DNA of 64,000 nt, from the NCBI GenBank assembly GCA_016777225.1, contig JADHRW010000007.1, positions 5,798-69,797 of the forward strand. Direction: 5' to 3'. The translations under genes were made by a program, and so were the position numbers. Of the stretch, positions 1 through 64,000 are shown in pieces. How positions within the stretch are numbered: position 1 is the stretch's first letter; each line of letters begins with the position of its first letter. The notes beneath the pieces were generated by a model that saw only the letters and a program-made list of their open reading frames with translations, ran no database searches and had not been told where the DNA came from. The stretch comes from Candidatus Thalassarchaeum sp. (GTDB lineage: Archaea > Thermoplasmatota > Poseidoniia > Poseidoniales > Thalassarchaeaceae).

Positions 1-235
1 TGTCTAGGATATTATTTTACTACAGTCATTAAAATAATAATTCCAACATATATAATTATAAGAGAGGATCTAGGTATTGATAATCATTAATTAATCCAAA
101 AAAAATCACTGAGAGTTTGGGTTCATAGAAGCAATGCAGATAATTATCTTATTAACAGCATACTTGTCAGGTTGGTTAGGAGCAATTTGGGTGGGATAGA
201 TAAGCAGAATTATTAACAATATGACACTAGAATAG

Positions 236-1144
236 GTGATAGCAATGGATTCTACCCGTCAAGATTTACGATTAACAACAATAGTTGTTACTTCCGTCTC
301 TATCATTGTCTTTTTGGTGGTCAGTGCTGTTGGAAATAATTCTGTGATTTTGAATGAATACTCGGCTGTACTATATTGTGCAGCAATTTGTATCGGTATA
401 CAATGGGTAGTGTGGATACCTGCATCTATCGGACAAACAGAACGCTTCTATGATTTAACGGGTGGCTTAACTTATCTAACAGTAGTAGGATTCAGCCTTT
501 GGGCAGGTTCACAGTCCGAACCTCCTAGTTTGAGAGAATTAATCGTCAGTTTACTTGTTGTCATCTGGTCATTACGTCTGTCCAGTTTTCTTTATCTGCG
601 TATACACCGAACTGGTAAAGATGGACGCTTTGATAAACTCAAAACATCACCTATCCGATTTCTTGTACCATGGACTCTACAAGGATTGTGGGTTTTCCTA
701 ACAATGATAGTTGTTATTGTAATCAATAGTCAAGCAGATTCAGCACCTGCATTAGGGGTATGGGACGGTATAGGATTATCAATATGGATACTAGGATTTG
801 GTATTGAAGCCATAGCAGATAATCAAAAAACAGTATTCAATACAGAACCAGAAAATAAGGGCAAATGGATAGATAGTGGTCTGTGGTCATACTCTAGGCA
901 TCCTAACTACTTAGGAGAAATTCTTCTATGGACTGGAATCGCCTTCTTTGGAATATCTTGCTTCACAGGTCTTGAAAGAGTTGCTTGGATATCACCCATA
1001 TTCATTTATCTTCTCTTAACGAAAATCAGTGGAACCCCCATACTCGATAAACGAGCTTTGGAAAAGTGGGGGGATGATCCAGAATATCAAAAATATAGAG
1101 ATAATACTCCTGCTCTAATTCCGCGATTGAATAAAAAGTCATAA
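236..1144 (+). CDS. DUF1295 / steroid-5-alpha-reductase-like polytopic membrane protein
   Basis: 302-aa ORF with multiple hydrophobic helices. The C-terminal 'YSRHPNYLGEILLWTG' motif is typical of this membrane fold. GTG start at 236; an ATG alternative lies at 245. Confidence 0.6.
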   Translation: MIAMDSTRQDLRLTTIVVTSVSIIVFLVVSAVGNNSVILNEYSAVLYCAAICIGIQWVVWIPASIGQTERFYDLTGGLTYLTVVGFSLWAGSQSEPPSLRELIVSLLVVIWSLRLSSFLYLRIHRTGKDGRFDKLKTSPIRFLVPWTLQGLWVFLTMIVVIVINSQADSAPALGVWDGIGLSIWILGFGIEAIADNQKTVFNTEPENKGKWIDSGLWSYSRHPNYLGEILLWTGIAFFGISCFTGLERVAWISPIFIYLLLTKISGTPILDKRALEKWGDDPEYQKYRDNTPALIPRLNKKS

Positions 1145-1145
1145 T

Positions 1146-1165
1146 ATTCTAAAACTCATTAGAAT
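1146..1165 (+). terminator. Possible hairpin just after the stop codon of the 236..1144 gene
   Basis: ATTCTAA-AACTCA-TTAGAAT gives a 7-bp perfect stem 2 nt after the TAA at 1142-1144. A T5 run follows about 10 nt later. Confidence 0.3.
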
Positions 1166-1167
1166 AG

Positions 1168-1183
1168 AAAAATATATTTTTAT
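1168..1183 (+). promoter_or_regulatory. TATA-like box for a probably leaderless transcript of the 1202..1429 ORF
   Basis: AAAAATATATTTTTAT is centred about 26 nt upstream of the ATG at 1202. No SD-like sequence lies in between. Confidence 0.35.
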
Positions 1184-1201
1184 GTATTTATTGCAACATA
1201 C

Positions 1202-1429
1202 ATGAATGAAGAAAACGCCAAGAAGATATGGGCGTATATTCAAGAATCGGGTGATAAATTAGACGGTAAATTACCTAGTTCTAGAAATCATCCTAAGGGT
1301 AGAAATCCCTATGCTCATGTTGCCATTTGTGTCAAAAGTAAGTTCGGACACTCATACAAAGAAATTCCTGATGAAAGAATGAACGAAGTTCTCGAATACA
1401 TAGACTATTTAGTAGAAAATCCATCATAG
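1202..1429 (+). CDS. Hypothetical small protein (75 aa)
   Basis: ORF with an upstream TATA-like box. I recognise no motif. Confidence 0.4.
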   Translation: MNEENAKKIWAYIQESGDKLDGKLPSSRNHPKGRNPYAHVAICVKSKFGHSYKEIPDERMNEVLEYIDYLVENPS

Positions 1430-2776
1430 TTCAGAATTATTAGTATTTTTTCTTCTACTAACAAAAGCAGCACTAACTAATGACATCAGTTGAATAAGTA
1501 GTGAAGGAGCAGGGAGAAAACTATCACTTGAAGAATCTATTTGAATCATTGAAGAGTCAATTAATTCATCTACCCATTTTGAAGAATCTATTACTCGCTT
1601 TTGATAATGGATACTCCAGATTCCATTGTCAACTAAACTAAGGTTTGTAGAATCGAGAACAATCATAGACTCATTAGTTGCATTCACTCCGAATGTTTCT
1701 GAATGCCATAATAACTCGCCATTAGAATTAGTATAATGAAATGTAGCATTTGATGTACTAGCATGACCTAAGTTAATCACATGTGCCTCTAATTGATTAC
1801 CTCTAATTTCAAAATCTTCGATAACTAATCGTGCACGCCAGTACCAGACATTTTCAATTAAATATTCCATCACATCTAATTCTTCACCCAGTCTATCAGA
1901 TAGAGATTCGACAGTACCGAGAAGGAATTGTTCGTCATCAGTTTCGAATGTAAATGTTGGATAGCCCATAACACCGTAACCATAATCTCGACTAGTACCA
2001 CAATTCGGATACAAGCCCTGATTAGCATTACGAATAGGTATTTCAGAAATATTACTATTTACATCATCTCTGATGGAATGGTACATCTCCCAGTCAGAAG
2101 GCTGTTCAGGCCATTTCCCCCAAGGATATAGCATGATCCAGACACCCGTATGCATGGTGATATACAAGTCAGCATGAGGTACAACATCATTCATATAAAT
2201 CGAATTTGCTAGCGTCTCAGATTCACTGAATGCGCTACTACCAGGCTGAGTCGAATCGCATGTATTCCAGTAATGATCATAATTCCGATTCAAGTCAACT
2301 TGATTGACATTCCACCTAGTATCGAAATCATTTCCGTCTGCATTCAACATTATGAGAATATGTAATTCAGTAGTAGTGAGAACTTCAATAACATCTTGTT
2401 CACCATTTGCCCATCCCTCGATATAGTATTCTGCTGTAAGAAAAGCTAGTTCGGTACCAAGATGTTCATTCCCATGATGACCACCATCGATGTAAACAAC
2501 TTCTTTATCTGATCCATCCAATTTAGTTTCAATACTCCAGTCAGAAATTTGCAGCATCCAAAGATTTCTACCCAACTCTGTTTGACCTACAGAGAGTAAT
2601 TTGACAATATCCGGATTATTATCTGCCCACTCATTGACATCTAAGGTTAGAGTAGTGTAGGTATGGTACCAGTGCTCCTGAATTATATCGGGTTGGCCTA
2701 CTTGTGCAGTCACCATTGGAGATGCTGAAGTCACAGCCAATGAGGCAATAACAATGGCTACTATTAAGCGACTCAT
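1424..2776 (-). CDS. Secreted zinc carboxypeptidase, M14 family, with C-terminal membrane-anchor/sorting-like tail
   Basis: N-terminal signal-like helix (LIVAIVIASLAVTSASP). 'GGHHGNEHLG' (HxxE zinc motif) and 'NRNY' are typical of M14. The C-terminus is a Ser-rich linker, then LPAPS, a hydrophobic helix and RRK. Confidence 0.8.
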   Translation of the reverse strand: MSRLIVAIVIASLAVTSASPMVTAQVGQPDIIQEHWYHTYTTLTLDVNEWADNNPDIVKLLSVGQTELGRNLWMLQISDWSIETKLDGSDKEVVYIDGGHHGNEHLGTELAFLTAEYYIEGWANGEQDVIEVLTTTELHILIMLNADGNDFDTRWNVNQVDLNRNYDHYWNTCDSTQPGSSAFSESETLANSIYMNDVVPHADLYITMHTGVWIMLYPWGKWPEQPSDWEMYHSIRDDVNSNISEIPIRNANQGLYPNCGTSRDYGYGVMGYPTFTFETDDEQFLLGTVESLSDRLGEELDVMEYLIENVWYWRARLVIEDFEIRGNQLEAHVINLGHASTSNATFHYTNSNGELLWHSETFGVNATNESMIVLDSTNLSLVDNGIWSIHYQKRVIDSSKWVDELIDSSMIQIDSSSDSFLPAPSLLIQLMSLVSAAFVSRRKNTNNSEL

Positions 2777-2852
2777 GTATTACCTGTAGGGGTCATTACC
2801 TAGAATCATTTGCATGATAGAAGTTAAGAAATTATTCTAATGTCACGCACAA

Positions 2853-2987
2853 TTAATTTCCGCATCCGCAGCCAGTATCTTGACATGAGGGCTCAGGTGT
2901 TTCGATAACTACCTCTTTCTTTTTCCTATTCATTAGTTTAGAAGGTATGCGGATTTTTCTTTGTCCCTTAGCAGTGCGAGGATCCAT
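2853..2987 (-). CDS. Candidate 44-aa basic peptide with Cys-rich C-terminus (below the ORF-track cutoff)
   Basis: My translation is MDPRTAKGQRKIRIPSKLMNRKKKEVVIETPEPSCQDTGCGCGN. It lies 79 nt downstream of the metal ABC permease on the same strand. There is no independent support. Confidence 0.25.
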   Translation of the reverse strand: MDPRTAKGQRKIRIPSKLMNRKKKEVVIETPEPSCQDTGCGCGN

Positions 2988-3065
2988 TTCCCTTACAATA
3001 TAAATATGCTTTTTAATATTTCTCTCAAGGAAAAATATCTAATTACTATTGTATAAAATAGATCA

Positions 3066-3992
3066 TTAATTATTTGAATAATTCTCATTAGGACGAATGA
3101 AATTTCTAATAATTATTTGTATTATAGCAACAGAAGCAAAGATAATAGCTGCGATTAGAGCAATCATTGATCCACTGCCACTGCTATATTCTGCAGAAAA
3201 ATAAAGTCCTAACAAAACAGAACTCAAACCAAATACCTGTGTCCATACTAAGCATGAACGGAAACTGCGACCAACTAACTGTGCAGTTGCTGCAGGTGTG
3301 ACTAAGAGTGCAGTAACAAGTAATGCCCCAACAACTTGTACCATGCTTACAACTACTGCGGCAGTAATTACACTGAATAGTAGCCCAATGCCACGAACTG
3401 GTAGGCCTTGAACCCTAGCTGAAAGTGGATCTACCGTTGTTGCGAGTAATCCTGAACGAATTAAAGTCAATAATATAAGTGAAACTACACAAATGAAAGA
3501 AATCATATCTAAATCGGATTCATCAATTAATAGTAGATTCCCAAACAAATATCCATGAATATCTGAGGTAATACCTCCACCCCAGATTCGCAATGTCACA
3601 AGACCTAGAGCTAACATACCAGTAAGGAAAATTGCAATAGAAGCATCCCCTGTAAGAATTTCTCTTGACTGCATTTCATGTATCAAAATTGCTGCACTAA
3701 TACTGAATATCAGTGCGTACCATAATGGAGATGTTGCTCCAAGAACAATACCTACAGCCACTCCACCGAACGAAACATGTGCAAGACCATCCCCTATCAA
3801 TGCAAGATTTCGAATCAGAAGAAATGTACCAAGAAAACCTGCAACAATTGTAACCATTATGGCTGCAAGTAGTGCGCGTTGAAATAATTCCATGGTAAAG
3901 AAAAAAGGAAATACTTCACCTGGCATTACAGGGGCTATAAATTCCATTAATGGTGAAAAAATATCCATTAATACTCCACCAAGGCCCATCAT
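3066..3992 (-). CDS. Metal (Zn/Mn-type) ABC transporter permease, ABC-3 (ZnuB/MntB/TroCD) family
   Basis: 308-aa polytopic protein with the Gly/Ala-rich helices typical of ABC-3 permeases. Its start overlaps the ATPase stop (TAATG), which suggests translational coupling. Confidence 0.85.
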   Translation of the reverse strand: MMGLGGVLMDIFSPLMEFIAPVMPGEVFPFFFTMELFQRALLAAIMVTIVAGFLGTFLLIRNLALIGDGLAHVSFGGVAVGIVLGATSPLWYALIFSISAAILIHEMQSREILTGDASIAIFLTGMLALGLVTLRIWGGGITSDIHGYLFGNLLLIDESDLDMISFICVVSLILLTLIRSGLLATTVDPLSARVQGLPVRGIGLLFSVITAAVVVSMVQVVGALLVTALLVTPAATAQLVGRSFRSCLVWTQVFGLSSVLLGLYFSAEYSSGSGSMIALIAAIIFASVAIIQIIIRNFIRPNENYSNN

Positions 3993-4810
3993 TAATCCTC
4001 CTTAGAATGATCATGTTGGTGTGAATGAGCTTCTCCATGAACTGGTTCTATACCACGCAAACCAGCAAGTTCGTCTAAATCAGGAAAAGTCTCAGTAGGA
4101 CCATCGAATCTAATTTCCTCTTCTAAGAATACCATTCTATGAGCGGTTTGACGTATTGCAGTCAAATCATGTGATACCATCAATATTGTTTTTCCACTAT
4201 CGTGACAAAGTTGGTCTAATAATTTAAGTAAAGAATTTCTAGCGTTACGGTCCATTCCAACTAATGGCTCATCAAGTAAGATAAATTCAGCTTCTGTTGC
4301 TAATGCTCGAGCAATTACTGCACGTTGTCGCTGTCCGCCGGAAAGGCGACTGATATCGATATTTTCAACATCTTCTAAACCAACCATTTTGATTGCTTGA
4401 TCTACTCTTTGACTACGACCATTATCTGACCAAGAAAACATATTGTTAGCATTCAAAGTCCCAAGTTTAACTAATTCACGGACTGTAATTCTAACTTCAC
4501 GAGGTAGGTTCGCTGCTGCTTGAGACACCCAGCCGATTCTCCCATAAAGTTTCCTTGAAAGAGGACGATTACCATAAATATCGATTTTGCCTTTTTGCGC
4601 TTTTAAGACTCCTAGTATAGCCAGTAAAAGTGTGGATTTACCACTACCATTAGGGCCTACCAAACCAACAAATTCACCCTTATGCACTGTCAAATTAATA
4701 TCTTTGAGAACTATTTTTCCAGAACGAATTACTGATAAATTTTCAACATTAAGTATCGGTAATTCTTGCTGAATCTCTTCAACTGCTACCGACTGCATAT
4801 TAGCACCCAC
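3992..4810 (-). CDS. Metal ABC transporter ATP-binding protein (ZnuC-like) with His-rich C-terminal tail
   Basis: Walker A 'GPNGSGKST', signature 'LSGGQRQR' and Walker B 'ILLDEP'. The tail is 'HGEAHSHQHDHSKED'. The start may instead be the internal ATG at 4798. Confidence 0.85.
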   Translation of the reverse strand: MGANMQSVAVEEIQQELPILNVENLSVIRSGKIVLKDINLTVHKGEFVGLVGPNGSGKSTLLLAILGVLKAQKGKIDIYGNRPLSRKLYGRIGWVSQAAANLPREVRITVRELVKLGTLNANNMFSWSDNGRSQRVDQAIKMVGLEDVENIDISRLSGGQRQRAVIARALATEAEFILLDEPLVGMDRNARNSLLKLLDQLCHDSGKTILMVSHDLTAIRQTAHRMVFLEEEIRFDGPTETFPDLDELAGLRGIEPVHGEAHSHQHDHSKED

Positions 4811-4849
4811 AGAGACAATATATTAGATTGCATCGTACAAGCTCGGAGT

Positions 4850-4951
4850 TTAAGCACTCCTTGCTCTGTAATATTCAACCATCAAGTGCCCTATCATAAT
4901 TAAAAATACACCGGTGACTAAGATTATTGGTAAGGTATCAACCATGTGCAT
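4850..4951 (-). CDS. Candidate 33-aa single-helix membrane peptide between the binding-protein and ATPase genes
   Basis: My translation is MHMVDTLPIILVTGVFLIMIGHLMVEYYRARSA. It occupies the 181-nt intercistronic gap. The same region also holds an imperfect hairpin (4839..4867). Confidence 0.2.
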   Translation of the reverse strand: MHMVDTLPIILVTGVFLIMIGHLMVEYYRARSA

Positions 4952-4991
4952 TTACATCACCTATATATCTTATCTTAATAATAGAAATGAA

Positions 4992-7028
4992 TTAGCATCC
5001 AATTCCGTCAACCAGATTGTCGAGATTCTTATTCATCATTGACATGTAATCATCGTTAGCATCACTTGGAGACATTTCCATAGTGTATAGTATCTCAATT
5101 GTCACACCTGTTTCTTGGACAATGCTATCAACAGCAGTTTGGTCAGTGTACTCTTCAACGAACAAAACTGTAATTCCTTCTTCATTAATGTGTTCAACAA
5201 CATTGGCAATATCTTGGGGAGATGGTTCTCCTTCTGGATCTAATCCATGCATTGTAATAATTTCAATATCGTATTGAACTGACATGTATGAATATGCATT
5301 ATGATTGGCTACAATAGTCTTCTCTTGACCAGCACAAGTACCATCTTCACCAAATGCGGCATTAAAACTATCATCTAATGCACCTAATTGTAGATTATAT
5401 GCTTCAGCATTTTCTGTAAATACTGTATTTCCATCAGGGAATGTCATCATTAACTTCTCTAAAACAACATTAACTTGTGCTTCGAAGGCTAATGGACTTA
5501 ACCAGCTGTGTGGATCATAATTGAAAACTTCTTCATCATCATCAGCGTGAATCTCTCCACCCTCATCATTATGTTCATCTTCCTCATCTGAGTGATCGTC
5601 ATGGTCATCTCCCTCATCTGAGTGGTCGTCATGGTCATCATGATCATCATGACCGCCCTCACCCATCAATACAAAGAGTTCAACATCGTTAGGTAAAGCG
5701 AATCCATAATCACCTTCTACCTCGATATGAATGACTACAGCACCTACTTCATGATGTCCTTCTTCTTCAGAGTGGTCGTCATCACTGTGGTCATCATCAT
5801 CACCGTGGCCATCATCAGTGTGATTATCATCACCGTGGTCATCATCAGTGTGATTATCATCACCGTGGTCATCATCATCACTGTGATCGTCATGTTCATC
5901 CTCAGGGAAGGATAGTGTGTGTGCAACACTTTCAGCATGTATTTCCGGTAGGTTATGATCTTCATGTTCCATCCAGTCATGACCCGCAGACTCACATTCT
6001 TCCTCTGTTGATTCATAGTTTTCATGAGTCTCAGTATTGTGGCACATTTCTTCACCATGGTCTTCATCTTCAGCCCAAACGTGACCTGCTGCCTCACATT
6101 CTTCCTCAGTAGATTCGTAATTTTCATGAGTCTCAGTGTTGTGACACATCTCATCATCATGAATATCATCACCGTGGCCATCATCAGTGTGATTATCATC
6201 ACCGTGGTCATCATCACCATGGTCATCATCACCATGGTCATCATGTTCATGGTGAGCGTGACCACCTAACATCTTGAGAGCGGCCATGTTGAAGTCTTCG
6301 TCATGTTCAGATTCGAACTCAAGAACGTGCTCTCCGGCTTCCATGTGGAATACTTGGATGGTTGTATCAGCTGGACATGCCTCTGGATTCATGATTATTT
6401 TCTCAGCTCCTGCATGTTCATGTCCTTCGTGTTCGTCGTGATCATCATGATCATCGTCACCGTGGTCATCGTGATCATCATCACCGTGGTCATCGTGATC
6501 ATCATCTGAATGGTCATCGTGATCGTCATGTTCATCCACGGACATCATACCAAGTGCAGTACTTTCAAATGGACCATCACTCATCAACTCGCATAGGTCA
6601 GAAACTAATATTGATTCATAATCTAATGTTGTCTGTCCTGTTGGCATTGCATGAGTCATATATGATGGAGGTGCATCATCACCTAGGGATGAAAGTGTAG
6701 ATTCCACCCAAGGCTCAAGGTTTAATCCATGATAAAAGAACAAATCTGCTTGTTGTAAGCGTATCAAGTCTGATGCTGAAGGTTCGTAATCATGTACTGG
6801 AATATTTTCTTGACTCATGAATTCAATTGATACTTGGTCTCCAGCCACTGCTGAAACTAATTCTCCAACGTGGTATGTAGATACCATAACTGTACCATAT
6901 GACTCAATTTCCATATCTGTATCCGAAATTTCAGTATCATCTGAAAGGCATCCTGCTAGGCTCGATAAAACCAAAATTAAACTCACTGATAGGGCTCTTA
7001 CTGTGTTATTCATGAGCCCTCCGCTCAC
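4992..7028 (-). CDS. ZnuA/TroA-type (cluster A-I) metal-binding lipoprotein with a giant His/Asp/Cys-rich insertion
   Basis: Lipobox 'LSSLAGC'. The N-lobe ('VHDYEPSASD', 'ADLFFYHGLNLEPW') and the 'YDPHSWLSP' motif are typical of ZnuA-like proteins. Residues ~165-500 are DH/DDHGDD low complexity plus repeats. SD GGAGGG lies before the ATG. Confidence 0.8.
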   Translation of the reverse strand: MSGGLMNNTVRALSVSLILVLSSLAGCLSDDTEISDTDMEIESYGTVMVSTYHVGELVSAVAGDQVSIEFMSQENIPVHDYEPSASDLIRLQQADLFFYHGLNLEPWVESTLSSLGDDAPPSYMTHAMPTGQTTLDYESILVSDLCELMSDGPFESTALGMMSVDEHDDHDDHSDDDHDDHGDDDHDDHGDDDHDDHDEHEGHEHAGAEKIIMNPEACPADTTIQVFHMEAGEHVLEFESEHDEDFNMAALKMLGGHAHHEHDDHGDDDHGDDDHGDDNHTDDGHGDDIHDDEMCHNTETHENYESTEEECEAAGHVWAEDEDHGEEMCHNTETHENYESTEEECESAGHDWMEHEDHNLPEIHAESVAHTLSFPEDEHDDHSDDDDHGDDNHTDDDHGDDNHTDDGHGDDDDHSDDDHSEEEGHHEVGAVVIHIEVEGDYGFALPNDVELFVLMGEGGHDDHDDHDDHSDEGDDHDDHSDEEDEHNDEGGEIHADDDEEVFNYDPHSWLSPLAFEAQVNVVLEKLMMTFPDGNTVFTENAEAYNLQLGALDDSFNAAFGEDGTCAGQEKTIVANHNAYSYMSVQYDIEIITMHGLDPEGEPSPQDIANVVEHINEEGITVLFVEEYTDQTAVDSIVQETGVTIEILYTMEMSPSDANDDYMSMMNKNLDNLVDGIGC
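5952..6152 (-). repeat. Tandem duplication (2 x 102 nt) encoding 34-aa 'EMCHNTETHENYESTEEECE(A/S)AGH' units inside the binding-protein gene
   Basis: The two consecutive copies are nearly identical at protein level (residues 293-326 and 327-359) and clearly similar at nucleotide level. Confidence 0.8.
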
Positions 7029-7101
7029 TAATAACTATTTAATAAATGTTAATAAATATACACTCAGCAATTATTATTAATAGGTCAACTGTCGCAGATT
7101 C
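7029..7101. promoter_or_regulatory. Divergent promoter/operator region between the metal-uptake operon and the NikR-like regulator
   Basis: 73-nt AT-rich spacer with the direct repeat TAATAAATGT/TAATAAATAT and a second AT-rich box (ATTATTATTAATAGG) about 25 nt before the ATG at 7102. Confidence 0.4.
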
Positions 7102-7527
7102 ATGAGTCAAATAATAACGTTTAGTGCGGACAAAGCATTTGCTAATGATTTAGATAATATAATTAAAAAATCAGGTTATCAAAATCGTAGTAAATTTATG
7201 AGAGATGCAGCATTATATTACGCAGATTTACAGCAAAGAGGTGAATTGGCGGATATGAAAGATGATGAGATTTTAGAAGGACATGTGGTTATTTACTATC
7301 AACATGGAATAGAACACAAGTTGACAGATGTTAGGCATACTAATAATCTTGAGATTTCTTCTTATAATCATAGTTGCTTAAAGCACAGTCATTCCTGCGT
7401 AGATGTCATTCAATGTATTGGAACAGCGAAAAATTATCGAATGGTGATAGAACAATTGCAAAATACGCCAAATATATATAAAGTTCAGTTCGTTAGTGCT
7501 CCAATTAGAGAAGATGGATGTTGCTAG
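7102..7527 (+). CDS. NikR-family (ribbon-helix-helix plus metal-binding domain) transcriptional regulator
   Basis: The N-terminal 'GYQNRSKFMRDAALYY' resembles the NikR RHH motif (GYxNRSExIRD). The C-terminal domain has a His/Cys cluster 'NHSCLKHSHSCVD' and ends in -GCC. Confidence 0.7.
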   Translation: MSQIITFSADKAFANDLDNIIKKSGYQNRSKFMRDAALYYADLQQRGELADMKDDEILEGHVVIYYQHGIEHKLTDVRHTNNLEISSYNHSCLKHSHSCVDVIQCIGTAKNYRMVIEQLQNTPNIYKVQFVSAPIREDGCC

Positions 7528-7583
7528 TTGTAGGAACTTAATTTCACATGTGATCTAATAGTGACTTTAGGAATAGTGAGATA

Positions 7584-9167
7584 ATGAGTACGGCTGTAGT
7601 TTGGTTCCGTAATATTTTGAGACTACATGATACCCTGTTTTGACATGGGCGTCATCTTCTGAAGAAATTGGTTCGATTATTCCGATTTATATTCTAGAGG
7701 AAAAATGGAATGAGGATACTGATCACAGTCCTTCACCTAATAGGAAAAAGTTCCTCTATGAATCGATATTAAACTTAAATCGAAATTTAGAAGAAAAGTA
7801 CCAAACAAATATTCTTGTTTTTTCAGGAAATCCAGTACAGATAATCAATTCGATTTTTGAATATTTAGAACAAGGACATCTTCTATCTGATTATTGCTCG
7901 GAGCCAGAAAAAAATAAGAATGATGGATGAAGTGCAGTCTATACTTCCACTTTCGAGTGTAAAAAACAAGGTTTTTCCCGCCGTAAATACCATTCTCGAC
8001 ATAGAGGAAGTTATTAAAAAAAGAAATTATTTTAATCCTAAGTCGATGAAAGATATTGAAACAATTTTTAATAATAATCTTGACAAGAATCCAGATGGAT
8101 ATCTAGTTGGAGAATCTCTTGCTTGTCCTAAGCAGGTTACTACTGACAATGATATAATCGATTCATTAGTGAATAACAAACTTTTATCTGAATTTCACAT
8201 ACCAATAAAATATTTGGAAAGTGATTTAAGAAAGATTGATTCCGAAATAAAACCTAATATTTCTTATTTTTTAGGTGGTGAAGATGAAGCTTTAAATCGG
8301 CTCAAAAGAAAGGTATCAGAATTACCAAATTTTGTTAATGAATTTAGAAAACCAAAAACAGTTTCGACAAATGATGAGACGGATCCAAGGGAGCCTAGTA
8401 CCACAGGACTATCACCCTACATTAGCAATGGATGTCTTTCTGTCAGACTATTATGGAATGAATGTAAGGTGGCTAATTTCAACTCCACACATACAAAACC
8501 ACCTGAGTCATTGATCGGGCAACTTATGTTCAGAGAAATGTTCTATCTTCTATCTAGAACAGTAAAGAATTGGGATGATGACCAAAATAACTCTAACTGT
8601 AAACCAATAGATTGGGGAGAATATGATATTGATAAAATTTCAGCATGGGAGTCGGGAATGACAGGATTCCCATACATTGATGCAATGATGCGACAACTCG
8701 AATCTACAGGATGGATGCACCACCTAGGTAGACATGCAGTCTCATGTTTCTTAACTCGAGGACAACTATGGCAGAACTGGAAAATCGGAAGAGATATTTT
8801 CGATAGAAAATTAGTTGATGCTGATTGGGCATTGAATAATGGAAATTGGCTTTGGCTGGCTGGAGTAGCCCCCTTCTCTATGCCTTACTATCGGATCTAC
8901 AACCCATGTCCTGATTCAAAATCTAGCCTTAATGTAGAGACTGTTGATGCCGATTTCATACGTCATTGGATCCCAGAACTAGTGTCTTTTCCTTCAAAGT
9001 ACATATTTGAACCTCAATTAGCACCATTAGAAATACAAAAGAAATCTAAGTGCATAATAGGTGAAGACTATCCAAACCCAATTGTGAATAGAAAGGAAAC
9101 TCGTAAAGAAAATCTAATACGATTTAAAGAAAGTAATGCAAATCTGAAAAAAAGTTCAATACAGTGA
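7584..9167 (+). pseudogene. (6-4) photolyase / cryptochrome-family gene interrupted by two 1-nt frameshifts (or sequencing errors)
   Basis: The gene is in three pieces. 7584..7643 encodes MSTAVVWFRNILRLHD; 7631..7930 (shifted frame) encodes PVLTW...NRKKFLYESILNLNRNL; 7920..9167 returns to the first frame and encodes 'GWMHHLGRHAVSCFLTRGQLW', 'DADWALNNGNWLWLAG' and 'YPNPIV'. The shift sites are near 7632-7636 and in the A7 run at 7908-7914. Confidence 0.8.
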
Positions 9168-9207
9168 TTTATTTGTAACGTCACTTGGCATAGATTGAGG
9201 AAGTCCA

Positions 9208-9945
9208 ATGGAGAAGAGTTTCAGTTCAGATAGTTTCAGTTCATTTGCAGCCTCTAGGCACTCAACAAGAGACTTTTTACCAACCCCAGTTGATGATGAA
9301 TTGATAGAGCAAATTATTTCAGATGGACTAACATCTCCGAGTTGGAGTAATACAAGACCAATTGTTATTGCAGTTGCCAAAGGAGATGTGCGCGATAGAT
9401 TATCTGTGGAATTTCTATCTAGATGGAATGCCATAAAGGATGTGCGTGGAGGAGGAATTCTGACAAAAATAAAGGCAGTCTTGAGGCGTCATGGACTCCC
9501 AACCAGTAATTGGATAGTGACAAGATCTCCTCCTAAAGACCTAATGCCTAGATCGAAAAAACAGGGGAAGGAATTATATTCATATGTTGAAATTGATAGA
9601 GATGATAAAAAAGCTCGTGATGGAGCATGGGCTAGAAATTATGAATTCTTTGGAGCACCTGTAGAATTGTTTGTATTTACTCACAAATCTTTGGGTAAAT
9701 TTGCTGCTTCAGATGCAGGACTCTTCATGCAAAATCTAATTCTATCTGCTCACTCTAAAGGACTTGGAACATGTCCACAAGGTGCTGTGGCTATCTGGGA
9801 AGATGCCGTCCGTAAGGAATTTGATATTGATAAAAAATACTCATTACTATGTGGTATCTGTTTGGGATATCCAAGTAATGAGAAGATTAATTCCTTTGAA
9901 GCGCATCGTTTATCACCGTCTGAAATTATGGCTCAAGAAAAATAA
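9208..9945 (+). CDS. Nitroreductase-family (FMN-dependent) oxidoreductase
   Basis: 'AASRHSTRDFLPTPV' is the typical nitroreductase N-terminal motif. At 245 aa the length fits. Confidence 0.75.
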   Translation: MEKSFSSDSFSSFAASRHSTRDFLPTPVDDELIEQIISDGLTSPSWSNTRPIVIAVAKGDVRDRLSVEFLSRWNAIKDVRGGGILTKIKAVLRRHGLPTSNWIVTRSPPKDLMPRSKKQGKELYSYVEIDRDDKKARDGAWARNYEFFGAPVELFVFTHKSLGKFAASDAGLFMQNLILSAHSKGLGTCPQGAVAIWEDAVRKEFDIDKKYSLLCGICLGYPSNEKINSFEAHRLSPSEIMAQEK

Positions 9946-10034
9946 CAAAGAAATCTCCAGAAAAAAATGACAGATTGGCGTAAAAAGCAATTTTTGACCC
10001 CCTGAGTTATAGATGGACCCCGTCTCGGACGACT

Positions 10035-11789
10035 ATGTCACTAGCCCCAATAGATTATAATTTTGGAAATGAAAAGAACTTTGCATTCGCAAAATCGATA
10101 ACTTGTGGTAATGAAGAAGCGCGTAAAATGTTCGTACGCGCTTTCGGCCACATGCTAAATTACAACCATGAAGAAGCAATTGCATGTTTCAGTAAATGTG
10201 CTGAACTAGACCCTAACTGCGCTATGGCATATTGGGGAATCGCATATTGTGTATCATCTAACTACAACTGGAGTCCTGGTCTAGGTTCAGGTCACGATTA
10301 CATTCAAACAGCAATTACTCTGAAAGATGGTTGTTCAGAATTAGAAAAAGATCTCATTGATGCACTAGCAGAACGCCACTCTGCAGAAGCACGTGATGCA
10401 GCAGATCCATCCGTCCTTAACATGGGTAACAGTCCAGAACTAAATGTTGCATTCGCGGAAGCAATGGCACCTCTTTATGTGAAATATGAAGGTAATTTGG
10501 ATGTTGCTGCAATTTATGTAGAGTCTTTAATGAATCTAAAAGCGTGGCAATTATGGGAAAAGAATACGACTACAGGGGAAATTACTCCTGCTGATGACAA
10601 TACATTACTTCTAGTTAAGATATTAGAAGATGCTTTCGATAGTGGTGAAGAAGCTAAAGTTCACCCTGCTCTATGCCACCTATACTGCCACGCACTAGAA
10701 TTATCACCTTTCCCTGAGAGAGCACTTCCTGCAGCAGATGTACTGCGCACACTAATGCCGGGATTGGGACACTTAGTTCACATGCCATCACACATTGATG
10801 CTTGGGTCGGACAGTGGAAAGAAGCTATGGACTGCAATATTGCTGCTGTAGAGGCAGATGACCGATATGTCGAGATTAGTGGAAATGAATCACAATTCTA
10901 CAAGTTTTATAGAATGCATAATCATCACTTTGTTGTTTGGTGTGCAATGTTTGAAGGACAATATGAAACTGCACTAAAGTATGCACGTAAAGCAGTAAGT
11001 ACACTTCCTGCAGGAGATGCAGAATCTGGTGTACAATTCATGCTAGCAGGAATCATACCTATGGGGGCAATTTTCCTAGAATCATACGTTACAATGCCAT
11101 GGCATGTAATGATTAGATTCGGCAAGTGGGATGAGATACTAAACGAACCACTACATACAGACAGTGATGTATTCCCAGCGGCAATCGCTACACAACATTA
11201 TGCTAGAGGAGTTGCTTATGCATCTAAAGGAATGGTTTCTGAAGCAGAAGCAGAACAAGTTCTATTCAAAGAAGCATTACAAAATCCTGCTCTTGCAGGA
11301 AGAGTACTTCACAACAACCTGATGTATCAAGATCCAAGTGATGGACCTTGTATTCTTTTGGTAAATGATGCTGTTCTCGATGGAGAAATAGAATACCGAA
11401 GACAATTCCAAGCTAAAGCAAGAGGAGAGTCTGCTGACTTTACAGATGCCTTTGATCACCTACGCAGAGGAGTTGATCTTTCACTGAACCTTGCATACAA
11501 CGAACCTTGGGGACAAATGCAACCAGTACGACATATTCTTGGTGCTTTACTCCATGAACAAGGAGAAATTGAAGAAGCAGAAGCAGTTTATCGTGCTGAT
11601 ATCAAACTATGGAAAGACAACATGTGGGGATTATTGGGCCTCAAACTATGTCTAGAAGATCGTGGAGATGCTCCTGAAGAACTTGCTGAAGTTACAGCCT
11701 TGTTCGAAAAGCGTAGTGCACGTGCAGATATCATGCCAGCAAAAACATGTTTCTGTGCTCAAGATAGCATTGACGAAAGTTGCTGCTAA
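10035..11789 (+). CDS. TPR-like helical-repeat protein of unknown function
   Basis: 584-aa ORF with helical-repeat character ('AMAYWGIAYC', 'HMPSHIDAW'). The C-terminus is Cys-rich: 'CFCAQDSIDESCC'. Confidence 0.5.
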   Translation: MSLAPIDYNFGNEKNFAFAKSITCGNEEARKMFVRAFGHMLNYNHEEAIACFSKCAELDPNCAMAYWGIAYCVSSNYNWSPGLGSGHDYIQTAITLKDGCSELEKDLIDALAERHSAEARDAADPSVLNMGNSPELNVAFAEAMAPLYVKYEGNLDVAAIYVESLMNLKAWQLWEKNTTTGEITPADDNTLLLVKILEDAFDSGEEAKVHPALCHLYCHALELSPFPERALPAADVLRTLMPGLGHLVHMPSHIDAWVGQWKEAMDCNIAAVEADDRYVEISGNESQFYKFYRMHNHHFVVWCAMFEGQYETALKYARKAVSTLPAGDAESGVQFMLAGIIPMGAIFLESYVTMPWHVMIRFGKWDEILNEPLHTDSDVFPAAIATQHYARGVAYASKGMVSEAEAEQVLFKEALQNPALAGRVLHNNLMYQDPSDGPCILLVNDAVLDGEIEYRRQFQAKARGESADFTDAFDHLRRGVDLSLNLAYNEPWGQMQPVRHILGALLHEQGEIEEAEAVYRADIKLWKDNMWGLLGLKLCLEDRGDAPEELAEVTALFEKRSARADIMPAKTCFCAQDSIDESCC

Positions 11790-11872
11790 TTATTGTGAAT
11801 CTATTATTTACAACAAATATTAGATAATAATCTGCACTTAACTTCATATCAGCCTCGGCCACAGAGTAATCT

Positions 11873-12961
11873 ATGCGTGTCATAGCACCAATGATGATTT
11901 TGATAATGGTTACCTCTACTCTTGCGGGTTGTACTGGAGGAGACTCTGATTCTGGATCCAACGATGAAATAACTTCAGAAGTTATTCAAAATTTACTAGA
12001 AAGTGATTTCCAAGATATTCTACAATCTAATGAACCTAAATGGATAAATGATGTTGGAGATTATGAAGAATTATGGAATATATCGCTATCAGAAAATCAA
12101 TGGTTTGAATTGAAATCTAATTTAATATTCGTAACAAGTGGTAATAATGAATATATTACTAGCGGATCTATTAGAATGGAGGGGAATTATAAAATAAATA
12201 ATGACTATTATGCTCCTATTTTTGGTGGTAACTATTCACTATGTTGGGATGAATGTCAGGATGGAGATGGACCAAATAGTGGAGAAATAACGGGATGGAG
12301 TGTTATTTACAGAATACATAATGTTACGGGTATAAATTATGTAGATAGAAATGAGTCATCAACGATACCATTAACAATAGTAAACACAAATATTAGTATG
12401 GAAATATCTTACGTCCCTAGTGGAATGACTGAAAGTGATAGAACTACTGGTATTGTAGTGATTGAGTTGTATACTAAAGACGCACCCAATCACGTAGATA
12501 GTTACTTATCACATATTGAGAATGGTGATTATAATTCAACAATTTTTCATAGAATAATTGATAATTTTATGATACAAGGTGGAGATATTGAAGGATTAAA
12601 TGGTTATGGAGGTTATGCAGCAAATTGGTATGGGTATTGTAATGGACAACAAGCATCAGAAGAAGATTGTAGCAATGTTGACTGGACTTTACCTGATGAG
12701 GCAAATAACGGTCTAACTCATACTCCAGGCGCTCTATCAATGGCTAAAACATCAGCCGCTAATACTGGTGGCAGCCAATTCTTCATTGTCCCGAGCGATA
12801 GCAGTCCAAGTCACCTTGATGGAGTTCATACAGTCTTTGGTTATGTTACAAGTGGGCTAGATCATATAGACATGATTAGTGAAGTAGAAACAAGTTCTAA
12901 TGATAGACCCTTATATGATGTGACTATTATTAACATTACAATCGATAATCTTGATAACTAA
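11873..12961 (+). CDS. Lipoprotein with C-terminal cyclophilin-type peptidyl-prolyl cis-trans isomerase domain
   Basis: Lipobox 'TLAGC'. Cyclophilin motifs 'FHRIIDNFMIQGGD' and 'GALSMAKTSAANTGGSQFFI' are present. The N-terminal ~190 aa are unassigned. Confidence 0.8.
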   Translation: MRVIAPMMILIMVTSTLAGCTGGDSDSGSNDEITSEVIQNLLESDFQDILQSNEPKWINDVGDYEELWNISLSENQWFELKSNLIFVTSGNNEYITSGSIRMEGNYKINNDYYAPIFGGNYSLCWDECQDGDGPNSGEITGWSVIYRIHNVTGINYVDRNESSTIPLTIVNTNISMEISYVPSGMTESDRTTGIVVIELYTKDAPNHVDSYLSHIENGDYNSTIFHRIIDNFMIQGGDIEGLNGYGGYAANWYGYCNGQQASEEDCSNVDWTLPDEANNGLTHTPGALSMAKTSAANTGGSQFFIVPSDSSPSHLDGVHTVFGYVTSGLDHIDMISEVETSSNDRPLYDVTIINITIDNLDN

Positions 12962-12981
12962 TACTAAATGGCGGACATTAA

Positions 12982-13641
12982 ATGCGGAAAATTGCTAAAA
13001 TCATATTCTCCCTAGGTGCTTTATTAACTATAGCAAGTATAGTAGGAATAGTGATTTCAGGAACCAGTCTGAATATGGAACCTGAAAGTGAAGATTGGTC
13101 GGGAGAACTCATATTGAAAGATCAGGCTCCTATGACTTTTGGACATCAACTTGAATGGAGTTCGATTTACAATGTATTCGTTGAGGATGGAAAGGAGGTT
13201 AATGTCGAGGTCGAAAGTCTAACAAATGTAGATGGGGCATACTTTGAATCTTGTGAAATATACAATGATTGTGATTATTATGATAAAGATGGCTACATAG
13301 AAGGATTCCAATACATTGGAGAAATTTTTGTAGATGATTCTGGATATTATGATATTCGTTTTACCGTAGTTGATGGTGATGACCAAGATACTGACCCATA
13401 TGTCATGATTAGAGAGGAAAAAATAGGTGGGATATTTGGTATAATAGGAGGTTTTGTTGGTTGTTGCGTTGGGATTATGGTCTTATCAATAGGAATTATT
13501 CTGTCATTTATTAAGAAAGATAAAACAGAATTAAGACCTAAACAAATAATTATAGTAGGTAGAGAGGAATCGAAAGTTGTTCCTGAATTAATTAATGCGG
13601 ATGAAGGAACAAAACTTGAATGGTGGGAAGATGGTAGTTGA
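12982..13641 (+). CDS. Hypothetical membrane protein (N- and C-proximal helices, acidic ectodomain)
   Basis: 219-aa ORF with two hydrophobic segments and no recognised motif. Confidence 0.45.
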   Translation: MRKIAKIIFSLGALLTIASIVGIVISGTSLNMEPESEDWSGELILKDQAPMTFGHQLEWSSIYNVFVEDGKEVNVEVESLTNVDGAYFESCEIYNDCDYYDKDGYIEGFQYIGEIFVDDSGYYDIRFTVVDGDDQDTDPYVMIREEKIGGIFGIIGGFVGCCVGIMVLSIGIILSFIKKDKTELRPKQIIIVGREESKVVPELINADEGTKLEWWEDGS

Positions 13642-14284
13642 AGAATTTCTTGAATCCAGATTAGTTAATACTAGATCTATTCACATTCTTGGTGCTGGTC
13701 TTAACAAAGAAAGGACTGCTCATACGGCAGTTAGTGAATTAGCTACAAGAGGATGGAGGGTAGTTCCAATTCATCCTAGAGATTCGGGGGCAACAATATC
13801 TGGTATACCAATTAGAAATGAAATTGAAGATGATGTTGAATTAGAGCTGGTTGTTTTATTCTTGGCACCAGAACGGGCTCGGAATGCCGTTAGGAAATTA
13901 CTACTGAAAAACTTGGATAACCCACCATTAGTTTGGTTTCAACCAGGAGCAGAGGATGATACTGCAATCAATTGGCTGAAGGATGCTGGTTGGCAAACTG
14001 TTTATGATGACTGTATAGTAAAATATGCTGAAAGAAAGGAACTGAATCGTATACCATCTCTTGTCCCATGGTTCCGTCAGATACAAGATGCTGATGACTC
14101 AGGATGTTCAATCTGGTCAGTCCATGAAGTAGAAGAAGACGCAAACTTACCTGTGAGTGAATTAGAATGGATTGGAGATTTAATAGATCTTCAGTTATCT
14201 AATCAGATAATCCCCAAATATATTCGTGGCTTGAAAGAAAATAACGAAACAATAGAAGACTGTGCTAGAAGATTGGCAAATTAA
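13631..14284 (+). CDS. CoA-binding-domain protein (YccU/CoA_binding_2-like) with unassigned C-terminal extension
   Basis: 'IHILGAGLNKERTAHTAVSELATRGWRVVPIHPR' matches the CoA-binding Rossmann-like domain. I chose the ATG at 13631 over the ORF-track start at 13595 to minimise overlap. Confidence 0.6.
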   Translation: MVVEEFLESRLVNTRSIHILGAGLNKERTAHTAVSELATRGWRVVPIHPRDSGATISGIPIRNEIEDDVELELVVLFLAPERARNAVRKLLLKNLDNPPLVWFQPGAEDDTAINWLKDAGWQTVYDDCIVKYAERKELNRIPSLVPWFRQIQDADDSGCSIWSVHEVEEDANLPVSELEWIGDLIDLQLSNQIIPKYIRGLKENNETIEDCARRLAN

Positions 14285-14301
14285 AAATTAATATCGGAAA
14301 G

Positions 14302-14667
14302 TTATTTTTCATCATCAATCCACCATTTATCATTGGTCTGAGATTCAGTAACTAAAGGTTGAATTGCTTCATTAGAATTTTGTTGTGTTAGCAAATCTGT
14401 CTCATCTACAGAAAGTTTGCCGTCCCCATCTAAATCTGCCCATTCTTTATCGGAAATCTCACCATCACCGTCTTTATCTAAATTAACTCTCTTTCCAAGT
14501 TTTGAAGCTTTGGAACCGAGAAGAAGAAAAACCACAATGATCAAAATACAAGAAAATGTGGCAGAATCCTCACTCATTCCTGTTGTATCTACAATAATAG
14601 CAACAATAATCACAAAAATAATGTATATTATTAATTCAAAAATTAAGTCAAAACAAACCTCAGACAT
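14302..14667 (-). CDS. Small two-helix membrane protein with two canonical DxDxDG calcium-binding loops
   Basis: Two N-terminal hydrophobic helices are followed by 'DKDGDGEISDKE' and 'DLDGDGKLSVDE'. Both loops fit the 12-residue EF-hand consensus. Confidence 0.5.
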   Translation of the reverse strand: MSEVCFDLIFELIIYIIFVIIVAIIVDTTGMSEDSATFSCILIIVVFLLLGSKASKLGKRVNLDKDGDGEISDKEWADLDGDGKLSVDETDLLTQQNSNEAIQPLVTESQTNDKWWIDDEK

Positions 14668-14719
14668 TACTAACGCATGTCAGTAAAGGACAGTTAATAT
14701 CAGTATTACTACGGATTTG

Positions 14720-14773
14720 AAAAAAAAAATCAAAATTTGACTAAAAAAAATCAATAATCACAGGACTGTGATT
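14720..14773 (-). terminator. Hairpin plus oligo-T terminator downstream of the 56-aa ORF
   Basis: On the minus strand, AATCACAG-TC-CTGTGATT (8-bp stem, 14756..14773) overlaps the stop codon. T8 (14743..14750) and T10 (14720..14729) follow. Archaeal RNA polymerase terminates at oligo-T. Confidence 0.45.
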
Positions 14774-14942
14774 AATTCTCAAGCCATGCTTCAATTTCTT
14801 TAGTAGCTAAGATTAATGTTGGAGCCCAAAGACCCACAAATATACCTAACATTTGGTCATCAACACTGAAGTAAAGATACAAAGATCCTACTACTGATGC
14901 CATACTTGCTATTAATCCAACTTTTGCTAATTGTCCGCTCAT
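14772..14942 (-). CDS. Candidate 56-aa small membrane protein (below the ORF-track cutoff)
   Basis: My translation is MSGQLAKVGLIASMASVVGSLYLYFSVDDQMLGIFVGLWAPTLILATKEIEAWLEN. It has two hydrophobic segments and is followed by a terminator-like structure. Confidence 0.35.
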   Translation of the reverse strand: MSGQLAKVGLIASMASVVGSLYLYFSVDDQMLGIFVGLWAPTLILATKEIEAWLEN

Positions 14943-15134
14943 TATTTGTTCACCATACTTACCCAGTGAGATTCCACTATTGAACGTGGTGTTTTTCTAG
15001 ATTTAAAAATTAATTGAATAACTTGAGATTTTTTTTTTAATAAAATATAAGTATATAATTTAATATGAATACCCTGAATTGTAATGACTAAAGACTCGAA
15101 ATTAATCGAAAGTCTATGTTTAGTGAATTAGGAT

Positions 15135-15971
15135 TCACTCATCTTTATCTTCAAGCCAACCTTTAGACTCTGTATAATCGCTAAGAGATTCTAAGCGCTG
15201 GAATAATTTATTACCAGCCCCACCTTCTCCTTTTTGTGCTCGAGCATTCCAAACACCACCGAATAAAAACTCCCATATTCCAAAGGACTGTTGATGGAAT
15301 TTTTTGAATAACCAATCACCAGGAATTAGTAAGAAAATTATAACTAAAGTTGCTACAACACCAATCATTCCATTCGTCCATTCTGTTGATGCAGAAATTA
15401 ATAGCATGAAAGCACCAAAACCTGCAAGGTATGAAACTACAGGTGAACTCTTCAATATATGGAATAGGAATGGGGGATTATTACCACGAGAGTTGACATA
15501 TCGTGTTGTTGTAATCCACTGACCGACAGTCCTTCCTGTTTTCAGAGGCATAAATATTAGGTTACCAATAGGTAGAAGTAGACTTACAATTAGTATGTAT
15601 GTCAAATCAGAAGCACCGCCTGCGACAATATTAGTCGCAAGGTAAAAAGTAAACATAGAGAAATTAACTCCTAAGTCAACTAATGAACGGAACCATGATC
15701 TAGCCTTGTTAACCTCGTCAAAACCTTCGGGAAATTCTTTGAGAACTCTTTCTTTCCTAACCCTAGGTTTCTTTGCAGCTTTCGGAGCCTTGGCTGCTTT
15801 AACTTTCTTTGCTTTTTTAGCTTTCTTTGAAGGTTTCGCAACTACTGCGGCTTGAGCAACTGCAGCGTCAAATGCTTTGACTTCAGCCTCAGCAACTTTT
15901 TTGTCCTTAGCTGGTTCTTTCTCATTTGTTTGGATATTTCCTGCTTTTTCTAATAGTCCCATAAATATCAT
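15135..15971 (-). CDS. RDD-like polytopic membrane protein with Lys/Ala-rich (histone-H1-like) N-terminal tail
   Basis: N-terminal 'KPSKKAKKAKKVKAAKAPKAAKKPRVRK', then 4-5 helices including 'TGRTVGQWITTTRYVN' (RDD-family-like). Its start overlaps the stop of the upstream gene (ATGA). Confidence 0.55.
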   Translation of the reverse strand: MIFMGLLEKAGNIQTNEKEPAKDKKVAEAEVKAFDAAVAQAAVVAKPSKKAKKAKKVKAAKAPKAAKKPRVRKERVLKEFPEGFDEVNKARSWFRSLVDLGVNFSMFTFYLATNIVAGGASDLTYILIVSLLLPIGNLIFMPLKTGRTVGQWITTTRYVNSRGNNPPFLFHILKSSPVVSYLAGFGAFMLLISASTEWTNGMIGVVATLVIIFLLIPGDWLFKKFHQQSFGIWEFLFGGVWNARAQKGEGGAGNKLFQRLESLSDYTESKGWLEDKDE

Positions 15972-16756
15972 TCTCCGTATAGTTCACCCATCTTAGTAAA
16001 AATTGTAAAGTCTGGTGAATTAATAAATTCATTTACCTTATCGTCTGGTAAATCACCTAGAACATCATTAATCATATTGAAGAATTCAGCCCTATCTTCA
16101 TTACCTACAGATGAAGGATCAGCTCCCACAGTCTCAAACAAAGCAAAAGAATCTGATGCTATGAAATTATTCACAAATGCATCATCCATATTGCCTAGTA
16201 ATGTATTGACTACATTGAAAAATGCAGGGAATTCATCGTTATCATCTACGGATGGACTTACTTCACCTTCTTCTTCAGATTCCAAATATTCTTCACTTGG
16301 AGCCTGTATTAACTCAACTGTTGGCTTAATGGCTCTCATTTCTTGTTGTTGTTTCTTTCTTAGAACAATAATTTCTCTATCTAATTCTGAACCAAAACGA
16401 TTAGAGAAACGATCTAGTAATGTGCCGACCTCGCCAGTCGCAATACGATCGATGTGACCGTACATGCTGTCTCTACTACCTACTGAAAGATTCGGATCAG
16501 ATGCTTTTCGTCTTTCCCAATGAGATTTGAAATCTGTTACTTGAACCGTTTCTTCGTTCTGGAAACTTAATTCATCTACTTCATCTTCCTCAATCATAAC
16601 TTCCTCTAGTTCCATCTCTAGAGGTGGTGGTGGTGGTGGTGGAAGAGGTAAAGAAATACCTGGAGGGAGTGGAGGCAACGGCATTCCTTGCGGATTATCC
16701 TGAGTGTTCTCGTCCTCGCCCATAGTACTCACTAGTATCCTTCCGTACCCAATCAC
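15968..16756 (-). CDS. Acidic protein with polyproline tract and a C-terminal internal duplication; unknown function
   Basis: 'PLPPLPPGISLPLPPPPPPPLE' is followed by an acidic region and two ~33-aa repeats (FFNVVNTLLGNMDDAFVNNFIASDSFALFETVG / FFNMINDVLGDLPDDKVNEFINSPDFTIFTKMG). The likely start is the internal M12. Confidence 0.5.
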   Translation of the reverse strand: MIGYGRILVSTMGEDENTQDNPQGMPLPPLPPGISLPLPPPPPPPLEMELEEVMIEEDEVDELSFQNEETVQVTDFKSHWERRKASDPNLSVGSRDSMYGHIDRIATGEVGTLLDRFSNRFGSELDREIIVLRKKQQQEMRAIKPTVELIQAPSEEYLESEEEGEVSPSVDDNDEFPAFFNVVNTLLGNMDDAFVNNFIASDSFALFETVGADPSSVGNEDRAEFFNMINDVLGDLPDDKVNEFINSPDFTIFTKMGELYGE

Positions 16757-16792
16757 TCTTCAACATATTGTGATTCAGTGTTCAAAATATGT

Positions 16793-17998
16793 CTAATTGA
16801 CAATTGACCCCCAGCCTTTCAAAACTAAGAAAGTTGCTAATGATTCGGTGACTTCTAACTTATCTCCAGCATTTCCTTCTACCCTAACACCAGCTAATTC
16901 AGCAGTGACGTCGTCTTTATTCAGCAAGATATTAAATTTTTTATCTGAGGAAAAAACTATCGCTTCATCTAAAGGATTGAATGGATTAGATGATTCGGGA
17001 TTCAATCTTTCTAGTGGCATTTCTGTCACTCTCAATCCACATTTCCCGTGTAAACTACCAATCCATCTGATGACTCTTTTTACATCCACAGTTACCGCCT
17101 CATCTGTTTCGCCTGCTGAACCTAAAACTACTGAACTATCACCTTTCACCATTTCCCAAAAGATAGGAGTATTTTTCTCTCCAAAAACTCTTAATTTATT
17201 ATCCCTCATTAAACGTCCTAATCGCTCTTCATCTGCTAACTCTGCGATTTCTTTGATTTTATTCGTAGATACTTTTTTGATAGTGGAGCCGGGAATTTTA
17301 GCACTCTTCTCTAATGCAGATTGTAATTCATCAAGATACTGTTTATGATCAGGTCCTTTTTCATTAATTATTTTTAATTTATGAGTTACCGAACTTATGC
17401 CTCCAGAAATTCTATTTTGCCATCCAGAATTGGGTCCAGATAATGTTGTCTGAACATTAATTCCTTCACCTCTAATGTAATTCACTAATTGTCTTCGAGC
17501 ATTTGAATCAATATGTAATAGAGAGGGGTCACGTACATGTATGTGGAATCCACGATGACCCGAAAATGTTGTTTGAACATATTTTTCTTTGAAACCAAAT
17601 TCTGGTTCTAGGAATTCTGACCATAGAGTCCATGCCTGTTCTTGAATTTTAGATATCATTGTAGGGAAATCATTATCCGAAACCCCAGGAAGATGGTCTC
17701 CGTCAAGATCGAATATCAAATCAGCTCCAAGCCAATCTTTGTCAATCATTTTTCTTTCGTTGGGTAATCTGTAGTAAGCAGTACTGTAAAAACAAGAATG
17801 CGGTGCACGTTGTTTAAGATAATCCGAAAGTCCTTTTTTGTCAATAAAACCTCTATGCCTATCTGGTGGCTTAGAACCCCAAGGGATAAACATCCATTCA
17901 CGACTTCTTAACCTAGGAGGAACCCATAAATCTCTAGAATCTAAAGACTTGTAGTAGTCACTAAAACGCAAAGCGAAACGGCTCCAGCCCTCTACCAT
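16793..17998 (-). CDS. priS: DNA primase small (catalytic) subunit PriS
   Basis: Archaeo-eukaryotic primase motifs are present: 'ADLIFDLDGDH' (catalytic acidic motif) and 'SGHRGFHIHV'. Confidence 0.85.
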   Translation of the reverse strand: MVEGWSRFALRFSDYYKSLDSRDLWVPPRLRSREWMFIPWGSKPPDRHRGFIDKKGLSDYLKQRAPHSCFYSTAYYRLPNERKMIDKDWLGADLIFDLDGDHLPGVSDNDFPTMISKIQEQAWTLWSEFLEPEFGFKEKYVQTTFSGHRGFHIHVRDPSLLHIDSNARRQLVNYIRGEGINVQTTLSGPNSGWQNRISGGISSVTHKLKIINEKGPDHKQYLDELQSALEKSAKIPGSTIKKVSTNKIKEIAELADEERLGRLMRDNKLRVFGEKNTPIFWEMVKGDSSVVLGSAGETDEAVTVDVKRVIRWIGSLHGKCGLRVTEMPLERLNPESSNPFNPLDEAIVFSSDKKFNILLNKDDVTAELAGVRVEGNAGDKLEVTESLATFLVLKGWGSIVN

Positions 17999-18040
17999 AA
18001 CTCAGTTAGTAAGTAGGTAGCAAATTAAGTTGAGGTTCTC

Positions 18041-18274
18041 TCAATCAAGCTTTAAGTTTGGAACATATTTGCCATCGGACGAAGATTCTGCTCCAGTTAC
18101 CTCAACATATGCCTCCCAACAAACGAATTTATCATCTAACACAATTGCTTCTGCAAAAGTCATAGCTTTTCCGGTGATTGCACATACTGGACCTAACTGC
18201 CCAGTGGCTGTAGATAGTTTCGATGCATCTGGCATGATTTGCCCGTGAACAGTCTGTCTATTCATCCTTGCCAT
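18041..18274 (-). CDS. Hypothetical small protein (77 aa)
   Basis: The ORF has no recognised motif, and the competing + strand ORF (18030..18248) is equally unsupported. Strand choice is weak. Confidence 0.3.
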   Translation of the reverse strand: MARMNRQTVHGQIMPDASKLSTATGQLGPVCAITGKAMTFAEAIVLDDKFVCWEAYVEVTGAESSSDGKYVPNLKLD

Positions 18275-18325
18275 TCAACATTCAGAGATACACACAGTTT
18301 TGTATTAGATTTCAACCGCCAAATC

Positions 18326-19186
18326 ATGACAACAGCCCCAACGACTTTTCAAGTTGGCCATTCGCCTGACCCAGATGATGCATTCATGTTCCATGCAATG
18401 ACTACTGGAGCAATAGATACTGGAGGTAAAGATTACCAACATGTTCTACTAGATATTGAAACTTTGAATAAACATGCCATGGAGGGAAAGTATGAGATTT
18501 CGGCTGTGAGTATACATTCATTTCCACTAATTGCAGAAAAATATCATCTAATGAACTGTGGAGCATCCATGGGCGAAGGATATGGACCGATGGTTATATC
18601 CAACAGAGATATGTCAGAAGAAGAAGCGAAAACTAAGACTATTGCAATACCGGGTTTAGGAACTAGCGCCTACCTATCTCTACTCCTAGCTTGGGGTGAT
18701 GTGAAAGTTGAGGTAGTACCTTTTGATGAAATATTACCTAAAGTTGCTAGCGGCGAATATGATGCTGGAGTGATAATACATGAAGGACAGTTGACATGGG
18801 AATCAGAAGGTGTGAAACTAATTCTAGATTTAGGAATCTGGTGGAATGAAAAAACGGGTTTACCTCTTCCTTTAGGTGGAAATGTAGTCAGAAAAGACCT
18901 AGGTATGGAATTGTGTGAAGCATTAACTGAAGATGTGAAAAATAGTATTGTGCATTCATTAGAAAATCCAGATAGTGCTCTAGAATTCGCTAAAAAATGG
19001 GGCCGAGGAATAGACGATGAAACCAACAAAGAATTCGTAGGAATGTACGTTAATGAACGAACTATTGACTATGGTAATGATGGTAGAGACGCAATAAGAT
19101 TATTCCTCAAAGAAGGACAAAGAATAGGAATGGTTGATAGTGAATTAGATGTCGACGGAATACAATTTATTGGATCTGGTGAATAA
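18326..19186 (+). CDS. mqnD: MqnD-like (MqnA/MqnD/SBP family) futalosine-pathway protein, possibly 1,4-dihydroxy-6-naphthoate synthase
   Basis: 'VGHSPDPDDAFMFHAM', 'DIETLNKHAMEGKYEISAVSIH' and 'GASMGEGYGPMVIS' resemble MqnD motifs. I chose the ATG at 18326 rather than the ORF-track start at 18239. Confidence 0.65.
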   Translation: MTTAPTTFQVGHSPDPDDAFMFHAMTTGAIDTGGKDYQHVLLDIETLNKHAMEGKYEISAVSIHSFPLIAEKYHLMNCGASMGEGYGPMVISNRDMSEEEAKTKTIAIPGLGTSAYLSLLLAWGDVKVEVVPFDEILPKVASGEYDAGVIIHEGQLTWESEGVKLILDLGIWWNEKTGLPLPLGGNVVRKDLGMELCEALTEDVKNSIVHSLENPDSALEFAKKWGRGIDDETNKEFVGMYVNERTIDYGNDGRDAIRLFLKEGQRIGMVDSELDVDGIQFIGSGE

Positions 19187-19666
19187 ATGGAAAGAGGAAA
19201 CATTCCAGAAGTCAGCCCCTTTGACTCAGTTGACCCTGCACCTCCAAGTGAGGACTCAAATGTTACCAGATTAAGCAATACATTATCAAATGAAAATGAA
19301 AAAATGTTTCAACGAATGAGAGCATTGTTCGCATTAAGGAATATTGGCGGCCATGATTCAGTAGACGCATTAACGAATGCGTTTAATTCGGAATCTGCTT
19401 TACTTAAACATGAAATCGCCTATGTTTTAGGACAAATGCAAGACCCACATGCAGTTCCATCATTGATAGACAGACTAGCAGATCAATCTGAGGATGTCAT
19501 GGTTAGACATGAGGCAGCTGAAGCATTAGGAGCAATTGGAGACATGATTGCAATTGACACACTAAGAAAGTTTCAAGAAGATCCAGAAATTGTAGTTGCA
19601 GAGTCCTGTGAAGTAGCCATAGATTTACTAAACTATGTTGCAAGTAAAGAATTAAATTATTCATGA
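19187..19666 (+). CDS. Half-size HEAT-repeat protein resembling the C-terminal half of deoxyhypusine hydroxylase (DOHH)
   Basis: 'SVDPAPP', 'RMRALFALRNIGG', 'SALLKHEIAYVLGQMQD', 'VMVRHEAAEALGAIG' and 'ESCEVA' are present. There are two His-Glu motifs (H75-E76, H108-E109). The ATG directly follows the TAA of the MqnD-like gene. Confidence 0.65.
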   Translation: MERGNIPEVSPFDSVDPAPPSEDSNVTRLSNTLSNENEKMFQRMRALFALRNIGGHDSVDALTNAFNSESALLKHEIAYVLGQMQDPHAVPSLIDRLADQSEDVMVRHEAAEALGAIGDMIAIDTLRKFQEDPEIVVAESCEVAIDLLNYVASKELNYS

Positions 19667-20457
19667 GATGATAACCAAGTGATATCGCTATCCATATTGC
19701 AGACAACTTTCAAAAAATGTTCAAGACCTTCTTTTGATTTATCATCTAGTTTATTCTGAACTTCGATAGAAAAATATTCATCGATTCTTGATTCAGAGAA
19801 ACCGAGTTTTTCAGATGTCCGAGAGATTACTTCTTGATTCCAAGATGTATCTTCAAGAAAATGATTATACTGATTAACCATATCTTTTCTTGCTTTAGCT
19901 AACTTGTCTATAGGTGAGTCTTTTCTAGCAGCAAATACACCAAAAACCATTGGGAATCCGGTAATTTTCGTCCATTCTGCACCTAAATCAAGTTTAACTA
20001 AATTAGGATTTTCTTTAGCAGCGATTAAAGCACGATCACCAATTAATAATGCACCATCCGACTTTTCTAGCATAGCAACGAGATCGGGGCCAGTTTCATG
20101 GAATTTAGGGTCTAAATTCTTCAAACCGAGAACCCATTGAAGTAAAGCACGTGATGTTGATGAGTCTGAAGGTAGAGCTATATCTCTCATTTGATTAATT
20201 GGGCGTGTTCCAAATAAAATAACAGAACCTACATCTCCATTACTAACAATACCTAAATCAGGTAAAAGAAGTAATTCATCGGAGTGTTTAGCATAATCTG
20301 CAGCAGGAATAGGAGCAGTCAAACAATCTCTTCTGAGAAGGTGACCCGTTAGCCAAGCAGGAGGTGCTGGTAGAATTTTCCATCTATCCTCTAAGCCATC
20401 AAAAATAGGATCACAATTAGCAAATGCGACCCGACCAAGTACAGTTTCCCAAGACAT
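19657..20457 (-). CDS. mqnA: MqnA-like chorismate dehydratase (futalosine pathway)
   Basis: SBP-like fold with 'GDVGSVILF', 'SDSSTSRALLQWVL', 'GALLIGDRAL' and 'TGFPMVFGVFAARK', as in MqnA. Confidence 0.65.
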   Translation of the reverse strand: MSWETVLGRVAFANCDPIFDGLEDRWKILPAPPAWLTGHLLRRDCLTAPIPAADYAKHSDELLLLPDLGIVSNGDVGSVILFGTRPINQMRDIALPSDSSTSRALLQWVLGLKNLDPKFHETGPDLVAMLEKSDGALLIGDRALIAAKENPNLVKLDLGAEWTKITGFPMVFGVFAARKDSPIDKLAKARKDMVNQYNHFLEDTSWNQEVISRTSEKLGFSESRIDEYFSIEVQNKLDDKSKEGLEHFLKVVCNMDSDITWLSSHE

Positions 20458-20464
20458 AATAACA

Positions 20465-21766
20465 CTACACTAATTGAGCAACTGGAAGATTTCTTCTACC
20501 ATTATCTGGCTTTCTCCGATATCGAGTGAAATCTGTATATGTGGTATTTCTTTTGACTGGAACAGAATCTACATCTTCAATTAGTCTGGCTAATTCATCA
20601 CTATCTGAATCCAATTTAGCTGAACTACCCGCTTCATGCATGATTTCTTCATGATTTACTGTTCCATCAATATCGTCCGCTCCTGAGTTCAAAGCAATAG
20701 ATGCTACATGGCTACCAATATTCATCCGATATGCCTTGATATGAGGGATGTTATCTAACATAATCCTAGATATTGCAATGACCCTTATGATTTCATTCAT
20801 AGACGCTAGTTGGGCTTCTGGAAGACGAGTTTTATCAGGTAAGAATGGATATGGTACAAAGCATTGGAACCCTTTACTTTGAGCTTGCTGATTTCGAAGT
20901 TTCGAAAGATGTATTGCTCTTTCTCTTAGTGTTTCAACAGTTCCAAATAGCATAGTACAATTTGTTTTGATTCCTAGTTCGTGTGCTACTTCATGAATCT
21001 TAAGATATTCATCAGAGGATTCCTTACCTCGGCAAATTCGATTTCTCACTGTATCGACTAATATTTCTGCACCACCTCCAGGTAAAGAGTCAAGTCCTGC
21101 AGACTTTAATCGAGACAGAGTTTCCTTGACTGTTATTCCACTACGACTAGCAATATGCTTGACCTCTACAGCAGTTAGAGATTTGATATGGATATTAGGA
21201 TAAGTATTTTTTGCAGCACTATACAGTTCTTCATAGTAAGTTACTGTCCAATCAGGATGTAGACCACCAACAGAATGTACCTCATCAATCATCTGACTAA
21301 AAGGCTCAATTCGATGCAAATATTCTTCAACTGTTAATGCATAAGCATCATTATGCCTAGGACCTTTTCTAAAAGCACAAAATCGACACGCTAATACACA
21401 AATATTTGTAGTATTTACATGCAAATTATCATTGAAGTAAACGTGTTTTCCGAATCGTGATTTTTTAATTAAATCAGCAAGTGCGGAAACGCCTGAAAGA
21501 TTGTTAGATTCAAATAATTCAAGACCCTTTTCTACACCAACATATCCACCACTACTTAACAAATTAAAGCATTCGACCAAGAGAGGATCTGTCTCAACAG
21601 AAAGTGGCAAGGGAAGTGTTTTCAGGACTTTTCTCCAGTCCGAATTTCCCGAGAGTGGTACATCAATCATGATAACTCCGACCACTGGGTCATGCTTGTC
21701 AAATATCAACCAATGTATTGGACAATAGGAGTTATAGCACTGCAAACCATCAATAGCCAATTTCAA
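20465..21766 (-). CDS. Radical SAM enzyme of the MqnE/MqnC (CofH-like) type
   Basis: CX3CX2C cluster motif in 'NTTNICVLACRFCAF'. Size and context next to mqnA fit. The true start is probably the internal MIDVPL. I cannot separate MqnE from MqnC by eye. Confidence 0.7.
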   Translation of the reverse strand: MKLAIDGLQCYNSYCPIHWLIFDKHDPVVGVIMIDVPLSGNSDWRKVLKTLPLPLSVETDPLLVECFNLLSSGGYVGVEKGLELFESNNLSGVSALADLIKKSRFGKHVYFNDNLHVNTTNICVLACRFCAFRKGPRHNDAYALTVEEYLHRIEPFSQMIDEVHSVGGLHPDWTVTYYEELYSAAKNTYPNIHIKSLTAVEVKHIASRSGITVKETLSRLKSAGLDSLPGGGAEILVDTVRNRICRGKESSDEYLKIHEVAHELGIKTNCTMLFGTVETLRERAIHLSKLRNQQAQSKGFQCFVPYPFLPDKTRLPEAQLASMNEIIRVIAISRIMLDNIPHIKAYRMNIGSHVASIALNSGADDIDGTVNHEEIMHEAGSSAKLDSDSDELARLIEDVDSVPVKRNTTYTDFTRYRRKPDNGRRNLPVAQLV

Positions 21767-21817
21767 CGACAGGTGTTCAAATGGGGTGCTATTATTAGCC
21801 TAAGTGAAGGACAATTA

Positions 21818-22609
21818 ATGGAAATTGCAAGGAAATGTCGTATTGACATTGTAGAAATGGTACATAAAGCAGGAGCAGGGCACCCAGGAGGTTCTCTTTC
21901 AGCAATAGACTTCATTGTGGGATTATATGGAACTGAATTTCGTTTTGATGCAAAGAATCCTAATTGGGAAGACCGTGATCGATTCATCATGAGTAAGGGT
22001 CATGCAAGTCCTGCTGTATATTCTATGCTACATCAGTTAGATATAATTACAAAAAGCGATATTGATAGCTTCAGAACTCTAGGTTCTACATGCCAAGGCC
22101 ATGTAGATATGAAATGGACTGAGGGTGTTGATTTCTCAGCGGGAAGCTTAGGAATGGGGCTCTCATTTGGCTTAGGCTGTGCAATTGCAGCTAGAATGGA
22201 CTCTAGTGAGAGAAATATTTGGGTAATGATTGGTGATGGTGAGACTCAAGAGGGGCAAATCTGGGAAGCAGCAATGGCAACAGATTTTCACAAAATAGGA
22301 AACCTGAATGTAGTAATTGATAGGAATCGAATACAAAATGATGATTTTATGGATGTACAGATGGAAATAGGCGATATTGGTGCTAAATTTCAATCATTTG
22401 GATGGAAAGTAATTGAAATTGATGGACATAATATGCAAGAAATTACTAATGCTATAGGAGAAGCATCGAGTGATCAAACTGAACCTTACGCAATCGTGGC
22501 TCATACAATCAAAGGCAAGGGTGTTTCTTTCATGGAAAATAACCCTTCATTCCATGGTAAAGCGCCTAGTGATGAAGAATTGGTTATCGCATTGGAGGAA
22601 TTATCATGA
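21818..22609 (+). CDS. Transketolase, N-terminal (TPP-binding) subunit
   Basis: 'AGAGHPGGSLS', 'SKGHASPAVY' and the TPP motif 'GDGETQEGQIWEA' are present. The start is uncertain: 21818 is the first ATG that gives a canonical N-terminus. Confidence 0.85.
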   Translation: MEIARKCRIDIVEMVHKAGAGHPGGSLSAIDFIVGLYGTEFRFDAKNPNWEDRDRFIMSKGHASPAVYSMLHQLDIITKSDIDSFRTLGSTCQGHVDMKWTEGVDFSAGSLGMGLSFGLGCAIAARMDSSERNIWVMIGDGETQEGQIWEAAMATDFHKIGNLNVVIDRNRIQNDDFMDVQMEIGDIGAKFQSFGWKVIEIDGHNMQEITNAIGEASSDQTEPYAIVAHTIKGKGVSFMENNPSFHGKAPSDEELVIALEELS

Positions 22610-23553
22610 GTGCTCCTTCAACAGGTGGAGCATCGAGAGATGGTTATGGCTCGGCCCTACTAAAGTTGGCTTCAGATCCAAGGGTCGTTGTATTAGAAGC
22701 TGATTTAGGAAAATCAACTAAATCTTGTTTGTTCAGAGCAGAACATCCTGAAAGAACTGTTTCAATGGGAATAGCTGAACAAAATATGATGCTGGTTTCC
22801 GCTGGAATGGCATCTTCAGGAAAAATTCCATTCGCTAGTACATTTGCAATATTCACAGAGAGAGCCTTTGAACAAGTAAGAAACGGTATTGCAAGGCCGG
22901 GATTAGTTGTTCATATCTGTGGTAGTCATGGAGGAATTCATACAGGTACAGATGGTAGTAGTGCCCAGTCAATAGAAGATCTAGGGATATATCGAACAAT
23001 ACCAAATATGACTGTATTGCACCCATGCGATGATTTATCTGCAGAAGAACTGACTATTCAATTACTTAATCATGACAATCCATCATACACACGTACTGCT
23101 AGGAATAAAGTCCCTAGGGTATATACTGAAGATAATGTTTCAGAAATTAAGATAGGTAAAGGTAATGTCATCAAAGAAGGAAATGATGTTGCAATAATTG
23201 CATGTGGTGTTATGGTAAATGAAGCAAAGATTGCAGCTCAGAAATTATCAGAGGAGGGAATTAATGCATGCATAGTAGATATGCATACCATTAAGCCTCT
23301 TGACGGTGATCTGATTCAGGAATTAGCCAGACAATGTGGATGTATTGTAACTGTCGAAGATCATTCGGTTATCGGTGGTTTGGGCGGAGGAGTAGCAGAA
23401 TATCTCTCACGAAATATTCCTACACCATTAGAAATGGTTGGAGTGAATGATAGATTTGGAGAGAGCGGTGATACCTCTGATTTAATGTCACATTTGAATA
23501 TTGATTACAATGCAATTGTTAGTGCATCTCATGCAGCAATAAAGCGTAAATAA
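22606..23553 (+). CDS. Transketolase, C-terminal (pyrimidine-binding) subunit
   Basis: 'GIAEQNMM' and 'GSHGGIHTGTDGSSAQSIEDL' are present. It overlaps the N-subunit stop by 4 nt. Split transketolase is usual in archaea. Confidence 0.85.
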   Translation: MSAPSTGGASRDGYGSALLKLASDPRVVVLEADLGKSTKSCLFRAEHPERTVSMGIAEQNMMLVSAGMASSGKIPFASTFAIFTERAFEQVRNGIARPGLVVHICGSHGGIHTGTDGSSAQSIEDLGIYRTIPNMTVLHPCDDLSAEELTIQLLNHDNPSYTRTARNKVPRVYTEDNVSEIKIGKGNVIKEGNDVAIIACGVMVNEAKIAAQKLSEEGINACIVDMHTIKPLDGDLIQELARQCGCIVTVEDHSVIGGLGGGVAEYLSRNIPTPLEMVGVNDRFGESGDTSDLMSHLNIDYNAIVSASHAAIKRK

Positions 23554-24477
23554 TTGGCAAAAAAAGAGTCTTTCTTGGGTTTCATTCATCAAGGAGTGAG
23601 GCTCGAAACTAAATTAATGAATGAGGCCCAGAAACTCAGAGACCTACTTGACGGGTCTATGGATCCATCAGAATTAGAGTCTTACAAAGAGTATTACAAG
23701 TTGGCTGAAAGGATATATGGTAGAGAAGCTCTAGATGAGATTGGAATTAGTAGTCCACAAGATGTTGAGGAAAACCTTACTCCAGTATTGAATAGTGAAT
23801 TTACACATGACGTCATATTACCTGAACCAAAACCTGAGATTGAAGAAAATGAAATTCAACAAAATAATATTAAATCAAAAAGACGAAAATTTGTTTTCCT
23901 AGTAGGAATTATTGGCCTCATTCTAATTAGTACTAATGTCGCTGTTGGTATAGATTCAATCGTTGGATTATGTGAAGATGAAGAGCCCATGGGAAATATA
24001 GAATTTAAGGCACAGCATCAAGTTAATGGCAACTCATTAACAATATTTTGGACAGTAACCAATACCACAATTGGTAATCAGTATTCGATTACATGGGATG
24101 TTTCTCAGAATGGTTCTCAAGAACTAGTAAGTAGTGGACAAATTAATTGGACGGCAAATGGAGAGTCATTTTCTCACTCTAATATGACCACAGTACAAAT
24201 TGAACCATATGCTTATTCATCGACACTACTTGACCAGAATGGGACTGTAATTGCAACAGTAAGTGGAAGTCATACCAGTTCTGACATTAACACTATGTCT
24301 ACGATAGAGAGTTCAAAACTTTGTGAAGATAATCCAAAGTTAAAATTAGGAGAAATTATGAATTATGAAGATATTAATTCATGGGGGCCTGAGGGCGAAG
24401 GTGAAATTATCGATGGAATGTTATTGATGCTGTTCACGTTCGTCACTCTATTCGGCTTGACGAAAAAGAAAAAATAA
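23554..24477 (+). CDS. Hypothetical membrane protein with ectodomain and a C-terminal helix plus KKKK tail
   Basis: TTG start. It has an internal helix (FVFLVGIIGLILI) and a C-terminal 'GPEGEGEIIDGMLLMLFTFVTLFGLTKKKK'. Confidence 0.45.
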   Translation: MAKKESFLGFIHQGVRLETKLMNEAQKLRDLLDGSMDPSELESYKEYYKLAERIYGREALDEIGISSPQDVEENLTPVLNSEFTHDVILPEPKPEIEENEIQQNNIKSKRRKFVFLVGIIGLILISTNVAVGIDSIVGLCEDEEPMGNIEFKAQHQVNGNSLTIFWTVTNTTIGNQYSITWDVSQNGSQELVSSGQINWTANGESFSHSNMTTVQIEPYAYSSTLLDQNGTVIATVSGSHTSSDINTMSTIESSKLCEDNPKLKLGEIMNYEDINSWGPEGEGEIIDGMLLMLFTFVTLFGLTKKKK

Positions 24478-26028
24478 TCAATACATTCGAGCAAGATGTT
24501 GCTTTCTTGTAGTTAATTTACCAGTAATAGCACATGGCATGGGGGAAGAATATGGTTCAACAGAATCGCCAAGTAGTGCTAATCCAGTAGTTTTTTCTAA
24601 AACTTCAGCGTCGGCATCATTTCCATCAAATGCTAATTCATAGACAATTCCATCTTCAATAGGGGAATTGAGAGCCCAACCAGATTCAGATTGATTAATC
24701 CCTGGGAATTTCTGGACTAACTCTGACATATTAACTGAAGATCGTGTTAGCAATGTTTCAGAAATTTCATCTAAATATTGATTTATTGTTTGAGAAAGAT
24801 TTTCTAAACTCACTTCTATTTTCCCACCTGTTCTTAGTGATAAAACGCACTTATTACCATCCAAATCGCGAGGACCTAATTCTAATCTTATTGGAGCACC
24901 TCTAATTTCCCAATGATAATGTTTACCTCCAGGCCTAATATCTCTATCATCCACATGAACTCTGAAACCAGAAGCCCTCAGTTTCTTAGCTAAATCATGT
25001 ATCTTAGGTATGACTTGTTCATTTATATGTGCAGCAACGGGCATCAAAATTATTTGATATGGAGATACTGATGGAGGGAGTATAAGTCCTGCATCATCAC
25101 CATGCATTCCAACAACTGCACCAAGTAATCTTTCAGACATTCCAAAAGTAGTTTGGTGGCAATTCTGAGTCTTACCATCTGAATCTTCATAATTTAGATC
25201 AAATGCTTGAGCCCATTGATCACGATAATGATGATATGTTGCAATTTGAAGTGTACGGCCATTTGGCATGACTGCATCTACTGCTGTAGTATACCATGCA
25301 CCAGGGAAGGTATCCCAAACTGGTCTCTTAGAAACTAAAACTGGCATACATAGAGATTTCATTAATCTTTGAACAATCTCTGCATCCTGTTCTATTTGGC
25401 GAGTAGCACCATCTTCATCCTTGTGTACAGTATGAGCTTCAAAGAAATGAATCTCTCGAACACGAATAAATGATCGGGTTTGTTTAGTTTCATACCGGAA
25501 TGTATTGACAATCTGGAATGTTTTGAGAGGAAGGTCTGCATGACTCCTCACCCAAAGAGAGAACATCGTATACATTGGAGTTTCAGAAGTAGGTCTAAGG
25601 AACATAGGTATGTCTAATTCATTTTCTCCACCTTTAGTCACCCAATAAACTTCTTTCTTGAATCCAGAGTCTTCTTCATCCATTCTTAACTCTGATGGAT
25701 CAACCCCTAATTCTCTGGCTGCTTTAAGACGTGAAACTAATTGGTTCTCTTTCTCGAGAAGGTCTTCAGGAACTAAAAGTGGAAAATTATATTCTTGGTG
25801 GCCAGACTCTTCCATTTCTTTTCGAGTTAAACCATCAATTAAGCGCATTGTAGACCAACCATATGGCTTCCATACATCCATTCCCTTGATTGGATATCTC
25901 TTATCGACAAGGTCAGAAATCTCTACAATAGCGGGATACCAAGCATTGAAATCAGACTTAGGAGGAATACCTCTCTTAGCCTTACCATGCTTTCCCATGA
26001 TTACTTGCCGCCTTGGATTATCCTTCAA
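24478..26028 (-). CDS. proS: Prolyl-tRNA synthetase (archaeal/eukaryotic type)
   Basis: Class II motifs are present, including 'FLRPTSETPMY' and 'RVREIHFFEAH'. The likely start is the internal MGKHGKAKRG (25998). Confidence 0.9.
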   Translation of the reverse strand: MKDNPRRQVIMGKHGKAKRGIPPKSDFNAWYPAIVEISDLVDKRYPIKGMDVWKPYGWSTMRLIDGLTRKEMEESGHQEYNFPLLVPEDLLEKENQLVSRLKAARELGVDPSELRMDEEDSGFKKEVYWVTKGGENELDIPMFLRPTSETPMYTMFSLWVRSHADLPLKTFQIVNTFRYETKQTRSFIRVREIHFFEAHTVHKDEDGATRQIEQDAEIVQRLMKSLCMPVLVSKRPVWDTFPGAWYTTAVDAVMPNGRTLQIATYHHYRDQWAQAFDLNYEDSDGKTQNCHQTTFGMSERLLGAVVGMHGDDAGLILPPSVSPYQIILMPVAAHINEQVIPKIHDLAKKLRASGFRVHVDDRDIRPGGKHYHWEIRGAPIRLELGPRDLDGNKCVLSLRTGGKIEVSLENLSQTINQYLDEISETLLTRSSVNMSELVQKFPGINQSESGWALNSPIEDGIVYELAFDGNDADAEVLEKTTGLALLGDSVEPYSSPMPCAITGKLTTRKQHLARMY

Positions 26029-26045
26029 TGTGCCGCAGATATAGT

Positions 26046-27338
26046 CTATCGTGAAATGAATTTTTCTAGTTCTTCACATAGATCAGATTCATTATCTAAT
26101 ACTTGGAAACTACCATCTGAATAAACTAACCTAGCCCGAGGAGATTCTGGTTCACCAATTTGTTCTAACAAATTAGCCACAACTGCATCAACACCATATT
26201 TAGAAATTTGATCAAGTGATTTCTTAATTAACTGCTCTTCAGATACATTTGTTTCTAATTTGAAACCAATTCTTATACATTCGCCTACATGTTCAGATAG
26301 TTCAGAGATATGCTTTGTAGTCGGTTTTAGTTCAATATTCCAACTTTCTTGACCACTGGGGCGCTTTCCAACCTCTGCATTCATTGAATAATCTAATACT
26401 GCTGCAGCATGTATCCAAACATCTGGCTTGGATTCTGCGTTGGCCATATCTATCGATTGCAGCAACATTTCTTCTGGGGACCCTGCACGAATAATATTTG
26501 GAAGTTTGAAAGAAGAAGAGGCTGAAGTTTTTCCAACTATACAGTGAACATCATGACCTTTCATGAAGAGATATTCTGCTATAGCCCAACCAGTCTTACC
26601 AGAAGAAGCGTTTTGAATTGCTCGAACAGAATCGATAGGAGCTCTTGTAGCACCAAGAGTAATTGCAATTTTCTTTCTATTAGGCAAGTAAGAATTAGAG
26701 ATATTAGCCAATTTAGCAACTATTTCTGCAGGAGAAGGTTGTTTTCTGCGCCCCTCTTTTACTGAATCAATAATACAGTAATTCCCCTCATTCGAAATTT
26801 TCTTGAGAAGATCTCCAGTTACTGGGTCATCAAATAAATCTTGATGCATTGAAGGAACAAAGACGATTGGAGTACCGTTTCCTCTAGCGGCTGAAAGTGC
26901 CATCATGATAGGAGAATCGATAATTCCATGGATATGTTTGGAAATTGTATTTCTTGTAGCAGGAGCAACAAGAACTGAATCATAACTTTCCAACTGTTGC
27001 ATTTCAGGATTCCAATCAGTTAGTGTTTTTTCGCCAGATGCCCAAGATAAAGCCAAGGGAGAAATGATTTTTTCTGCTTCTTTTGACATCATGATTGTCA
27101 ATTCTGCCTTATGCCTTCTAAGTTGTCTAGAAAGTCTAACGGATTCAACAGCAGCAATGCCTCCAGATACTAAAAAAAGTATCTTCTTACCTTCGAGACT
27201 GGAACCTCGAATTACCACTCCTGTGTCTTTTACCACACACCTCGCAGAGGGGGAGCATTCATGAGTTCGTCGCATCAGTAGATAGACATAGGAGTCCTCT
27301 GGATGTCGAACAAGGTAATGGAAAGTTTGCATAAACAC
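26046..27338 (-). CDS. coaBC: Bifunctional phosphopantothenoylcysteine decarboxylase / synthetase (CoaBC, Dfp)
   Basis: Flavoprotein N-domain 'KKILFLVSGGIAAVESVRL' and a C-terminal CoaB domain ('AITLGATRAPIDSVRAIQNASSGKTG'). The true start is probably downstream of 27338. Confidence 0.85.
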   Translation of the reverse strand: MFMQTFHYLVRHPEDSYVYLLMRRTHECSPSARCVVKDTGVVIRGSSLEGKKILFLVSGGIAAVESVRLSRQLRRHKAELTIMMSKEAEKIISPLALSWASGEKTLTDWNPEMQQLESYDSVLVAPATRNTISKHIHGIIDSPIMMALSAARGNGTPIVFVPSMHQDLFDDPVTGDLLKKISNEGNYCIIDSVKEGRRKQPSPAEIVAKLANISNSYLPNRKKIAITLGATRAPIDSVRAIQNASSGKTGWAIAEYLFMKGHDVHCIVGKTSASSSFKLPNIIRAGSPEEMLLQSIDMANAESKPDVWIHAAAVLDYSMNAEVGKRPSGQESWNIELKPTTKHISELSEHVGECIRIGFKLETNVSEEQLIKKSLDQISKYGVDAVVANLLEQIGEPESPRARLVYSDGSFQVLDNESDLCEELEKFISR

Positions 27339-27821
27339 CTATATAGATTTATGACAGTAGATTTAGTATTAGGAATTTTTATCATTTCTCCACTTTTAGT
27401 AACTCTACCAATTTATTTTAATTTAATCTTATTGCCTCCAATATTTATGGTTGTTTCATTCAAAAACAAAAGGAAAAATGGCGACATATTGGGTATGATA
27501 TTACTTCTAATTTTGTCATTGATATTTTTATTAGTAGGATTACAAGATTTATCTAGAGAAGAAACGATGAGTATTATTCAAGGAATTCTATTACTACTCC
27601 TCTCAGCGTCGACGATTAGAAGAATCAGAACTATACGCAATACAGTATACAAAAATTGGTATAATGATATCAAAGAAAATACTGGCTTGTTTGAGAAACA
27701 ATTAGTTGTGGATGAAGTTTTAGCAACCTGTCCGTCATGTTCCACACTATTAGCAGTAATACCAAGTAAACTCTCTGAAGATGATAAATGTCCAAATTGT
27801 GGAGAGAATTTAGTCAATTGA
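27303..27821 (+). CDS. Hypothetical membrane protein with C-terminal zinc ribbon
   Basis: Four hydrophobic helices, then 'CPSCSTLL...CPNCGENL'. The likely start is the internal M17 (27351). Confidence 0.45.
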   Translation: MSNKVMESLHKHLYRFMTVDLVLGIFIISPLLVTLPIYFNLILLPPIFMVVSFKNKRKNGDILGMILLLILSLIFLLVGLQDLSREETMSIIQGILLLLLSASTIRRIRTIRNTVYKNWYNDIKENTGLFEKQLVVDEVLATCPSCSTLLAVIPSKLSEDDKCPNCGENLVN

Positions 27822-27836
27822 TATACGAAAAGAATT

Positions 27837-29039
27837 TCAAATTTTTTCTAATGCTATAGCGATACCCATGCCGCCACCAATACACATGGTTGCAATAGAA
27901 CGATTTGAATTAGTTGATTGAAGTAAACTTGCGGCCTTACCTGTAATCCGTGCACCAGAAGCGCCTAGTGGGTGACCAATTGCTAATGCACCTCCATGTA
28001 AATTAACTAGTTCTTTACTAATCCCTAGATCTTCCATAACTGCTAAACTTTGACTGGAAAAAGCTTCATTCAATTCAAAGATATCGACGTCTTTAATATC
28101 CCAATTTGCTCTTTCAAGAACTTTTTTTGTAGCTTCGATTGGTCCAATACCCATTATATTAGGTGCACAACCAGTTACTGCACCAGCAACAATTCTTGCA
28201 ATAGGATTCAAATCATTCGCCTCTGCAAATTCTTCACTGCACACTATCATGAATACAGCGCCATCAGTTAGGGGAGAGGAAGTTGCTGCAGTTACCACAC
28301 CATCATCTCCAAAAGCAGGTTTTAATCGAGCCATTGATTCCATAGTAGTATTACCTCGAATACATCCGTCTTGGCTAATAATACCATCATCAGTTTGTAT
28401 ACTTACGATTTCATCTTCTAGTAAACCGTTTAATTGAGCAGATGCTGCTTTTTGATGAGAAGAAAGAGCGAACTCTTCATGTTCAATACGTGTTTGTTGC
28501 CATGCCTTAGCAACATTCTCTGCAGTAATTCCCATACCCATGTAAGCATCAGGGAATTTCGCATCTAATACAGGAGATGGGCTCCAGTTGAAACCGCGTC
28601 TTTGAACACGACTCATAGATTCAACACCACCTACTAAGATGCATTCACCCCAACCAACTTCTATGTGTGCAGCGGCAGAAAGAATTGCCTGCATAGATGA
28701 ACCACAGAGTCTGTTTATTGTGGTTCCAGGGACCGTATCTGGCAAGTTTCCAAGAAATGTCAATAATCGTCCCATGTTGTAACCTTGCTCTCCTTCAGGA
28801 TAAGCACAACCAACGATTAAATCATCAATCATTGAACTAGATATATTATTTCTTTTCATCAACTCTATAATCACCTGACCTGCTAACTCATCAGGTCGTA
28901 TATTTGCTAATTTACCCCTATGAGCTCTATGAAATGGAGACCTGAGCCAATCAACAATTACTGCTTTCATGTGCAAGGGGACACGCCATAGAACATAATA
29001 ATTGGCAAAGTTATTGATAATATTATCAGACCATATCAA
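27837..29039 (-). CDS. 3-ketoacyl-CoA / acetyl-CoA thiolase (FadA-like, thiolase II fold)
   Basis: Nucleophile motif 'NRLCGSSMQAI', 'GHPLGASGARI' and C-terminal 'CIGGGMGIA'. The likely start is the internal MKAVIVDW. Confidence 0.85.
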   Translation of the reverse strand: MIWSDNIINNFANYYVLWRVPLHMKAVIVDWLRSPFHRAHRGKLANIRPDELAGQVIIELMKRNNISSSMIDDLIVGCAYPEGEQGYNMGRLLTFLGNLPDTVPGTTINRLCGSSMQAILSAAAHIEVGWGECILVGGVESMSRVQRRGFNWSPSPVLDAKFPDAYMGMGITAENVAKAWQQTRIEHEEFALSSHQKAASAQLNGLLEDEIVSIQTDDGIISQDGCIRGNTTMESMARLKPAFGDDGVVTAATSSPLTDGAVFMIVCSEEFAEANDLNPIARIVAGAVTGCAPNIMGIGPIEATKKVLERANWDIKDVDIFELNEAFSSQSLAVMEDLGISKELVNLHGGALAIGHPLGASGARITGKAASLLQSTNSNRSIATMCIGGGMGIAIALEKI

Positions 29040-29041
29040 CC

Positions 29042-29779
29042 GTGAGGTTCTTGAACAAAATTAAACTCGAAGCATCTGATAATATGATTAGAGAATGCTC
29101 AAGACACGGATATTACTCCGATGACAACCTATGTCCAGCATGTAATGAAGAAGGTAAATTTATACTAAGATCTAGAGAAAGAGATAGTCTAGCTCGTAGA
29201 CTTGCATTGATTTTAAGGCATGCTCCAGAGAAATTTGATCTAGAGATGGATATCAATGGATGGGTAGATGTTAAGGATATAATTAGCCGATTCAAAAAAC
29301 AAGATGAAAGAAGATACCATTGGCTAAGACCTCATCACTTTAGGGCTGTTTCAGAAACTGATGGAAAAGGAAGATACGAAGTCAGAGGTAATATGATTAG
29401 AGCAACTTATGGCCATACACTAGAGATTGAACTTGATTTACCAACAGAGAATATACCAACTTCACTGTTCTATCCATGTAATCCTGATGAAGCTGAAAAC
29501 TTACTTGAGGTAGGAATTTCGCCGAGCGGAAGAGCACATGTGCACTTATCCTCAAGCATTAGATCAGCAGCAGAAGCAGGAAAAGTCCACTATAATTTAC
29601 CAACAATATTAGAGATTGACACAGCAAGAATGGTTGCAGACGGAGAAACTATCTGGCATGCTGGAGTAACTGTATATCTTGTTGAGTCTGTTGATTCTGG
29701 ATATCTAACTAAAATAGAAAATGACCACCCCGAATATGAAGTTGCAAGGGCAAGATGGGTCGTTGACGAAGAAGAATAA
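29042..29779 (+). CDS. kptA: RNA 2'-phosphotransferase (KptA/Tpt1) with N-terminal zinc ribbon
   Basis: 'LALILRHAPEKFDLEMDINGWVDVKDII' and 'HVHLSSS' are typical of Tpt1. The N-terminus has 'CSRHG...CPACNEEG'. The likely start is the ATG at 29084. Confidence 0.75.
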   Translation: MRFLNKIKLEASDNMIRECSRHGYYSDDNLCPACNEEGKFILRSRERDSLARRLALILRHAPEKFDLEMDINGWVDVKDIISRFKKQDERRYHWLRPHHFRAVSETDGKGRYEVRGNMIRATYGHTLEIELDLPTENIPTSLFYPCNPDEAENLLEVGISPSGRAHVHLSSSIRSAAEAGKVHYNLPTILEIDTARMVADGETIWHAGVTVYLVESVDSGYLTKIENDHPEYEVARARWVVDEEE

Positions 29780-30100
29780 TTAGAGAAATTCACCACAACT
29801 GGTGCAGAAATCTAATTCAGGAGTAATTGGTTTTTCGCAAGATGAACAAAAGGCACCTGAAGATTCCTTGACTACTTCTTCATCAGATACGACTCTAACA
29901 GAAGATTCTCTTTCAACGAAAGGTGGGGCGATGTCTTGAACAAGAGACATTAGATTTCTAAAATTTATTGCTTCTTGAATTGCTGATTCTAACTGAATCT
30001 GACGCCTTTCTCTCTCCTCTGCATCTTCAATAGACTTCACATCATCTAATTGAGATTGAAGCCATCTCTGAAATTTCTCAATATCGGATTGCTCTGCCAT
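29780..30100 (-). CDS. Hypothetical coiled-coil protein with C-terminal zinc ribbon
   Basis: 106-aa ORF ending 'CSSCEKPITPELDFCTSCGE'. Confidence 0.45.
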   Translation of the reverse strand: MAEQSDIEKFQRWLQSQLDDVKSIEDAEERERRQIQLESAIQEAINFRNLMSLVQDIAPPFVERESSVRVVSDEEVVKESSGAFCSSCEKPITPELDFCTSCGEFL

Positions 30101-30210
30101 AATCTTTCGAATATCGTCTCTGAAATGAACCCATCGTTTAGACTCTCAGCAGAGTCAGATATGAATACAGCAATATGCCAAAGACGATTCGAAGGTAATG
30201 AGGTTATACT

Positions 30211-31005
30211 TTGAGTTATAGTAAAATCGTGATTAAAATGGGTGGAGGCCTAATCACTGATAAAACTCAATTGAAATCAATAAGAGAAAATAATATCAAC
30301 AAAGTATCTAAAATTATAGCTGAAATTTTAGCAGATGGGAATTCTGTAATATTAGTTCATGGCGCAGGATCTTTCGGTCATCTCGAAGCTAAGAAATGGA
30401 AATTAGCCACCGGATTTAATGAAGAAATAATAGATGCGCAAAGAGATGCGGTGAAGAAAGTAAGAAATGATATGATAGAGCTAAATCGATATGTTTTAGA
30501 TAATTTAGAAAGTTTTGGCATGATTTGTGAATCACATCCGCCATCACTATGGGCTGATGGATTAGGTTCAGAGTTTAATGGAGACCTTAGTAGATTTGAA
30601 GTATATAATAATAAAGTGATACCAGTTACTTTCGGTGATGTTGTTAATGTCCATGATAAGAGAGAATTTGGTATATTATCTGGAGATGATTTAATGGTTA
30701 GAATCTGTAATGAGATTCCTGAAATAAGTCATTGCATTTTCCTCTTGGGAGACACAGAAGGGTTGCTAACGAAGCCCCCAAATCAAGAAGGAGCAGAACT
30801 GATACCAATTTGGTCTAATGATCAAGAAATAAGTGGAATTCATGAAAAATCACAAGATGTAACGGGTGGAATTTTCTTGAAAGCAGAAAGTGCTAGTAAG
30901 ATTTGTCAGAATGTATCTAATGTTTGGATGCTTGATGGAAGAAAACCAGAAAGAATGCAGGAACTAATCAAAACAGGTAATACTACCGGTACTAAAGTAA
31001 TTTAA
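30211..31005 (+). CDS. Isopentenyl phosphate kinase (amino-acid-kinase fold)
   Basis: 'IKMGGGLITDK' and 'VILVHGAGSFGH' are IPK/AAK motifs. TTG start. It sits directly upstream of the isoprenoid fusion gene. Confidence 0.75.
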   Translation: MSYSKIVIKMGGGLITDKTQLKSIRENNINKVSKIIAEILADGNSVILVHGAGSFGHLEAKKWKLATGFNEEIIDAQRDAVKKVRNDMIELNRYVLDNLESFGMICESHPPSLWADGLGSEFNGDLSRFEVYNNKVIPVTFGDVVNVHDKREFGILSGDDLMVRICNEIPEISHCIFLLGDTEGLLTKPPNQEGAELIPIWSNDQEISGIHEKSQDVTGGIFLKAESASKICQNVSNVWMLDGRKPERMQELIKTGNTTGTKVI

Positions 31006-31039
31006 TGAAGCATCTATTATATGTAACCGTCTCGGAGAT

Positions 31040-32743
31040 ATGAGACATATGACAGCAGAGATTCCAGATAGTAGTCTAAGCAAGTTAGATTCATCACAAC
31101 TAAAGATGATGGAAGAAATGTGCTTAGTAGTAGATGATAATGATAATGCCATTAGTTCAGCTAGTAAAATCGATTGCCATAGAGGTGGCGGAATTAGACA
31201 TCGAGCGTTTAGTGTACTCATTTTTGATTCAGAGAATAGATTACTAATGCAACAGAGAGCCGAAGAAAAAATAACGTTCCCTGGAATTTGGGCAAATAGT
31301 TGTTGTAGCCATCCACTAGATATCGAATTTGAGAATGGAGATTCGAAAGAAGGAGTCATTCATGCTAGTAAGCGTAAGATGTTTCAAGAACTTGGTATTC
31401 CAATGGAAGTTTCAGAATCATGGGATTATCACCATATCGGGAGATTCGAATATAGTTGTAGATGGGATGATGAGTGGATTGAACATGAAATTGACCATGT
31501 ATTAATAGTCAGAGCTAATGTGGAATTATCAATAAATAAAAATGAAATAAAAGAAACTAAGTGGCTTAATCACAAACAAATCATTGAGATGCTAGGTGGG
31601 GAAAATGAATGGTCGAACATGATTATCGCACCATGGTTTAGAATGATTTGGAAACATTTCATTTCACCTCATTACCCTAATATGGATGATTTAATTAATT
31701 CAAATAATGAAAAAATTGTTAATTGTGGTAGGTTGTCATTGAAAGCTGGGTCTTCAAGTGGAAAGGAATTAAAACAAGCACTTAGTAAACATAAGGATGT
31801 TGTTGAAAAAGAAATAATGACTTCAATGAACAAAATAAAACAAAATAGATTGCATGGTGCAATGACTCACTTATTCGCTGGAGGAGGAAAAAGATACAGA
31901 GCTATCCTACCAAGGCTGGTTGGAGAGGCAACAGGAGCCGCACATGATGGCCACTATACTCTTGGTTCTAGTATAGAAATAATTCATAATTTCACACTAG
32001 TACATGACGATATTATGGATCAAGATCCAATTAGAAGAGGACTGAATGCAGTACATATCGAATATGATGATGCAACTGCAATAAATGCTGGAGATGCAAT
32101 GTTAGCAGTAGGATTTGAAATTCTGGCAGATTCGGAAGAAATTAGTCCAGAAAATTTGAAATTTTTAGTTCAGTCAATTGGTGAGATGGTTAGAAGAGTA
32201 GCTGAAGGGCAACAAGAAGACTTCGACTTTGAACAAAGAGAATATGTAAGTGAAGATGAATACATTGCTATGATAGCTGGAAAAACTAGTGCAATGTTCG
32301 AGACATGTGCTGAAACAGGAGCCAAACTTGCAGGTGCTAGTCCTAAAACTGTAGAAAATATGGCGGATTGGGGGCTCAAATTAGGCCTATGTTTCCAACT
32401 TATGGATGACCTAATAGACATTACTGGAGATACAGAGACTCTGGGTAAGCCCGCAGGATCAGATGTCGTTCAAGGAAAGAAAACATTGATTGCAATTCAT
32501 GCACTAGATAGTGATAATGATCTACCTGCATTTACAAAAGTTTACGGCAAAGGTGAATGCTCAGATAATGATTTGAATGCAGCTGTAAAAGAACTAAGAA
32601 ATAATGGTTCAATTGACTATGCTATGGATAGAGCAATGAGATACCATTCAGAAGCACATCAGATTTTAGATGGACTTGAACCCTCACCTGCATTAGAAGT
32701 TTTAAGACAATTAACTGATATGCAATTAACTAGAATTAATTGA
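31040..32743 (+). CDS. idi: Fusion protein: type-1 isopentenyl-diphosphate isomerase (Nudix-fold IDI) plus (all-E) geranylgeranyl diphosphate synthase
   Basis: Residues ~1-215 carry 'HRAFSVLIFDSENRLLMQQRAEEKITFPGIWANSCCSHPL', 'EHEIDHVL' and 'APWF'. Residues ~245-567 carry 'GGKRYRA', the first Asp-rich motif 'VHDDIMDQD' (32006..) and the second, 'FQLMDDLID'. It is a single uninterrupted ORF with GGAG before the ATG. Confidence 0.8.
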   Translation: MRHMTAEIPDSSLSKLDSSQLKMMEEMCLVVDDNDNAISSASKIDCHRGGGIRHRAFSVLIFDSENRLLMQQRAEEKITFPGIWANSCCSHPLDIEFENGDSKEGVIHASKRKMFQELGIPMEVSESWDYHHIGRFEYSCRWDDEWIEHEIDHVLIVRANVELSINKNEIKETKWLNHKQIIEMLGGENEWSNMIIAPWFRMIWKHFISPHYPNMDDLINSNNEKIVNCGRLSLKAGSSSGKELKQALSKHKDVVEKEIMTSMNKIKQNRLHGAMTHLFAGGGKRYRAILPRLVGEATGAAHDGHYTLGSSIEIIHNFTLVHDDIMDQDPIRRGLNAVHIEYDDATAINAGDAMLAVGFEILADSEEISPENLKFLVQSIGEMVRRVAEGQQEDFDFEQREYVSEDEYIAMIAGKTSAMFETCAETGAKLAGASPKTVENMADWGLKLGLCFQLMDDLIDITGDTETLGKPAGSDVVQGKKTLIAIHALDSDNDLPAFTKVYGKGECSDNDLNAAVKELRNNGSIDYAMDRAMRYHSEAHQILDGLEPSPALEVLRQLTDMQLTRIN

Positions 32744-33356
32744 TACACTTAGCATTTAATTGGCTAATAATATCTCCTTTAGAATCTTTCATCCAAGCAT
32801 TAACTTCGTCGTCTACAAACATTCTTCCAACACCTTTGGGTGTACCAGTCCAGATATAATCACCCGGAGATAAATCATACCATTCGTTAAGATGATTTAA
32901 CAAAGATTCAACATCATGAACCATAAGATTAGTTTTAGCTAATTGTCTGATGTCACCATTTACCGATAAACAGATTTCTAATGTATCAGGATTCCAATCT
33001 GTCCAAGTCCCCAATACTGCCGAACCTCTGAATGATTTTCCCTCAGTCCAAGGCCACCCTTTTTCTTTAGCAAGTCCCTGCCGCGTACGATTAGTTGAAT
33101 CACAACCCACACACATGTATTTTGGCTGTAAATCATCACCCAATTCGATTACTAGTTCAACTTCATGATCTACATGTTCAGAATCACTCATCAACTTAAT
33201 CACATTATTACCATCTTTATCTGAATGCTTATGAGATGTATTCGGCATAATAAAAAAACGTGGATAGTCGGTGACATCTCCTCCAATTTCCTCAGCATGT
33301 TCAACATAATTCCTAAAGCAAGCCCAACCAATAGCCATACTAATGCCAAGGCACAA
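32736..33356 (-). CDS. Fumarylacetoacetate hydrolase (FAH)-family protein
   Basis: 'HEVELVIELG' and 'GDYIWTGTPKGVG' are typical FAH-fold motifs. 206 aa. Confidence 0.7.
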   Translation of the reverse strand: MCLGISMAIGWACFRNYVEHAEEIGGDVTDYPRFFIMPNTSHKHSDKDGNNVIKLMSDSEHVDHEVELVIELGDDLQPKYMCVGCDSTNRTRQGLAKEKGWPWTEGKSFRGSAVLGTWTDWNPDTLEICLSVNGDIRQLAKTNLMVHDVESLLNHLNEWYDLSPGDYIWTGTPKGVGRMFVDDEVNAWMKDSKGDIISQLNAKCIN

Positions 33357-33400
33357 TAGGTATTCAGGGCATCGATAGAGAGATTAAGAATTCAATAGGG

Positions 33401-34402
33401 TTGAAATTAGGTGACCTACTAGTAGTAATGATGGCAGATAACCCGTATGTTGTTTTAGGGGTTCCCAAAGATGCGACTAATGCCGAAATAAAACGGGTTT
33501 ACAGAAAATTAGCACGGCAGTATCATCCTGATAGAAACCCCGGAGATGCTGCTGCTGAAGAAAAATTCAAATCTATACAAGCGGCTTATGATTCAATTGG
33601 AACTGTTGAAGCAAGAAAAGAATATGATAGTCAAGGACGAGTTCAAGATATGTTTGGAAATGGAAATCCATTCTCAAATTTCGGGGGAGGTCGAGGATTC
33701 CCGGGAGGTGGCGACATTGGAGATATATTTTCACAATTTATGGGAGGAAGAAGTCAACAGCAAGGTAATGACTATGGAAATAATAGATCAAGGAAAGAAC
33801 CTGAAAGACCAGTTGAAAATGATAAAGGAAGCGATATTGAGTCAGGATTAGATATTTCTTTAGAAGATGCAATACAAGGTGCTGAAATAAAATTTAGCCA
33901 TAGAAGATTGAGGAAATGTAAAAAGTGTAATGGAAAAACATTTGGAACGACAAAGAATTGTTTTGAATGTAAAGGATTAGGAGTCAGTACTAGAGAATCA
34001 ATAATTACAGTAAAGGTACCTTCAGGAGCTATTCATGGACAACAATTGAGATTAAACAAGATGGGTAACGAACACCCAAATGGAACACCAGGGGACTTGT
34101 TAATCAATATTAGACTGGATGCAGAAGACGGGAGAAGATGGGAAAATGGTAGATTAATTCAAGATGTTGCTATAAATTACAGCACTCTATTGTTAGGGGG
34201 AAAAATACAAATTAAAACTCCAAATAATAATCGAATACAAATTGAAGTACCTCCAAGAAGTAAAATCGGAGATAGAAGAAGACTGAATGGCCAAGGGCAC
34301 GATGGCGGACCATTGGACATAGAATTCTCAATCATTGAACCTGAGAAGTTGACAAAGAAACAACTTGAGGGACTCGAAAAATTGAAAGACCTAGGCTTAT
34401 GA
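33401..34402 (+). CDS. dnaJ: DnaJ-family co-chaperone with reduced zinc-finger region
   Basis: J-domain 'YRKLARQYHPDRNP' and a G/F-rich linker. Only two CxxC motifs are present ('CKKCNGK...CFECKGLG'). The likely start is 33428. Confidence 0.75.
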   Translation: MKLGDLLVVMMADNPYVVLGVPKDATNAEIKRVYRKLARQYHPDRNPGDAAAEEKFKSIQAAYDSIGTVEARKEYDSQGRVQDMFGNGNPFSNFGGGRGFPGGGDIGDIFSQFMGGRSQQQGNDYGNNRSRKEPERPVENDKGSDIESGLDISLEDAIQGAEIKFSHRRLRKCKKCNGKTFGTTKNCFECKGLGVSTRESIITVKVPSGAIHGQQLRLNKMGNEHPNGTPGDLLINIRLDAEDGRRWENGRLIQDVAINYSTLLLGGKIQIKTPNNNRIQIEVPPRSKIGDRRRLNGQGHDGGPLDIEFSIIEPEKLTKKQLEGLEKLKDLGL

Positions 34403-34422
34403 TTGATTACAACTAGTGATAT

Positions 34423-37400
34423 ATGAGAATTACTGGCACATTAATTATGAGGGACTTCAAGAAAGTCGCCAAAGTGCTAATCCCTCAGAGAAAGAATGTA
34501 CATATTGCCGTATTCATTTTGTCCTTACTAATGATTCCGGGTTTTGCTGCTACTTTGACACCAATAGATGTTGAATCATATAATTTAGAATCTCCAGAGC
34601 TAGAGGCTGCAGAAGTCATGAGAGAAGAATTCTCTGGAGCAGGTAATATTTGGGGTTTCGGACTATTCGTTAGAGATTCACAATATTTTGGAGACTCACC
34701 ATCGGAAATTAGTCAAGTTGACGATTTTTCTGGCATTAATACAGGACAAAGTGAACCATTGGGCGGAATCCTAAATCTTTCAGTATTAAGAGAGATAGAT
34801 GCAAAGGCCAATTTCCTTGATGAACATGAAATCTCTGAATATTACTTGTCCTTCGCATCTGAAATCTCAGGTCAACCAATTCTAGGAGTTTTAGATTTAG
34901 CTAATGAATTTAGAGTTTTTATGTCAGACCAGTCTCTATTAACCAAACCACAATTTAACCCAGACACTCTAAGGATGGAAGAAGCGCCTACTAATTGGGA
35001 TGACTGTGGCAATCTAGAATGCTTACCATTCGATGATGAAAATGTCACCCAAGAACATATTGATTTAGCAGCACACAGAATGGCAAATAATAGCAAAGGA
35101 GCATTTCTTAGGTTTCTATCCATTGATAGAGCATTTTTAGAAGATAATAGTAGCACATTAATCGGCCCTATTGGTGGTATTTTAGATGAAAATGGCAGTG
35201 TAAATACTGACACATGGGGTTATGGAAGATGGTCAGCATCATCTGCTTGGTTGATATTAAATCTTGACAGAGAGAGAATGCAAAATGAAGGTTGGACATT
35301 CACTTGGATTAATGCTACTGCTGAATGGGGGTATGATTTCGAAGGAGTAGAACTGTCTACAGATCCAATAAGATATTCGATTGATGAATGTAAAGAAAAA
35401 GAAGAAAATAATCAACCTTTATGTTCAGTTGAATGGTTATATCTGTCAATAGAAGAAGATCTGCGAGAACAAGATGAATTAGTAGTTACTATACTTCTTG
35501 GGGAAGGACCTAATGTAGAAATAAATAGAGAATTACTATCAAGTGCTTATCTGATTGTTTTAATGGCGATTGTTGTAATCATTTTACTTTGGTTAAGTCT
35601 CAGAAGAATTTCAGATGTTTTAATTGTTGGAGTCGGACTAGTACTTTCTCTATTATGGATGCAAGGAATGATAGGTTGGGGAGTTATTTTTGGTGAAAGA
35701 TATGGTTTTGAAATAATTTTTAGATCCCAATTCTCAAATTTACTGCCTATCTTAATTCTAGCATTGGGTATTGATGATAGCTTACATGCATTACATAGGT
35801 ACAAAGAAGAACGAAGGAAAGGGAAAACAAGTGCAATGGCTGCAGAAGAATCGATATCACGTGTTGGAAGAGCCATTTTACTAACATCTTCGACAACTAT
35901 AGTAGCCTTCCTTGCGAATCTAACATCGGATATTGCTGCATTGAGATCATTCGGAATAGAAGCAGGATTAGGTGTTGCTGCTGCTTTCCTCCTAACGGGA
36001 CTGTGGGTTCCATTAGTTAGACTAGATATGGACTTGTGGCTAGCAAAGAAAGGTAAACTAGTAGATGAAAAAGATGGTCAATTACACCTCATTCCTAAGG
36101 AATGGCTGATTAAAGTAACTTCTGAATCCACAAAGAAAGGAATTACTGTTGGAGTTGTTGCAATCATAATCACAATGGGCGCAATACCGTTAATGCTGTC
36201 TCTCGAAGGAGATTTTCAGATTGATGATTTCTTAGATGAGGAATCAGATTTTGCACAAGGGGTGTATTTAGTCAATCAAAGATTTACTGATGGAGAACCA
36301 GGATACATACTTGTGGAAGGAGATATTGCTAATCCAAAAGTCATTGAAGCTATTGGTTTGACTAGAGAGAATATGAATTCACATGATAGAAAAGTAGATC
36401 CCGACCAAATATCAAGAACTCCATCTGGTGAAGTAGAATTAATTGCATTGGATGAAATTTTGATGTTTGTGCAGGCAGCAATGTATGAAAATATCACACC
36501 TTTTGAAGAGGCTGGTTGGGATTCAAATCAAGATGAAGGAGGATTAAATTGTCAAACAATGAGCCTCTTATATCCTGGTGTAGGAATGAGAAATATACCA
36601 ATACTAGAAGATAGAGATTGTTTAGTATTCCTGTATGGCTTTATTCTGACTAGAGGAGTTCCTGCAAGTGGAGGTTATCCAGCCTTACCGCCTTCAATTA
36701 CATCAGAATATATTCAATCTGAACTCGACTTAGACTATGAGAGACCATGGTTAGACATTTCTGGAGAAACTCCGCAATATGTAAGAATGACAATGCGTTT
36801 TGGATTATCTAATGCTGAACAATTTGCTAAGGTAGGACCAGCATTAGAACAATTGGTCAATGATCTATCGCCTTTCCAAAACTTATCTCAAACTGATTTA
36901 GTAAAGAGAGGTAATATAGAGACAGCATTCACTTCGGAAGAATATCCAGTGACATGGGCGATACCAACCGGCGACCCGGTGATTAGATTTGTAGCAGCAG
37001 ACTCTATGCAGAATGAAATGCAATCAACACTTTTGTTAGGTATTGTATTCTGTACAATAACACTATGGTGGGGTTTTAGAGATGAAGATACTCTCAGTCA
37101 AAGAACTAAGACTATGAAGAAAAATAAATTATCGTATTCAATGAAAACTATAGCAGCGATGACCTTTATGGGAGGAATAATGTTCTTCCTAGTAAGTCCA
37201 GAAGCAGCTGTAGGATTTGCAATATTAACTCTAGCCTTGAGTATATTTTGGGGAATATCTGGTTTCGGAATTGCAGTAATGACTACTACACCTATATTCT
37301 TAGTGATAATATGGCTATATGGAATGATAGAAGTTGCAGGATACGGATTGAACATGGTGACGGTTGCAATTGCAGCAATGTCACTTGGAGTAGGGATTGA

Positions 37401-37680
37401 TTATGTCATACATGTAGTAGAAAGGTACCGTGAAGAACAAGAAAATGGACACGATACTATCGCTGCTATCGAAATTGTAGGAGGTGCTTCTGGACTTGCA
37501 CTATTTGGATCCGCATTATCTGACATAGGAGGATTCCTAGTAATTACGCAATCAAGTATGGGATTCTTCTCGACTTTCGGATTATTCTGTGCAATAATGA
37601 TAGGATTATCATTATTAGCAAGTATGATATTAACTCCCGCACTAATAGGAATAGTTCAAAGAAAGAAAATATCAGTTTGA
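34423..37680 (+). CDS. RND-superfamily (MMPL/SSD-type) exporter
   Basis: 1085 aa with two blocks of ~6 helices, each preceded by a large loop. 'LALGIDDSLH' and 'LGVGIDYVIH' are duplicated RND/MMPL motifs. Confidence 0.7.
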   Translation: MRITGTLIMRDFKKVAKVLIPQRKNVHIAVFILSLLMIPGFAATLTPIDVESYNLESPELEAAEVMREEFSGAGNIWGFGLFVRDSQYFGDSPSEISQVDDFSGINTGQSEPLGGILNLSVLREIDAKANFLDEHEISEYYLSFASEISGQPILGVLDLANEFRVFMSDQSLLTKPQFNPDTLRMEEAPTNWDDCGNLECLPFDDENVTQEHIDLAAHRMANNSKGAFLRFLSIDRAFLEDNSSTLIGPIGGILDENGSVNTDTWGYGRWSASSAWLILNLDRERMQNEGWTFTWINATAEWGYDFEGVELSTDPIRYSIDECKEKEENNQPLCSVEWLYLSIEEDLREQDELVVTILLGEGPNVEINRELLSSAYLIVLMAIVVIILLWLSLRRISDVLIVGVGLVLSLLWMQGMIGWGVIFGERYGFEIIFRSQFSNLLPILILALGIDDSLHALHRYKEERRKGKTSAMAAEESISRVGRAILLTSSTTIVAFLANLTSDIAALRSFGIEAGLGVAAAFLLTGLWVPLVRLDMDLWLAKKGKLVDEKDGQLHLIPKEWLIKVTSESTKKGITVGVVAIIITMGAIPLMLSLEGDFQIDDFLDEESDFAQGVYLVNQRFTDGEPGYILVEGDIANPKVIEAIGLTRENMNSHDRKVDPDQISRTPSGEVELIALDEILMFVQAAMYENITPFEEAGWDSNQDEGGLNCQTMSLLYPGVGMRNIPILEDRDCLVFLYGFILTRGVPASGGYPALPPSITSEYIQSELDLDYERPWLDISGETPQYVRMTMRFGLSNAEQFAKVGPALEQLVNDLSPFQNLSQTDLVKRGNIETAFTSEEYPVTWAIPTGDPVIRFVAADSMQNEMQSTLLLGIVFCTITLWWGFRDEDTLSQRTKTMKKNKLSYSMKTIAAMTFMGGIMFFLVSPEAAVGFAILTLALSIFWGISGFGIAVMTTTPIFLVIIWLYGMIEVAGYGLNMVTVAIAAMSLGVGIDYVIHVVERYREEQENGHDTIAAIEIVGGASGLALFGSALSDIGGFLVITQSSMGFFSTFGLFCAIMIGLSLLASMILTPALIGIVQRKKISV

Positions 37681-37694
37681 AACTAATATTAATT

Positions 37695-39902
37695 TCAATC
37701 TTGGTAGTTATCTTCGCCAGGTACTTCTACTTTCAGACCCTTTCTCTGTCTAATTTCAGCAGTAACTTTGTGGAATAGAGCTGCAGGAAGTTGAACGAAA
37801 CCTGCATTCTCAGTGTTCCAAACTGCTCTACCCTGACTTGCTGCTCTGATGTCATTTGAGAAGCCGAAAGATTCTGCAACTGGCATTTTACCAATTACAC
37901 TTGCAGTTCCACCGTCAACAGGCATGTCTTCGATTATTCCACGACGTGTTGTTAACTCACGAGTGACTCCACCAATTACATCGTTAGGGGCGTCGATACG
38001 AATATTCTGTATAGGCTCAAAGATTACAGATCCTGATCTAAGAACTGCACCCTTAACCGCATTACGAACTGCAGGAATTGTTTGTGCAGGACCACGATGA
38101 ATTGCATCTTCGTGGAGTTTAGCATCAACTAGACGGACTAATACACCCATCAATGGTTCTTCTGCAGTAGGACCTTTCTTACATACATCATTGAAACCTT
38201 CAATCATAAGTTCTCTTGTTTCGTGAAGATTTTGAATACCTTTAGTATCATTGACAAAGACATTTGTTCCATGGATAGCATATATCTTTCTCATCAAATC
38301 TTTGTCCATTCCAAACTCAGCAAATTTATTACCAGTCTCTTTAGCATCTTTTGTTCTAACAGGCCCATCACCAAATTGACCTTCTCTTAGCGCATTGATA
38401 ACATCTTGAGGTAAAGGTTCACACTCGATATAGAATCTGTTATGCCTATTTGGAGATTTACCTTCAAACGGACGTCCACTATTATTACGTTCAATGGATT
38501 CACGATATACTACAATTGGCTCACTGACCTTTACTTTGATATTCTGTTCCTCTTGCATACGGAAAATTGTAATCTCAAGATGCAATTCTCCCATACCTGC
38601 CAATAGAGCTTCTCCAGTTTCCTGATTTGTTGTAACTTGTAAAGATGCATCAGCCTTAGCAAGACCACGAAGAGCATCAATGAATTTAGGTAAGTCTTTC
38701 ATTGATTTTGGTTCGACAGCTACTGTAACAACAGGTTCTGAATAATGCCTTATTGCTTCGAATGGGGTTGCATCTTGATCTCTAGAGATCGTTACACCAG
38801 CTGCTGCACTACGTACACCAGTTAATGCCGCAATATTTCCTGCAGATACTTGAGACACTTGGATTCTATCTCCACCCACCATCATACTGACTTGCTGGAC
38901 CCTCTCAGGTTTAGCCGCACCAATTGCCCAAACAGTTTCACCATGTTTAATTGAACCAGAATAAACTCGTCCTACAGCTACTTCTCCTGCGTGAGGATCC
39001 ATCCAGATTTTTGTAATCATTAATTGAAGTGGCCCGTCTGGGTCTGTGTTAAGCATTGATTGACCAACTTCGGACTCTAAGTCTCCTTGCCAAATATTAG
39101 GGATACGATATTTCTGAGAAACTAGTGGTGAAGGAAGCTCTCCTACAGCCATGTCAAGTAAGACACGGTGAACTGGTGCTTTCTTAGCTAATTCTTTTTG
39201 TTCATCATTATGACAGTGTTCAAAAATATCTGTAAAGTTCAATCCTGATTTCTTCATGTAAGGAATTGACATTCCCCAATTATAGTAAGCTGAACCAAAA
39301 GCAACTGTTCCTTTCTGAACAGAAACTTGCCATTCTTTAGCAAGTTCAGCAGGAGCGAATGTTTCAATCAACTTATTGACTTTAACAATGATTTTCTCGA
39401 ATCTCTTCATCATTTCTGGACCATCAATTTGTAATTCATTGATTAATCTATCAACTTTATTGATGAATAATACCGGGCGTACTTTTTCTTTCAATGCTTG
39501 ACGTACAACAGTTTCTGTCTGAGGCATAGTACCTTCAACAGCACAGGCAAGGATGATACAACCATCAACTGCTCTCATTGCACGAGTAACGTCACCGCCG
39601 AAATCAACGTGACCAGGAGTATCGATTAAATTAATGAGATAATCGTCACCTTCAATTTCGTGAACCATTGACGCACTTGCTGCATTAATGGTAATTCCAC
39701 GCGCACTCTCTTGTTGATCGAAATCAAGTACTCTTGATTTACCTGCCAAATCTTCTGACATCATACCCGCGCCAGCAATTAGATTGTCAGACAAAGTAGT
39801 CTTCCCATGATCAATGTGTGCTGCAATTGCAAGATTTCTAATTTTTTCTCTAACGTGCATTACTTCTGTTGCTCGCTTTATGTTGTCCTCTTTACGACCC
39901 AT
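37695..39902 (-). CDS. fusA: Translation elongation factor aEF-2
   Basis: GTPase motifs 'AHIDHGKTT', 'DTPGHVDF' and 'NKVDR'. The diphthamide-site region is 'DAIHRGPAQ'. SD AAGGTGAT lies before the ATG. Confidence 0.95.
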   Translation of the reverse strand: MGRKEDNIKRATEVMHVREKIRNLAIAAHIDHGKTTLSDNLIAGAGMMSEDLAGKSRVLDFDQQESARGITINAASASMVHEIEGDDYLINLIDTPGHVDFGGDVTRAMRAVDGCIILACAVEGTMPQTETVVRQALKEKVRPVLFINKVDRLINELQIDGPEMMKRFEKIIVKVNKLIETFAPAELAKEWQVSVQKGTVAFGSAYYNWGMSIPYMKKSGLNFTDIFEHCHNDEQKELAKKAPVHRVLLDMAVGELPSPLVSQKYRIPNIWQGDLESEVGQSMLNTDPDGPLQLMITKIWMDPHAGEVAVGRVYSGSIKHGETVWAIGAAKPERVQQVSMMVGGDRIQVSQVSAGNIAALTGVRSAAAGVTISRDQDATPFEAIRHYSEPVVTVAVEPKSMKDLPKFIDALRGLAKADASLQVTTNQETGEALLAGMGELHLEITIFRMQEEQNIKVKVSEPIVVYRESIERNNSGRPFEGKSPNRHNRFYIECEPLPQDVINALREGQFGDGPVRTKDAKETGNKFAEFGMDKDLMRKIYAIHGTNVFVNDTKGIQNLHETRELMIEGFNDVCKKGPTAEEPLMGVLVRLVDAKLHEDAIHRGPAQTIPAVRNAVKGAVLRSGSVIFEPIQNIRIDAPNDVIGGVTRELTTRRGIIEDMPVDGGTASVIGKMPVAESFGFSNDIRAASQGRAVWNTENAGFVQLPAALFHKVTAEIRQRKGLKVEVPGEDNYQD

Positions 39903-39960
39903 ATTATCACCTTATGATAGTCGCCCGACCCAACTTCGGTTCATAAAGCCGATTGTATCA
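39903..39960 (-). promoter_or_regulatory. aEF-2 5' leader carrying a motif shared with the rps12 leader
   Basis: The minus-strand sequence is TCGGCTTTATGAACCGAAGTTGGGTCGGGCGACTATCATAAGGTGATA-ATG. CTTTATGA can pair with TCATAAGG, which abuts the SD. Confidence 0.35.
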
Positions 39961-40009
39961 CTACGTGATACAAGCTTAACTATCGAGTAGTTAGGAAAGG
40001 CGAAAATTA

Positions 40010-40618
40010 TCATCGAGCAGAGGAAGCGATTCTTTCAACTTCTTCTCTCTTACCAACTGCAAAAGAGCCCACGTCTCCGCTAGCAGCTTTAGAGAGTTCA
40101 GAAACAATACCTTGCGTAAGAGTTTTCTTACTCTTAGCAGTAGCAGATGCACAACCGATTCCAAGATTTCTTAGAGCAATATCTAAACGACGGCTTGGAG
40201 AAGAATCTACAGCCTTAGGTGCACTAACTGCACCCATCTTTATTCTTGTAGTTTCTTCACAAGGAGCGGATTCAATAATTGCATTAATGAATGTTTGAAG
40301 AGGATTCTCGTCACTACGCTCTGAGATAATACCTAATGCATCTTCAAAAGCCTTAGCACAGTGTTGTTTCTTACCAGAAAATCGACCAGATCTCATTAGA
40401 TTGTTAATGAATCTCTCAATAACTGATAATTTTGCTTTGCCAAACCAAGAATTAGCATGTCGGCCACCACTGTGTGGGGTTCCAATAGTTGTCAAATTGA
40501 TGTATGGTGCTAGACCAGGATCTGAACATGTAATGTCTGAAGCGTCCCATTGTCCGAAAACCATGGTACCAATTCCTGCAATAGGAGCATCTTGTGTAGT
40601 TTGAATTTCTTCTGACAT
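40010..40618 (-). CDS. rps7: 30S ribosomal protein S7 (uS7)
   Basis: Typical archaeal uS7 length and sequence ('RLDIALRNL', 'ERIASSAR' C-terminus). It sits between S12 and EF-2. Confidence 0.9.
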   Translation of the reverse strand: MSEEIQTTQDAPIAGIGTMVFGQWDASDITCSDPGLAPYINLTTIGTPHSGGRHANSWFGKAKLSVIERFINNLMRSGRFSGKKQHCAKAFEDALGIISERSDENPLQTFINAIIESAPCEETTRIKMGAVSAPKAVDSSPSRRLDIALRNLGIGCASATAKSKKTLTQGIVSELSKAASGDVGSFAVGKREEVERIASSAR

Positions 40619-40627
40619 AAATACACC

Positions 40628-41068
40628 TCATCGAACTGGCTTTTCTTTGCGACCACGAACCATCTCGTCTAGAGATACGCCGTTCACCTTTATTACTTTG
40701 TAACGAACACCGGGAAGATCTCCCATAGACTGACCTCTTGGACCGCCTATACCTTCTACTAATACTTCATCGTGCTCATCAATAAATGAAATTGCACCAT
40801 CACCAGGAGCAAACGCTGTAAGTTTGTTACCTGTTCTGATAAGAGAAATTTTTACTGCCTTACGGATACCAGAATTTGGTTGTTTAGCCTCGAAACCTAC
40901 TTTTTCGATAACTATTCCTTTAGCTTGCGATGAGCCTTTTAGAGGATCGTGCTTCAATACTCCGCCTTGACGACGCTTGATCTCTCTGTCACGGAATCTC
41001 TTCTCCTTCCAACGATATTTACGACGGTCACTTTTCATCTTCGATCCGGAGAAAAGTCCTCTACCCAA
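40628..41068 (-). CDS. rps12: 30S ribosomal protein S12 (uS12)
   Basis: '[15 protein letters not shown]' and '[18 protein letters not shown]' are present. TTG start preceded by AGAGGTG. Confidence 0.9.
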
Positions 41069-41127
41069 TTAATACACCTCTTATGACATCCCGCCGACCT
41101 ACCTTTGGTATAAGAGCATGACGGGAA
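41069..41127 (-). promoter_or_regulatory. rps12 5' leader carrying a motif shared with the aEF-2 leader
   Basis: The minus-strand sequence is CATGCTCTTATACCAAAGGTAGGTCGGCGGGATGTCATAAGAGGTGTATTAA-TTG. CTCTTAT pairs with ATAAGAG, which overlaps the SD. Confidence 0.35.
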
Positions 41128-41175
41128 CGCACTAGGTAGAAGTTTGACACTAATACTCATTTTCTATCGCTAACA

Positions 41176-42477
41176 TTGAAATTGAATCGACATTGGGTTG
41201 TTAACATGGCGTTCCGCGATTTACTTGTTGATGTTGAAAATATTGGTACTGAAACTAGCGTAATACATGGAATAATGAACAGCTCAAAGCAAATGAACCA
41301 TCGACCACTTGTTTTTTCAAACCTAACAGAAGCTCCCGGACATTCTGCTGCACTTAACGTACTAACTAGAAAAAGAATCTGTGAAACTTTTAACGTAAGT
41401 CCAGGTGAACTTATCGATATTTTGGCTTGGGCAATGAATAACCCATGTGAACCCGAAATTATAGATGCAAATTTAGCGCCAGTTATGGCTAATACAATGG
41501 AAGAAGTAGATTTAGAAAAAATTCCAATCCCATGGCATTATCCCGAAGATAGAGGAAGATACCAATCTGCATCCGTAATCATAGCTCAGTATAATGGAAT
41601 AAGAAATATGTCATTCCATAGACAATTCCTGAGAGATGGGAAGCATACGGTATCGAGGTTTGTCCCTAGACATCTAAGGACAATGACCGATCTTGCAGCA
41701 AGTGATGGAGAGGGCGTCGATATTGCAGTAGTAAATGGTGCAGACGCTGTTGTATTGTTAGCAGCAGCCATGTCATTTACTGTAAATCTAGACGAATTGA
41801 CTGTAGCAGCTGCATTACACCAAAAATTACACGGAAAACCACTAAAATTAGTTGAATTAGCTAATGGAATACAAGTTCCAGCTAATGCAGAATATGCAAT
41901 GCAAGCAAAAATAACTCTAGAAAGAGATGACGAAGGACCTTATGTCGACATTACAGGAACTGTTGATGATGTAAGACAAGAAAATGTGATACAGTACAAT
42001 GCGATACATCACAGGAATAATCCTGTATTTCATGCACTCATACCAGGAGAAGTCGAGCATAGAACACTAATGGGTATGCCAAGAGCACCTACAATCAAGA
42101 ATGCTGTATCAGAAGTAGTCCCTTGTAGTGATGTATACCTTACAGATGGTGGCTGTGGTTGGCTATCATCAGTTGTACAAATAATCCCTCAGAAAGAAGG
42201 AGATGGTGTGAAAGCAATTCATGCTGCTTTACAAGGGCATCCTTCAATGAAACAAGTAATAGTCGTAGATGAGGATATAGATACGTCAGATCCGGTAAGA
42301 GTTGAATGGGCACTAATGACTCGGTGGCAACCTGACAAAGACACCATCATACTTTCAAATCAAAAAGGTTCGAGTTTAGACCCTAGTAGATCAGAAGATG
42401 GTTTGACGAGTAAGATAGGGATGGATGCAAGTTTACCCCCCGGAATAGACAAATCACCTTATGAATCAGTACTTTGA
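41176..42477 (+). CDS. UbiD-family (prFMN-dependent) decarboxylase, short form
   Basis: UbiD-like sequence throughout ('RNMSFHRQ', 'GPYVDITG', 'AIHAALQGHPSMKQVIVVDEDID'). It is ~423 aa from the likely start MAFRDL (41206). Confidence 0.75.
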   Translation: MKLNRHWVVNMAFRDLLVDVENIGTETSVIHGIMNSSKQMNHRPLVFSNLTEAPGHSAALNVLTRKRICETFNVSPGELIDILAWAMNNPCEPEIIDANLAPVMANTMEEVDLEKIPIPWHYPEDRGRYQSASVIIAQYNGIRNMSFHRQFLRDGKHTVSRFVPRHLRTMTDLAASDGEGVDIAVVNGADAVVLLAAAMSFTVNLDELTVAAALHQKLHGKPLKLVELANGIQVPANAEYAMQAKITLERDDEGPYVDITGTVDDVRQENVIQYNAIHHRNNPVFHALIPGEVEHRTLMGMPRAPTIKNAVSEVVPCSDVYLTDGGCGWLSSVVQIIPQKEGDGVKAIHAALQGHPSMKQVIVVDEDIDTSDPVRVEWALMTRWQPDKDTIILSNQKGSSLDPSRSEDGLTSKIGMDASLPPGIDKSPYESVL

Positions 42478-42486
42478 GGCTATAAA

Positions 42487-43470
42487 ATGATTAATAGCGA
42501 CATAAAAGAAAAGTTGCAACATCCAAGAAGAAGCCTTGGAAATAGGCATAGAAGTCAAGCTGAAAAGTTTCTCAAAATATCAAATGATGAAAGTAATCTT
42601 AACTGGGCAGACCAGAGTGCTAAACAGGCAATTCTGTATGATTTTACTAATCCTGAAAATTGGATTACTCTTACAAAAATAAAGATATTAAAAAAAGACA
42701 TAATTGGAATAAGAGCTGTATTAGAAGAATTATTCACGATACTTGGTAGAGATCCTGAGTTACTTAATCAATTAAAGAACGTAGATTTAACACATAATGG
42801 GATGGATTTACTACATGCTGGACTTAATATTGACCCACTAGATCCCGATAAATGGGCGAAAGAGGTCTTGGCTGATGAAAAAGCAGTTGAGAAATTTTGC
42901 TTGAGAGTTGAATCTTTAGATTTGAGAGATGTGAGAGCAAACGTTCTATTCTCAAGAAGAATTGAGAGGTTGAGAGATAATGGAGATGAAGATTTGTTTA
43001 TCCATCTCTCTAGAATTATTTTAGCTCAGAGACCATCTAATCATGAAACTTGGAATGAGTTAGGAAAATTACATGAGAGAAGAGGAGAATATGATGATGC
43101 TTGGTTCTGCTATGATCAAGCACAAACATATTTCCCTACTTTAGAAGTAAGAGATAGGTACAAGAAAAGAATGGAAGCAAAAATGGATGGTGGCAAAATC
43201 ATTCCTTGGAAAGAGCCAAAAATCAAGAATAGAGTTGATTTCTTGAAGAAAATGGAAGATATGGCGTCGCCTAAGAACTATACTGAAAACCTCGAAATTC
43301 TCGACTTAGAAGAAAAAGGGTTAGATGTATATCAGAAAATAACTGATTTGAGAGAGATGAATAATCTTTCAGGAGCATTTTTCTTATCTAGGCAATTAGC
43401 AGCTGAGGGAGATGAAAGAGGAATAAAATTAGTTAAGGAAATCATGGAGGATATGTCAGATGAGATCTGA
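42487..43470 (+). CDS. Hypothetical helical/TPR-like protein
   Basis: 327-aa ORF 10 nt after the UbiD gene. It has one clear TPR-like unit ('HETWNELGKLHERRGEYDDAWFCYDQAQTYFP'). Confidence 0.45.
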   Translation: MINSDIKEKLQHPRRSLGNRHRSQAEKFLKISNDESNLNWADQSAKQAILYDFTNPENWITLTKIKILKKDIIGIRAVLEELFTILGRDPELLNQLKNVDLTHNGMDLLHAGLNIDPLDPDKWAKEVLADEKAVEKFCLRVESLDLRDVRANVLFSRRIERLRDNGDEDLFIHLSRIILAQRPSNHETWNELGKLHERRGEYDDAWFCYDQAQTYFPTLEVRDRYKKRMEAKMDGGKIIPWKEPKIKNRVDFLKKMEDMASPKNYTENLEILDLEEKGLDVYQKITDLREMNNLSGAFFLSRQLAAEGDERGIKLVKEIMEDMSDEI

Positions 43471-43864
43471 TAAGCCATGGGTTGTTGTTTGGGCAGTACC
43501 GAAAAATCCTATGGATGTACCATGTTGGATGATGGTAAAACATGCAGAAAGAGGATGGGAGTTACCTGGAGGCGAACTACTTGAATCAGAAGAGAATGAT
43601 ATCGCTGCTTTGAGAGAACTCTACGAAGAAACCGGTTGTTTAGGTATCGCAATTGCAGAAGATGATTCTATTATTGAGGGAGGAGTTGTTGTTCTAGTAC
43701 AACTTGATATTGACCCTGTACCCGATGGGTGGATGTCAGAAGATGAAAAAATAGAAGAGGTAGGATGGTGCATAGAAATACCAGATGAATTATTCTGGGG
43801 TACTGATGAAATAGAGAAACTAATCGCTCATGATTGGAGTACATCCAAAACATTAGGGTCTTGA
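43460..43864 (+). CDS. Nudix hydrolase
   Basis: Complete Nudix box 'GGELLESEENDIAALRELYEETGC'. It overlaps the upstream ORF by 11 nt. Confidence 0.7.
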   Translation: MRSDKPWVVVWAVPKNPMDVPCWMMVKHAERGWELPGGELLESEENDIAALRELYEETGCLGIAIAEDDSIIEGGVVVLVQLDIDPVPDGWMSEDEKIEEVGWCIEIPDELFWGTDEIEKLIAHDWSTSKTLGS

Positions 43865-44658
43865 ATTTCATCGATTCTTTCTACTAGTATTTCTTTCCAT
43901 AGACTAAATTTAAGTATATTTGATGAATCAATAATCAAACCTATATCATTCCTATTTTCACCTGAGAGATCTCTTGTTAGAATAGGAAATAATTCTTCTA
44001 CTATCAATTTAACATCTTTAGGATTAGACGGAATCCAAGTCGCTTCGCCTGTTTCTCTTGGTGCAGCATTAGCCAATCTATTTTCCATATCTGGTGCAGA
44101 ATCCGACACCTCTTCCAAAGCCAAATCAAGCCATTCAAGAGATGCAACAAGACTTTCCGAAGACATTTTATTTCTTTGAAAACTCTGTCTTGCCGACCAA
44201 AAGTGTCTCATCGCAGGATCTAAATCATTTAATGTAACATATATTCTTGCTGCCTCTAATCGTGAAAGACCAACTATATCTTCGGGATGACCCAAATCTT
44301 TCCTTATATCCGCATGAACTATTAGAGACATTATTGATTCCCCGCTATTCCTATGCCAATTTGCTAAATTAAGCAAAGCAAGACCGTGTAATGCTGTACC
44401 CGAGCATAATGCATTAAGACGGTCTACACACCACTTTAATTCAGCCCCAACTAAATTAGCATCAATGATACCCAATAATGCACGGTCCATCCTAACTCTA
44501 GCTTCGACATGGTGATCTCTCTCGCCAGTAGAGCGTGAGCGATTCAATAAATCTTCAGAAAGTTCTGCTATATTTTCTAAATTACCTTGAGATATTCTCT
44601 TTTGCAGTATGAGCATGTCAATTTGCAAAGGAGTAGCATCCCCAATTGAATCAACCAC
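43828..44658 (-). CDS. Hypothetical protein (276 aa)
   Basis: Long ORF with no recognised motif. It is last in the minus-strand series after prefoldin beta. Confidence 0.4.
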   Translation of the reverse strand: MVDSIGDATPLQIDMLILQKRISQGNLENIAELSEDLLNRSRSTGERDHHVEARVRMDRALLGIIDANLVGAELKWCVDRLNALCSGTALHGLALLNLANWHRNSGESIMSLIVHADIRKDLGHPEDIVGLSRLEAARIYVTLNDLDPAMRHFWSARQSFQRNKMSSESLVASLEWLDLALEEVSDSAPDMENRLANAAPRETGEATWIPSNPKDVKLIVEELFPILTRDLSGENRNDIGLIIDSSNILKFSLWKEILVERIDEIQDPNVLDVLQS

Positions 44659-44671
44659 AGAAACACCTCTC

Positions 44672-44986
44672 TTATTTTTCTATTGAATCTATTACTTTTT
44701 CATATTGAGAACGGAGTTCAGTCTCTCTTTCCAACATCCTTTGTAGATGTGCTTCGAATGTAACTTTAGATTCGGACAATTCTTTCATCAATTGTTCTCT
44801 GTCATCTACTTCCAGTAATAAATTACCGACCGCACGAAAAACAGGCCTTTCAGAATCTTGATTAGAGAGTGATTCTAATGTTAAAGAAATCTCATTTACT
44901 TGAGTAGAAACCGTCTGAATCTGATTCCTAGCTAATTGTAATTCTTGCACTAATGCCTGAAAATCGGGAGAGTCTATTTCACTCAT
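44672..44986 (-). CDS. pfdB: Prefoldin beta subunit
   Basis: 104-aa coiled-coil/beta-hairpin/coiled-coil pattern ('PVFRAVGNLLLEVD') in the conserved superoperon position. Confidence 0.75.
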   Translation of the reverse strand: MSEIDSPDFQALVQELQLARNQIQTVSTQVNEISLTLESLSNQDSERPVFRAVGNLLLEVDDREQLMKELSESKVTFEAHLQRMLERETELRSQYEKVIDSIEK

Positions 44987-45244
44987 TCAATCACCTCTTG
45001 TAGCACTTAGGGCTTGCTCCGATGCTATCAACCCACGCATCAAACTATTCCATCTAGCCCTTAAATCAATAATTGAATGAGTCTTTTCAGTAACCATTAT
45101 ACTTTCTTTTTCACAAACGAACTTGCATTCAGTGATTAAACTTGCAGCCAATGCTTGCGCATCGGGATGAGTGAAAGAAAGTTCAAATTGAGTGATTTCA
45201 CTCTTCTTCGTCATTAGAAGATTCCTCGGCAAGTTTACGCTCAT
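44987..45244 (-). CDS. pcc1: Probable KEOPS subunit Pcc1
   Basis: ~80-aa ORF between L37Ae and prefoldin beta, the usual Pcc1 position. 'LRARWNSLMRGL' resembles the Pcc1 C-terminal helix. It overlaps the 3' end of rpl37ae by 17-47 nt, depending on which start is used. Confidence 0.45.
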   Translation of the reverse strand: MSVNLPRNLLMTKKSEITQFELSFTHPDAQALAASLITECKFVCEKESIMVTEKTHSIIDLRARWNSLMRGLIASEQALSATRGD

Positions 45245-45575
45245 AATCTAGAGCTGCTTGTTGAGCAATTACAGTCATGTCAGTCGCTGTTGCTCCTTCC
45301 ATACCTCTACGTGTAATTCTATTATTCGAGTCAGAAGCTCTTGTGAATGGTTCCCAAACGCCCCCAGTGAATTTATGCTCACATTTCTTGCATTCCCAAA
45401 TACCCGCAACTTGACGGCTTACTTTGGGGTAATGACATTCAGGACACGTATAATTTCGTGATTTTTTTGCTATTGCTGAGCCAGCCCTTCTTCGAACGGT
45501 AACACCGTATCGAGCTCCGAATCTAGCTGTTGCCCCTGATTTCTGTGTTCTCTTTGCCATTTCAGTTTCCTCCAT
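45198..45575 (-). CDS. rpl37ae: 50S ribosomal protein L37Ae (eL43) with acidic C-terminal extension
   Basis: 'GARYG' and the zinc ribbon 'CPECHYPKVSR...WECKKCEHKFTGG' are present. The likely start is MAKRTQKSG. An extension of about 45 aa ends in NDEEE. Confidence 0.85.
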   Translation of the reverse strand: MEETEMAKRTQKSGATARFGARYGVTVRRRAGSAIAKKSRNYTCPECHYPKVSRQVAGIWECKKCEHKFTGGVWEPFTRASDSNNRITRRGMEGATATDMTVIAQQAALDYERKLAEESSNDEEE

Positions 45576-46353
45576 CTAATGCATGAACCATTTTTCTGAG
45601 TTCGCTACCCTTTTTACGAGCCTCTTCCATTAGTTCTGTGAATTCAGCGGCCGTGAAGGCCCCCTTAAGACCCTTCTGTAATGAATGGACATGATCGTCA
45701 TCTCCCAAAGTAATGTGAATTCTTTCGTCGCCACCTAATTCTTCTCTGCCGCTAGCATCGAAGATAAAACGACCACCGACTCTTTGGTATGAACACATAA
45801 TTGGAGTCTTAGACACAACGAGTGGTCTATCTGCTCCTACCTCGAATTTTTCTTGAGGAATAGTTGCGTTTCGTAATGCAGCGATACCTGCTAGAGCGAA
45901 TGCATCAAACAAATTACCATCATCAGATACTGCGAATAAATCAAGAATAACTTGCCATGCCTTTTCTCCAGGTATTATACAAAGATCAGATGTATCTATA
46001 CATCCAGATTCCCTAATTCCTCTATCTACTACACGGCTTAACTCAATTGATTCAGCACTTGGTGGTCCAGCTTCATGCTGTCTACCTGCAACAGGCCTTA
46101 CTTCAGCCATGCACATCAGGCCGCCTTCATTTGGTCGATCAGAGTATGGAGTCATTGTTTGGAATTTCACTCCTGCGAAAACAATTGTATCGCCCATTCT
46201 TACACGTGCAGAACCTTCTGCATTAGCTAAAACATTTACTTCGAGTTCTAATTCTCTACCTTGATATTGTGTTCGACCATCTAAACGCTGGTCATTGTCT
46301 GCTAATTCCTTTAGATGACTACGCAATAATTGCGGTACAAGTGGTATACTCAT
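45562..46353 (-). CDS. rrp42: Exosome complex component Rrp42 (RNase PH-like, inactive)
   Basis: RNase PH-fold sequence ('RLDGRTQYQGRELELEV', 'AEGSARVRMGDT') at the position after rrp41. Confidence 0.85.
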   Translation of the reverse strand: MSIPLVPQLLRSHLKELADNDQRLDGRTQYQGRELELEVNVLANAEGSARVRMGDTIVFAGVKFQTMTPYSDRPNEGGLMCMAEVRPVAGRQHEAGPPSAESIELSRVVDRGIRESGCIDTSDLCIIPGEKAWQVILDLFAVSDDGNLFDAFALAGIAALRNATIPQEKFEVGADRPLVVSKTPIMCSYQRVGGRFIFDASGREELGGDERIHITLGDDDHVHSLQKGLKGAFTAAEFTELMEEARKKGSELRKMVHALDGGN

Positions 46354-47069
46354 TGAGGATACCTCCCTGTTTTTAATGCCTCAACACAATACTCGTGAAT
46401 CACCATTGCAGCATCCATATTGTAATCCCATGCTTCTTGGAATTCCTTTGGAGACAAGTTTCCATCCATTTGTAGGAAGACTAGTTCTCCAGTATTAGGC
46501 AAGACTCCCATCGGAAGATCTGCTTCGCCATAATTATCCTCTGCTTTATTCAAATCACAGACTACAACATCATTGATTTTACCTGATGCAACTGAAATTA
46601 CCAAATCTGTCATAGGAATACCTGCATCAGCAAGAGCAATAGATGCTGCAGTAAGACCTACACATCTAGTTCCTGCTTCTGCACAAATTATCTCTATTTC
46701 CACACGGATTTTAGAACGAGGATAAAGTTCTAGCATAACAACACTTTCTAGTGCTTCTGCTGTAACTTTACTGATTTCTCGACTTCTTCGATTGAAACCA
46801 GGCCTGATTCTATCAGATGTGGAGAATGGTGCCATGTTATACCTGACATCAAGAACTGCTCTATCTTGTCTTTGGATTTTCCTTGGATGTGCTTCCATAG
46901 GGCCGTATATAGCAGCAATAACATCATTATTGCCCCATTTCATACGACATGAACCATCTGCAACTGGAACAACTCCTAATTCTATTGAAATTGGTCTCAC
47001 GTCGCCTGCTTTTCTACCATCATTACGGATGCCATTGGCATCAATCATTTCTACGTCTCCATATCCCAT
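46350..47069 (-). CDS. rrp41: Exosome complex exonuclease Rrp41 (RNase PH)
   Basis: 'RNDGRKAGDVRPISIELGV', 'DGSCRMKWGNN' and 'AGTRCVGLTAASIALADAGIPM' are present. Confidence 0.9.
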   Translation of the reverse strand: MGYGDVEMIDANGIRNDGRKAGDVRPISIELGVVPVADGSCRMKWGNNDVIAAIYGPMEAHPRKIQRQDRAVLDVRYNMAPFSTSDRIRPGFNRRSREISKVTAEALESVVMLELYPRSKIRVEIEIICAEAGTRCVGLTAASIALADAGIPMTDLVISVASGKINDVVVCDLNKAEDNYGEADLPMGVLPNTGELVFLQMDGNLSPKEFQEAWDYNMDAAMVIHEYCVEALKTGRYPQ

Positions 47070-47779
47070 TATGCTACACCTCCTGGTGTTGCTGCTTTTG
47101 CTTCAGCAGTCATTGAACGAAGGCGATTTCTGACTTCGAGTGTTCCTTCGAAATCTCCATCAATCCAGATTCTGCCGTTTTCTCCAGCAATAACTCTGCA
47201 TTCAGATTCCTCCTTGAGTTGTCTAAGAGCTTTTCCTTGCTTACCGATTAATCTACCTAGTAAATGAGGATCAATAATTTCAACTGCTCCTGAGCGAATT
47301 TTGCGAAGACCCATTCCTTTCATGGTAACCACACTGGAATGAGTTTCTTCTACTTCTTGGACCCTGCACAAAATAGCTTCACCGATGTCGATTACGCTTC
47401 TAGTTCCTCCAAAATCAGCCATGGATGGACCAAGACTCATTGGTAGTATTGCGTTGAATGGTGCACCAATATCTACGAACCAGATATTATTTGTGCATCC
47501 TTCTACAAATCCAATCACTAGATCACCAGGTCTTGGCATGTATGCAGTTCTTCGCGGTTCAACAGAAATTATATTCCCGTTCACATTTGTTCTTCCATTC
47601 TTTGTTGCTTTAATACGACCAGCAATGGCAATCACGCCATGGCCTATTTCGTACCCCTCAGAATCTCCAAGATCTTCACCAGGAGCAACGAGTAGAGGAA
47701 CTCGTTGTGAGTCTTGCGGCCCGGCCGCGTTCTTCTTTTCAGTCATGTTATCGAGCCGCGCGACCAACCATCCCTTCAT
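47069..47779 (-). CDS. rrp4: Exosome RNA-binding subunit Rrp4 (S1 + KH domains)
   Basis: S1-like 'PRPGDLVIGFVEG...WFVDIGAP' and KH 'RLIGKQGKALRQLKEESECRV'. The start may instead be the internal M12. Confidence 0.85.
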   Translation of the reverse strand: MKGWLVARLDNMTEKKNAAGPQDSQRVPLLVAPGEDLGDSEGYEIGHGVIAIAGRIKATKNGRTNVNGNIISVEPRRTAYMPRPGDLVIGFVEGCTNNIWFVDIGAPFNAILPMSLGPSMADFGGTRSVIDIGEAILCRVQEVEETHSSVVTMKGMGLRKIRSGAVEIIDPHLLGRLIGKQGKALRQLKEESECRVIAGENGRIWIDGDFEGTLEVRNRLRSMTAEAKAATPGGVA

Positions 47780-47810
47780 AACCGTTGATGTGAACCCCTA
47801 CGGGGTACAC

Positions 47811-48500
47811 TCAGTCAAGTTCTTTCACAGAAACTTCAGATGACCTCTGAGCGACTTGGCTAATCAATTCATTTTTCATACCACCAGGTGCCTCAACCAC
47901 ACACACCCAAGAGCCATCAGAAAGCCATTCTTCTTTCTTGATAGATTCTCGCAATAATCGATGTACTCCGCCGTAATCTGAACCAGGGACCTTGAATGCC
48001 AAACGAACTGTTATGAAGGCTAAAGGAATCACTGGTTTCAACTGTTTAATTGCATCCTGCACTTGTCGCTCAAGAGATAAAAAAGGATCTATAGAAAATT
48101 TAATTTCATCTAAAGCAAGTTCGATTCTAGTTTTAGGGTGGGGTAGCTTTGTTCGCGGATCTGTTGCAGTAGTTGCAATTTGATGAATGATTTTTGTTCT
48201 CTTCTCTGCTATCAAATTCTTCCTTTGAACAGTTGTCAATTGAATATTACCATCAATTAATATTTTTTCAACACATGTTAAAAGGTCAGTGGACCCAAAT
48301 ACACTCTCAAGTGCATCTGTGGTTGGCCTATCGCCTGATTTTGCATCATTCCATATCTCATCTGTTGCAAGAAGATCATCCAATGAAACAGAGGCATGAT
48401 CTTTTTTCCATTCATCTACTAATTCAGGATCAACAAGAATTTCATAGCGTGAACCACCTTTTTCGAGACGGGCAAGAACTGCATCATCGAGGCTAACCAT
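47811..48500 (-). CDS. SBDS/Sdo1-family ribosome maturation protein
   Basis: The N-terminal 'MVSLDDAVLARLEKGGSRYEILVDPEL' is canonical for archaeal SBDS. Confidence 0.85.
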   Translation of the reverse strand: MVSLDDAVLARLEKGGSRYEILVDPELVDEWKKDHASVSLDDLLATDEIWNDAKSGDRPTTDALESVFGSTDLLTCVEKILIDGNIQLTTVQRKNLIAEKRTKIIHQIATTATDPRTKLPHPKTRIELALDEIKFSIDPFLSLERQVQDAIKQLKPVIPLAFITVRLAFKVPGSDYGGVHRLLRESIKKEEWLSDGSWVCVVEAPGGMKNELISQVAQRSSEVSVKELD

Positions 48501-48548
48501 GTACTCGGAGTTAGGGTGAAGACCTTAGATTAATAGGTAGATATAGAC

Positions 48549-49271
48549 TCAAAGTCTGTCTAATTGCTTTAATGTATATTCTCTGTCTAATTTGACATAT
48601 CCATTTGAATCAACTATAGCGATTTCAACAGTTTCTCTATTTAAATCGTCTTCGAGTGATTCTTTTAATGCCTCAAGTCCCAGTTTAATCGCTGCATTCT
48701 TAGTCATATTATGCTTCCAATTACTTTCAAAATGGTCAATTACTGTAGATCTTCCACGCCCAATAGCTCCTGCCTGGTAAGATTGGTAGGCTCCTGAAGG
48801 ATCAGTTTCAAAGAGATGAATTCCATCATCGTCAATACCTGCAATAAGAAGTGCTGTTCCAAATGGTCTAGCCCCACCGTATTGAGTGAAAGATTGCATG
48901 AAGTCACACATTTTCTTGACCAAAGTTGTAATTGCTATTGAGTCACCATATGTCATTCTATTAACTTGACATTGGACACGTGCTTTATCTACAAGCTGGC
49001 GAGCATCGGCAACGAGACCACAAGTAGTCATACCGATATGGTCATCGATTTGATACATTTTTTCTATTGAGTCTGTCAAGATTAGTTTACTTGAAATTCT
49101 CTTATCAACTATCAGTACAACTCCATCTTTGAATTTGAGACCAACAGTAGTAGTCCCTCTTTTTACTGATTCTCGAGCATATTCTACTTGGTAAAGTCGA
49201 CCATCTGGAGAGAATGTAGAAACTCCATGGTCATATCCGCGTCCGCTTGGCTGCATGTTATCAGACCGCAA
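48549..49271 (-). CDS. psmA: Proteasome alpha subunit
   Basis: 'YDHGVSTFSPDGRLYQVEYA' signature. The likely start is the ATG at 49256. Confidence 0.9.
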   Translation of the reverse strand: MRSDNMQPSGRGYDHGVSTFSPDGRLYQVEYARESVKRGTTTVGLKFKDGVVLIVDKRISSKLILTDSIEKMYQIDDHIGMTTCGLVADARQLVDKARVQCQVNRMTYGDSIAITTLVKKMCDFMQSFTQYGGARPFGTALLIAGIDDDGIHLFETDPSGAYQSYQAGAIGRGRSTVIDHFESNWKHNMTKNAAIKLGLEALKESLEDDLNRETVEIAIVDSNGYVKLDREYTLKQLDRL

Positions 49272-49354
49272 CCGACGAAGGTGTCTTATGAATCTTGACA
49301 GTTAGAAGGCTGACTTAACGAGGCATTCATGGATAAGGACGTTGTCGGAATGTC

Positions 49355-50029
49355 ATGAGAGTGGCAGTTCTAGCCTCGGGAGGAAAAGATTCCACCTATG
49401 CCTCATGGTGGGCCCAAATGCAAGGTTGGTCACTAGAAGCACTGATTACTGTAAAGATTGAAGGCGATGATTCGATGATGTTTCAATTACAAAATACCGA
49501 AGTTACAGGGTATCAAGCCGAATCGATAGGGACGAAATTAATTCGAGTTATTTCAAGCGGTGTGGAAAATGATGAAATAGATGAATTAGAAAATGCTATT
49601 CGTAATTCCGTTGGAAATGAAATAGATGCATTGGTAGTCGGAGCATTAAGGTCCGACTATCAAAAAACAAGAATTGAAAGAATGTGTGAGAAACTAGGAA
49701 TTATTTCATTTTGCCCTATGTGGCATCATGATCCTGAACTACATATGAATTCTCTAATAAATCACGGGTTTGATGTAAGAATTATTTCTGTATCTTCAGA
49801 AGGCCTCGATGAAAGTTGGCTAGGTAGGAAAATTACTGGAGAAAGTCTGGCTGAATTAATTCAACTATCTCGAAAATATAGATTCAATTTAGATGGAGAG
49901 GGAGGAGAATTCGAAACTATTACTCTCGATGCTCCACATTTCAAAAAATCAATTCATTGCGAGGGTGAAATATCATGGGACGGCGTAAGAGGCACTTGGA
50001 ATATCACCAAAATTCATCTATCAACATAG
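49355..50029 (+). CDS. PP-loop ATP pyrophosphatase of the MJ0570/Dph6 type (probable diphthine-ammonia ligase)
   Basis: PP-loop 'AVLASGGKDS', 'GALRSDYQKTRIE' and 'DGEGGEFETI' are present. Confidence 0.7.
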   Translation: MRVAVLASGGKDSTYASWWAQMQGWSLEALITVKIEGDDSMMFQLQNTEVTGYQAESIGTKLIRVISSGVENDEIDELENAIRNSVGNEIDALVVGALRSDYQKTRIERMCEKLGIISFCPMWHHDPELHMNSLINHGFDVRIISVSSEGLDESWLGRKITGESLAELIQLSRKYRFNLDGEGGEFETITLDAPHFKKSIHCEGEISWDGVRGTWNITKIHLST

Positions 50030-50076
50030 GGTTATAATCAAACAGGGTAGACCTGTCCGAATAATCGGGGAACATC

Positions 50077-51423
50077 GTGACAGTATCACCATTAGACTAT
50101 AGATATGGAAGAGAAGAGGCAAAATCTATTTGGTCAAGAGAAGGCCGACATGAAAGGCAACTAGATGTAGAAAGGGCACTGATTTGGGCTCATTGTCAAC
50201 TTGGACGAGTTAGTCCAGAGGATTATGACAAAGTTGCAGAGATAGCTGTCCCTGAAATTGTCACTGCAGATCGTGTTGATGAAATTGAGAGAGAAACAAG
50301 ACATGACATTATGGCTCTAACAAAAGCAATGGCAGAGGCAGCTGGAGATGCTGGATGGTGTATACATCTTGGTGCAACAAGTAACGACATTGTAGATTCT
50401 GCTGTTGCATTACAAATAAGAGATAGTATTATCCTACAACAATTAACAATCAAGAAATTATTAGCCACCATGTGCGACTTAGCTGAAAGAGAAAGAGATA
50501 CTGTGATGCTAGGACGTACCCATGGACAAGCAGCAGTACCAATAACATTCGGACTAAAAATTGCAGTCTGGGTTGATGAATTTAGAAGACATCTTGACCG
50601 ATTAGATGAGTTAACTCCAAGAGTCACTACGGGCAAATTCCTAGGAGCAGTTGGCACAGGAGCTGCTCAGGGAGAAAATGCATTCGAATTACAGAATTTA
50701 ATCATGGGGAATCTCGGTCTACAAACACCAATAGCAACGACTCAAGTTGTTGGAAGAGATCGCTATATTGAATGGGTTGCATGGATGGCTAACGTGTCAA
50801 CTAGTATAGAAAAAGCATTGCAAGAAGTAAGAAATCTTCAAAGGAGTGAAATTGCAGAAGTTGGAGAATATTTTGATGCAGAGAAACAAGTAGGGTCCTC
50901 AACAATGGCACATAAAAAGAATCCAATAACTGCTGAGAACGCTTGTGGTTTGGCTAGAATTGTTCGATCAATGATTATTCCATCATATGAAAATGCATTA
51001 CTGTGGCACGAAAGAGACCTTGCAAATTCATCAGCAGAAAGATTTACTTTATCACATTCAATGATTTTATTAGATGATATCATAATTAAATGCGATAGAG
51101 TTTTATCTAAATTAGGTGTAGATTCAGAAAGAATGATGTACAATATTAAGGCACAAAAAGGATTAGTTATGGCTGAAAAATTAATGATTGCCTTAGTAGA
51201 TAATGGAATGCCTAGAGATGAAGCTCATGAAGTACTAAGAAGTGCTTCAATGGAGGCGATTAATTCAGGTAACGACTTGGAAGATATCTGTGCCAAGTCG
51301 GATTCTATATCAAAAATATTTACTAGGCAAGAGTTAGCTAATTTATTCAAACCAGAAAGTCACTTAGGATTTAGTGGAGAAATTGTCGATCAAGCTGTGA
51401 GTATGGCAAGAGAAAGAATTTGA
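50077..51423 (+). CDS. purB: Adenylosuccinate lyase
   Basis: 'SPLDYRYG' and the fumarate-lyase signature 'GSSTMAHKKNP' are present. GTG start. Confidence 0.9.
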   Translation: MTVSPLDYRYGREEAKSIWSREGRHERQLDVERALIWAHCQLGRVSPEDYDKVAEIAVPEIVTADRVDEIERETRHDIMALTKAMAEAAGDAGWCIHLGATSNDIVDSAVALQIRDSIILQQLTIKKLLATMCDLAERERDTVMLGRTHGQAAVPITFGLKIAVWVDEFRRHLDRLDELTPRVTTGKFLGAVGTGAAQGENAFELQNLIMGNLGLQTPIATTQVVGRDRYIEWVAWMANVSTSIEKALQEVRNLQRSEIAEVGEYFDAEKQVGSSTMAHKKNPITAENACGLARIVRSMIIPSYENALLWHERDLANSSAERFTLSHSMILLDDIIIKCDRVLSKLGVDSERMMYNIKAQKGLVMAEKLMIALVDNGMPRDEAHEVLRSASMEAINSGNDLEDICAKSDSISKIFTRQELANLFKPESHLGFSGEIVDQAVSMARERI

Positions 51424-51663
51424 TTAAACCACTATCATTGCAATTCCTAATAACAAGCCTGTTGCTGTGGCTACAATTCCTAAAAGAATAATCATTGCAT
51501 GCGGTCCATACTGATTAGTATCATCCAAAGCTACATTCAAAAAACCATCTTCAAGTATGCTGGAAATCATACCGGAATCTGATTCTTCGAAATAAGGTGC
51601 ATCTCTCCTCTGGATTCTTTCATTAGATCCAGAGTCATCCGACATAATGACCCCTAGATGCAC
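51424..51663 (-). CDS. Hypothetical small membrane protein (79 aa)
   Basis: Acidic N-terminus and one C-terminal helix (IILLGIVATATGLLLGIAMIVV). Confidence 0.35.
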   Translation of the reverse strand: MHLGVIMSDDSGSNERIQRRDAPYFEESDSGMISSILEDGFLNVALDDTNQYGPHAMIILLGIVATATGLLLGIAMIVV

Positions 51664-51744
51664 AAGTAATTTATTATATCCTCATCAATTAACTGAATAA
51701 TCAGTTTAGGCAATGCTCATGCACTCCCGAGCGTAGGACATATT

Positions 51745-52326
51745 GTGATTGATTTATCCAAAGGGCCTGTTCATATCTCTTCTGGCCCTAGTACAAACCC
51801 TAATTCTTTGTGTATGACTATCATTTCAATGACTTTAGGAAAAAATGGTAAAGTAATATGGATGACAAGAAAGCTACCACATAGTGAAAAATTATCAGAT
51901 ATCCTTGGCCACCATACTGAAAAAGAAATGAACAGAATGATGATTATAGAATTTGAAGATAATATTTCAGGAAAAGCAGAACAAATTAAGAAAATCATCC
52001 CATCATTAGAACCTGAGGATTTACTAATTGTGGAAGAATGGTGCGAAAGTTATGGTAGAGCCAAGAATAAAGACAGCAAACTGATGAAAGAATTCGTGAA
52101 ATTGAATAATAATATGAATTGTGTAATTACCTCAAATTCTTATGAAGATGCATCGGGACAAAAAAGAGGTTTTGAGGGTTGGATGGCAAGAGGTGAAAAA
52201 TCATTAGGAGATGCATATAGGACTGTATGGTTAACAAAAATACAAGAACAATTTCAAAAAGTAATGATTACTGATGGTGATAAACAAAAGATAGTTAATC
52301 TGACAAAGAAAGGTTTTGAGGATTAA
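51745..52326 (+). CDS. Hypothetical protein, possibly a degenerate RecA/KaiC-like P-loop fold
   Basis: 'ISSGPSTNPNSLCMTI' occupies the position of a Walker A motif but lacks GK[ST]. 'LLIVEEW' is Walker-B-like. This is a weak call. Confidence 0.3.
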   Translation: MIDLSKGPVHISSGPSTNPNSLCMTIISMTLGKNGKVIWMTRKLPHSEKLSDILGHHTEKEMNRMMIIEFEDNISGKAEQIKKIIPSLEPEDLLIVEEWCESYGRAKNKDSKLMKEFVKLNNNMNCVITSNSYEDASGQKRGFEGWMARGEKSLGDAYRTVWLTKIQEQFQKVMITDGDKQKIVNLTKKGFED

Positions 52327-52327
52327 A

Positions 52328-52534
52328 TTAATATTTATCTAATAATTTTTCTAACTCATTTATTGCATCATCACTAGGATCTGCTAACTTATGGGGGTTT
52401 TTAGCTGCACCACTATACACTTCTTCAACATAATTCTCTAAATCATTATTTTTAATTTTTAAGGAAATTAGATAGATGAACATGGTAACGGCGAATAATA
52501 AAAGAAATATATTTACGACATCACTTATTTCCAT
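52328..52534 (-). CDS. Hypothetical small membrane protein (68 aa)
   Basis: Single N-terminal helix and a charged tail. Confidence 0.35.
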   Translation of the reverse strand: MEISDVVNIFLLLFAVTMFIYLISLKIKNNDLENYVEEVYSGAAKNPHKLADPSDDAINELEKLLDKY

Positions 52535-52543
52535 AATATCACT

Positions 52544-53812
52544 CTAATTTTTTCCTGAACTAGTAGGAGCACCTAATATCAATGGTTTCGAAAGATGTCT
52601 ACGTTGAGATGCCGATGGTTCTACCCAATTATTAGTAAGTTCAATCCCAGAGAGGTTAATTTCATCATATAACCAATACTTTTTACTGACTTTTTGACAA
52701 TTCAGGCATCTTAATGGTTGCTTGGAGCCCGCACTCCTCATAGTTTTACCATTACAACAAGTAGGCCTTCCAGTTATTCTTGGTAAAGATGATTCAATAC
52801 TCAATCTTTCTAGGTGTATACTTCCATCAGGTGATTCTAAACCTAACCAATTAATTCGATCACCTGGTATTAATTTTCTTAGAAGACGATTCACATCACC
52901 ACCCTCTTTAAAAGCAACAAGCGTGATATTACGACCATTCGAAAAAACCTCTAAAGCAGAATGTGCACCTTTAGTTTCTACAGGTTTAGTTAATACTGTT
53001 GCAGTAGAAAAACCAAGAATATGGTCATCACTCAACTGATTTGTTCTGTGAATTGCATATCTTTCACATTTTTCAACATCTGATTGTGACTGAAGCCATA
53101 GATGTGCCGATAAAACTGCTTGAGAATTTGACCCTCGAATTCCATAAAGAACAGGGCATGGAGTTCTTGGAGCAATTAGGCCTTTGTCAGCAGTAGGATC
53201 TCGATTGACGAAAGTTTCAGGATGAAGTGATTCCATTTCTTTGACTCTAGATGAAGTAACCTTTCTTTGAGTACCAATTTTTTCAGGGAATCTCCAAGAA
53301 ATCAACTCCCAAGTAGAATCATCTGAAGGATTCCAAGCCATAGCAGAAGACGCCCCAATTATTCCCCAATCTGAATTTTCAAGACTTAGTATGTTCACGC
53401 CATCAAGACTATTCCTACGTTTATCGAGATCTACTTTATGGCGTACTGCTTGCCAATAAAAATCTTCATTTAGTTTATTGAGTGTATAGATTAATGCAGG
53501 AGATGTGAGACTGTTTTCTTCTATTTTTAATTCAATCACAAGTTGAGAAAAAAAGTTTGACAACAACTTTTCAAGAATATTAATAGATGATTTTGGACAT
53601 TTTAATATGCATGCCAAAGCACCATTACCTCTGGTTCTTCGTTCAGCGAAAGGCCATAGCCTGACGAGACGTCGTTCAATGACTTCAAAATTATCAAGTT
53701 GAGATATCTCTCCTAATAAGTCATCAAATGTAGCTGTAGTACACCCTGAATCAGGATTATCAGTATCATCTAGTCCAATCCAAACACGACATGAATCGGC
53801 GTGTCCGACCAA
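52544..53812 (-). CDS. tiaS: tRNA(Ile2) 2-agmatinylcytidine synthetase TiaS
   Basis: N-terminal 'WIGLDDTDNPDSGCTT' (the TiaS kinase-domain motif) and a C-terminal zinc ribbon ('CCNGKTMRSAG...CLNCQ'). TTG start. Confidence 0.75.
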   Translation of the reverse strand: MVGHADSCRVWIGLDDTDNPDSGCTTATFDDLLGEISQLDNFEVIERRLVRLWPFAERRTRGNGALACILKCPKSSINILEKLLSNFFSQLVIELKIEENSLTSPALIYTLNKLNEDFYWQAVRHKVDLDKRRNSLDGVNILSLENSDWGIIGASSAMAWNPSDDSTWELISWRFPEKIGTQRKVTSSRVKEMESLHPETFVNRDPTADKGLIAPRTPCPVLYGIRGSNSQAVLSAHLWLQSQSDVEKCERYAIHRTNQLSDDHILGFSTATVLTKPVETKGAHSALEVFSNGRNITLVAFKEGGDVNRLLRKLIPGDRINWLGLESPDGSIHLERLSIESSLPRITGRPTCCNGKTMRSAGSKQPLRCLNCQKVSKKYWLYDEINLSGIELTNNWVEPSASQRRHLSKPLILGAPTSSGKN

Positions 53813-53814
53813 AC

Positions 53815-54453
53815 CTAATCACCTAAAATCTTAGCGAGAACATCAGGAAGTCCGATGTCGGGATCACATCGAAAACCACGTACACCAAAATTTGATGCTG
53901 CGGCCATATCGACATTTCTATCCCCTACCATTACAGAAGTAGATTCATCTGGTCTATTTTCCCAATCTGTATCAAATTTAAGATTTGGAATAATATTATT
54001 CTCAGAAGCAGAAATAATTTGCCTACCTGCTTCAAGCATACCAGGATTTGGTTTACGAGCCCAAGCACCATCCCAAGGCGAATATGGACTATACAAAATC
54101 AGATCTAAATGAGCATTAGAATTTTCTTCAAGAAGTAATTCTCTCATCTTAATATGTATAGAATTTAAATTTTTAGAGGTCCAAATACCTCTACCGATTG
54201 GTGATTGGTTGGTTACTACACAAATTCTGAACCCTGCTTCTCTAAGTGCGGCAACTGAATTTGGAACTCCAGGTAATATTACTAGTTCATCAATGGAATT
54301 AATATAATTTTCAGAACCTTTATTCAATACACCATCTCTATCAAGATAAGCTATCTTACCATCCCACACACCGTTTGGTAGAGGGTGTAACTCTAATGGT
54401 GAGTCTAAGTCATTACCATCTCTGTGTGGAAGAAGCATACAATCACAAGCCAT
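53815..54453 (-). CDS. gmhB: HAD-superfamily phosphatase, GmhB-like (D,D-heptose 1,7-bisphosphate phosphatase type)
   Basis: HAD motif I 'AYLDRDGVLN', 'VVTNQS' and 'MVGDRNVDM' are present. Confidence 0.65.
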   Translation of the reverse strand: MACDCMLLPHRDGNDLDSPLELHPLPNGVWDGKIAYLDRDGVLNKGSENYINSIDELVILPGVPNSVAALREAGFRICVVTNQSPIGRGIWTSKNLNSIHIKMRELLLEENSNAHLDLILYSPYSPWDGAWARKPNPGMLEAGRQIISASENNIIPNLKFDTDWENRPDESTSVMVGDRNVDMAAASNFGVRGFRCDPDIGLPDVLAKILGD

Positions 54454-55018
54454 GATGAGACTTAATTGCCTCCTTAACGATATGATTAATTATCAACTGG
54501 ATATCTTCGATTCTTTCCATTGATTCTGTTGGTGCTACTACCGCAACATCAACTAAAGCAACTATTTTCCCTCCAGACATACCTTTGTAATTACCAGTGA
54601 TTGCAGCAGTTCTGCAACCATTTTCTTTAGCGTAGTTAATACCATTAATCACATTAGATGAGTTTCCTGAGCCAGTGTAAGCTACAACTAAGTCTCCGGT
54701 TCTAATGAATGTAGAAAGTTGGCCGACAAATACGTTAGAATACTCACTATCATTAGCCCAAGCAGTAAATGAAGAAATATTATCTGTATGAGCAATAGTT
54801 CTTAGATTCAATTCTTTAGACCAATCACCTGCACTATGAGATGGTGTAGCAGCACTACCTCCATTACCTATGAAATGCACACTTCCTCCTTCTTTACGAG
54901 TTAATTCAACTAACTCCCAAAATCCTTCTAGCGAAACCATGGATATGTCGTCAAGAGCCTGCTTTAAATCGCCAATATATGAGCCAGCAAAGTCAGAAAA
55001 ATCGAATCCCATGGACAA
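54443..55018 (-). CDS. gmhA: SIS-domain phosphoheptose isomerase (GmhA-like)
   Basis: 'HFIGNGGSAATPSHSAGD' and 'LVVAYTGSGNSSNV' are typical of GmhA/SIS. Confidence 0.7.
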   Translation of the reverse strand: MSMGFDFSDFAGSYIGDLKQALDDISMVSLEGFWELVELTRKEGGSVHFIGNGGSAATPSHSAGDWSKELNLRTIAHTDNISSFTAWANDSEYSNVFVGQLSTFIRTGDLVVAYTGSGNSSNVINGINYAKENGCRTAAITGNYKGMSGGKIVALVDVAVVAPTESMERIEDIQLIINHIVKEAIKSHHGL

Positions 55019-55055
55019 ACCCCGAGTGTACGGATGAGGGCATCCTATTTACGAG

Positions 55056-56057
55056 TTGAGCGTAGTAGGAGTACCAATGGAGGAGCCTATCGGACTTATC
55101 GTCTCTAATATCGGAGATGCTATTGGAGTGAATAAGATGGCTCTAGAATTAGCAATTATAATGATTGGAGGACTCTTTTTAGGCCTTAGTTTCTATCTTT
55201 CGAAAAACAAAATATCAAGTTATTACGCAGCAATAGGTTGGGTTTTAGTTGGGATTTACTTCTATTTACAATCTGATCATTATGTTGAAATTTCAGACCC
55301 CGTTTTAATCCTAATGACAGCCAGTGCTTTACCAGGAGGTATCGCATTAGCAGTTTGGGAAATAAAAACCAAAGAGACACCAGATGCATTACAATGGTTA
55401 AGAGGTTGTTTTACATGGGCAATCATCCCATATTTCGTGATATTTAGCGTACCATATCTAAATATGGCTTTGATACAATTTACGGCAGAAAGTACTGAAA
55501 TAATGTTAGAATTTGCAGGATTAGGGAATTATCATATCGGAGAAATGATGGTAGCTCTGGATGATGGAAGAGATATTCCAGTTTCAGAATGGGATGGTAA
55601 TAAATGGATACTAACTGAATCATTAGCAGAGGAAGGATTCTATGTTCAGTTCTTCAATGCTGATGGAATAGTAATTGTTCAATTCATTATGGCTTGCTCG
55701 GGTCTACAATCAATGATTATATTTGTAGGAGCAATTGGAGCACTAAGTTCTGTTTCTTTGAAGAGAAGAGCGAGAGGTCTTTTGATTGCATTACCTACAA
55801 TTCATGTTCTGAATATGTTCAGAAATGCAGGGATAGTTTGGTTAACAGAAACTTATCCTGAATGGTCCTTGATGGGTATAGGAATGTTCGATTTCACACA
55901 TAGTTACGCTGCCAAAGCAATTTCATTATTTGCAATGTTCTTAATGGCTATTGCATTGTTTGATTTACTACCAGAATTACATAAACATATTATGAAAATC
56001 TTAGACCCAATATTTGATGCTGTAGATAAAATTAGAGGGACTACTAAATCATCTTGA
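55056..56057 (+). CDS. Archaeosortase (exosortase/archaeosortase-family transpeptidase)
   Basis: Polytopic, 333 aa. It has the conserved triad context: Cys in 'FIMACSGLQSM', Arg in 'NMFRNAGIVW' and His in 'FDFTHSYAAK'. Confidence 0.7.
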   Translation: MSVVGVPMEEPIGLIVSNIGDAIGVNKMALELAIIMIGGLFLGLSFYLSKNKISSYYAAIGWVLVGIYFYLQSDHYVEISDPVLILMTASALPGGIALAVWEIKTKETPDALQWLRGCFTWAIIPYFVIFSVPYLNMALIQFTAESTEIMLEFAGLGNYHIGEMMVALDDGRDIPVSEWDGNKWILTESLAEEGFYVQFFNADGIVIVQFIMACSGLQSMIIFVGAIGALSSVSLKRRARGLLIALPTIHVLNMFRNAGIVWLTETYPEWSLMGIGMFDFTHSYAAKAISLFAMFLMAIALFDLLPELHKHIMKILDPIFDAVDKIRGTTKSS

Positions 56058-59000
56058 ACGAAGTTGTTCGTATAATTTTCCAGTCAAAGGCATATCGTGT
56101 TCCCAAGCAAATTCCTTCATTACTCTGAGGGCTTCCTTTTCTAAATCAGAATCACCGACGAAATCGGTCACTTCGATGACACCATCTTTTGTATTGGCTT
56201 TGAACGCTGCAATAGGCTCTTCTTTATGGAATACCATATATGCAGAACCAAAACCAAATCTTTCTCTTAGAAGGCTGCCAAAGTAATGTATCAATGGGTC
56301 AGAAGGAGGGATAACAAGATCTCGAGTTTTTCTAATCCCCTTGAGCCCTTCAAGAATATCCTGTCTCCCCCAACAAATATCTTGTAAATCATCTACAAGG
56401 AAACCTTTGATTAATGTCCCATCTGATTCGAAATCGTGCATAACATCACTTATTTCTTCTGCAGAGAATGCAGAACCGGCGAGTCTCTCCACCTGTTTCA
56501 GAGAAATTACTGGATATTCACTAACTAACCCCCTGATATATTCTGATTTAACATCCCATAAATCTGAATCATTATTCGGACTAATTGTCTTGAAACCTCC
56601 TCTATAATCTTGTATCAGATGACCACTTCTTACTAATGGAGATATTAACTTCCTAAATTCAGCTCTTTTCATGGCATGCCTTTCCATAAAGATAATTGGA
56701 TCATGATGCTCTCTGAAAAATTGAAGAATATCTTCGTCTTCATCATTTGCCTGTAAATTACGTATAGTTAATAATTTCTCGAAATGAGTTTTTCTACCCC
56801 AGACTAAATGGCCACGTAAATTTGTACCTTGAGCTAATTGGTGAGCCGCCGCCATTGCCTTTAGATTTACTCTGAACATCTCACAACGGCCTCTGAGTGC
56901 GAAATCATCTCTTAATTCATCCATCTTTTCCAAAGCTAATGTTTCATTCTCATGCCTTGAGTTTTGGTGTAATTGATGATGATAGAAAAGCATTCTATTA
57001 ACTTCCTGTCTTGTCCTGGGTTCTACTACTCCACCACGAATATATCGTTCACCATCTCCCATTGATGTGAAGCCCAGTTCGGCTAATATCTTCTGTATAT
57101 TTTCATCACAGTCGTGTACAGGAATAGAATTGAATGCATGTAAAACAGATACATCTACTAAACGATCTCTATAATTGTCTAATAATTCATTAAATGTATC
57201 TTTGAACTCATCCAAGTAAGAGTGAGGGATATTTATATCTTTAATTTCTAGATAATCATTAACTACAAACATCAGTATACGACCTATTGGATCCACTCCC
57301 TTGAATACTGGATGATACCAACCCTGTTTCAAAATTAAACGAACTTCTTGGATAAATCTACTACAGAATGGGTCGGACTGAGATAGAATCCTCATACCTC
57401 TATCTTCGACTAATGGTTGAAGTAATAATTCTGCATCTTCTTGTGATGCATAGTAATCAGTTGGGTCTGGTTGTAAGGCAACAATTCTTCTAATCTTCTT
57501 TGATTCATCTAAGTCTCTAAGAACTTCGGCCAATTCTTCAACTGGCCTACTAACAAAGAAGCGTAATGTATGTAATCTTACAGGACCTATTGCTTCAATT
57601 AATTGCTTGACTGCACTAGCAAAATCTAATGGTTCAACAACTTCATGTATTTTATGGAAAACAGCCAATGAACGTTTTCTGTTCGGTAATACTACATATT
57701 GTTTCGCTACAATTAGTTGACGCTCTAAATTATTCAGAGCACTCTTGAGACTTCTTTGAATGTGTGCATTTTCTTTTCCTTTAGGATAACCATCGAATAA
57801 CTCTGTTCTGGATAAACCTTCAGGTGGAATTTTATCTAATAATTCTTGCTCTAGGTTACCAATCCAAGGTTCGCCCCTAAGACCCAAAAACATTGGAATT
57901 TGGTCCTTCATTGTATATCCAACGCGATTGTGTAATAATCTTCCATTGAATATAGATGAATCATGCTTAATGTCTTTCCAATCTCTGAATCTATAATTCT
58001 TAACTCTATGAAGCAACTCATCTCTACGCTGTACAAGAGTTAAATTTCTAATAGCATCAGAAGGTTCATCATATTCTTTGAATGATTTTGTGAGAAGATG
58101 ATTTTGAAGTGTCCTATAATCTACAACCTCAACACTGCCACCAGTAATTCTATATTCATCTACTCGAAGAATATATTCTCCTTCTTCGGTTTGAGTGAAG
58201 AACCCAATTGATACTAAATTTTTCATTTCTAATTCTTGTAAAACTGCCTCAACTTGGGCTTTAGGGAATGGTAAACGTCCACATAAGCTATCAGATACTT
58301 GAGGTCCCTCGGAACCAAGCATATCGAGTAATTTCATTCTCAAGCAATCTTGTGGATCAGAAAGGTTCTTTGTTTTCCATTCATTTATTACTAATTTTCC
58401 ATCACTACCAACAGAATAATCATTGCCTACTTGGTAAGTTAGTCCACCAGTGTAGAGCTCTCTGATATCTTCAAGTTCAGAACCGCCGGCAACTGAAAGA
58501 CAACCTAGAGTTCCATGAACATCAGCCATCCTCATTGAAAACCATTTATTATCGATTTGTTCATGTCCTGTTCCTTGGACTTTAGTTATCAATTTACGTT
58601 CAACTAATTCATGGACCCATTCTCTAATTACTTCAATATCTATGTCCTTTAATTTATGCTCATACAAGGGGTTGGATAATTCTTTATTTAGACCGCCGCC
58701 CAAATCCATTAATCTTAGGAGTCCGTTCGCATTGATTGGCTCAGATATCTTAGAACGGTAATAATCAGCCATTCGTGATTTATCGAGATCGGTGGCTAAT
58801 GAACGAGCACCCAATAAGCGTCGCAAAATCTCTGGATCAACGTCCTTGATTAAGTAGGCTCGAGTCCTTAGAGACAATAGATCTTCAAATGAAGACATGA
58901 ATAATGTCATCCCTAATGGAGACGGCATTTTCACTCTTCGATGAACAATACGTACATTTTCACTATCCATACGATTAATGAAAATTTCAAGCTGTTTCAT

Positions 59001-61355
59001 ATCAAGATCAGTATGGAGAATCTCATTCATAGTTTCACGAATTAATACTGAATCTTCCATTTGCCTGTGCTTTTGCATAATTTGTTCTGCTCTCTGTTGG
59101 AATTGTTTAGGACTTACTTCTTCCGCCCCTATTCGGCGTGGATTAAGCATACTTCTACTAGAAATTTCACGGAATCTCTTAGCGAAAAGTTGAGATTCCA
59201 TCATATGTTTTTGGAGAACATCTTTACTATTTCCCTGCTTGAAAATTTCAGGTATTAAAGCGATTTCAACTTCATGACTTAACTTAATCATGAAACCATT
59301 CTCATCAAATGAAAGCTCGTGGACTAATATGTTATCATTAGTTGCAATGCCTGCAAAAAGATGACCTAATGCTAAATTAAATGCTCTACCACGGCAAGTA
59401 GTGACAATATAAGTTGGAAGTGGGGCTTCGACTTGTTCAACTAAAATTAAATCATTACCAGGTACTTGGAATGTAGTCGCAACGTGTTCTTGGAAAAATC
59501 CTGAGATAGCATGAGCCACTGGTCTATTAAGACCCAAGATATCTGTAAAGATAGTCATTGGATCTTTTTCTAGACGTGTATAAGTTGCAACTTCTTCTAA
59601 TAACTCCAATACTTCTTGGCTTAACTCATGAGTTCTACTATTAGCTTCACCTGTCCATGAAGGGATTGTAGGTCTGTAACCGGTAGCCGGAGTAACATTA
59701 ACCCTAGTCCCTCTAATATTGCTCACTCTGTACGTAGATCCACCTAGAAGGAATACATCACCATTTCTCAGACTAGAAACGAAACTTGATGAAAGTTGAC
59801 CAACCATCGTCCCATCAGAAGTGAAAACCAGAAAATTATTATTAGGAGCTATGGTTCCTATATTCGTATAGTAAATCATTTGAGCAAAACCGCGCTTACC
59901 AAATTTATTATCTTCCCAATCAATCCAAATTCTTCTTTCATCTTCTAACAAGTCAAGAACTTCGATATAATCATCGTAAGGAAGGTTCCTATATGGCCAA
60001 GAAGCCGTAGCTAATTCGTAAGCATCATCAATATCCCATTCTTTAATAATAGATAAGCCGATTAAGAATTGTGCCAGAACATCAAGACAATTTTCAGGGA
60101 ATTTTAGTATATCCATTGAACCTCTAAGGATACCAGTTTGAAGTGCAACAATTTCTAGAAGGTCATGAGGAGATATTGGAAGAAATCTTGCACGTGGTAA
60201 ACCGTCAACTTGGTGTCCCGCACGACCAATCCGTTGTAATGCAGTAGCAATACTTCCAGGTGAACCTACTTGAATTACCAAATCAACTGAACCTATATCA
60301 ATACCCATTTCAAGGCTGCTAGATGAGACTACACATCTAAGATAACCATTTTTCAAACGCTGTTCAACGTCAAGACGTATTGCTTTGTCCATAGAACCAT
60401 GATGGCCTTCAACCCCTAGGAGTCCTGCGATTTTCAATTTCTGAACAACCGTCTCAGTCATATTCCTTGTATTAACGAAAACCAAGGTAGTTGTGTGGGC
60501 TTCTACTAATTCTTTAATTCGATTAACATTATGATCTAAAATCTCTTTAATAGGGGTAGATGCAAATCTAGGAGTTGGTAAAATAATATCAAGATCAAGT
60601 TCACGAGAACCCGAAATCTTAGCTATTGTTACTTTTTGAGGATTTACCTCGCTGTCACGACTATCCGATGCCACTAGATATTCAGCAACAGCATCCAATG
60701 GCTCCATAGTTGCACTAATTCCAATTCTTTGAACATTTGAATCAATAACTGTATCCATTAATGCAAGGCTCAGAGATAAATGTGTACCTCTCTTAGTTGG
60801 CACTAGTGAGTGCATCTCATCTATAATCATCCATTTCATATCATTAAGAATCGGCCTGAATCTTTTACTTGCTAGTGCTAGACCAAGTGATTCAGGTGTT
60901 GTAATTAAAATATGAGGCGGCTTTCTAAGCATTCTTTCTCTATCTTTCTGCGGAGTATCACCTGTTCGTAAACCGACTGTAATGTCCTTTGCACGGGATG
61001 GTAAGTAACTATCTTTAATTTCGGTCAATGGGCCAATTAAATTCTTTTGAATATCATTCGCAAGTGCTTTGATAGGCGAGATATACATGCATTGAACCGA
61101 ATTATCTAAAGTACCATCTAATGACCTACTGACTAAATCATTAATCACAGTAAGAAAAGCGGTTAGTGTCTTTCCAGAACCTGTTGGAGAACATAATAAA
61201 AGATGCTCACCTTTCATTATACTAGGTATTGCTACTTTCTGAGGATGTGTGAAATCAGGAAACTTATCCTTAAACCAATTTCTAACAGGAGGGCATAACT
61301 TCTCTAGGAGTTCCTCAGTCTCCATAACTTCTGTTATATATTCAATTTCAGGCAT
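56049..61355 (-). CDS. lhr: Lhr-family superfamily-2 DNA/RNA helicase, very long form (1768 aa)
   Basis: Helicase motifs 'CSPTGSGKTL', 'DEMH', 'ISAT' and 'QRIGRAGH', with an Lhr-type N-terminus ('VRNWF...THPQ'). Roughly 900 aa lie beyond the helicase core. The last ~250 aa resemble the winged-helix/AlkZ-like C-terminal module ('VIPPSDPLIHYFG...'). Confidence 0.85.
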   Translation of the reverse strand: MPEIEYITEVMETEELLEKLCPPVRNWFKDKFPDFTHPQKVAIPSIMKGEHLLLCSPTGSGKTLTAFLTVINDLVSRSLDGTLDNSVQCMYISPIKALANDIQKNLIGPLTEIKDSYLPSRAKDITVGLRTGDTPQKDRERMLRKPPHILITTPESLGLALASKRFRPILNDMKWMIIDEMHSLVPTKRGTHLSLSLALMDTVIDSNVQRIGISATMEPLDAVAEYLVASDSRDSEVNPQKVTIAKISGSRELDLDIILPTPRFASTPIKEILDHNVNRIKELVEAHTTTLVFVNTRNMTETVVQKLKIAGLLGVEGHHGSMDKAIRLDVEQRLKNGYLRCVVSSSSLEMGIDIGSVDLVIQVGSPGSIATALQRIGRAGHQVDGLPRARFLPISPHDLLEIVALQTGILRGSMDILKFPENCLDVLAQFLIGLSIIKEWDIDDAYELATASWPYRNLPYDDYIEVLDLLEDERRIWIDWEDNKFGKRGFAQMIYYTNIGTIAPNNNFLVFTSDGTMVGQLSSSFVSSLRNGDVFLLGGSTYRVSNIRGTRVNVTPATGYRPTIPSWTGEANSRTHELSQEVLELLEEVATYTRLEKDPMTIFTDILGLNRPVAHAISGFFQEHVATTFQVPGNDLILVEQVEAPLPTYIVTTCRGRAFNLALGHLFAGIATNDNILVHELSFDENGFMIKLSHEVEIALIPEIFKQGNSKDVLQKHMMESQLFAKRFREISSRSMLNPRRIGAEEVSPKQFQQRAEQIMQKHRQMEDSVLIRETMNEILHTDLDMKQLEIFINRMDSENVRIVHRRVKMPSPLGMTLFMSSFEDLLSLRTRAYLIKDVDPEILRRLLGARSLATDLDKSRMADYYRSKISEPINANGLLRLMDLGGGLNKELSNPLYEHKLKDIDIEVIREWVHELVERKLITKVQGTGHEQIDNKWFSMRMADVHGTLGCLSVAGGSELEDIRELYTGGLTYQVGNDYSVGSDGKLVINEWKTKNLSDPQDCLRMKLLDMLGSEGPQVSDSLCGRLPFPKAQVEAVLQELEMKNLVSIGFFTQTEEGEYILRVDEYRITGGSVEVVDYRTLQNHLLTKSFKEYDEPSDAIRNLTLVQRRDELLHRVKNYRFRDWKDIKHDSSIFNGRLLHNRVGYTMKDQIPMFLGLRGEPWIGNLEQELLDKIPPEGLSRTELFDGYPKGKENAHIQRSLKSALNNLERQLIVAKQYVVLPNRKRSLAVFHKIHEVVEPLDFASAVKQLIEAIGPVRLHTLRFFVSRPVEELAEVLRDLDESKKIRRIVALQPDPTDYYASQEDAELLLQPLVEDRGMRILSQSDPFCSRFIQEVRLILKQGWYHPVFKGVDPIGRILMFVVNDYLEIKDINIPHSYLDEFKDTFNELLDNYRDRLVDVSVLHAFNSIPVHDCDENIQKILAELGFTSMGDGERYIRGGVVEPRTRQEVNRMLFYHHQLHQNSRHENETLALEKMDELRDDFALRGRCEMFRVNLKAMAAAHQLAQGTNLRGHLVWGRKTHFEKLLTIRNLQANDEDEDILQFFREHHDPIIFMERHAMKRAEFRKLISPLVRSGHLIQDYRGGFKTISPNNDSDLWDVKSEYIRGLVSEYPVISLKQVERLAGSAFSAEEISDVMHDFESDGTLIKGFLVDDLQDICWGRQDILEGLKGIRKTRDLVIPPSDPLIHYFGSLLRERFGFGSAYMVFHKEEPIAAFKANTKDGVIEVTDFVGDSDLEKEALRVMKEFAWEHDMPLTGKLYEQLRSR

Positions 61356-61535
61356 TTTATCTACACCGCGAACCGAAGCGTATCGATTGAGTACTTATAG
61401 TATTGGATTAAATAAATACTCTATAAGTCAACCTAATTATTCACTACGACAATAAAAAATCATCTAATAATCAGTTCATAAAGCATTCATCTAAGGATGG
61501 CTTGAAAGGTAAACGCTGGCTCAAAGGTCCATAAT

Positions 61536-63254
61536 ATGACAGATGAGAAGCGTATTGAGAGGCTCTCAGCAATGCTGAAACGCAGAGGAATTATCCTCCC
61601 TGCATTCGAAATATATGGCGGCGTATCTGGATTAATCGATTATGGACCCGTTGGAGCATCGATTAAAAGAAAAGTCATTCAGAACTGGATAGAGCACTGG
61701 ACTATTAACGGAGATATCGTCGAGATAGATTCACCAACAATTACTCCCGAACCTGTATTGATTGCAAGTGGTCACGTAGGTGAATTTAATGATTTAATGA
61801 CACAGTGTGAGAAATGTTCTAGTGCATTCAGGGCCGATCAATTAGCAGAAAATTACCATCCAAATCCTGATATATTAGGAGCAGAAGAAATTGACCACAT
61901 CCTAGATTCTAATGAAATCGAATGCCCTAATTGTGGTGAAAAAAAATGGACTCCTGCTAGGCCTATGAATCTAATGTTTGGGACGAAAATAGGAGCGATG
62001 AAAGCTAGTAGACAAGCATACATGAGGCCTGAAACGGCTCAAGGAATGTTCATGCTATACCCTTCATTATACCGTCACTTCAGACAAAAACTACCATTTG
62101 GAGCGATTCAAACCGGTAAAGGGTATAGAAATGAAATTAGCCCTAGGCAAGGAATGATTAGATTAAGAGAATTCAACATGGCAGAATTAGAATATTTTAT
62201 AGATCCAGAAAATCCACCAATAACTGATATTTCAATGAAGAAAGAAAAAATTTCTTTAATTCCGGATCCAAAAGAAAACGAACATGAAGTGGTTAGTATT
62301 TCATTTTCTGATGCAATTAGTCAAGGCATCTTGAAAGATCAGACTGTTGCATATTTCTTATCAAGAACATGGGATTTCTTAATCAGCGTAGGTATTAAAC
62401 CCTCAAAAATAAGATTTAGACAGCATGAAGGAACAGAAATGGCACATTATGCACAAGATTGTTGGGATTGTGAAATATTAGGTGAGCATGGTTGGATTGA
62501 ATGTGTTGGTATTGCTAATAGAACATGTCATGATTTACAGTCACATGAAAAATATTCTAACTCTAATTCTTTGAGAGCATGGAGAGAATTTGTAGAGCCA
62601 AAAATCGAATCAAAAGAAGTATTGGCCCCTAAAACTTCGATATTAGGCCCAATATTTAGAGCAAAAGCAGGACTTGTTTTAGAGGCTCTAAGTGAATTAA
62701 GTGAATTACCAAATCAACTACCATTTGATCTATTAATTAAAGATGGTACAAAAGTTGAGATAACTGCAGAAATGGTAGAGAGAAAGACTGTTCGAAAAAA
62801 TATTGCAGGAGAATGGTTTACTCCTCACGTAATTGAACCTGCTTTTGGGATTGACAGGATAATCTGGCACATACTAGATCATGCATATGAGGAAACCGAA
62901 AAGGAAGGAGAAAAATATAATCTTTTGAGGTTAACAGAATCGGTCGCACCCGCTGATTTAATTGTTTTACCATTATTCGAAAAAGATGGAATGGGAGATT
63001 CTGCAAGAGAATTAAATTTACAGATTAATTCAATGAAAGGTGTCACATCATTAATAGATTCAAGTAAATCAATAGGCAGAAGATATGCAAGGGCAGACGA
63101 AATAGGGATTCCATGGGCATTAACAGTAGACCATACAACGCTAGAAGAGGGAACAGTCACAGTTAGGAGAAGAGATGACCAAAAGCAAGTAAGATGTGAT
63201 ATAAAAGAATTATTAAATCACATTAATTCAGGCAATGTTTCATCTTTATTCTAA
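61536..63254 (+). CDS. glyS: Glycyl-tRNA synthetase (archaeal/eukaryotic alpha2 type)
   Basis: 'YMRPETAQGMF', 'GKGYRNEISPRQGMIRLREFNMAELEYF' and 'EPAFGIDRI' are present. Confidence 0.9.
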   Translation: MTDEKRIERLSAMLKRRGIILPAFEIYGGVSGLIDYGPVGASIKRKVIQNWIEHWTINGDIVEIDSPTITPEPVLIASGHVGEFNDLMTQCEKCSSAFRADQLAENYHPNPDILGAEEIDHILDSNEIECPNCGEKKWTPARPMNLMFGTKIGAMKASRQAYMRPETAQGMFMLYPSLYRHFRQKLPFGAIQTGKGYRNEISPRQGMIRLREFNMAELEYFIDPENPPITDISMKKEKISLIPDPKENEHEVVSISFSDAISQGILKDQTVAYFLSRTWDFLISVGIKPSKIRFRQHEGTEMAHYAQDCWDCEILGEHGWIECVGIANRTCHDLQSHEKYSNSNSLRAWREFVEPKIESKEVLAPKTSILGPIFRAKAGLVLEALSELSELPNQLPFDLLIKDGTKVEITAEMVERKTVRKNIAGEWFTPHVIEPAFGIDRIIWHILDHAYEETEKEGEKYNLLRLTESVAPADLIVLPLFEKDGMGDSARELNLQINSMKGVTSLIDSSKSIGRRYARADEIGIPWALTVDHTTLEEGTVTVRRRDDQKQVRCDIKELLNHINSGNVSSLF

Positions 63255-63289
63255 CGAATCTTCAATAAGTGCCAACTTAAGCAACGACC

Positions 63290-64000
63290 GTGGACGAACA
63301 CTTGGTCGAAGATTGGACTGAGCGATATAGACCAGCATCGATAGAAAGAATGGAAGGTAATGAGTCTCAATTGAGAAGAATAAAGATTTGGCTAGAACAA
63401 TGGGATTCGCCAAATCCACCAGCGAAAAGGGGTATTTTACTATCTGGACCACCAGGTGTTGGAAAGACTACATTGGCTAAAGCCATAGGCAATGAAAAAG
63501 GATGGACAGTCATAGAATTAAATGCCTCTGAAGAAAGAAATGCTGCAGCCATAAGAAAAGCGGCAACCAGAGGTTCACAACATATTTCATTAGACCAATT
63601 CTCTGAGAATGCAACTGAAAATGGTAAAACTCTGATATTATTAGATGAAGTAGATCACCTTAGTGGAAGTTTCGCAAAATTAAAAGATAATACTATTGAG
63701 AAGAAAATTGCTGGGGAAGAAGTTAATCTGAAAGGTGATTCAGGTGGAAAAGCAGAGCTTATGAATCTCCTAACAAAGACGCAACAGCCAATTATCATGA
63801 CTTGTAATGACCCAATGAGACTTTGGGGTAGTGGAAGAAATTGGAAAACAAATCAGAATAGATTGCTTAGACTTGCAGAACAGATTATTTTCAAAAGAGT
63901 TGAGAAAGTACATATGAGAAAAATATCTCGAAGAGTTTTAGATACAGAAGGTTATTCAATTGACCCAGAAGCATTAGAAGAATTAATTGGAGGTAATCCT
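63290..64000 (+). CDS. rfcL: Replication factor C large subunit (partial, runs off the 3' edge)
   Basis: The frame is open from 63281. From the GTG at 63290 it reads (M)DEHLVEDWTERYRP...KRGILLSGPPGVGKTTLAKA...IELNASEERN...LILLDEVD. This ORF is not in the ORF track because it is open-ended. Confidence 0.8.
   Translation, partial: MDEHLVEDWTERYRPASIERMEGNESQLRRIKIWLEQWDSPNPPAKRGILLSGPPGVGKTTLAKAIGNEKGWTVIELNASEERNAAAIRKAATRGSQHISLDQFSENATENGKTLILLDEVDHLSGSFAKLKDNTIEKKIAGEEVNLKGDSGGKAELMNLLTKTQQPIIMTCNDPMRLWGSGRNWKTNQNRLLRLAEQIIFKRVEKVHMRKISRRVLDTEGYSIDPEALEELIGGNP

What the first reader, a model, noticed from the sequence alone, without database searches (positions are those of the whole stretch)
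19187..19666. Stand-alone half-size homologue of deoxyhypusine hydroxylase (DOHH) in an archaeal genome
The 159-aa ORF carries, in the same order, the strings I associate with eukaryotic DOHH: SVDPAPP, RMRALFALRNIGG, SALLKHEIAYVLGQMQD, VMVRHEAAEALGAIG, DPEIVVAESCEVA. Eukaryotic DOHH has about 300 aa arranged as two symmetric 4-HEAT halves. Each half contributes two His-Glu motifs to a diiron centre. This ORF has exactly one half's worth (H75-E76, H108-E109). It begins with the SVDPAPP string, which in eukaryotes sits in the linker before the C-terminal half. To my knowledge archaea that make hypusine have no identified hydroxylase, so a half-size protein that could dimerise is a plausible candidate. 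Alternatively it is an ancestral single-domain form, or a truncated eukaryote-derived acquisition. The upstream gene is a complete MqnD-like ORF, so no N-terminal half is hidden by a frameshift.
Basis: partly seen in the sequence, partly recalled or inferred. Interest (0 to 1): 0.75.

Follow-up and report, generated by a model that had tools for sequence, protein, structure and literature searches.

The report
Half-size archaeal deoxyhypusine hydroxylase homologue
Marine Group II archaea carry a strongly conserved 159-residue protein that equals one half of the eukaryotic enzyme that completes the hypusine modification of translation factor 5A, an enzyme the literature says has no archaeal counterpart.

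Summary
ORF 19187-19666 (+) encodes 159 aa that match human deoxyhypusine hydroxylase (DOHH, PDB 4D4Z) at E=4.9e-75. That is far above generic HEAT repeats. One chain carries exactly one arm of the enzyme: four helical hairpins, H75-E76 and H108-E109 at the canonical 33-residue spacing, the substrate glycine G82, the linker motif SVDPAPP and the C-terminal tail. The family is single-copy, always half-size and under strong purifying selection (dN/dS about 0.02-0.07). It appeared in 398 places across species-representative prokaryotic genomes. Every genuine one inspected was Poseidoniales or a related high-GC Thermoplasmatota lineage. The three "bacterial" full-length hits are eukaryotic DNA. 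In half-domain trees the archaeal proteins form a third clade between eukaryotic N- and C-halves and are not nested in C-halves. The best reading is a homodimeric diiron hydroxylase acting on deoxyhypusinated aIF5A. This is inferred: dimerisation, iron binding and substrate are untested. The conserved operon with MqnD in low-GC genomes, absent in the high-GC clade, keeps a quinone-linked rival alive. JGI auto-labels these proteins "deoxyhypusine monooxygenase". No paper I could search recognises them. Reviews still state that archaea lack a DOHH orthologue.

The parts
19187..19666 (+). Coding sequence of the 159-aa half-size DOHH homologue (one 4-HEAT arm plus N-terminal arm and C-terminal tail)
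   Evidence: ORF. Human DOHH 4D4Z at E=4.9e-75. AlphaFold model has pLDDT 90.6 and eight helices forming four hairpins. Foldseek top hit is 4D4Z, TM 0.83, 48% identity. dN/dS is 0.02-0.07 against orthologues.
19226..19246 (+). N-terminal arm motif S14-V-D-P-A-P-P20, equivalent to the eukaryotic inter-domain linker
   Evidence: Aligns to human 'SVDPAPP'. Conserved as [GDET]S[VT]DPAP[PA] in 145 distinct archaeal copies. D and P are invariant in 18 eukaryotic DOHHs. Disordered in the monomer model, pLDDT 57-64. Human disease variant P152L maps to P20 (PMC11203672; mapping).
19409..19414 (+). First His-Glu motif, H75-E76. Equivalent to human H56-E57 / H207-E208: iron ligand His and substrate-binding Glu.
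   Evidence: Alignment. Invariant in A1 and in all 170 distinct cores. Residue roles from PMC9117371.
19430..19432 (+). G82 in the LGQ motif, equivalent to human G214 (and its N-half counterpart), implicated in binding the deoxyhypusine side chain
   Evidence: Alignment. Invariant. Role from PMC9117371.
19508..19513 (+). Second His-Glu motif, H108-E109. Equivalent to human H89-E90 / H240-E241, both iron ligands. It lies 33 residues after the first motif, as in both human arms.
   Evidence: The motif is MVRHEAAEA[LM]G in 139 of 145 copies.
19631..19663 (+). C-terminal tail (N149-S159, conserved Y158), matching the tail after the eukaryotic C-half
   Evidence: Shared 'S..[LF].Y' ending with eukaryotic DOHH. 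Y158 is invariant. Human Y280* truncation of the tail lowers activity (PMC11203672).
18239..19186 (+). Upstream operon partner: MqnD-type futalosine-pathway enzyme, whose stop codon abuts the DOHH-half start. The likely true start is the ATG near 18326.
   Evidence: PF02621 at E=1.1e-65. Adjacent and co-oriented in 222 of 228 loci with GC<0.60, but in 2 of 23 with GC>=0.60. Junction offsets run from -25 to +14 nt.
19657..20457 (-). Convergent neighbour (context only): MqnA-type protein whose 3' end overlaps the DOHH-half stop by 10 nt, followed by MqnC-type radical SAM (20465-21766)
   Evidence: PF02621 at E=2.2e-47; Radical_SAM plus CofH_C. This arrangement is specific to Thalassarchaeaceae-type loci.

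Best explanation
The ORF encodes one arm of a deoxyhypusine hydroxylase. Two copies most likely associate as a symmetric homodimer. Each copy would donate H75, H108 and E109 to bind one iron, so that the pair rebuilds the diiron centre that eukaryotic DOHH forms between its two fused arms. E76, E109 and G82 from each chain would line the pocket for the deoxyhypusine side chain. The conserved N-terminal SVDPAPP arm would pack against the partner subunit, as the linker does between the eukaryotic arms. The dimer would use O2 to hydroxylate deoxyhypusine on aIF5A, giving hypusine in these aerobic surface-ocean archaea. Shown here: specific homology to DOHH, one-arm architecture, conservation of every catalytic position, strong purifying selection, and lineage-wide presence as a half only. 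Inferred: dimerisation, iron binding, substrate, and the role of the arm. On origin, the archaeal halves form a separate clade that joins the branch between eukaryotic N- and C-halves. They therefore look like descendants of a pre-duplication (or at least pre-LECA) form. A recent truncated eukaryotic gene would look different.
For: DOHH-specific similarity: E=4.9e-75 to 4D4Z, with both arms aligned. In a scan of 1.84 billion representatives, the best non-repeat hits are ~300-aa two-stretch proteins at 41-50% identity. Those that could be named are eukaryotic DOHH: Geosiphon, EukProt, and JGI 'deoxyhypusine monooxygenase'. The confident model has four hairpins. 4D4Z is the best structural match at TM 0.83, against 0.63-0.66 for generic alphaRep/HEAT proteins. 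H75, E76, G82, H108 and E109 are invariant. Both HE motifs are present in all 80 loci found by similarity alone. Their roles as iron and substrate ligands, and the 'symmetrical dyad' in which the arms cooperate to form the binuclear site, come from PMC9117371 and PMC8153317. Human pathogenic positions P152, N184 and I249 correspond to conserved P20, N52 and I117. dN/dS is 0.02-0.07. Only halves are found in genuine prokaryotic DNA, in 398 places. There is no second copy in the window. DHS and aIF5A are reported in all archaeal genomes (PMC5178350, PMC6105217). MGII live in oxygen-rich surface water (PMC10783094 abstract), which suits an O2-dependent enzyme. Intermediate position in half-domain comparisons: distances to N are 0.86-0.92, to C 0.79-0.85, while N to C is 1.12. 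The full-data NJ tree recovers three clades.
Against: There is no experimental or structural evidence for a dimer. The tandem-fusion proxy folded poorly (pLDDT 56.6). No DHS or aIF5A gene lies near the gene in the window or in any of 275 loci. I could not verify their presence in these genomes directly. The only conserved linkage is to MqnD, a quinone-pathway enzyme. Whether MGII aIF5A carries hypusine or deoxyhypusine is unknown. One arm alone offers a 2-His-1-carboxylate set, so a monomeric mononuclear enzyme is conceivable. The tree has modest bootstrap support on 111 columns (archaeal clade 60%, or 80% allowing three stray leaves). The arm and tail are shared specifically with the C-half, which also fits derivation from a C-half.
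Confidence: 0.55

Rival explanations
1. The protein keeps the DOHH fold and iron chemistry but acts on another substrate connected with menaquinone (futalosine pathway) metabolism. It would be co-expressed with MqnD as an O2-dependent oxygenase or accessory subunit.
For: MqnD lies immediately upstream on the same strand in 222 of 228 low-GC loci, with abutting or overlapping stop and start codons. The pair stays together although the flanking genes are rearranged between Thalassarchaeaceae-type and Poseidoniaceae-type loci. MqnA and MqnC are also nearby in the window.
Against: The high-GC clade keeps the gene in a different, housekeeping context (iPGM, M28 peptidase, half-DOHH, TerB-like, PurH, PurN) with no Mqn gene. 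L050 and L054 keep it although MqnD is missing at that place. The known futalosine steps need no O2-dependent hydroxylation (established pathway knowledge). About 50% identity to eukaryotic DOHH, including the substrate-binding Glu and Gly, the arm and the tail, argues for an unchanged substrate.
Confidence: 0.13
2. It hydroxylates deoxyhypusine but works as a monomer with a mononuclear non-heme iron bound by H75, H108 and E109 (a 2-His-1-carboxylate set), not as a diiron homodimer.
For: One arm supplies exactly two His and one Glu. The monomer model is compact and confident on its own. No dimer evidence was obtained.
Against: In the characterised enzyme the two arms cooperate to form a binuclear centre with 2 Fe per protein, and loss of ligands in either arm abolishes iron binding and activity (PMC9117371, PMC8153317). 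The conserved but intrinsically disordered N-terminal arm is easier to explain as a partner-binding element.
Confidence: 0.1
3. On origin: the gene is a eukaryote-to-archaeon transfer of DOHH that was truncated to the linker plus C-half, and later drifted towards N-half-like residues because one chain must play both roles.
For: The N-terminal SVDPAPP arm and the C-terminal tail are features of the eukaryotic C-half. The full-length query scores higher against C-halves in 46 of 54 species, mean +21.6 bits. Distribution is restricted to one archaeal lineage in every sample taken.
Against: Over the HEAT core the preference nearly vanishes: +4 bits, 34 of 54. Archaeal halves are much closer to N-halves (0.86-0.92) than C-halves are (1.12). 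They are not nested in the C crown. The full-data NJ tree gives three clades. The gene is present in both Poseidoniales families and in a high-GC sister group, so any transfer must be old.
Confidence: 0.3
4. It is a non-catalytic HEAT-repeat scaffold, or a decaying remnant with no enzymatic role.
For: Pfam and NCBI annotation see only HEAT repeats.
Against: The iron and substrate residues are invariant across roughly 170 distinct sequences. dN/dS is 0.02-0.07. Length is constant and the frame is intact in hundreds of genomes.
Confidence: 0.04

Closest known systems
Eukaryotic deoxyhypusine hydroxylase (human DOHH, PDB 4D4Z/4D50; yeast Lia1; EC 1.14.99.29)
   Same: HEAT-hairpin fold. 45-50% identity to each arm. 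Two His-Glu motifs per arm, 33 residues apart. The LGQ glycine. The SVDPAPP motif before the arm. The C-terminal tail.
   Different: Four HEAT hairpins and 159 aa instead of eight and about 300. It cannot form a diiron site from one chain and so must oligomerise. It carries the 'linker' as a free N-terminal arm. It is encoded in archaea, mostly in an operon with MqnD. It forms its own clade between N- and C-halves.
PBS-lyase-type HEAT repeat proteins (Pfam HEAT_PBS/HEAT_2; NblB, CpcE/CpcF; MTH187 1TE4; artificial alphaRep proteins)
   Same: Same repeat type and overall solenoid. Pfam assigns the ORF to these repeat models. alphaReps are the next structural matches.
   Different: These proteins lack the paired His-Glu motifs. 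The curated NblB and CpcE models score 38 and 30 bits against cut-offs of 300 and 330. CpcE structure 5N3U matches at only E=2e-4.
Alternative routes proposed for archaeal/protist hypusine (bifunctional DHS as claimed for Trichomonas; unidentified oxidoreductases co-purifying with Sulfolobus aIF5A)
   Same: They address the same missing step, hydroxylation of deoxyhypusine where no DOHH was known (PMC6105217).
   Different: These are unrelated proteins. The Thermoplasmatota protein is a direct DOHH homologue. It was not seen outside that lineage in my samples, so it does not explain the crenarchaeal cases.

Membership tests
Deoxyhypusine hydroxylase (DOHH) | Sequence similarity specific to DOHH, well above generic HEAT repeats | tested here: met
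   E=4.9e-75, 253.8 bits to human DOHH. 41-50% identity to ~300-aa eukaryotic DOHHs.
Deoxyhypusine hydroxylase (DOHH) | Eight HEAT hairpins arranged as two four-hairpin arms (symmetrical dyad) in one polypeptide | tested here: not met
   159 aa with eight helices forming four hairpins, which is one arm only. No second arm upstream, downstream or elsewhere in the window. All genuine prokaryotic copies are halves.
Deoxyhypusine hydroxylase (DOHH) | [quoted passage not shown] | tested here: inconclusive
   Each chain has two (H75-E76, H108-E109) at the canonical spacing, and they are invariant. Four would need two chains, which is not shown.
Deoxyhypusine hydroxylase (DOHH) | Substrate-binding residues (Glu of each HE motif and the Gly of LGQ) | tested here: met
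   E76, E109 and G82 are invariant. Roles from PMC9117371.
Deoxyhypusine hydroxylase (DOHH) | Three-dimensional similarity to the solved enzyme | tested here: met
   Foldseek top hit is 4D4Z at TM 0.83 (normalised to the query) and 48-49% identity.
Deoxyhypusine hydroxylase (DOHH) | Assembly of a diiron centre between two arms | tested here: inconclusive
   Tandem-fusion proxy model: pLDDT 56.6, pTM 0.46, unusable. No multimer predictor was available.
Deoxyhypusine hydroxylase (DOHH) | O2-dependent hydroxylation of deoxyhypusine on (a/e)IF5A | not testable with these tools
   Needs biochemistry or mass spectrometry.
Deoxyhypusine hydroxylase (DOHH) | Co-occurrence with DHS and IF5A in the same genome | not tested
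   Neither gene is in the window or in 275 loci. Whole genomes could not be scanned. The literature reports both in all archaeal genomes.
PBS-lyase HEAT-like repeat proteins (HEAT_PBS / HEAT_2) | Pfam repeat models above gathering score | tested here: met
   HEAT_2 at 74.8 bits (cut-off 27.7). HEAT_PBS at 66.1 bits (cut-off 20.9). This is a repeat class and does not define a function.
Phycobilin lyase / NblB equivalogs | NCBIfam equivalog score above curated cut-off | tested here: not met
   NblB 38.1 bits against 300. CpcE 29.7 bits against 330.

The most novel reading that the evidence does not exclude
The Poseidoniales/Thermoplasmatota protein is a living representative of the single-arm, homodimeric ancestor of DOHH. 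On this reading eukaryotic DOHH arose by tandem duplication and fusion of such a gene, and an archaeal lineage outside Asgard makes true hypusine with it. This would be the first archaeal deoxyhypusine hydroxylase and a direct view of how the eukaryotic enzyme was built.
Probability: 0.3. Interest if true: 0.85.

Novelty: new variant of a known kind. Interest (0 to 1): 0.7.

Why it matters
For about twenty years the hypusine field has stated that archaea have deoxyhypusine synthase but no DOHH orthologue (PMC5178350, PMC6105217, PMC8153317). That leaves open both how some archaea make hypusine and where the eukaryotic enzyme came from. This finding supplies an unambiguous DOHH homologue in one of the most abundant archaeal groups of the surface ocean, in a form (one arm per chain) that has not been described. 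It turns two open questions into simple experiments. First, does a 159-aa protein dimerise around a diiron centre and hydroxylate aIF5A? Second, is the eight-repeat eukaryotic enzyme a fused duplicate of such a unit? It also offers a minimal, symmetric scaffold for studying the unusually stable peroxo-diiron intermediate of DOHH. The limits are that the family does not explain hypusine in Crenarchaeota and that the hosts are uncultured.

Tried and rejected
1. A homodimer proxy made by folding a head-to-tail fusion of the ORF without an alignment gave pLDDT 56.6 and is uninformative.

2. The first collection scan with the double-HE DNA pattern had one N too many, which broke the frame, and found nothing. 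The corrected pattern worked.

3. Apparent full-length DOHH in bacteria (Putridiphycobacter, Acidobacteria and Verrucomicrobiaceae assemblies) was rejected. The neighbours are COP9-CSN3, PCI and PLAC8, and the genes are split by introns, so the DNA is eukaryotic.

4. A hidden fusion or readthrough between MqnD and the ORF (same frame, single TAA) was rejected. Relatives show every frame relation and no fusion.

5. A heterodimer partner was sought and not found. There is no second copy in the window. One MAG pair is an assembly duplicate, and another (65% identity) may be a mixed bin.

6. A search for DHS or aIF5A next to the gene found nothing in the window or in 275 loci.

7. NJ trees with the first, uncleaned eukaryote set were unresolved. 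Cleaning the set and adding the high-GC clade gave three clades with moderate support. No maximum-likelihood program was available.

8. Literature searches for any paper linking DOHH or hypusine to MGII, Poseidoniales or Euryarchaeota, or describing an archaeal or homodimeric DOHH, found none. PMC1324997 (Park 2006) is not held.

Full report
**Observation**

The window has an ATG-to-TGA ORF at 19187-19666 on the + strand. Pfam recognises only generic HEAT_2 and HEAT_PBS repeats. The curated phycobilin-lyase and NblB models score about ten-fold below their cut-offs.

Against all PDB sequences the best hit by far is human deoxyhypusine hydroxylase 4D4Z, at E=4.9e-75. Residues 2-150 align to the linker plus C-terminal arm (135.6 bits). 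Residues 25-151 align to the N-terminal arm (116.7 bits). H75-E76 and H108-E109 align with the human His-Glu motifs and are 33 residues apart, as in both human arms. G82 aligns with the substrate-binding glycine. S14-P20 (SVDPAPP) aligns with the human inter-domain linker.

A DNA pattern encoding the double-HE signature matches the window once, at 19409-19524, and never in 100 shuffles.

**Structure**

With a 33-sequence family alignment (A1), AlphaFold gives a confident model: pLDDT 90.6, pTM 0.81. It has eight helices forming four hairpins, and a low-confidence N-terminal arm over residues 1-24. Foldseek against the PDB ranks 4D4Z first (TM 0.83 normalised to the query, 48-49% identity). Generic alphaRep/HEAT proteins follow at TM 0.63-0.66.

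**Who has it**

The word-indexed search of 5.8 billion proteins found 3970 relatives. The best 120 are all 156-161 aa. They come from Poseidoniales (Marine Group II), Thalassarchaeaceae and 'Euryarchaeota archaeon' MAGs. NCBI calls them 'HEAT repeat domain-containing protein'. JGI automatically calls them 'deoxyhypusine monooxygenase'.

The exhaustive scan of 1.84 billion cluster representatives returned ~300-aa proteins with two matched stretches at 41-50% identity, giant multi-HEAT proteins, and only two half-size clusters. The ~300-aa proteins that could be named are eukaryotic DOHH: Geosiphon pyriformis, EukProt, and JGI 'deoxyhypusine monooxygenase'. Both half-size clusters are Thalassarchaeaceae.

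In one genome per GTDB species:
- A similarity scan gave 104 loci, and the best 80 were all Poseidoniales-type.
Every listed hit was Poseidoniales or Thermoplasmatota, or a bacterial-named bin with MGII gene order.
- A scan seeded with an alignment of full-length eukaryotic DOHH gave 398 relatives.

Three of the best 80 in that last scan looked full-length and 'bacterial'. L198 is flanked by COP9 signalosome subunit 3, PCI and PLAC8 genes and has an intron-like insertion. L199 and L201 have the gene split across frames. These are eukaryotic DNA under bacterial names. I therefore saw no genuine prokaryotic full-length DOHH. I also saw no hit outside Thermoplasmatota. Because outputs are capped at 80-120 rows, absence elsewhere is not proven.

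**Conservation**

All 197 loci then in hand keep both HE motifs, including the 80 found by similarity alone. The sequences are [LK/LR]HE[ILV]AYV[LM]GQ and MVRHEAAEA[LM]G. All keep the arm motif [GDET]S[VT]DPAP[PA]. Lengths cluster at 155-177 aa. In A1 the residues H75, E76, G82, H108 and E109 and many flanking positions are invariant.

Against six orthologues at 84-89% protein identity, synonymous sites are saturated while dN is 0.06-0.10. That gives dN/dS of 0.02-0.07.

The human disease variants P152L, N184K and I249T (PMC11203672) map to P20, N52 and I117, which are invariant or nearly so in A1. The mapping uses the alignment with a SEQRES offset of 5 anchored on H207. Loss of the human C-terminal tail (Y280*) lowers activity. 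The archaeal proteins keep a matching tail with an invariant Y158.

**Gene context**

In the window the gene follows an MqnD-type gene whose TAA abuts the ATG. It converges on MqnA- and MqnC-type genes. MqnD is the immediate co-oriented upstream neighbour in 222 of 228 loci with GC below 0.60. Stop and start codons sit within -25 to +14 nt in all frame relations, with no fusions.

The pair survives a rearrangement between two layouts:
- Thalassarchaeaceae-type loci: PriS- MqnD+ half+ MqnA- MqnC-.
- Poseidoniaceae-type loci: MqnC+ MqnA+ ... MqnD+ half+ PriS+.

A high-GC group (0.62-0.73 GC, 49-59% identity, proteins of 168-189 aa) places the gene elsewhere. Its order is iPGM, a secreted M28 peptidase, the half, a TerB-like ORF, PurH, then PurN. 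Only 2 of the 23 loci with GC of 0.60 or more have MqnD adjacent.

No DHS or aIF5A gene is near the half in the window or in any locus. Context therefore gives no support for the aIF5A link. It gives a lineage-restricted hint towards quinone metabolism.

**Relationship to the two eukaryotic arms**

I split 54 eukaryotic DOHHs at the linker. The full query scores higher against C-halves, mean 117 versus 95 bits, in 46 of 54 species. Over the HEAT core alone the difference almost disappears: 92.6 versus 88.6 bits, 34 of 54. The C-half affinity therefore lies mainly in the shared arm and tail.

With a cleaned set of 53 N-halves, 53 C-halves, 13 low-GC and 18 high-GC archaeal halves over 111 columns, the Kimura distances are:
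- Archaeal to N: 0.86-0.92.
- Archaeal to C: 0.79-0.85.
- N to C: 1.12.
- C to C: 0.76.

The full-data NJ tree recovers N, C and archaeal clades. Bootstrap support is 29%, 40% and 60% strictly. It is 63%, 86% and 80% if up to three stray leaves are allowed. The first, uncleaned set was less resolved.

The archaeal clade thus joins the internal branch between the N and C crowns and is not nested among modern C-halves. That is what a pre-duplication lineage would show. It is also compatible with a very old transfer followed by symmetry-driven change. I could not run maximum likelihood or root the tree.

**Mechanism**

The literature describes DOHH as a symmetrical dyad of two four-HEAT arms. Its four His-Glu motifs cooperate to hold two irons. 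H56, H89, E90, H207, H240 and E241 anchor the metals. E57, E90, E208, E241 and two glycines bind the deoxyhypusine side chain (PMC9117371; PMC8153317).

One archaeal chain supplies exactly one arm's set. The simplest working model is a homodimer that rebuilds the diiron site on a true two-fold axis. The conserved but unstructured N-terminal arm would clasp the partner. O2-dependent hydroxylation of aIF5A-deoxyhypusine would be the reaction. MGII are surface-ocean aerobes.

I rate this model at 0.55. The rivals are a different, quinone-linked substrate (0.13), a monomeric mononuclear enzyme (0.10) and a non-catalytic scaffold (0.04). The dimer test I could run, a tandem fusion without an alignment, failed technically.

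**Comparison with what is known, and novelty**

The protein works like, and is clearly homologous to, DOHH. It fails one defining feature of the family as described, which is eight repeats with four HE motifs in one chain. I therefore file it as a new variant of a known kind, not as a plain member.

Papers from 2016, 2018 and 2021 state that no DOHH orthologue has been found in archaea. Full-text searches found no paper connecting DOHH or hypusine with MGII, Poseidoniales or Euryarchaeota, or describing a half-size or homodimeric DOHH. The only prior recognition I found is JGI's automatic product name.

The finding does not solve the crenarchaeal hypusine puzzle. It does give the field its first archaeal DOHH candidate and a plausible picture of the enzyme before its internal duplication.

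Noticed in passing
L198 (OZ245997.1, 1015593-1022501): A 6.9-Mb 'chromosome 1' deposited as Putridiphycobacter sp. (Bacteroidota) carries COP9 signalosome subunit 3, PCI and PLAC8 genes and an intron-interrupted full-length DOHH. The sequence is eukaryotic and mislabelled in the species-representative genome collection.
   Followed up: partly
L199 (MNJR01000114.1) and L201 (JAIYDP010000069.1): Contigs in an 'Acidobacteria' MAG and a 'Verrucomicrobiaceae' MAG hold DOHH split into exons in different frames. This is eukaryotic contamination of bacterial bins.
   Followed up: partly
L069, L076, L084, L094, L235, L237: Contigs with Poseidoniales or high-GC Thermoplasmatota gene order sit in bins named 'uncultured bacterium', Salipiger bermudensis, Salinimicrobium, Rhodobiaceae, Halobacteriales and 'bacterium'. 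They are likely mis-binned or mislabelled.
   Followed up: partly
L080, L092, L096, L103, L142, L157, L172, L206, L219, L249, L260: A high-GC (0.62-0.73) Thermoplasmatota clade keeps the half-DOHH in a conserved block: iPGM, secreted M28 peptidase, half-DOHH, TerB-like ORF, PurH, PurN, FolC-like. I did not determine the taxonomic rank of this clade.
   Followed up: partly
L086 and L093 (MAG ARS60, NYZH01): One MAG holds two different Poseidoniaceae-type half-DOHH genes that are 65% identical. They may be true paralogues (a possible heterodimer) or two species in one bin.
   Followed up: no
window 18239-19666: MqnD and the half-DOHH are in the same reading frame, separated by a single TAA that abuts the ATG. 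Relatives show all frame relations, so this is not a disrupted fusion. It does suggest translational coupling.
   Followed up: yes
window 31040-32743 (+): A 567-aa ORF fuses an N-terminal NUDIX domain to a polyprenyl synthetase domain.
   Followed up: no
window 41176-42477 (+): A UbiD-type decarboxylase lies 20 kb from the MqnD/MqnA/MqnC genes. It is possibly the late decarboxylation step of the futalosine pathway, so the pathway genes are scattered.
   Followed up: no
window 4992-7028 (-): A ZnuA-type metal-binding protein is unusually long at 678 aa. The Pfam match comes in two stretches, the best covering residues 472-674. It sits next to ABC-3 permease and ATPase genes.
   Followed up: no
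window 56049-61355 (-): A 1768-aa Lhr-type helicase (DEAD, Helicase_C, WH_Lhr, DEAD_assoc) has about 950 residues beyond the recognised domains.
   Followed up: no
window 24478-26028 (-): The prolyl-tRNA synthetase starts MGKHGKAKRG, a chance look-alike of the GKHG-AK hypusine loop of IF5A. It is the only such string in the window.
   Followed up: yes
window 37695-39902, 49355-50029, 52544-53812: Other genes for translation-factor and tRNA modification lie in the same window: EF-2, a Dph6-type diphthamide synthase and TiaS. None is adjacent to the half-DOHH.
   Followed up: no
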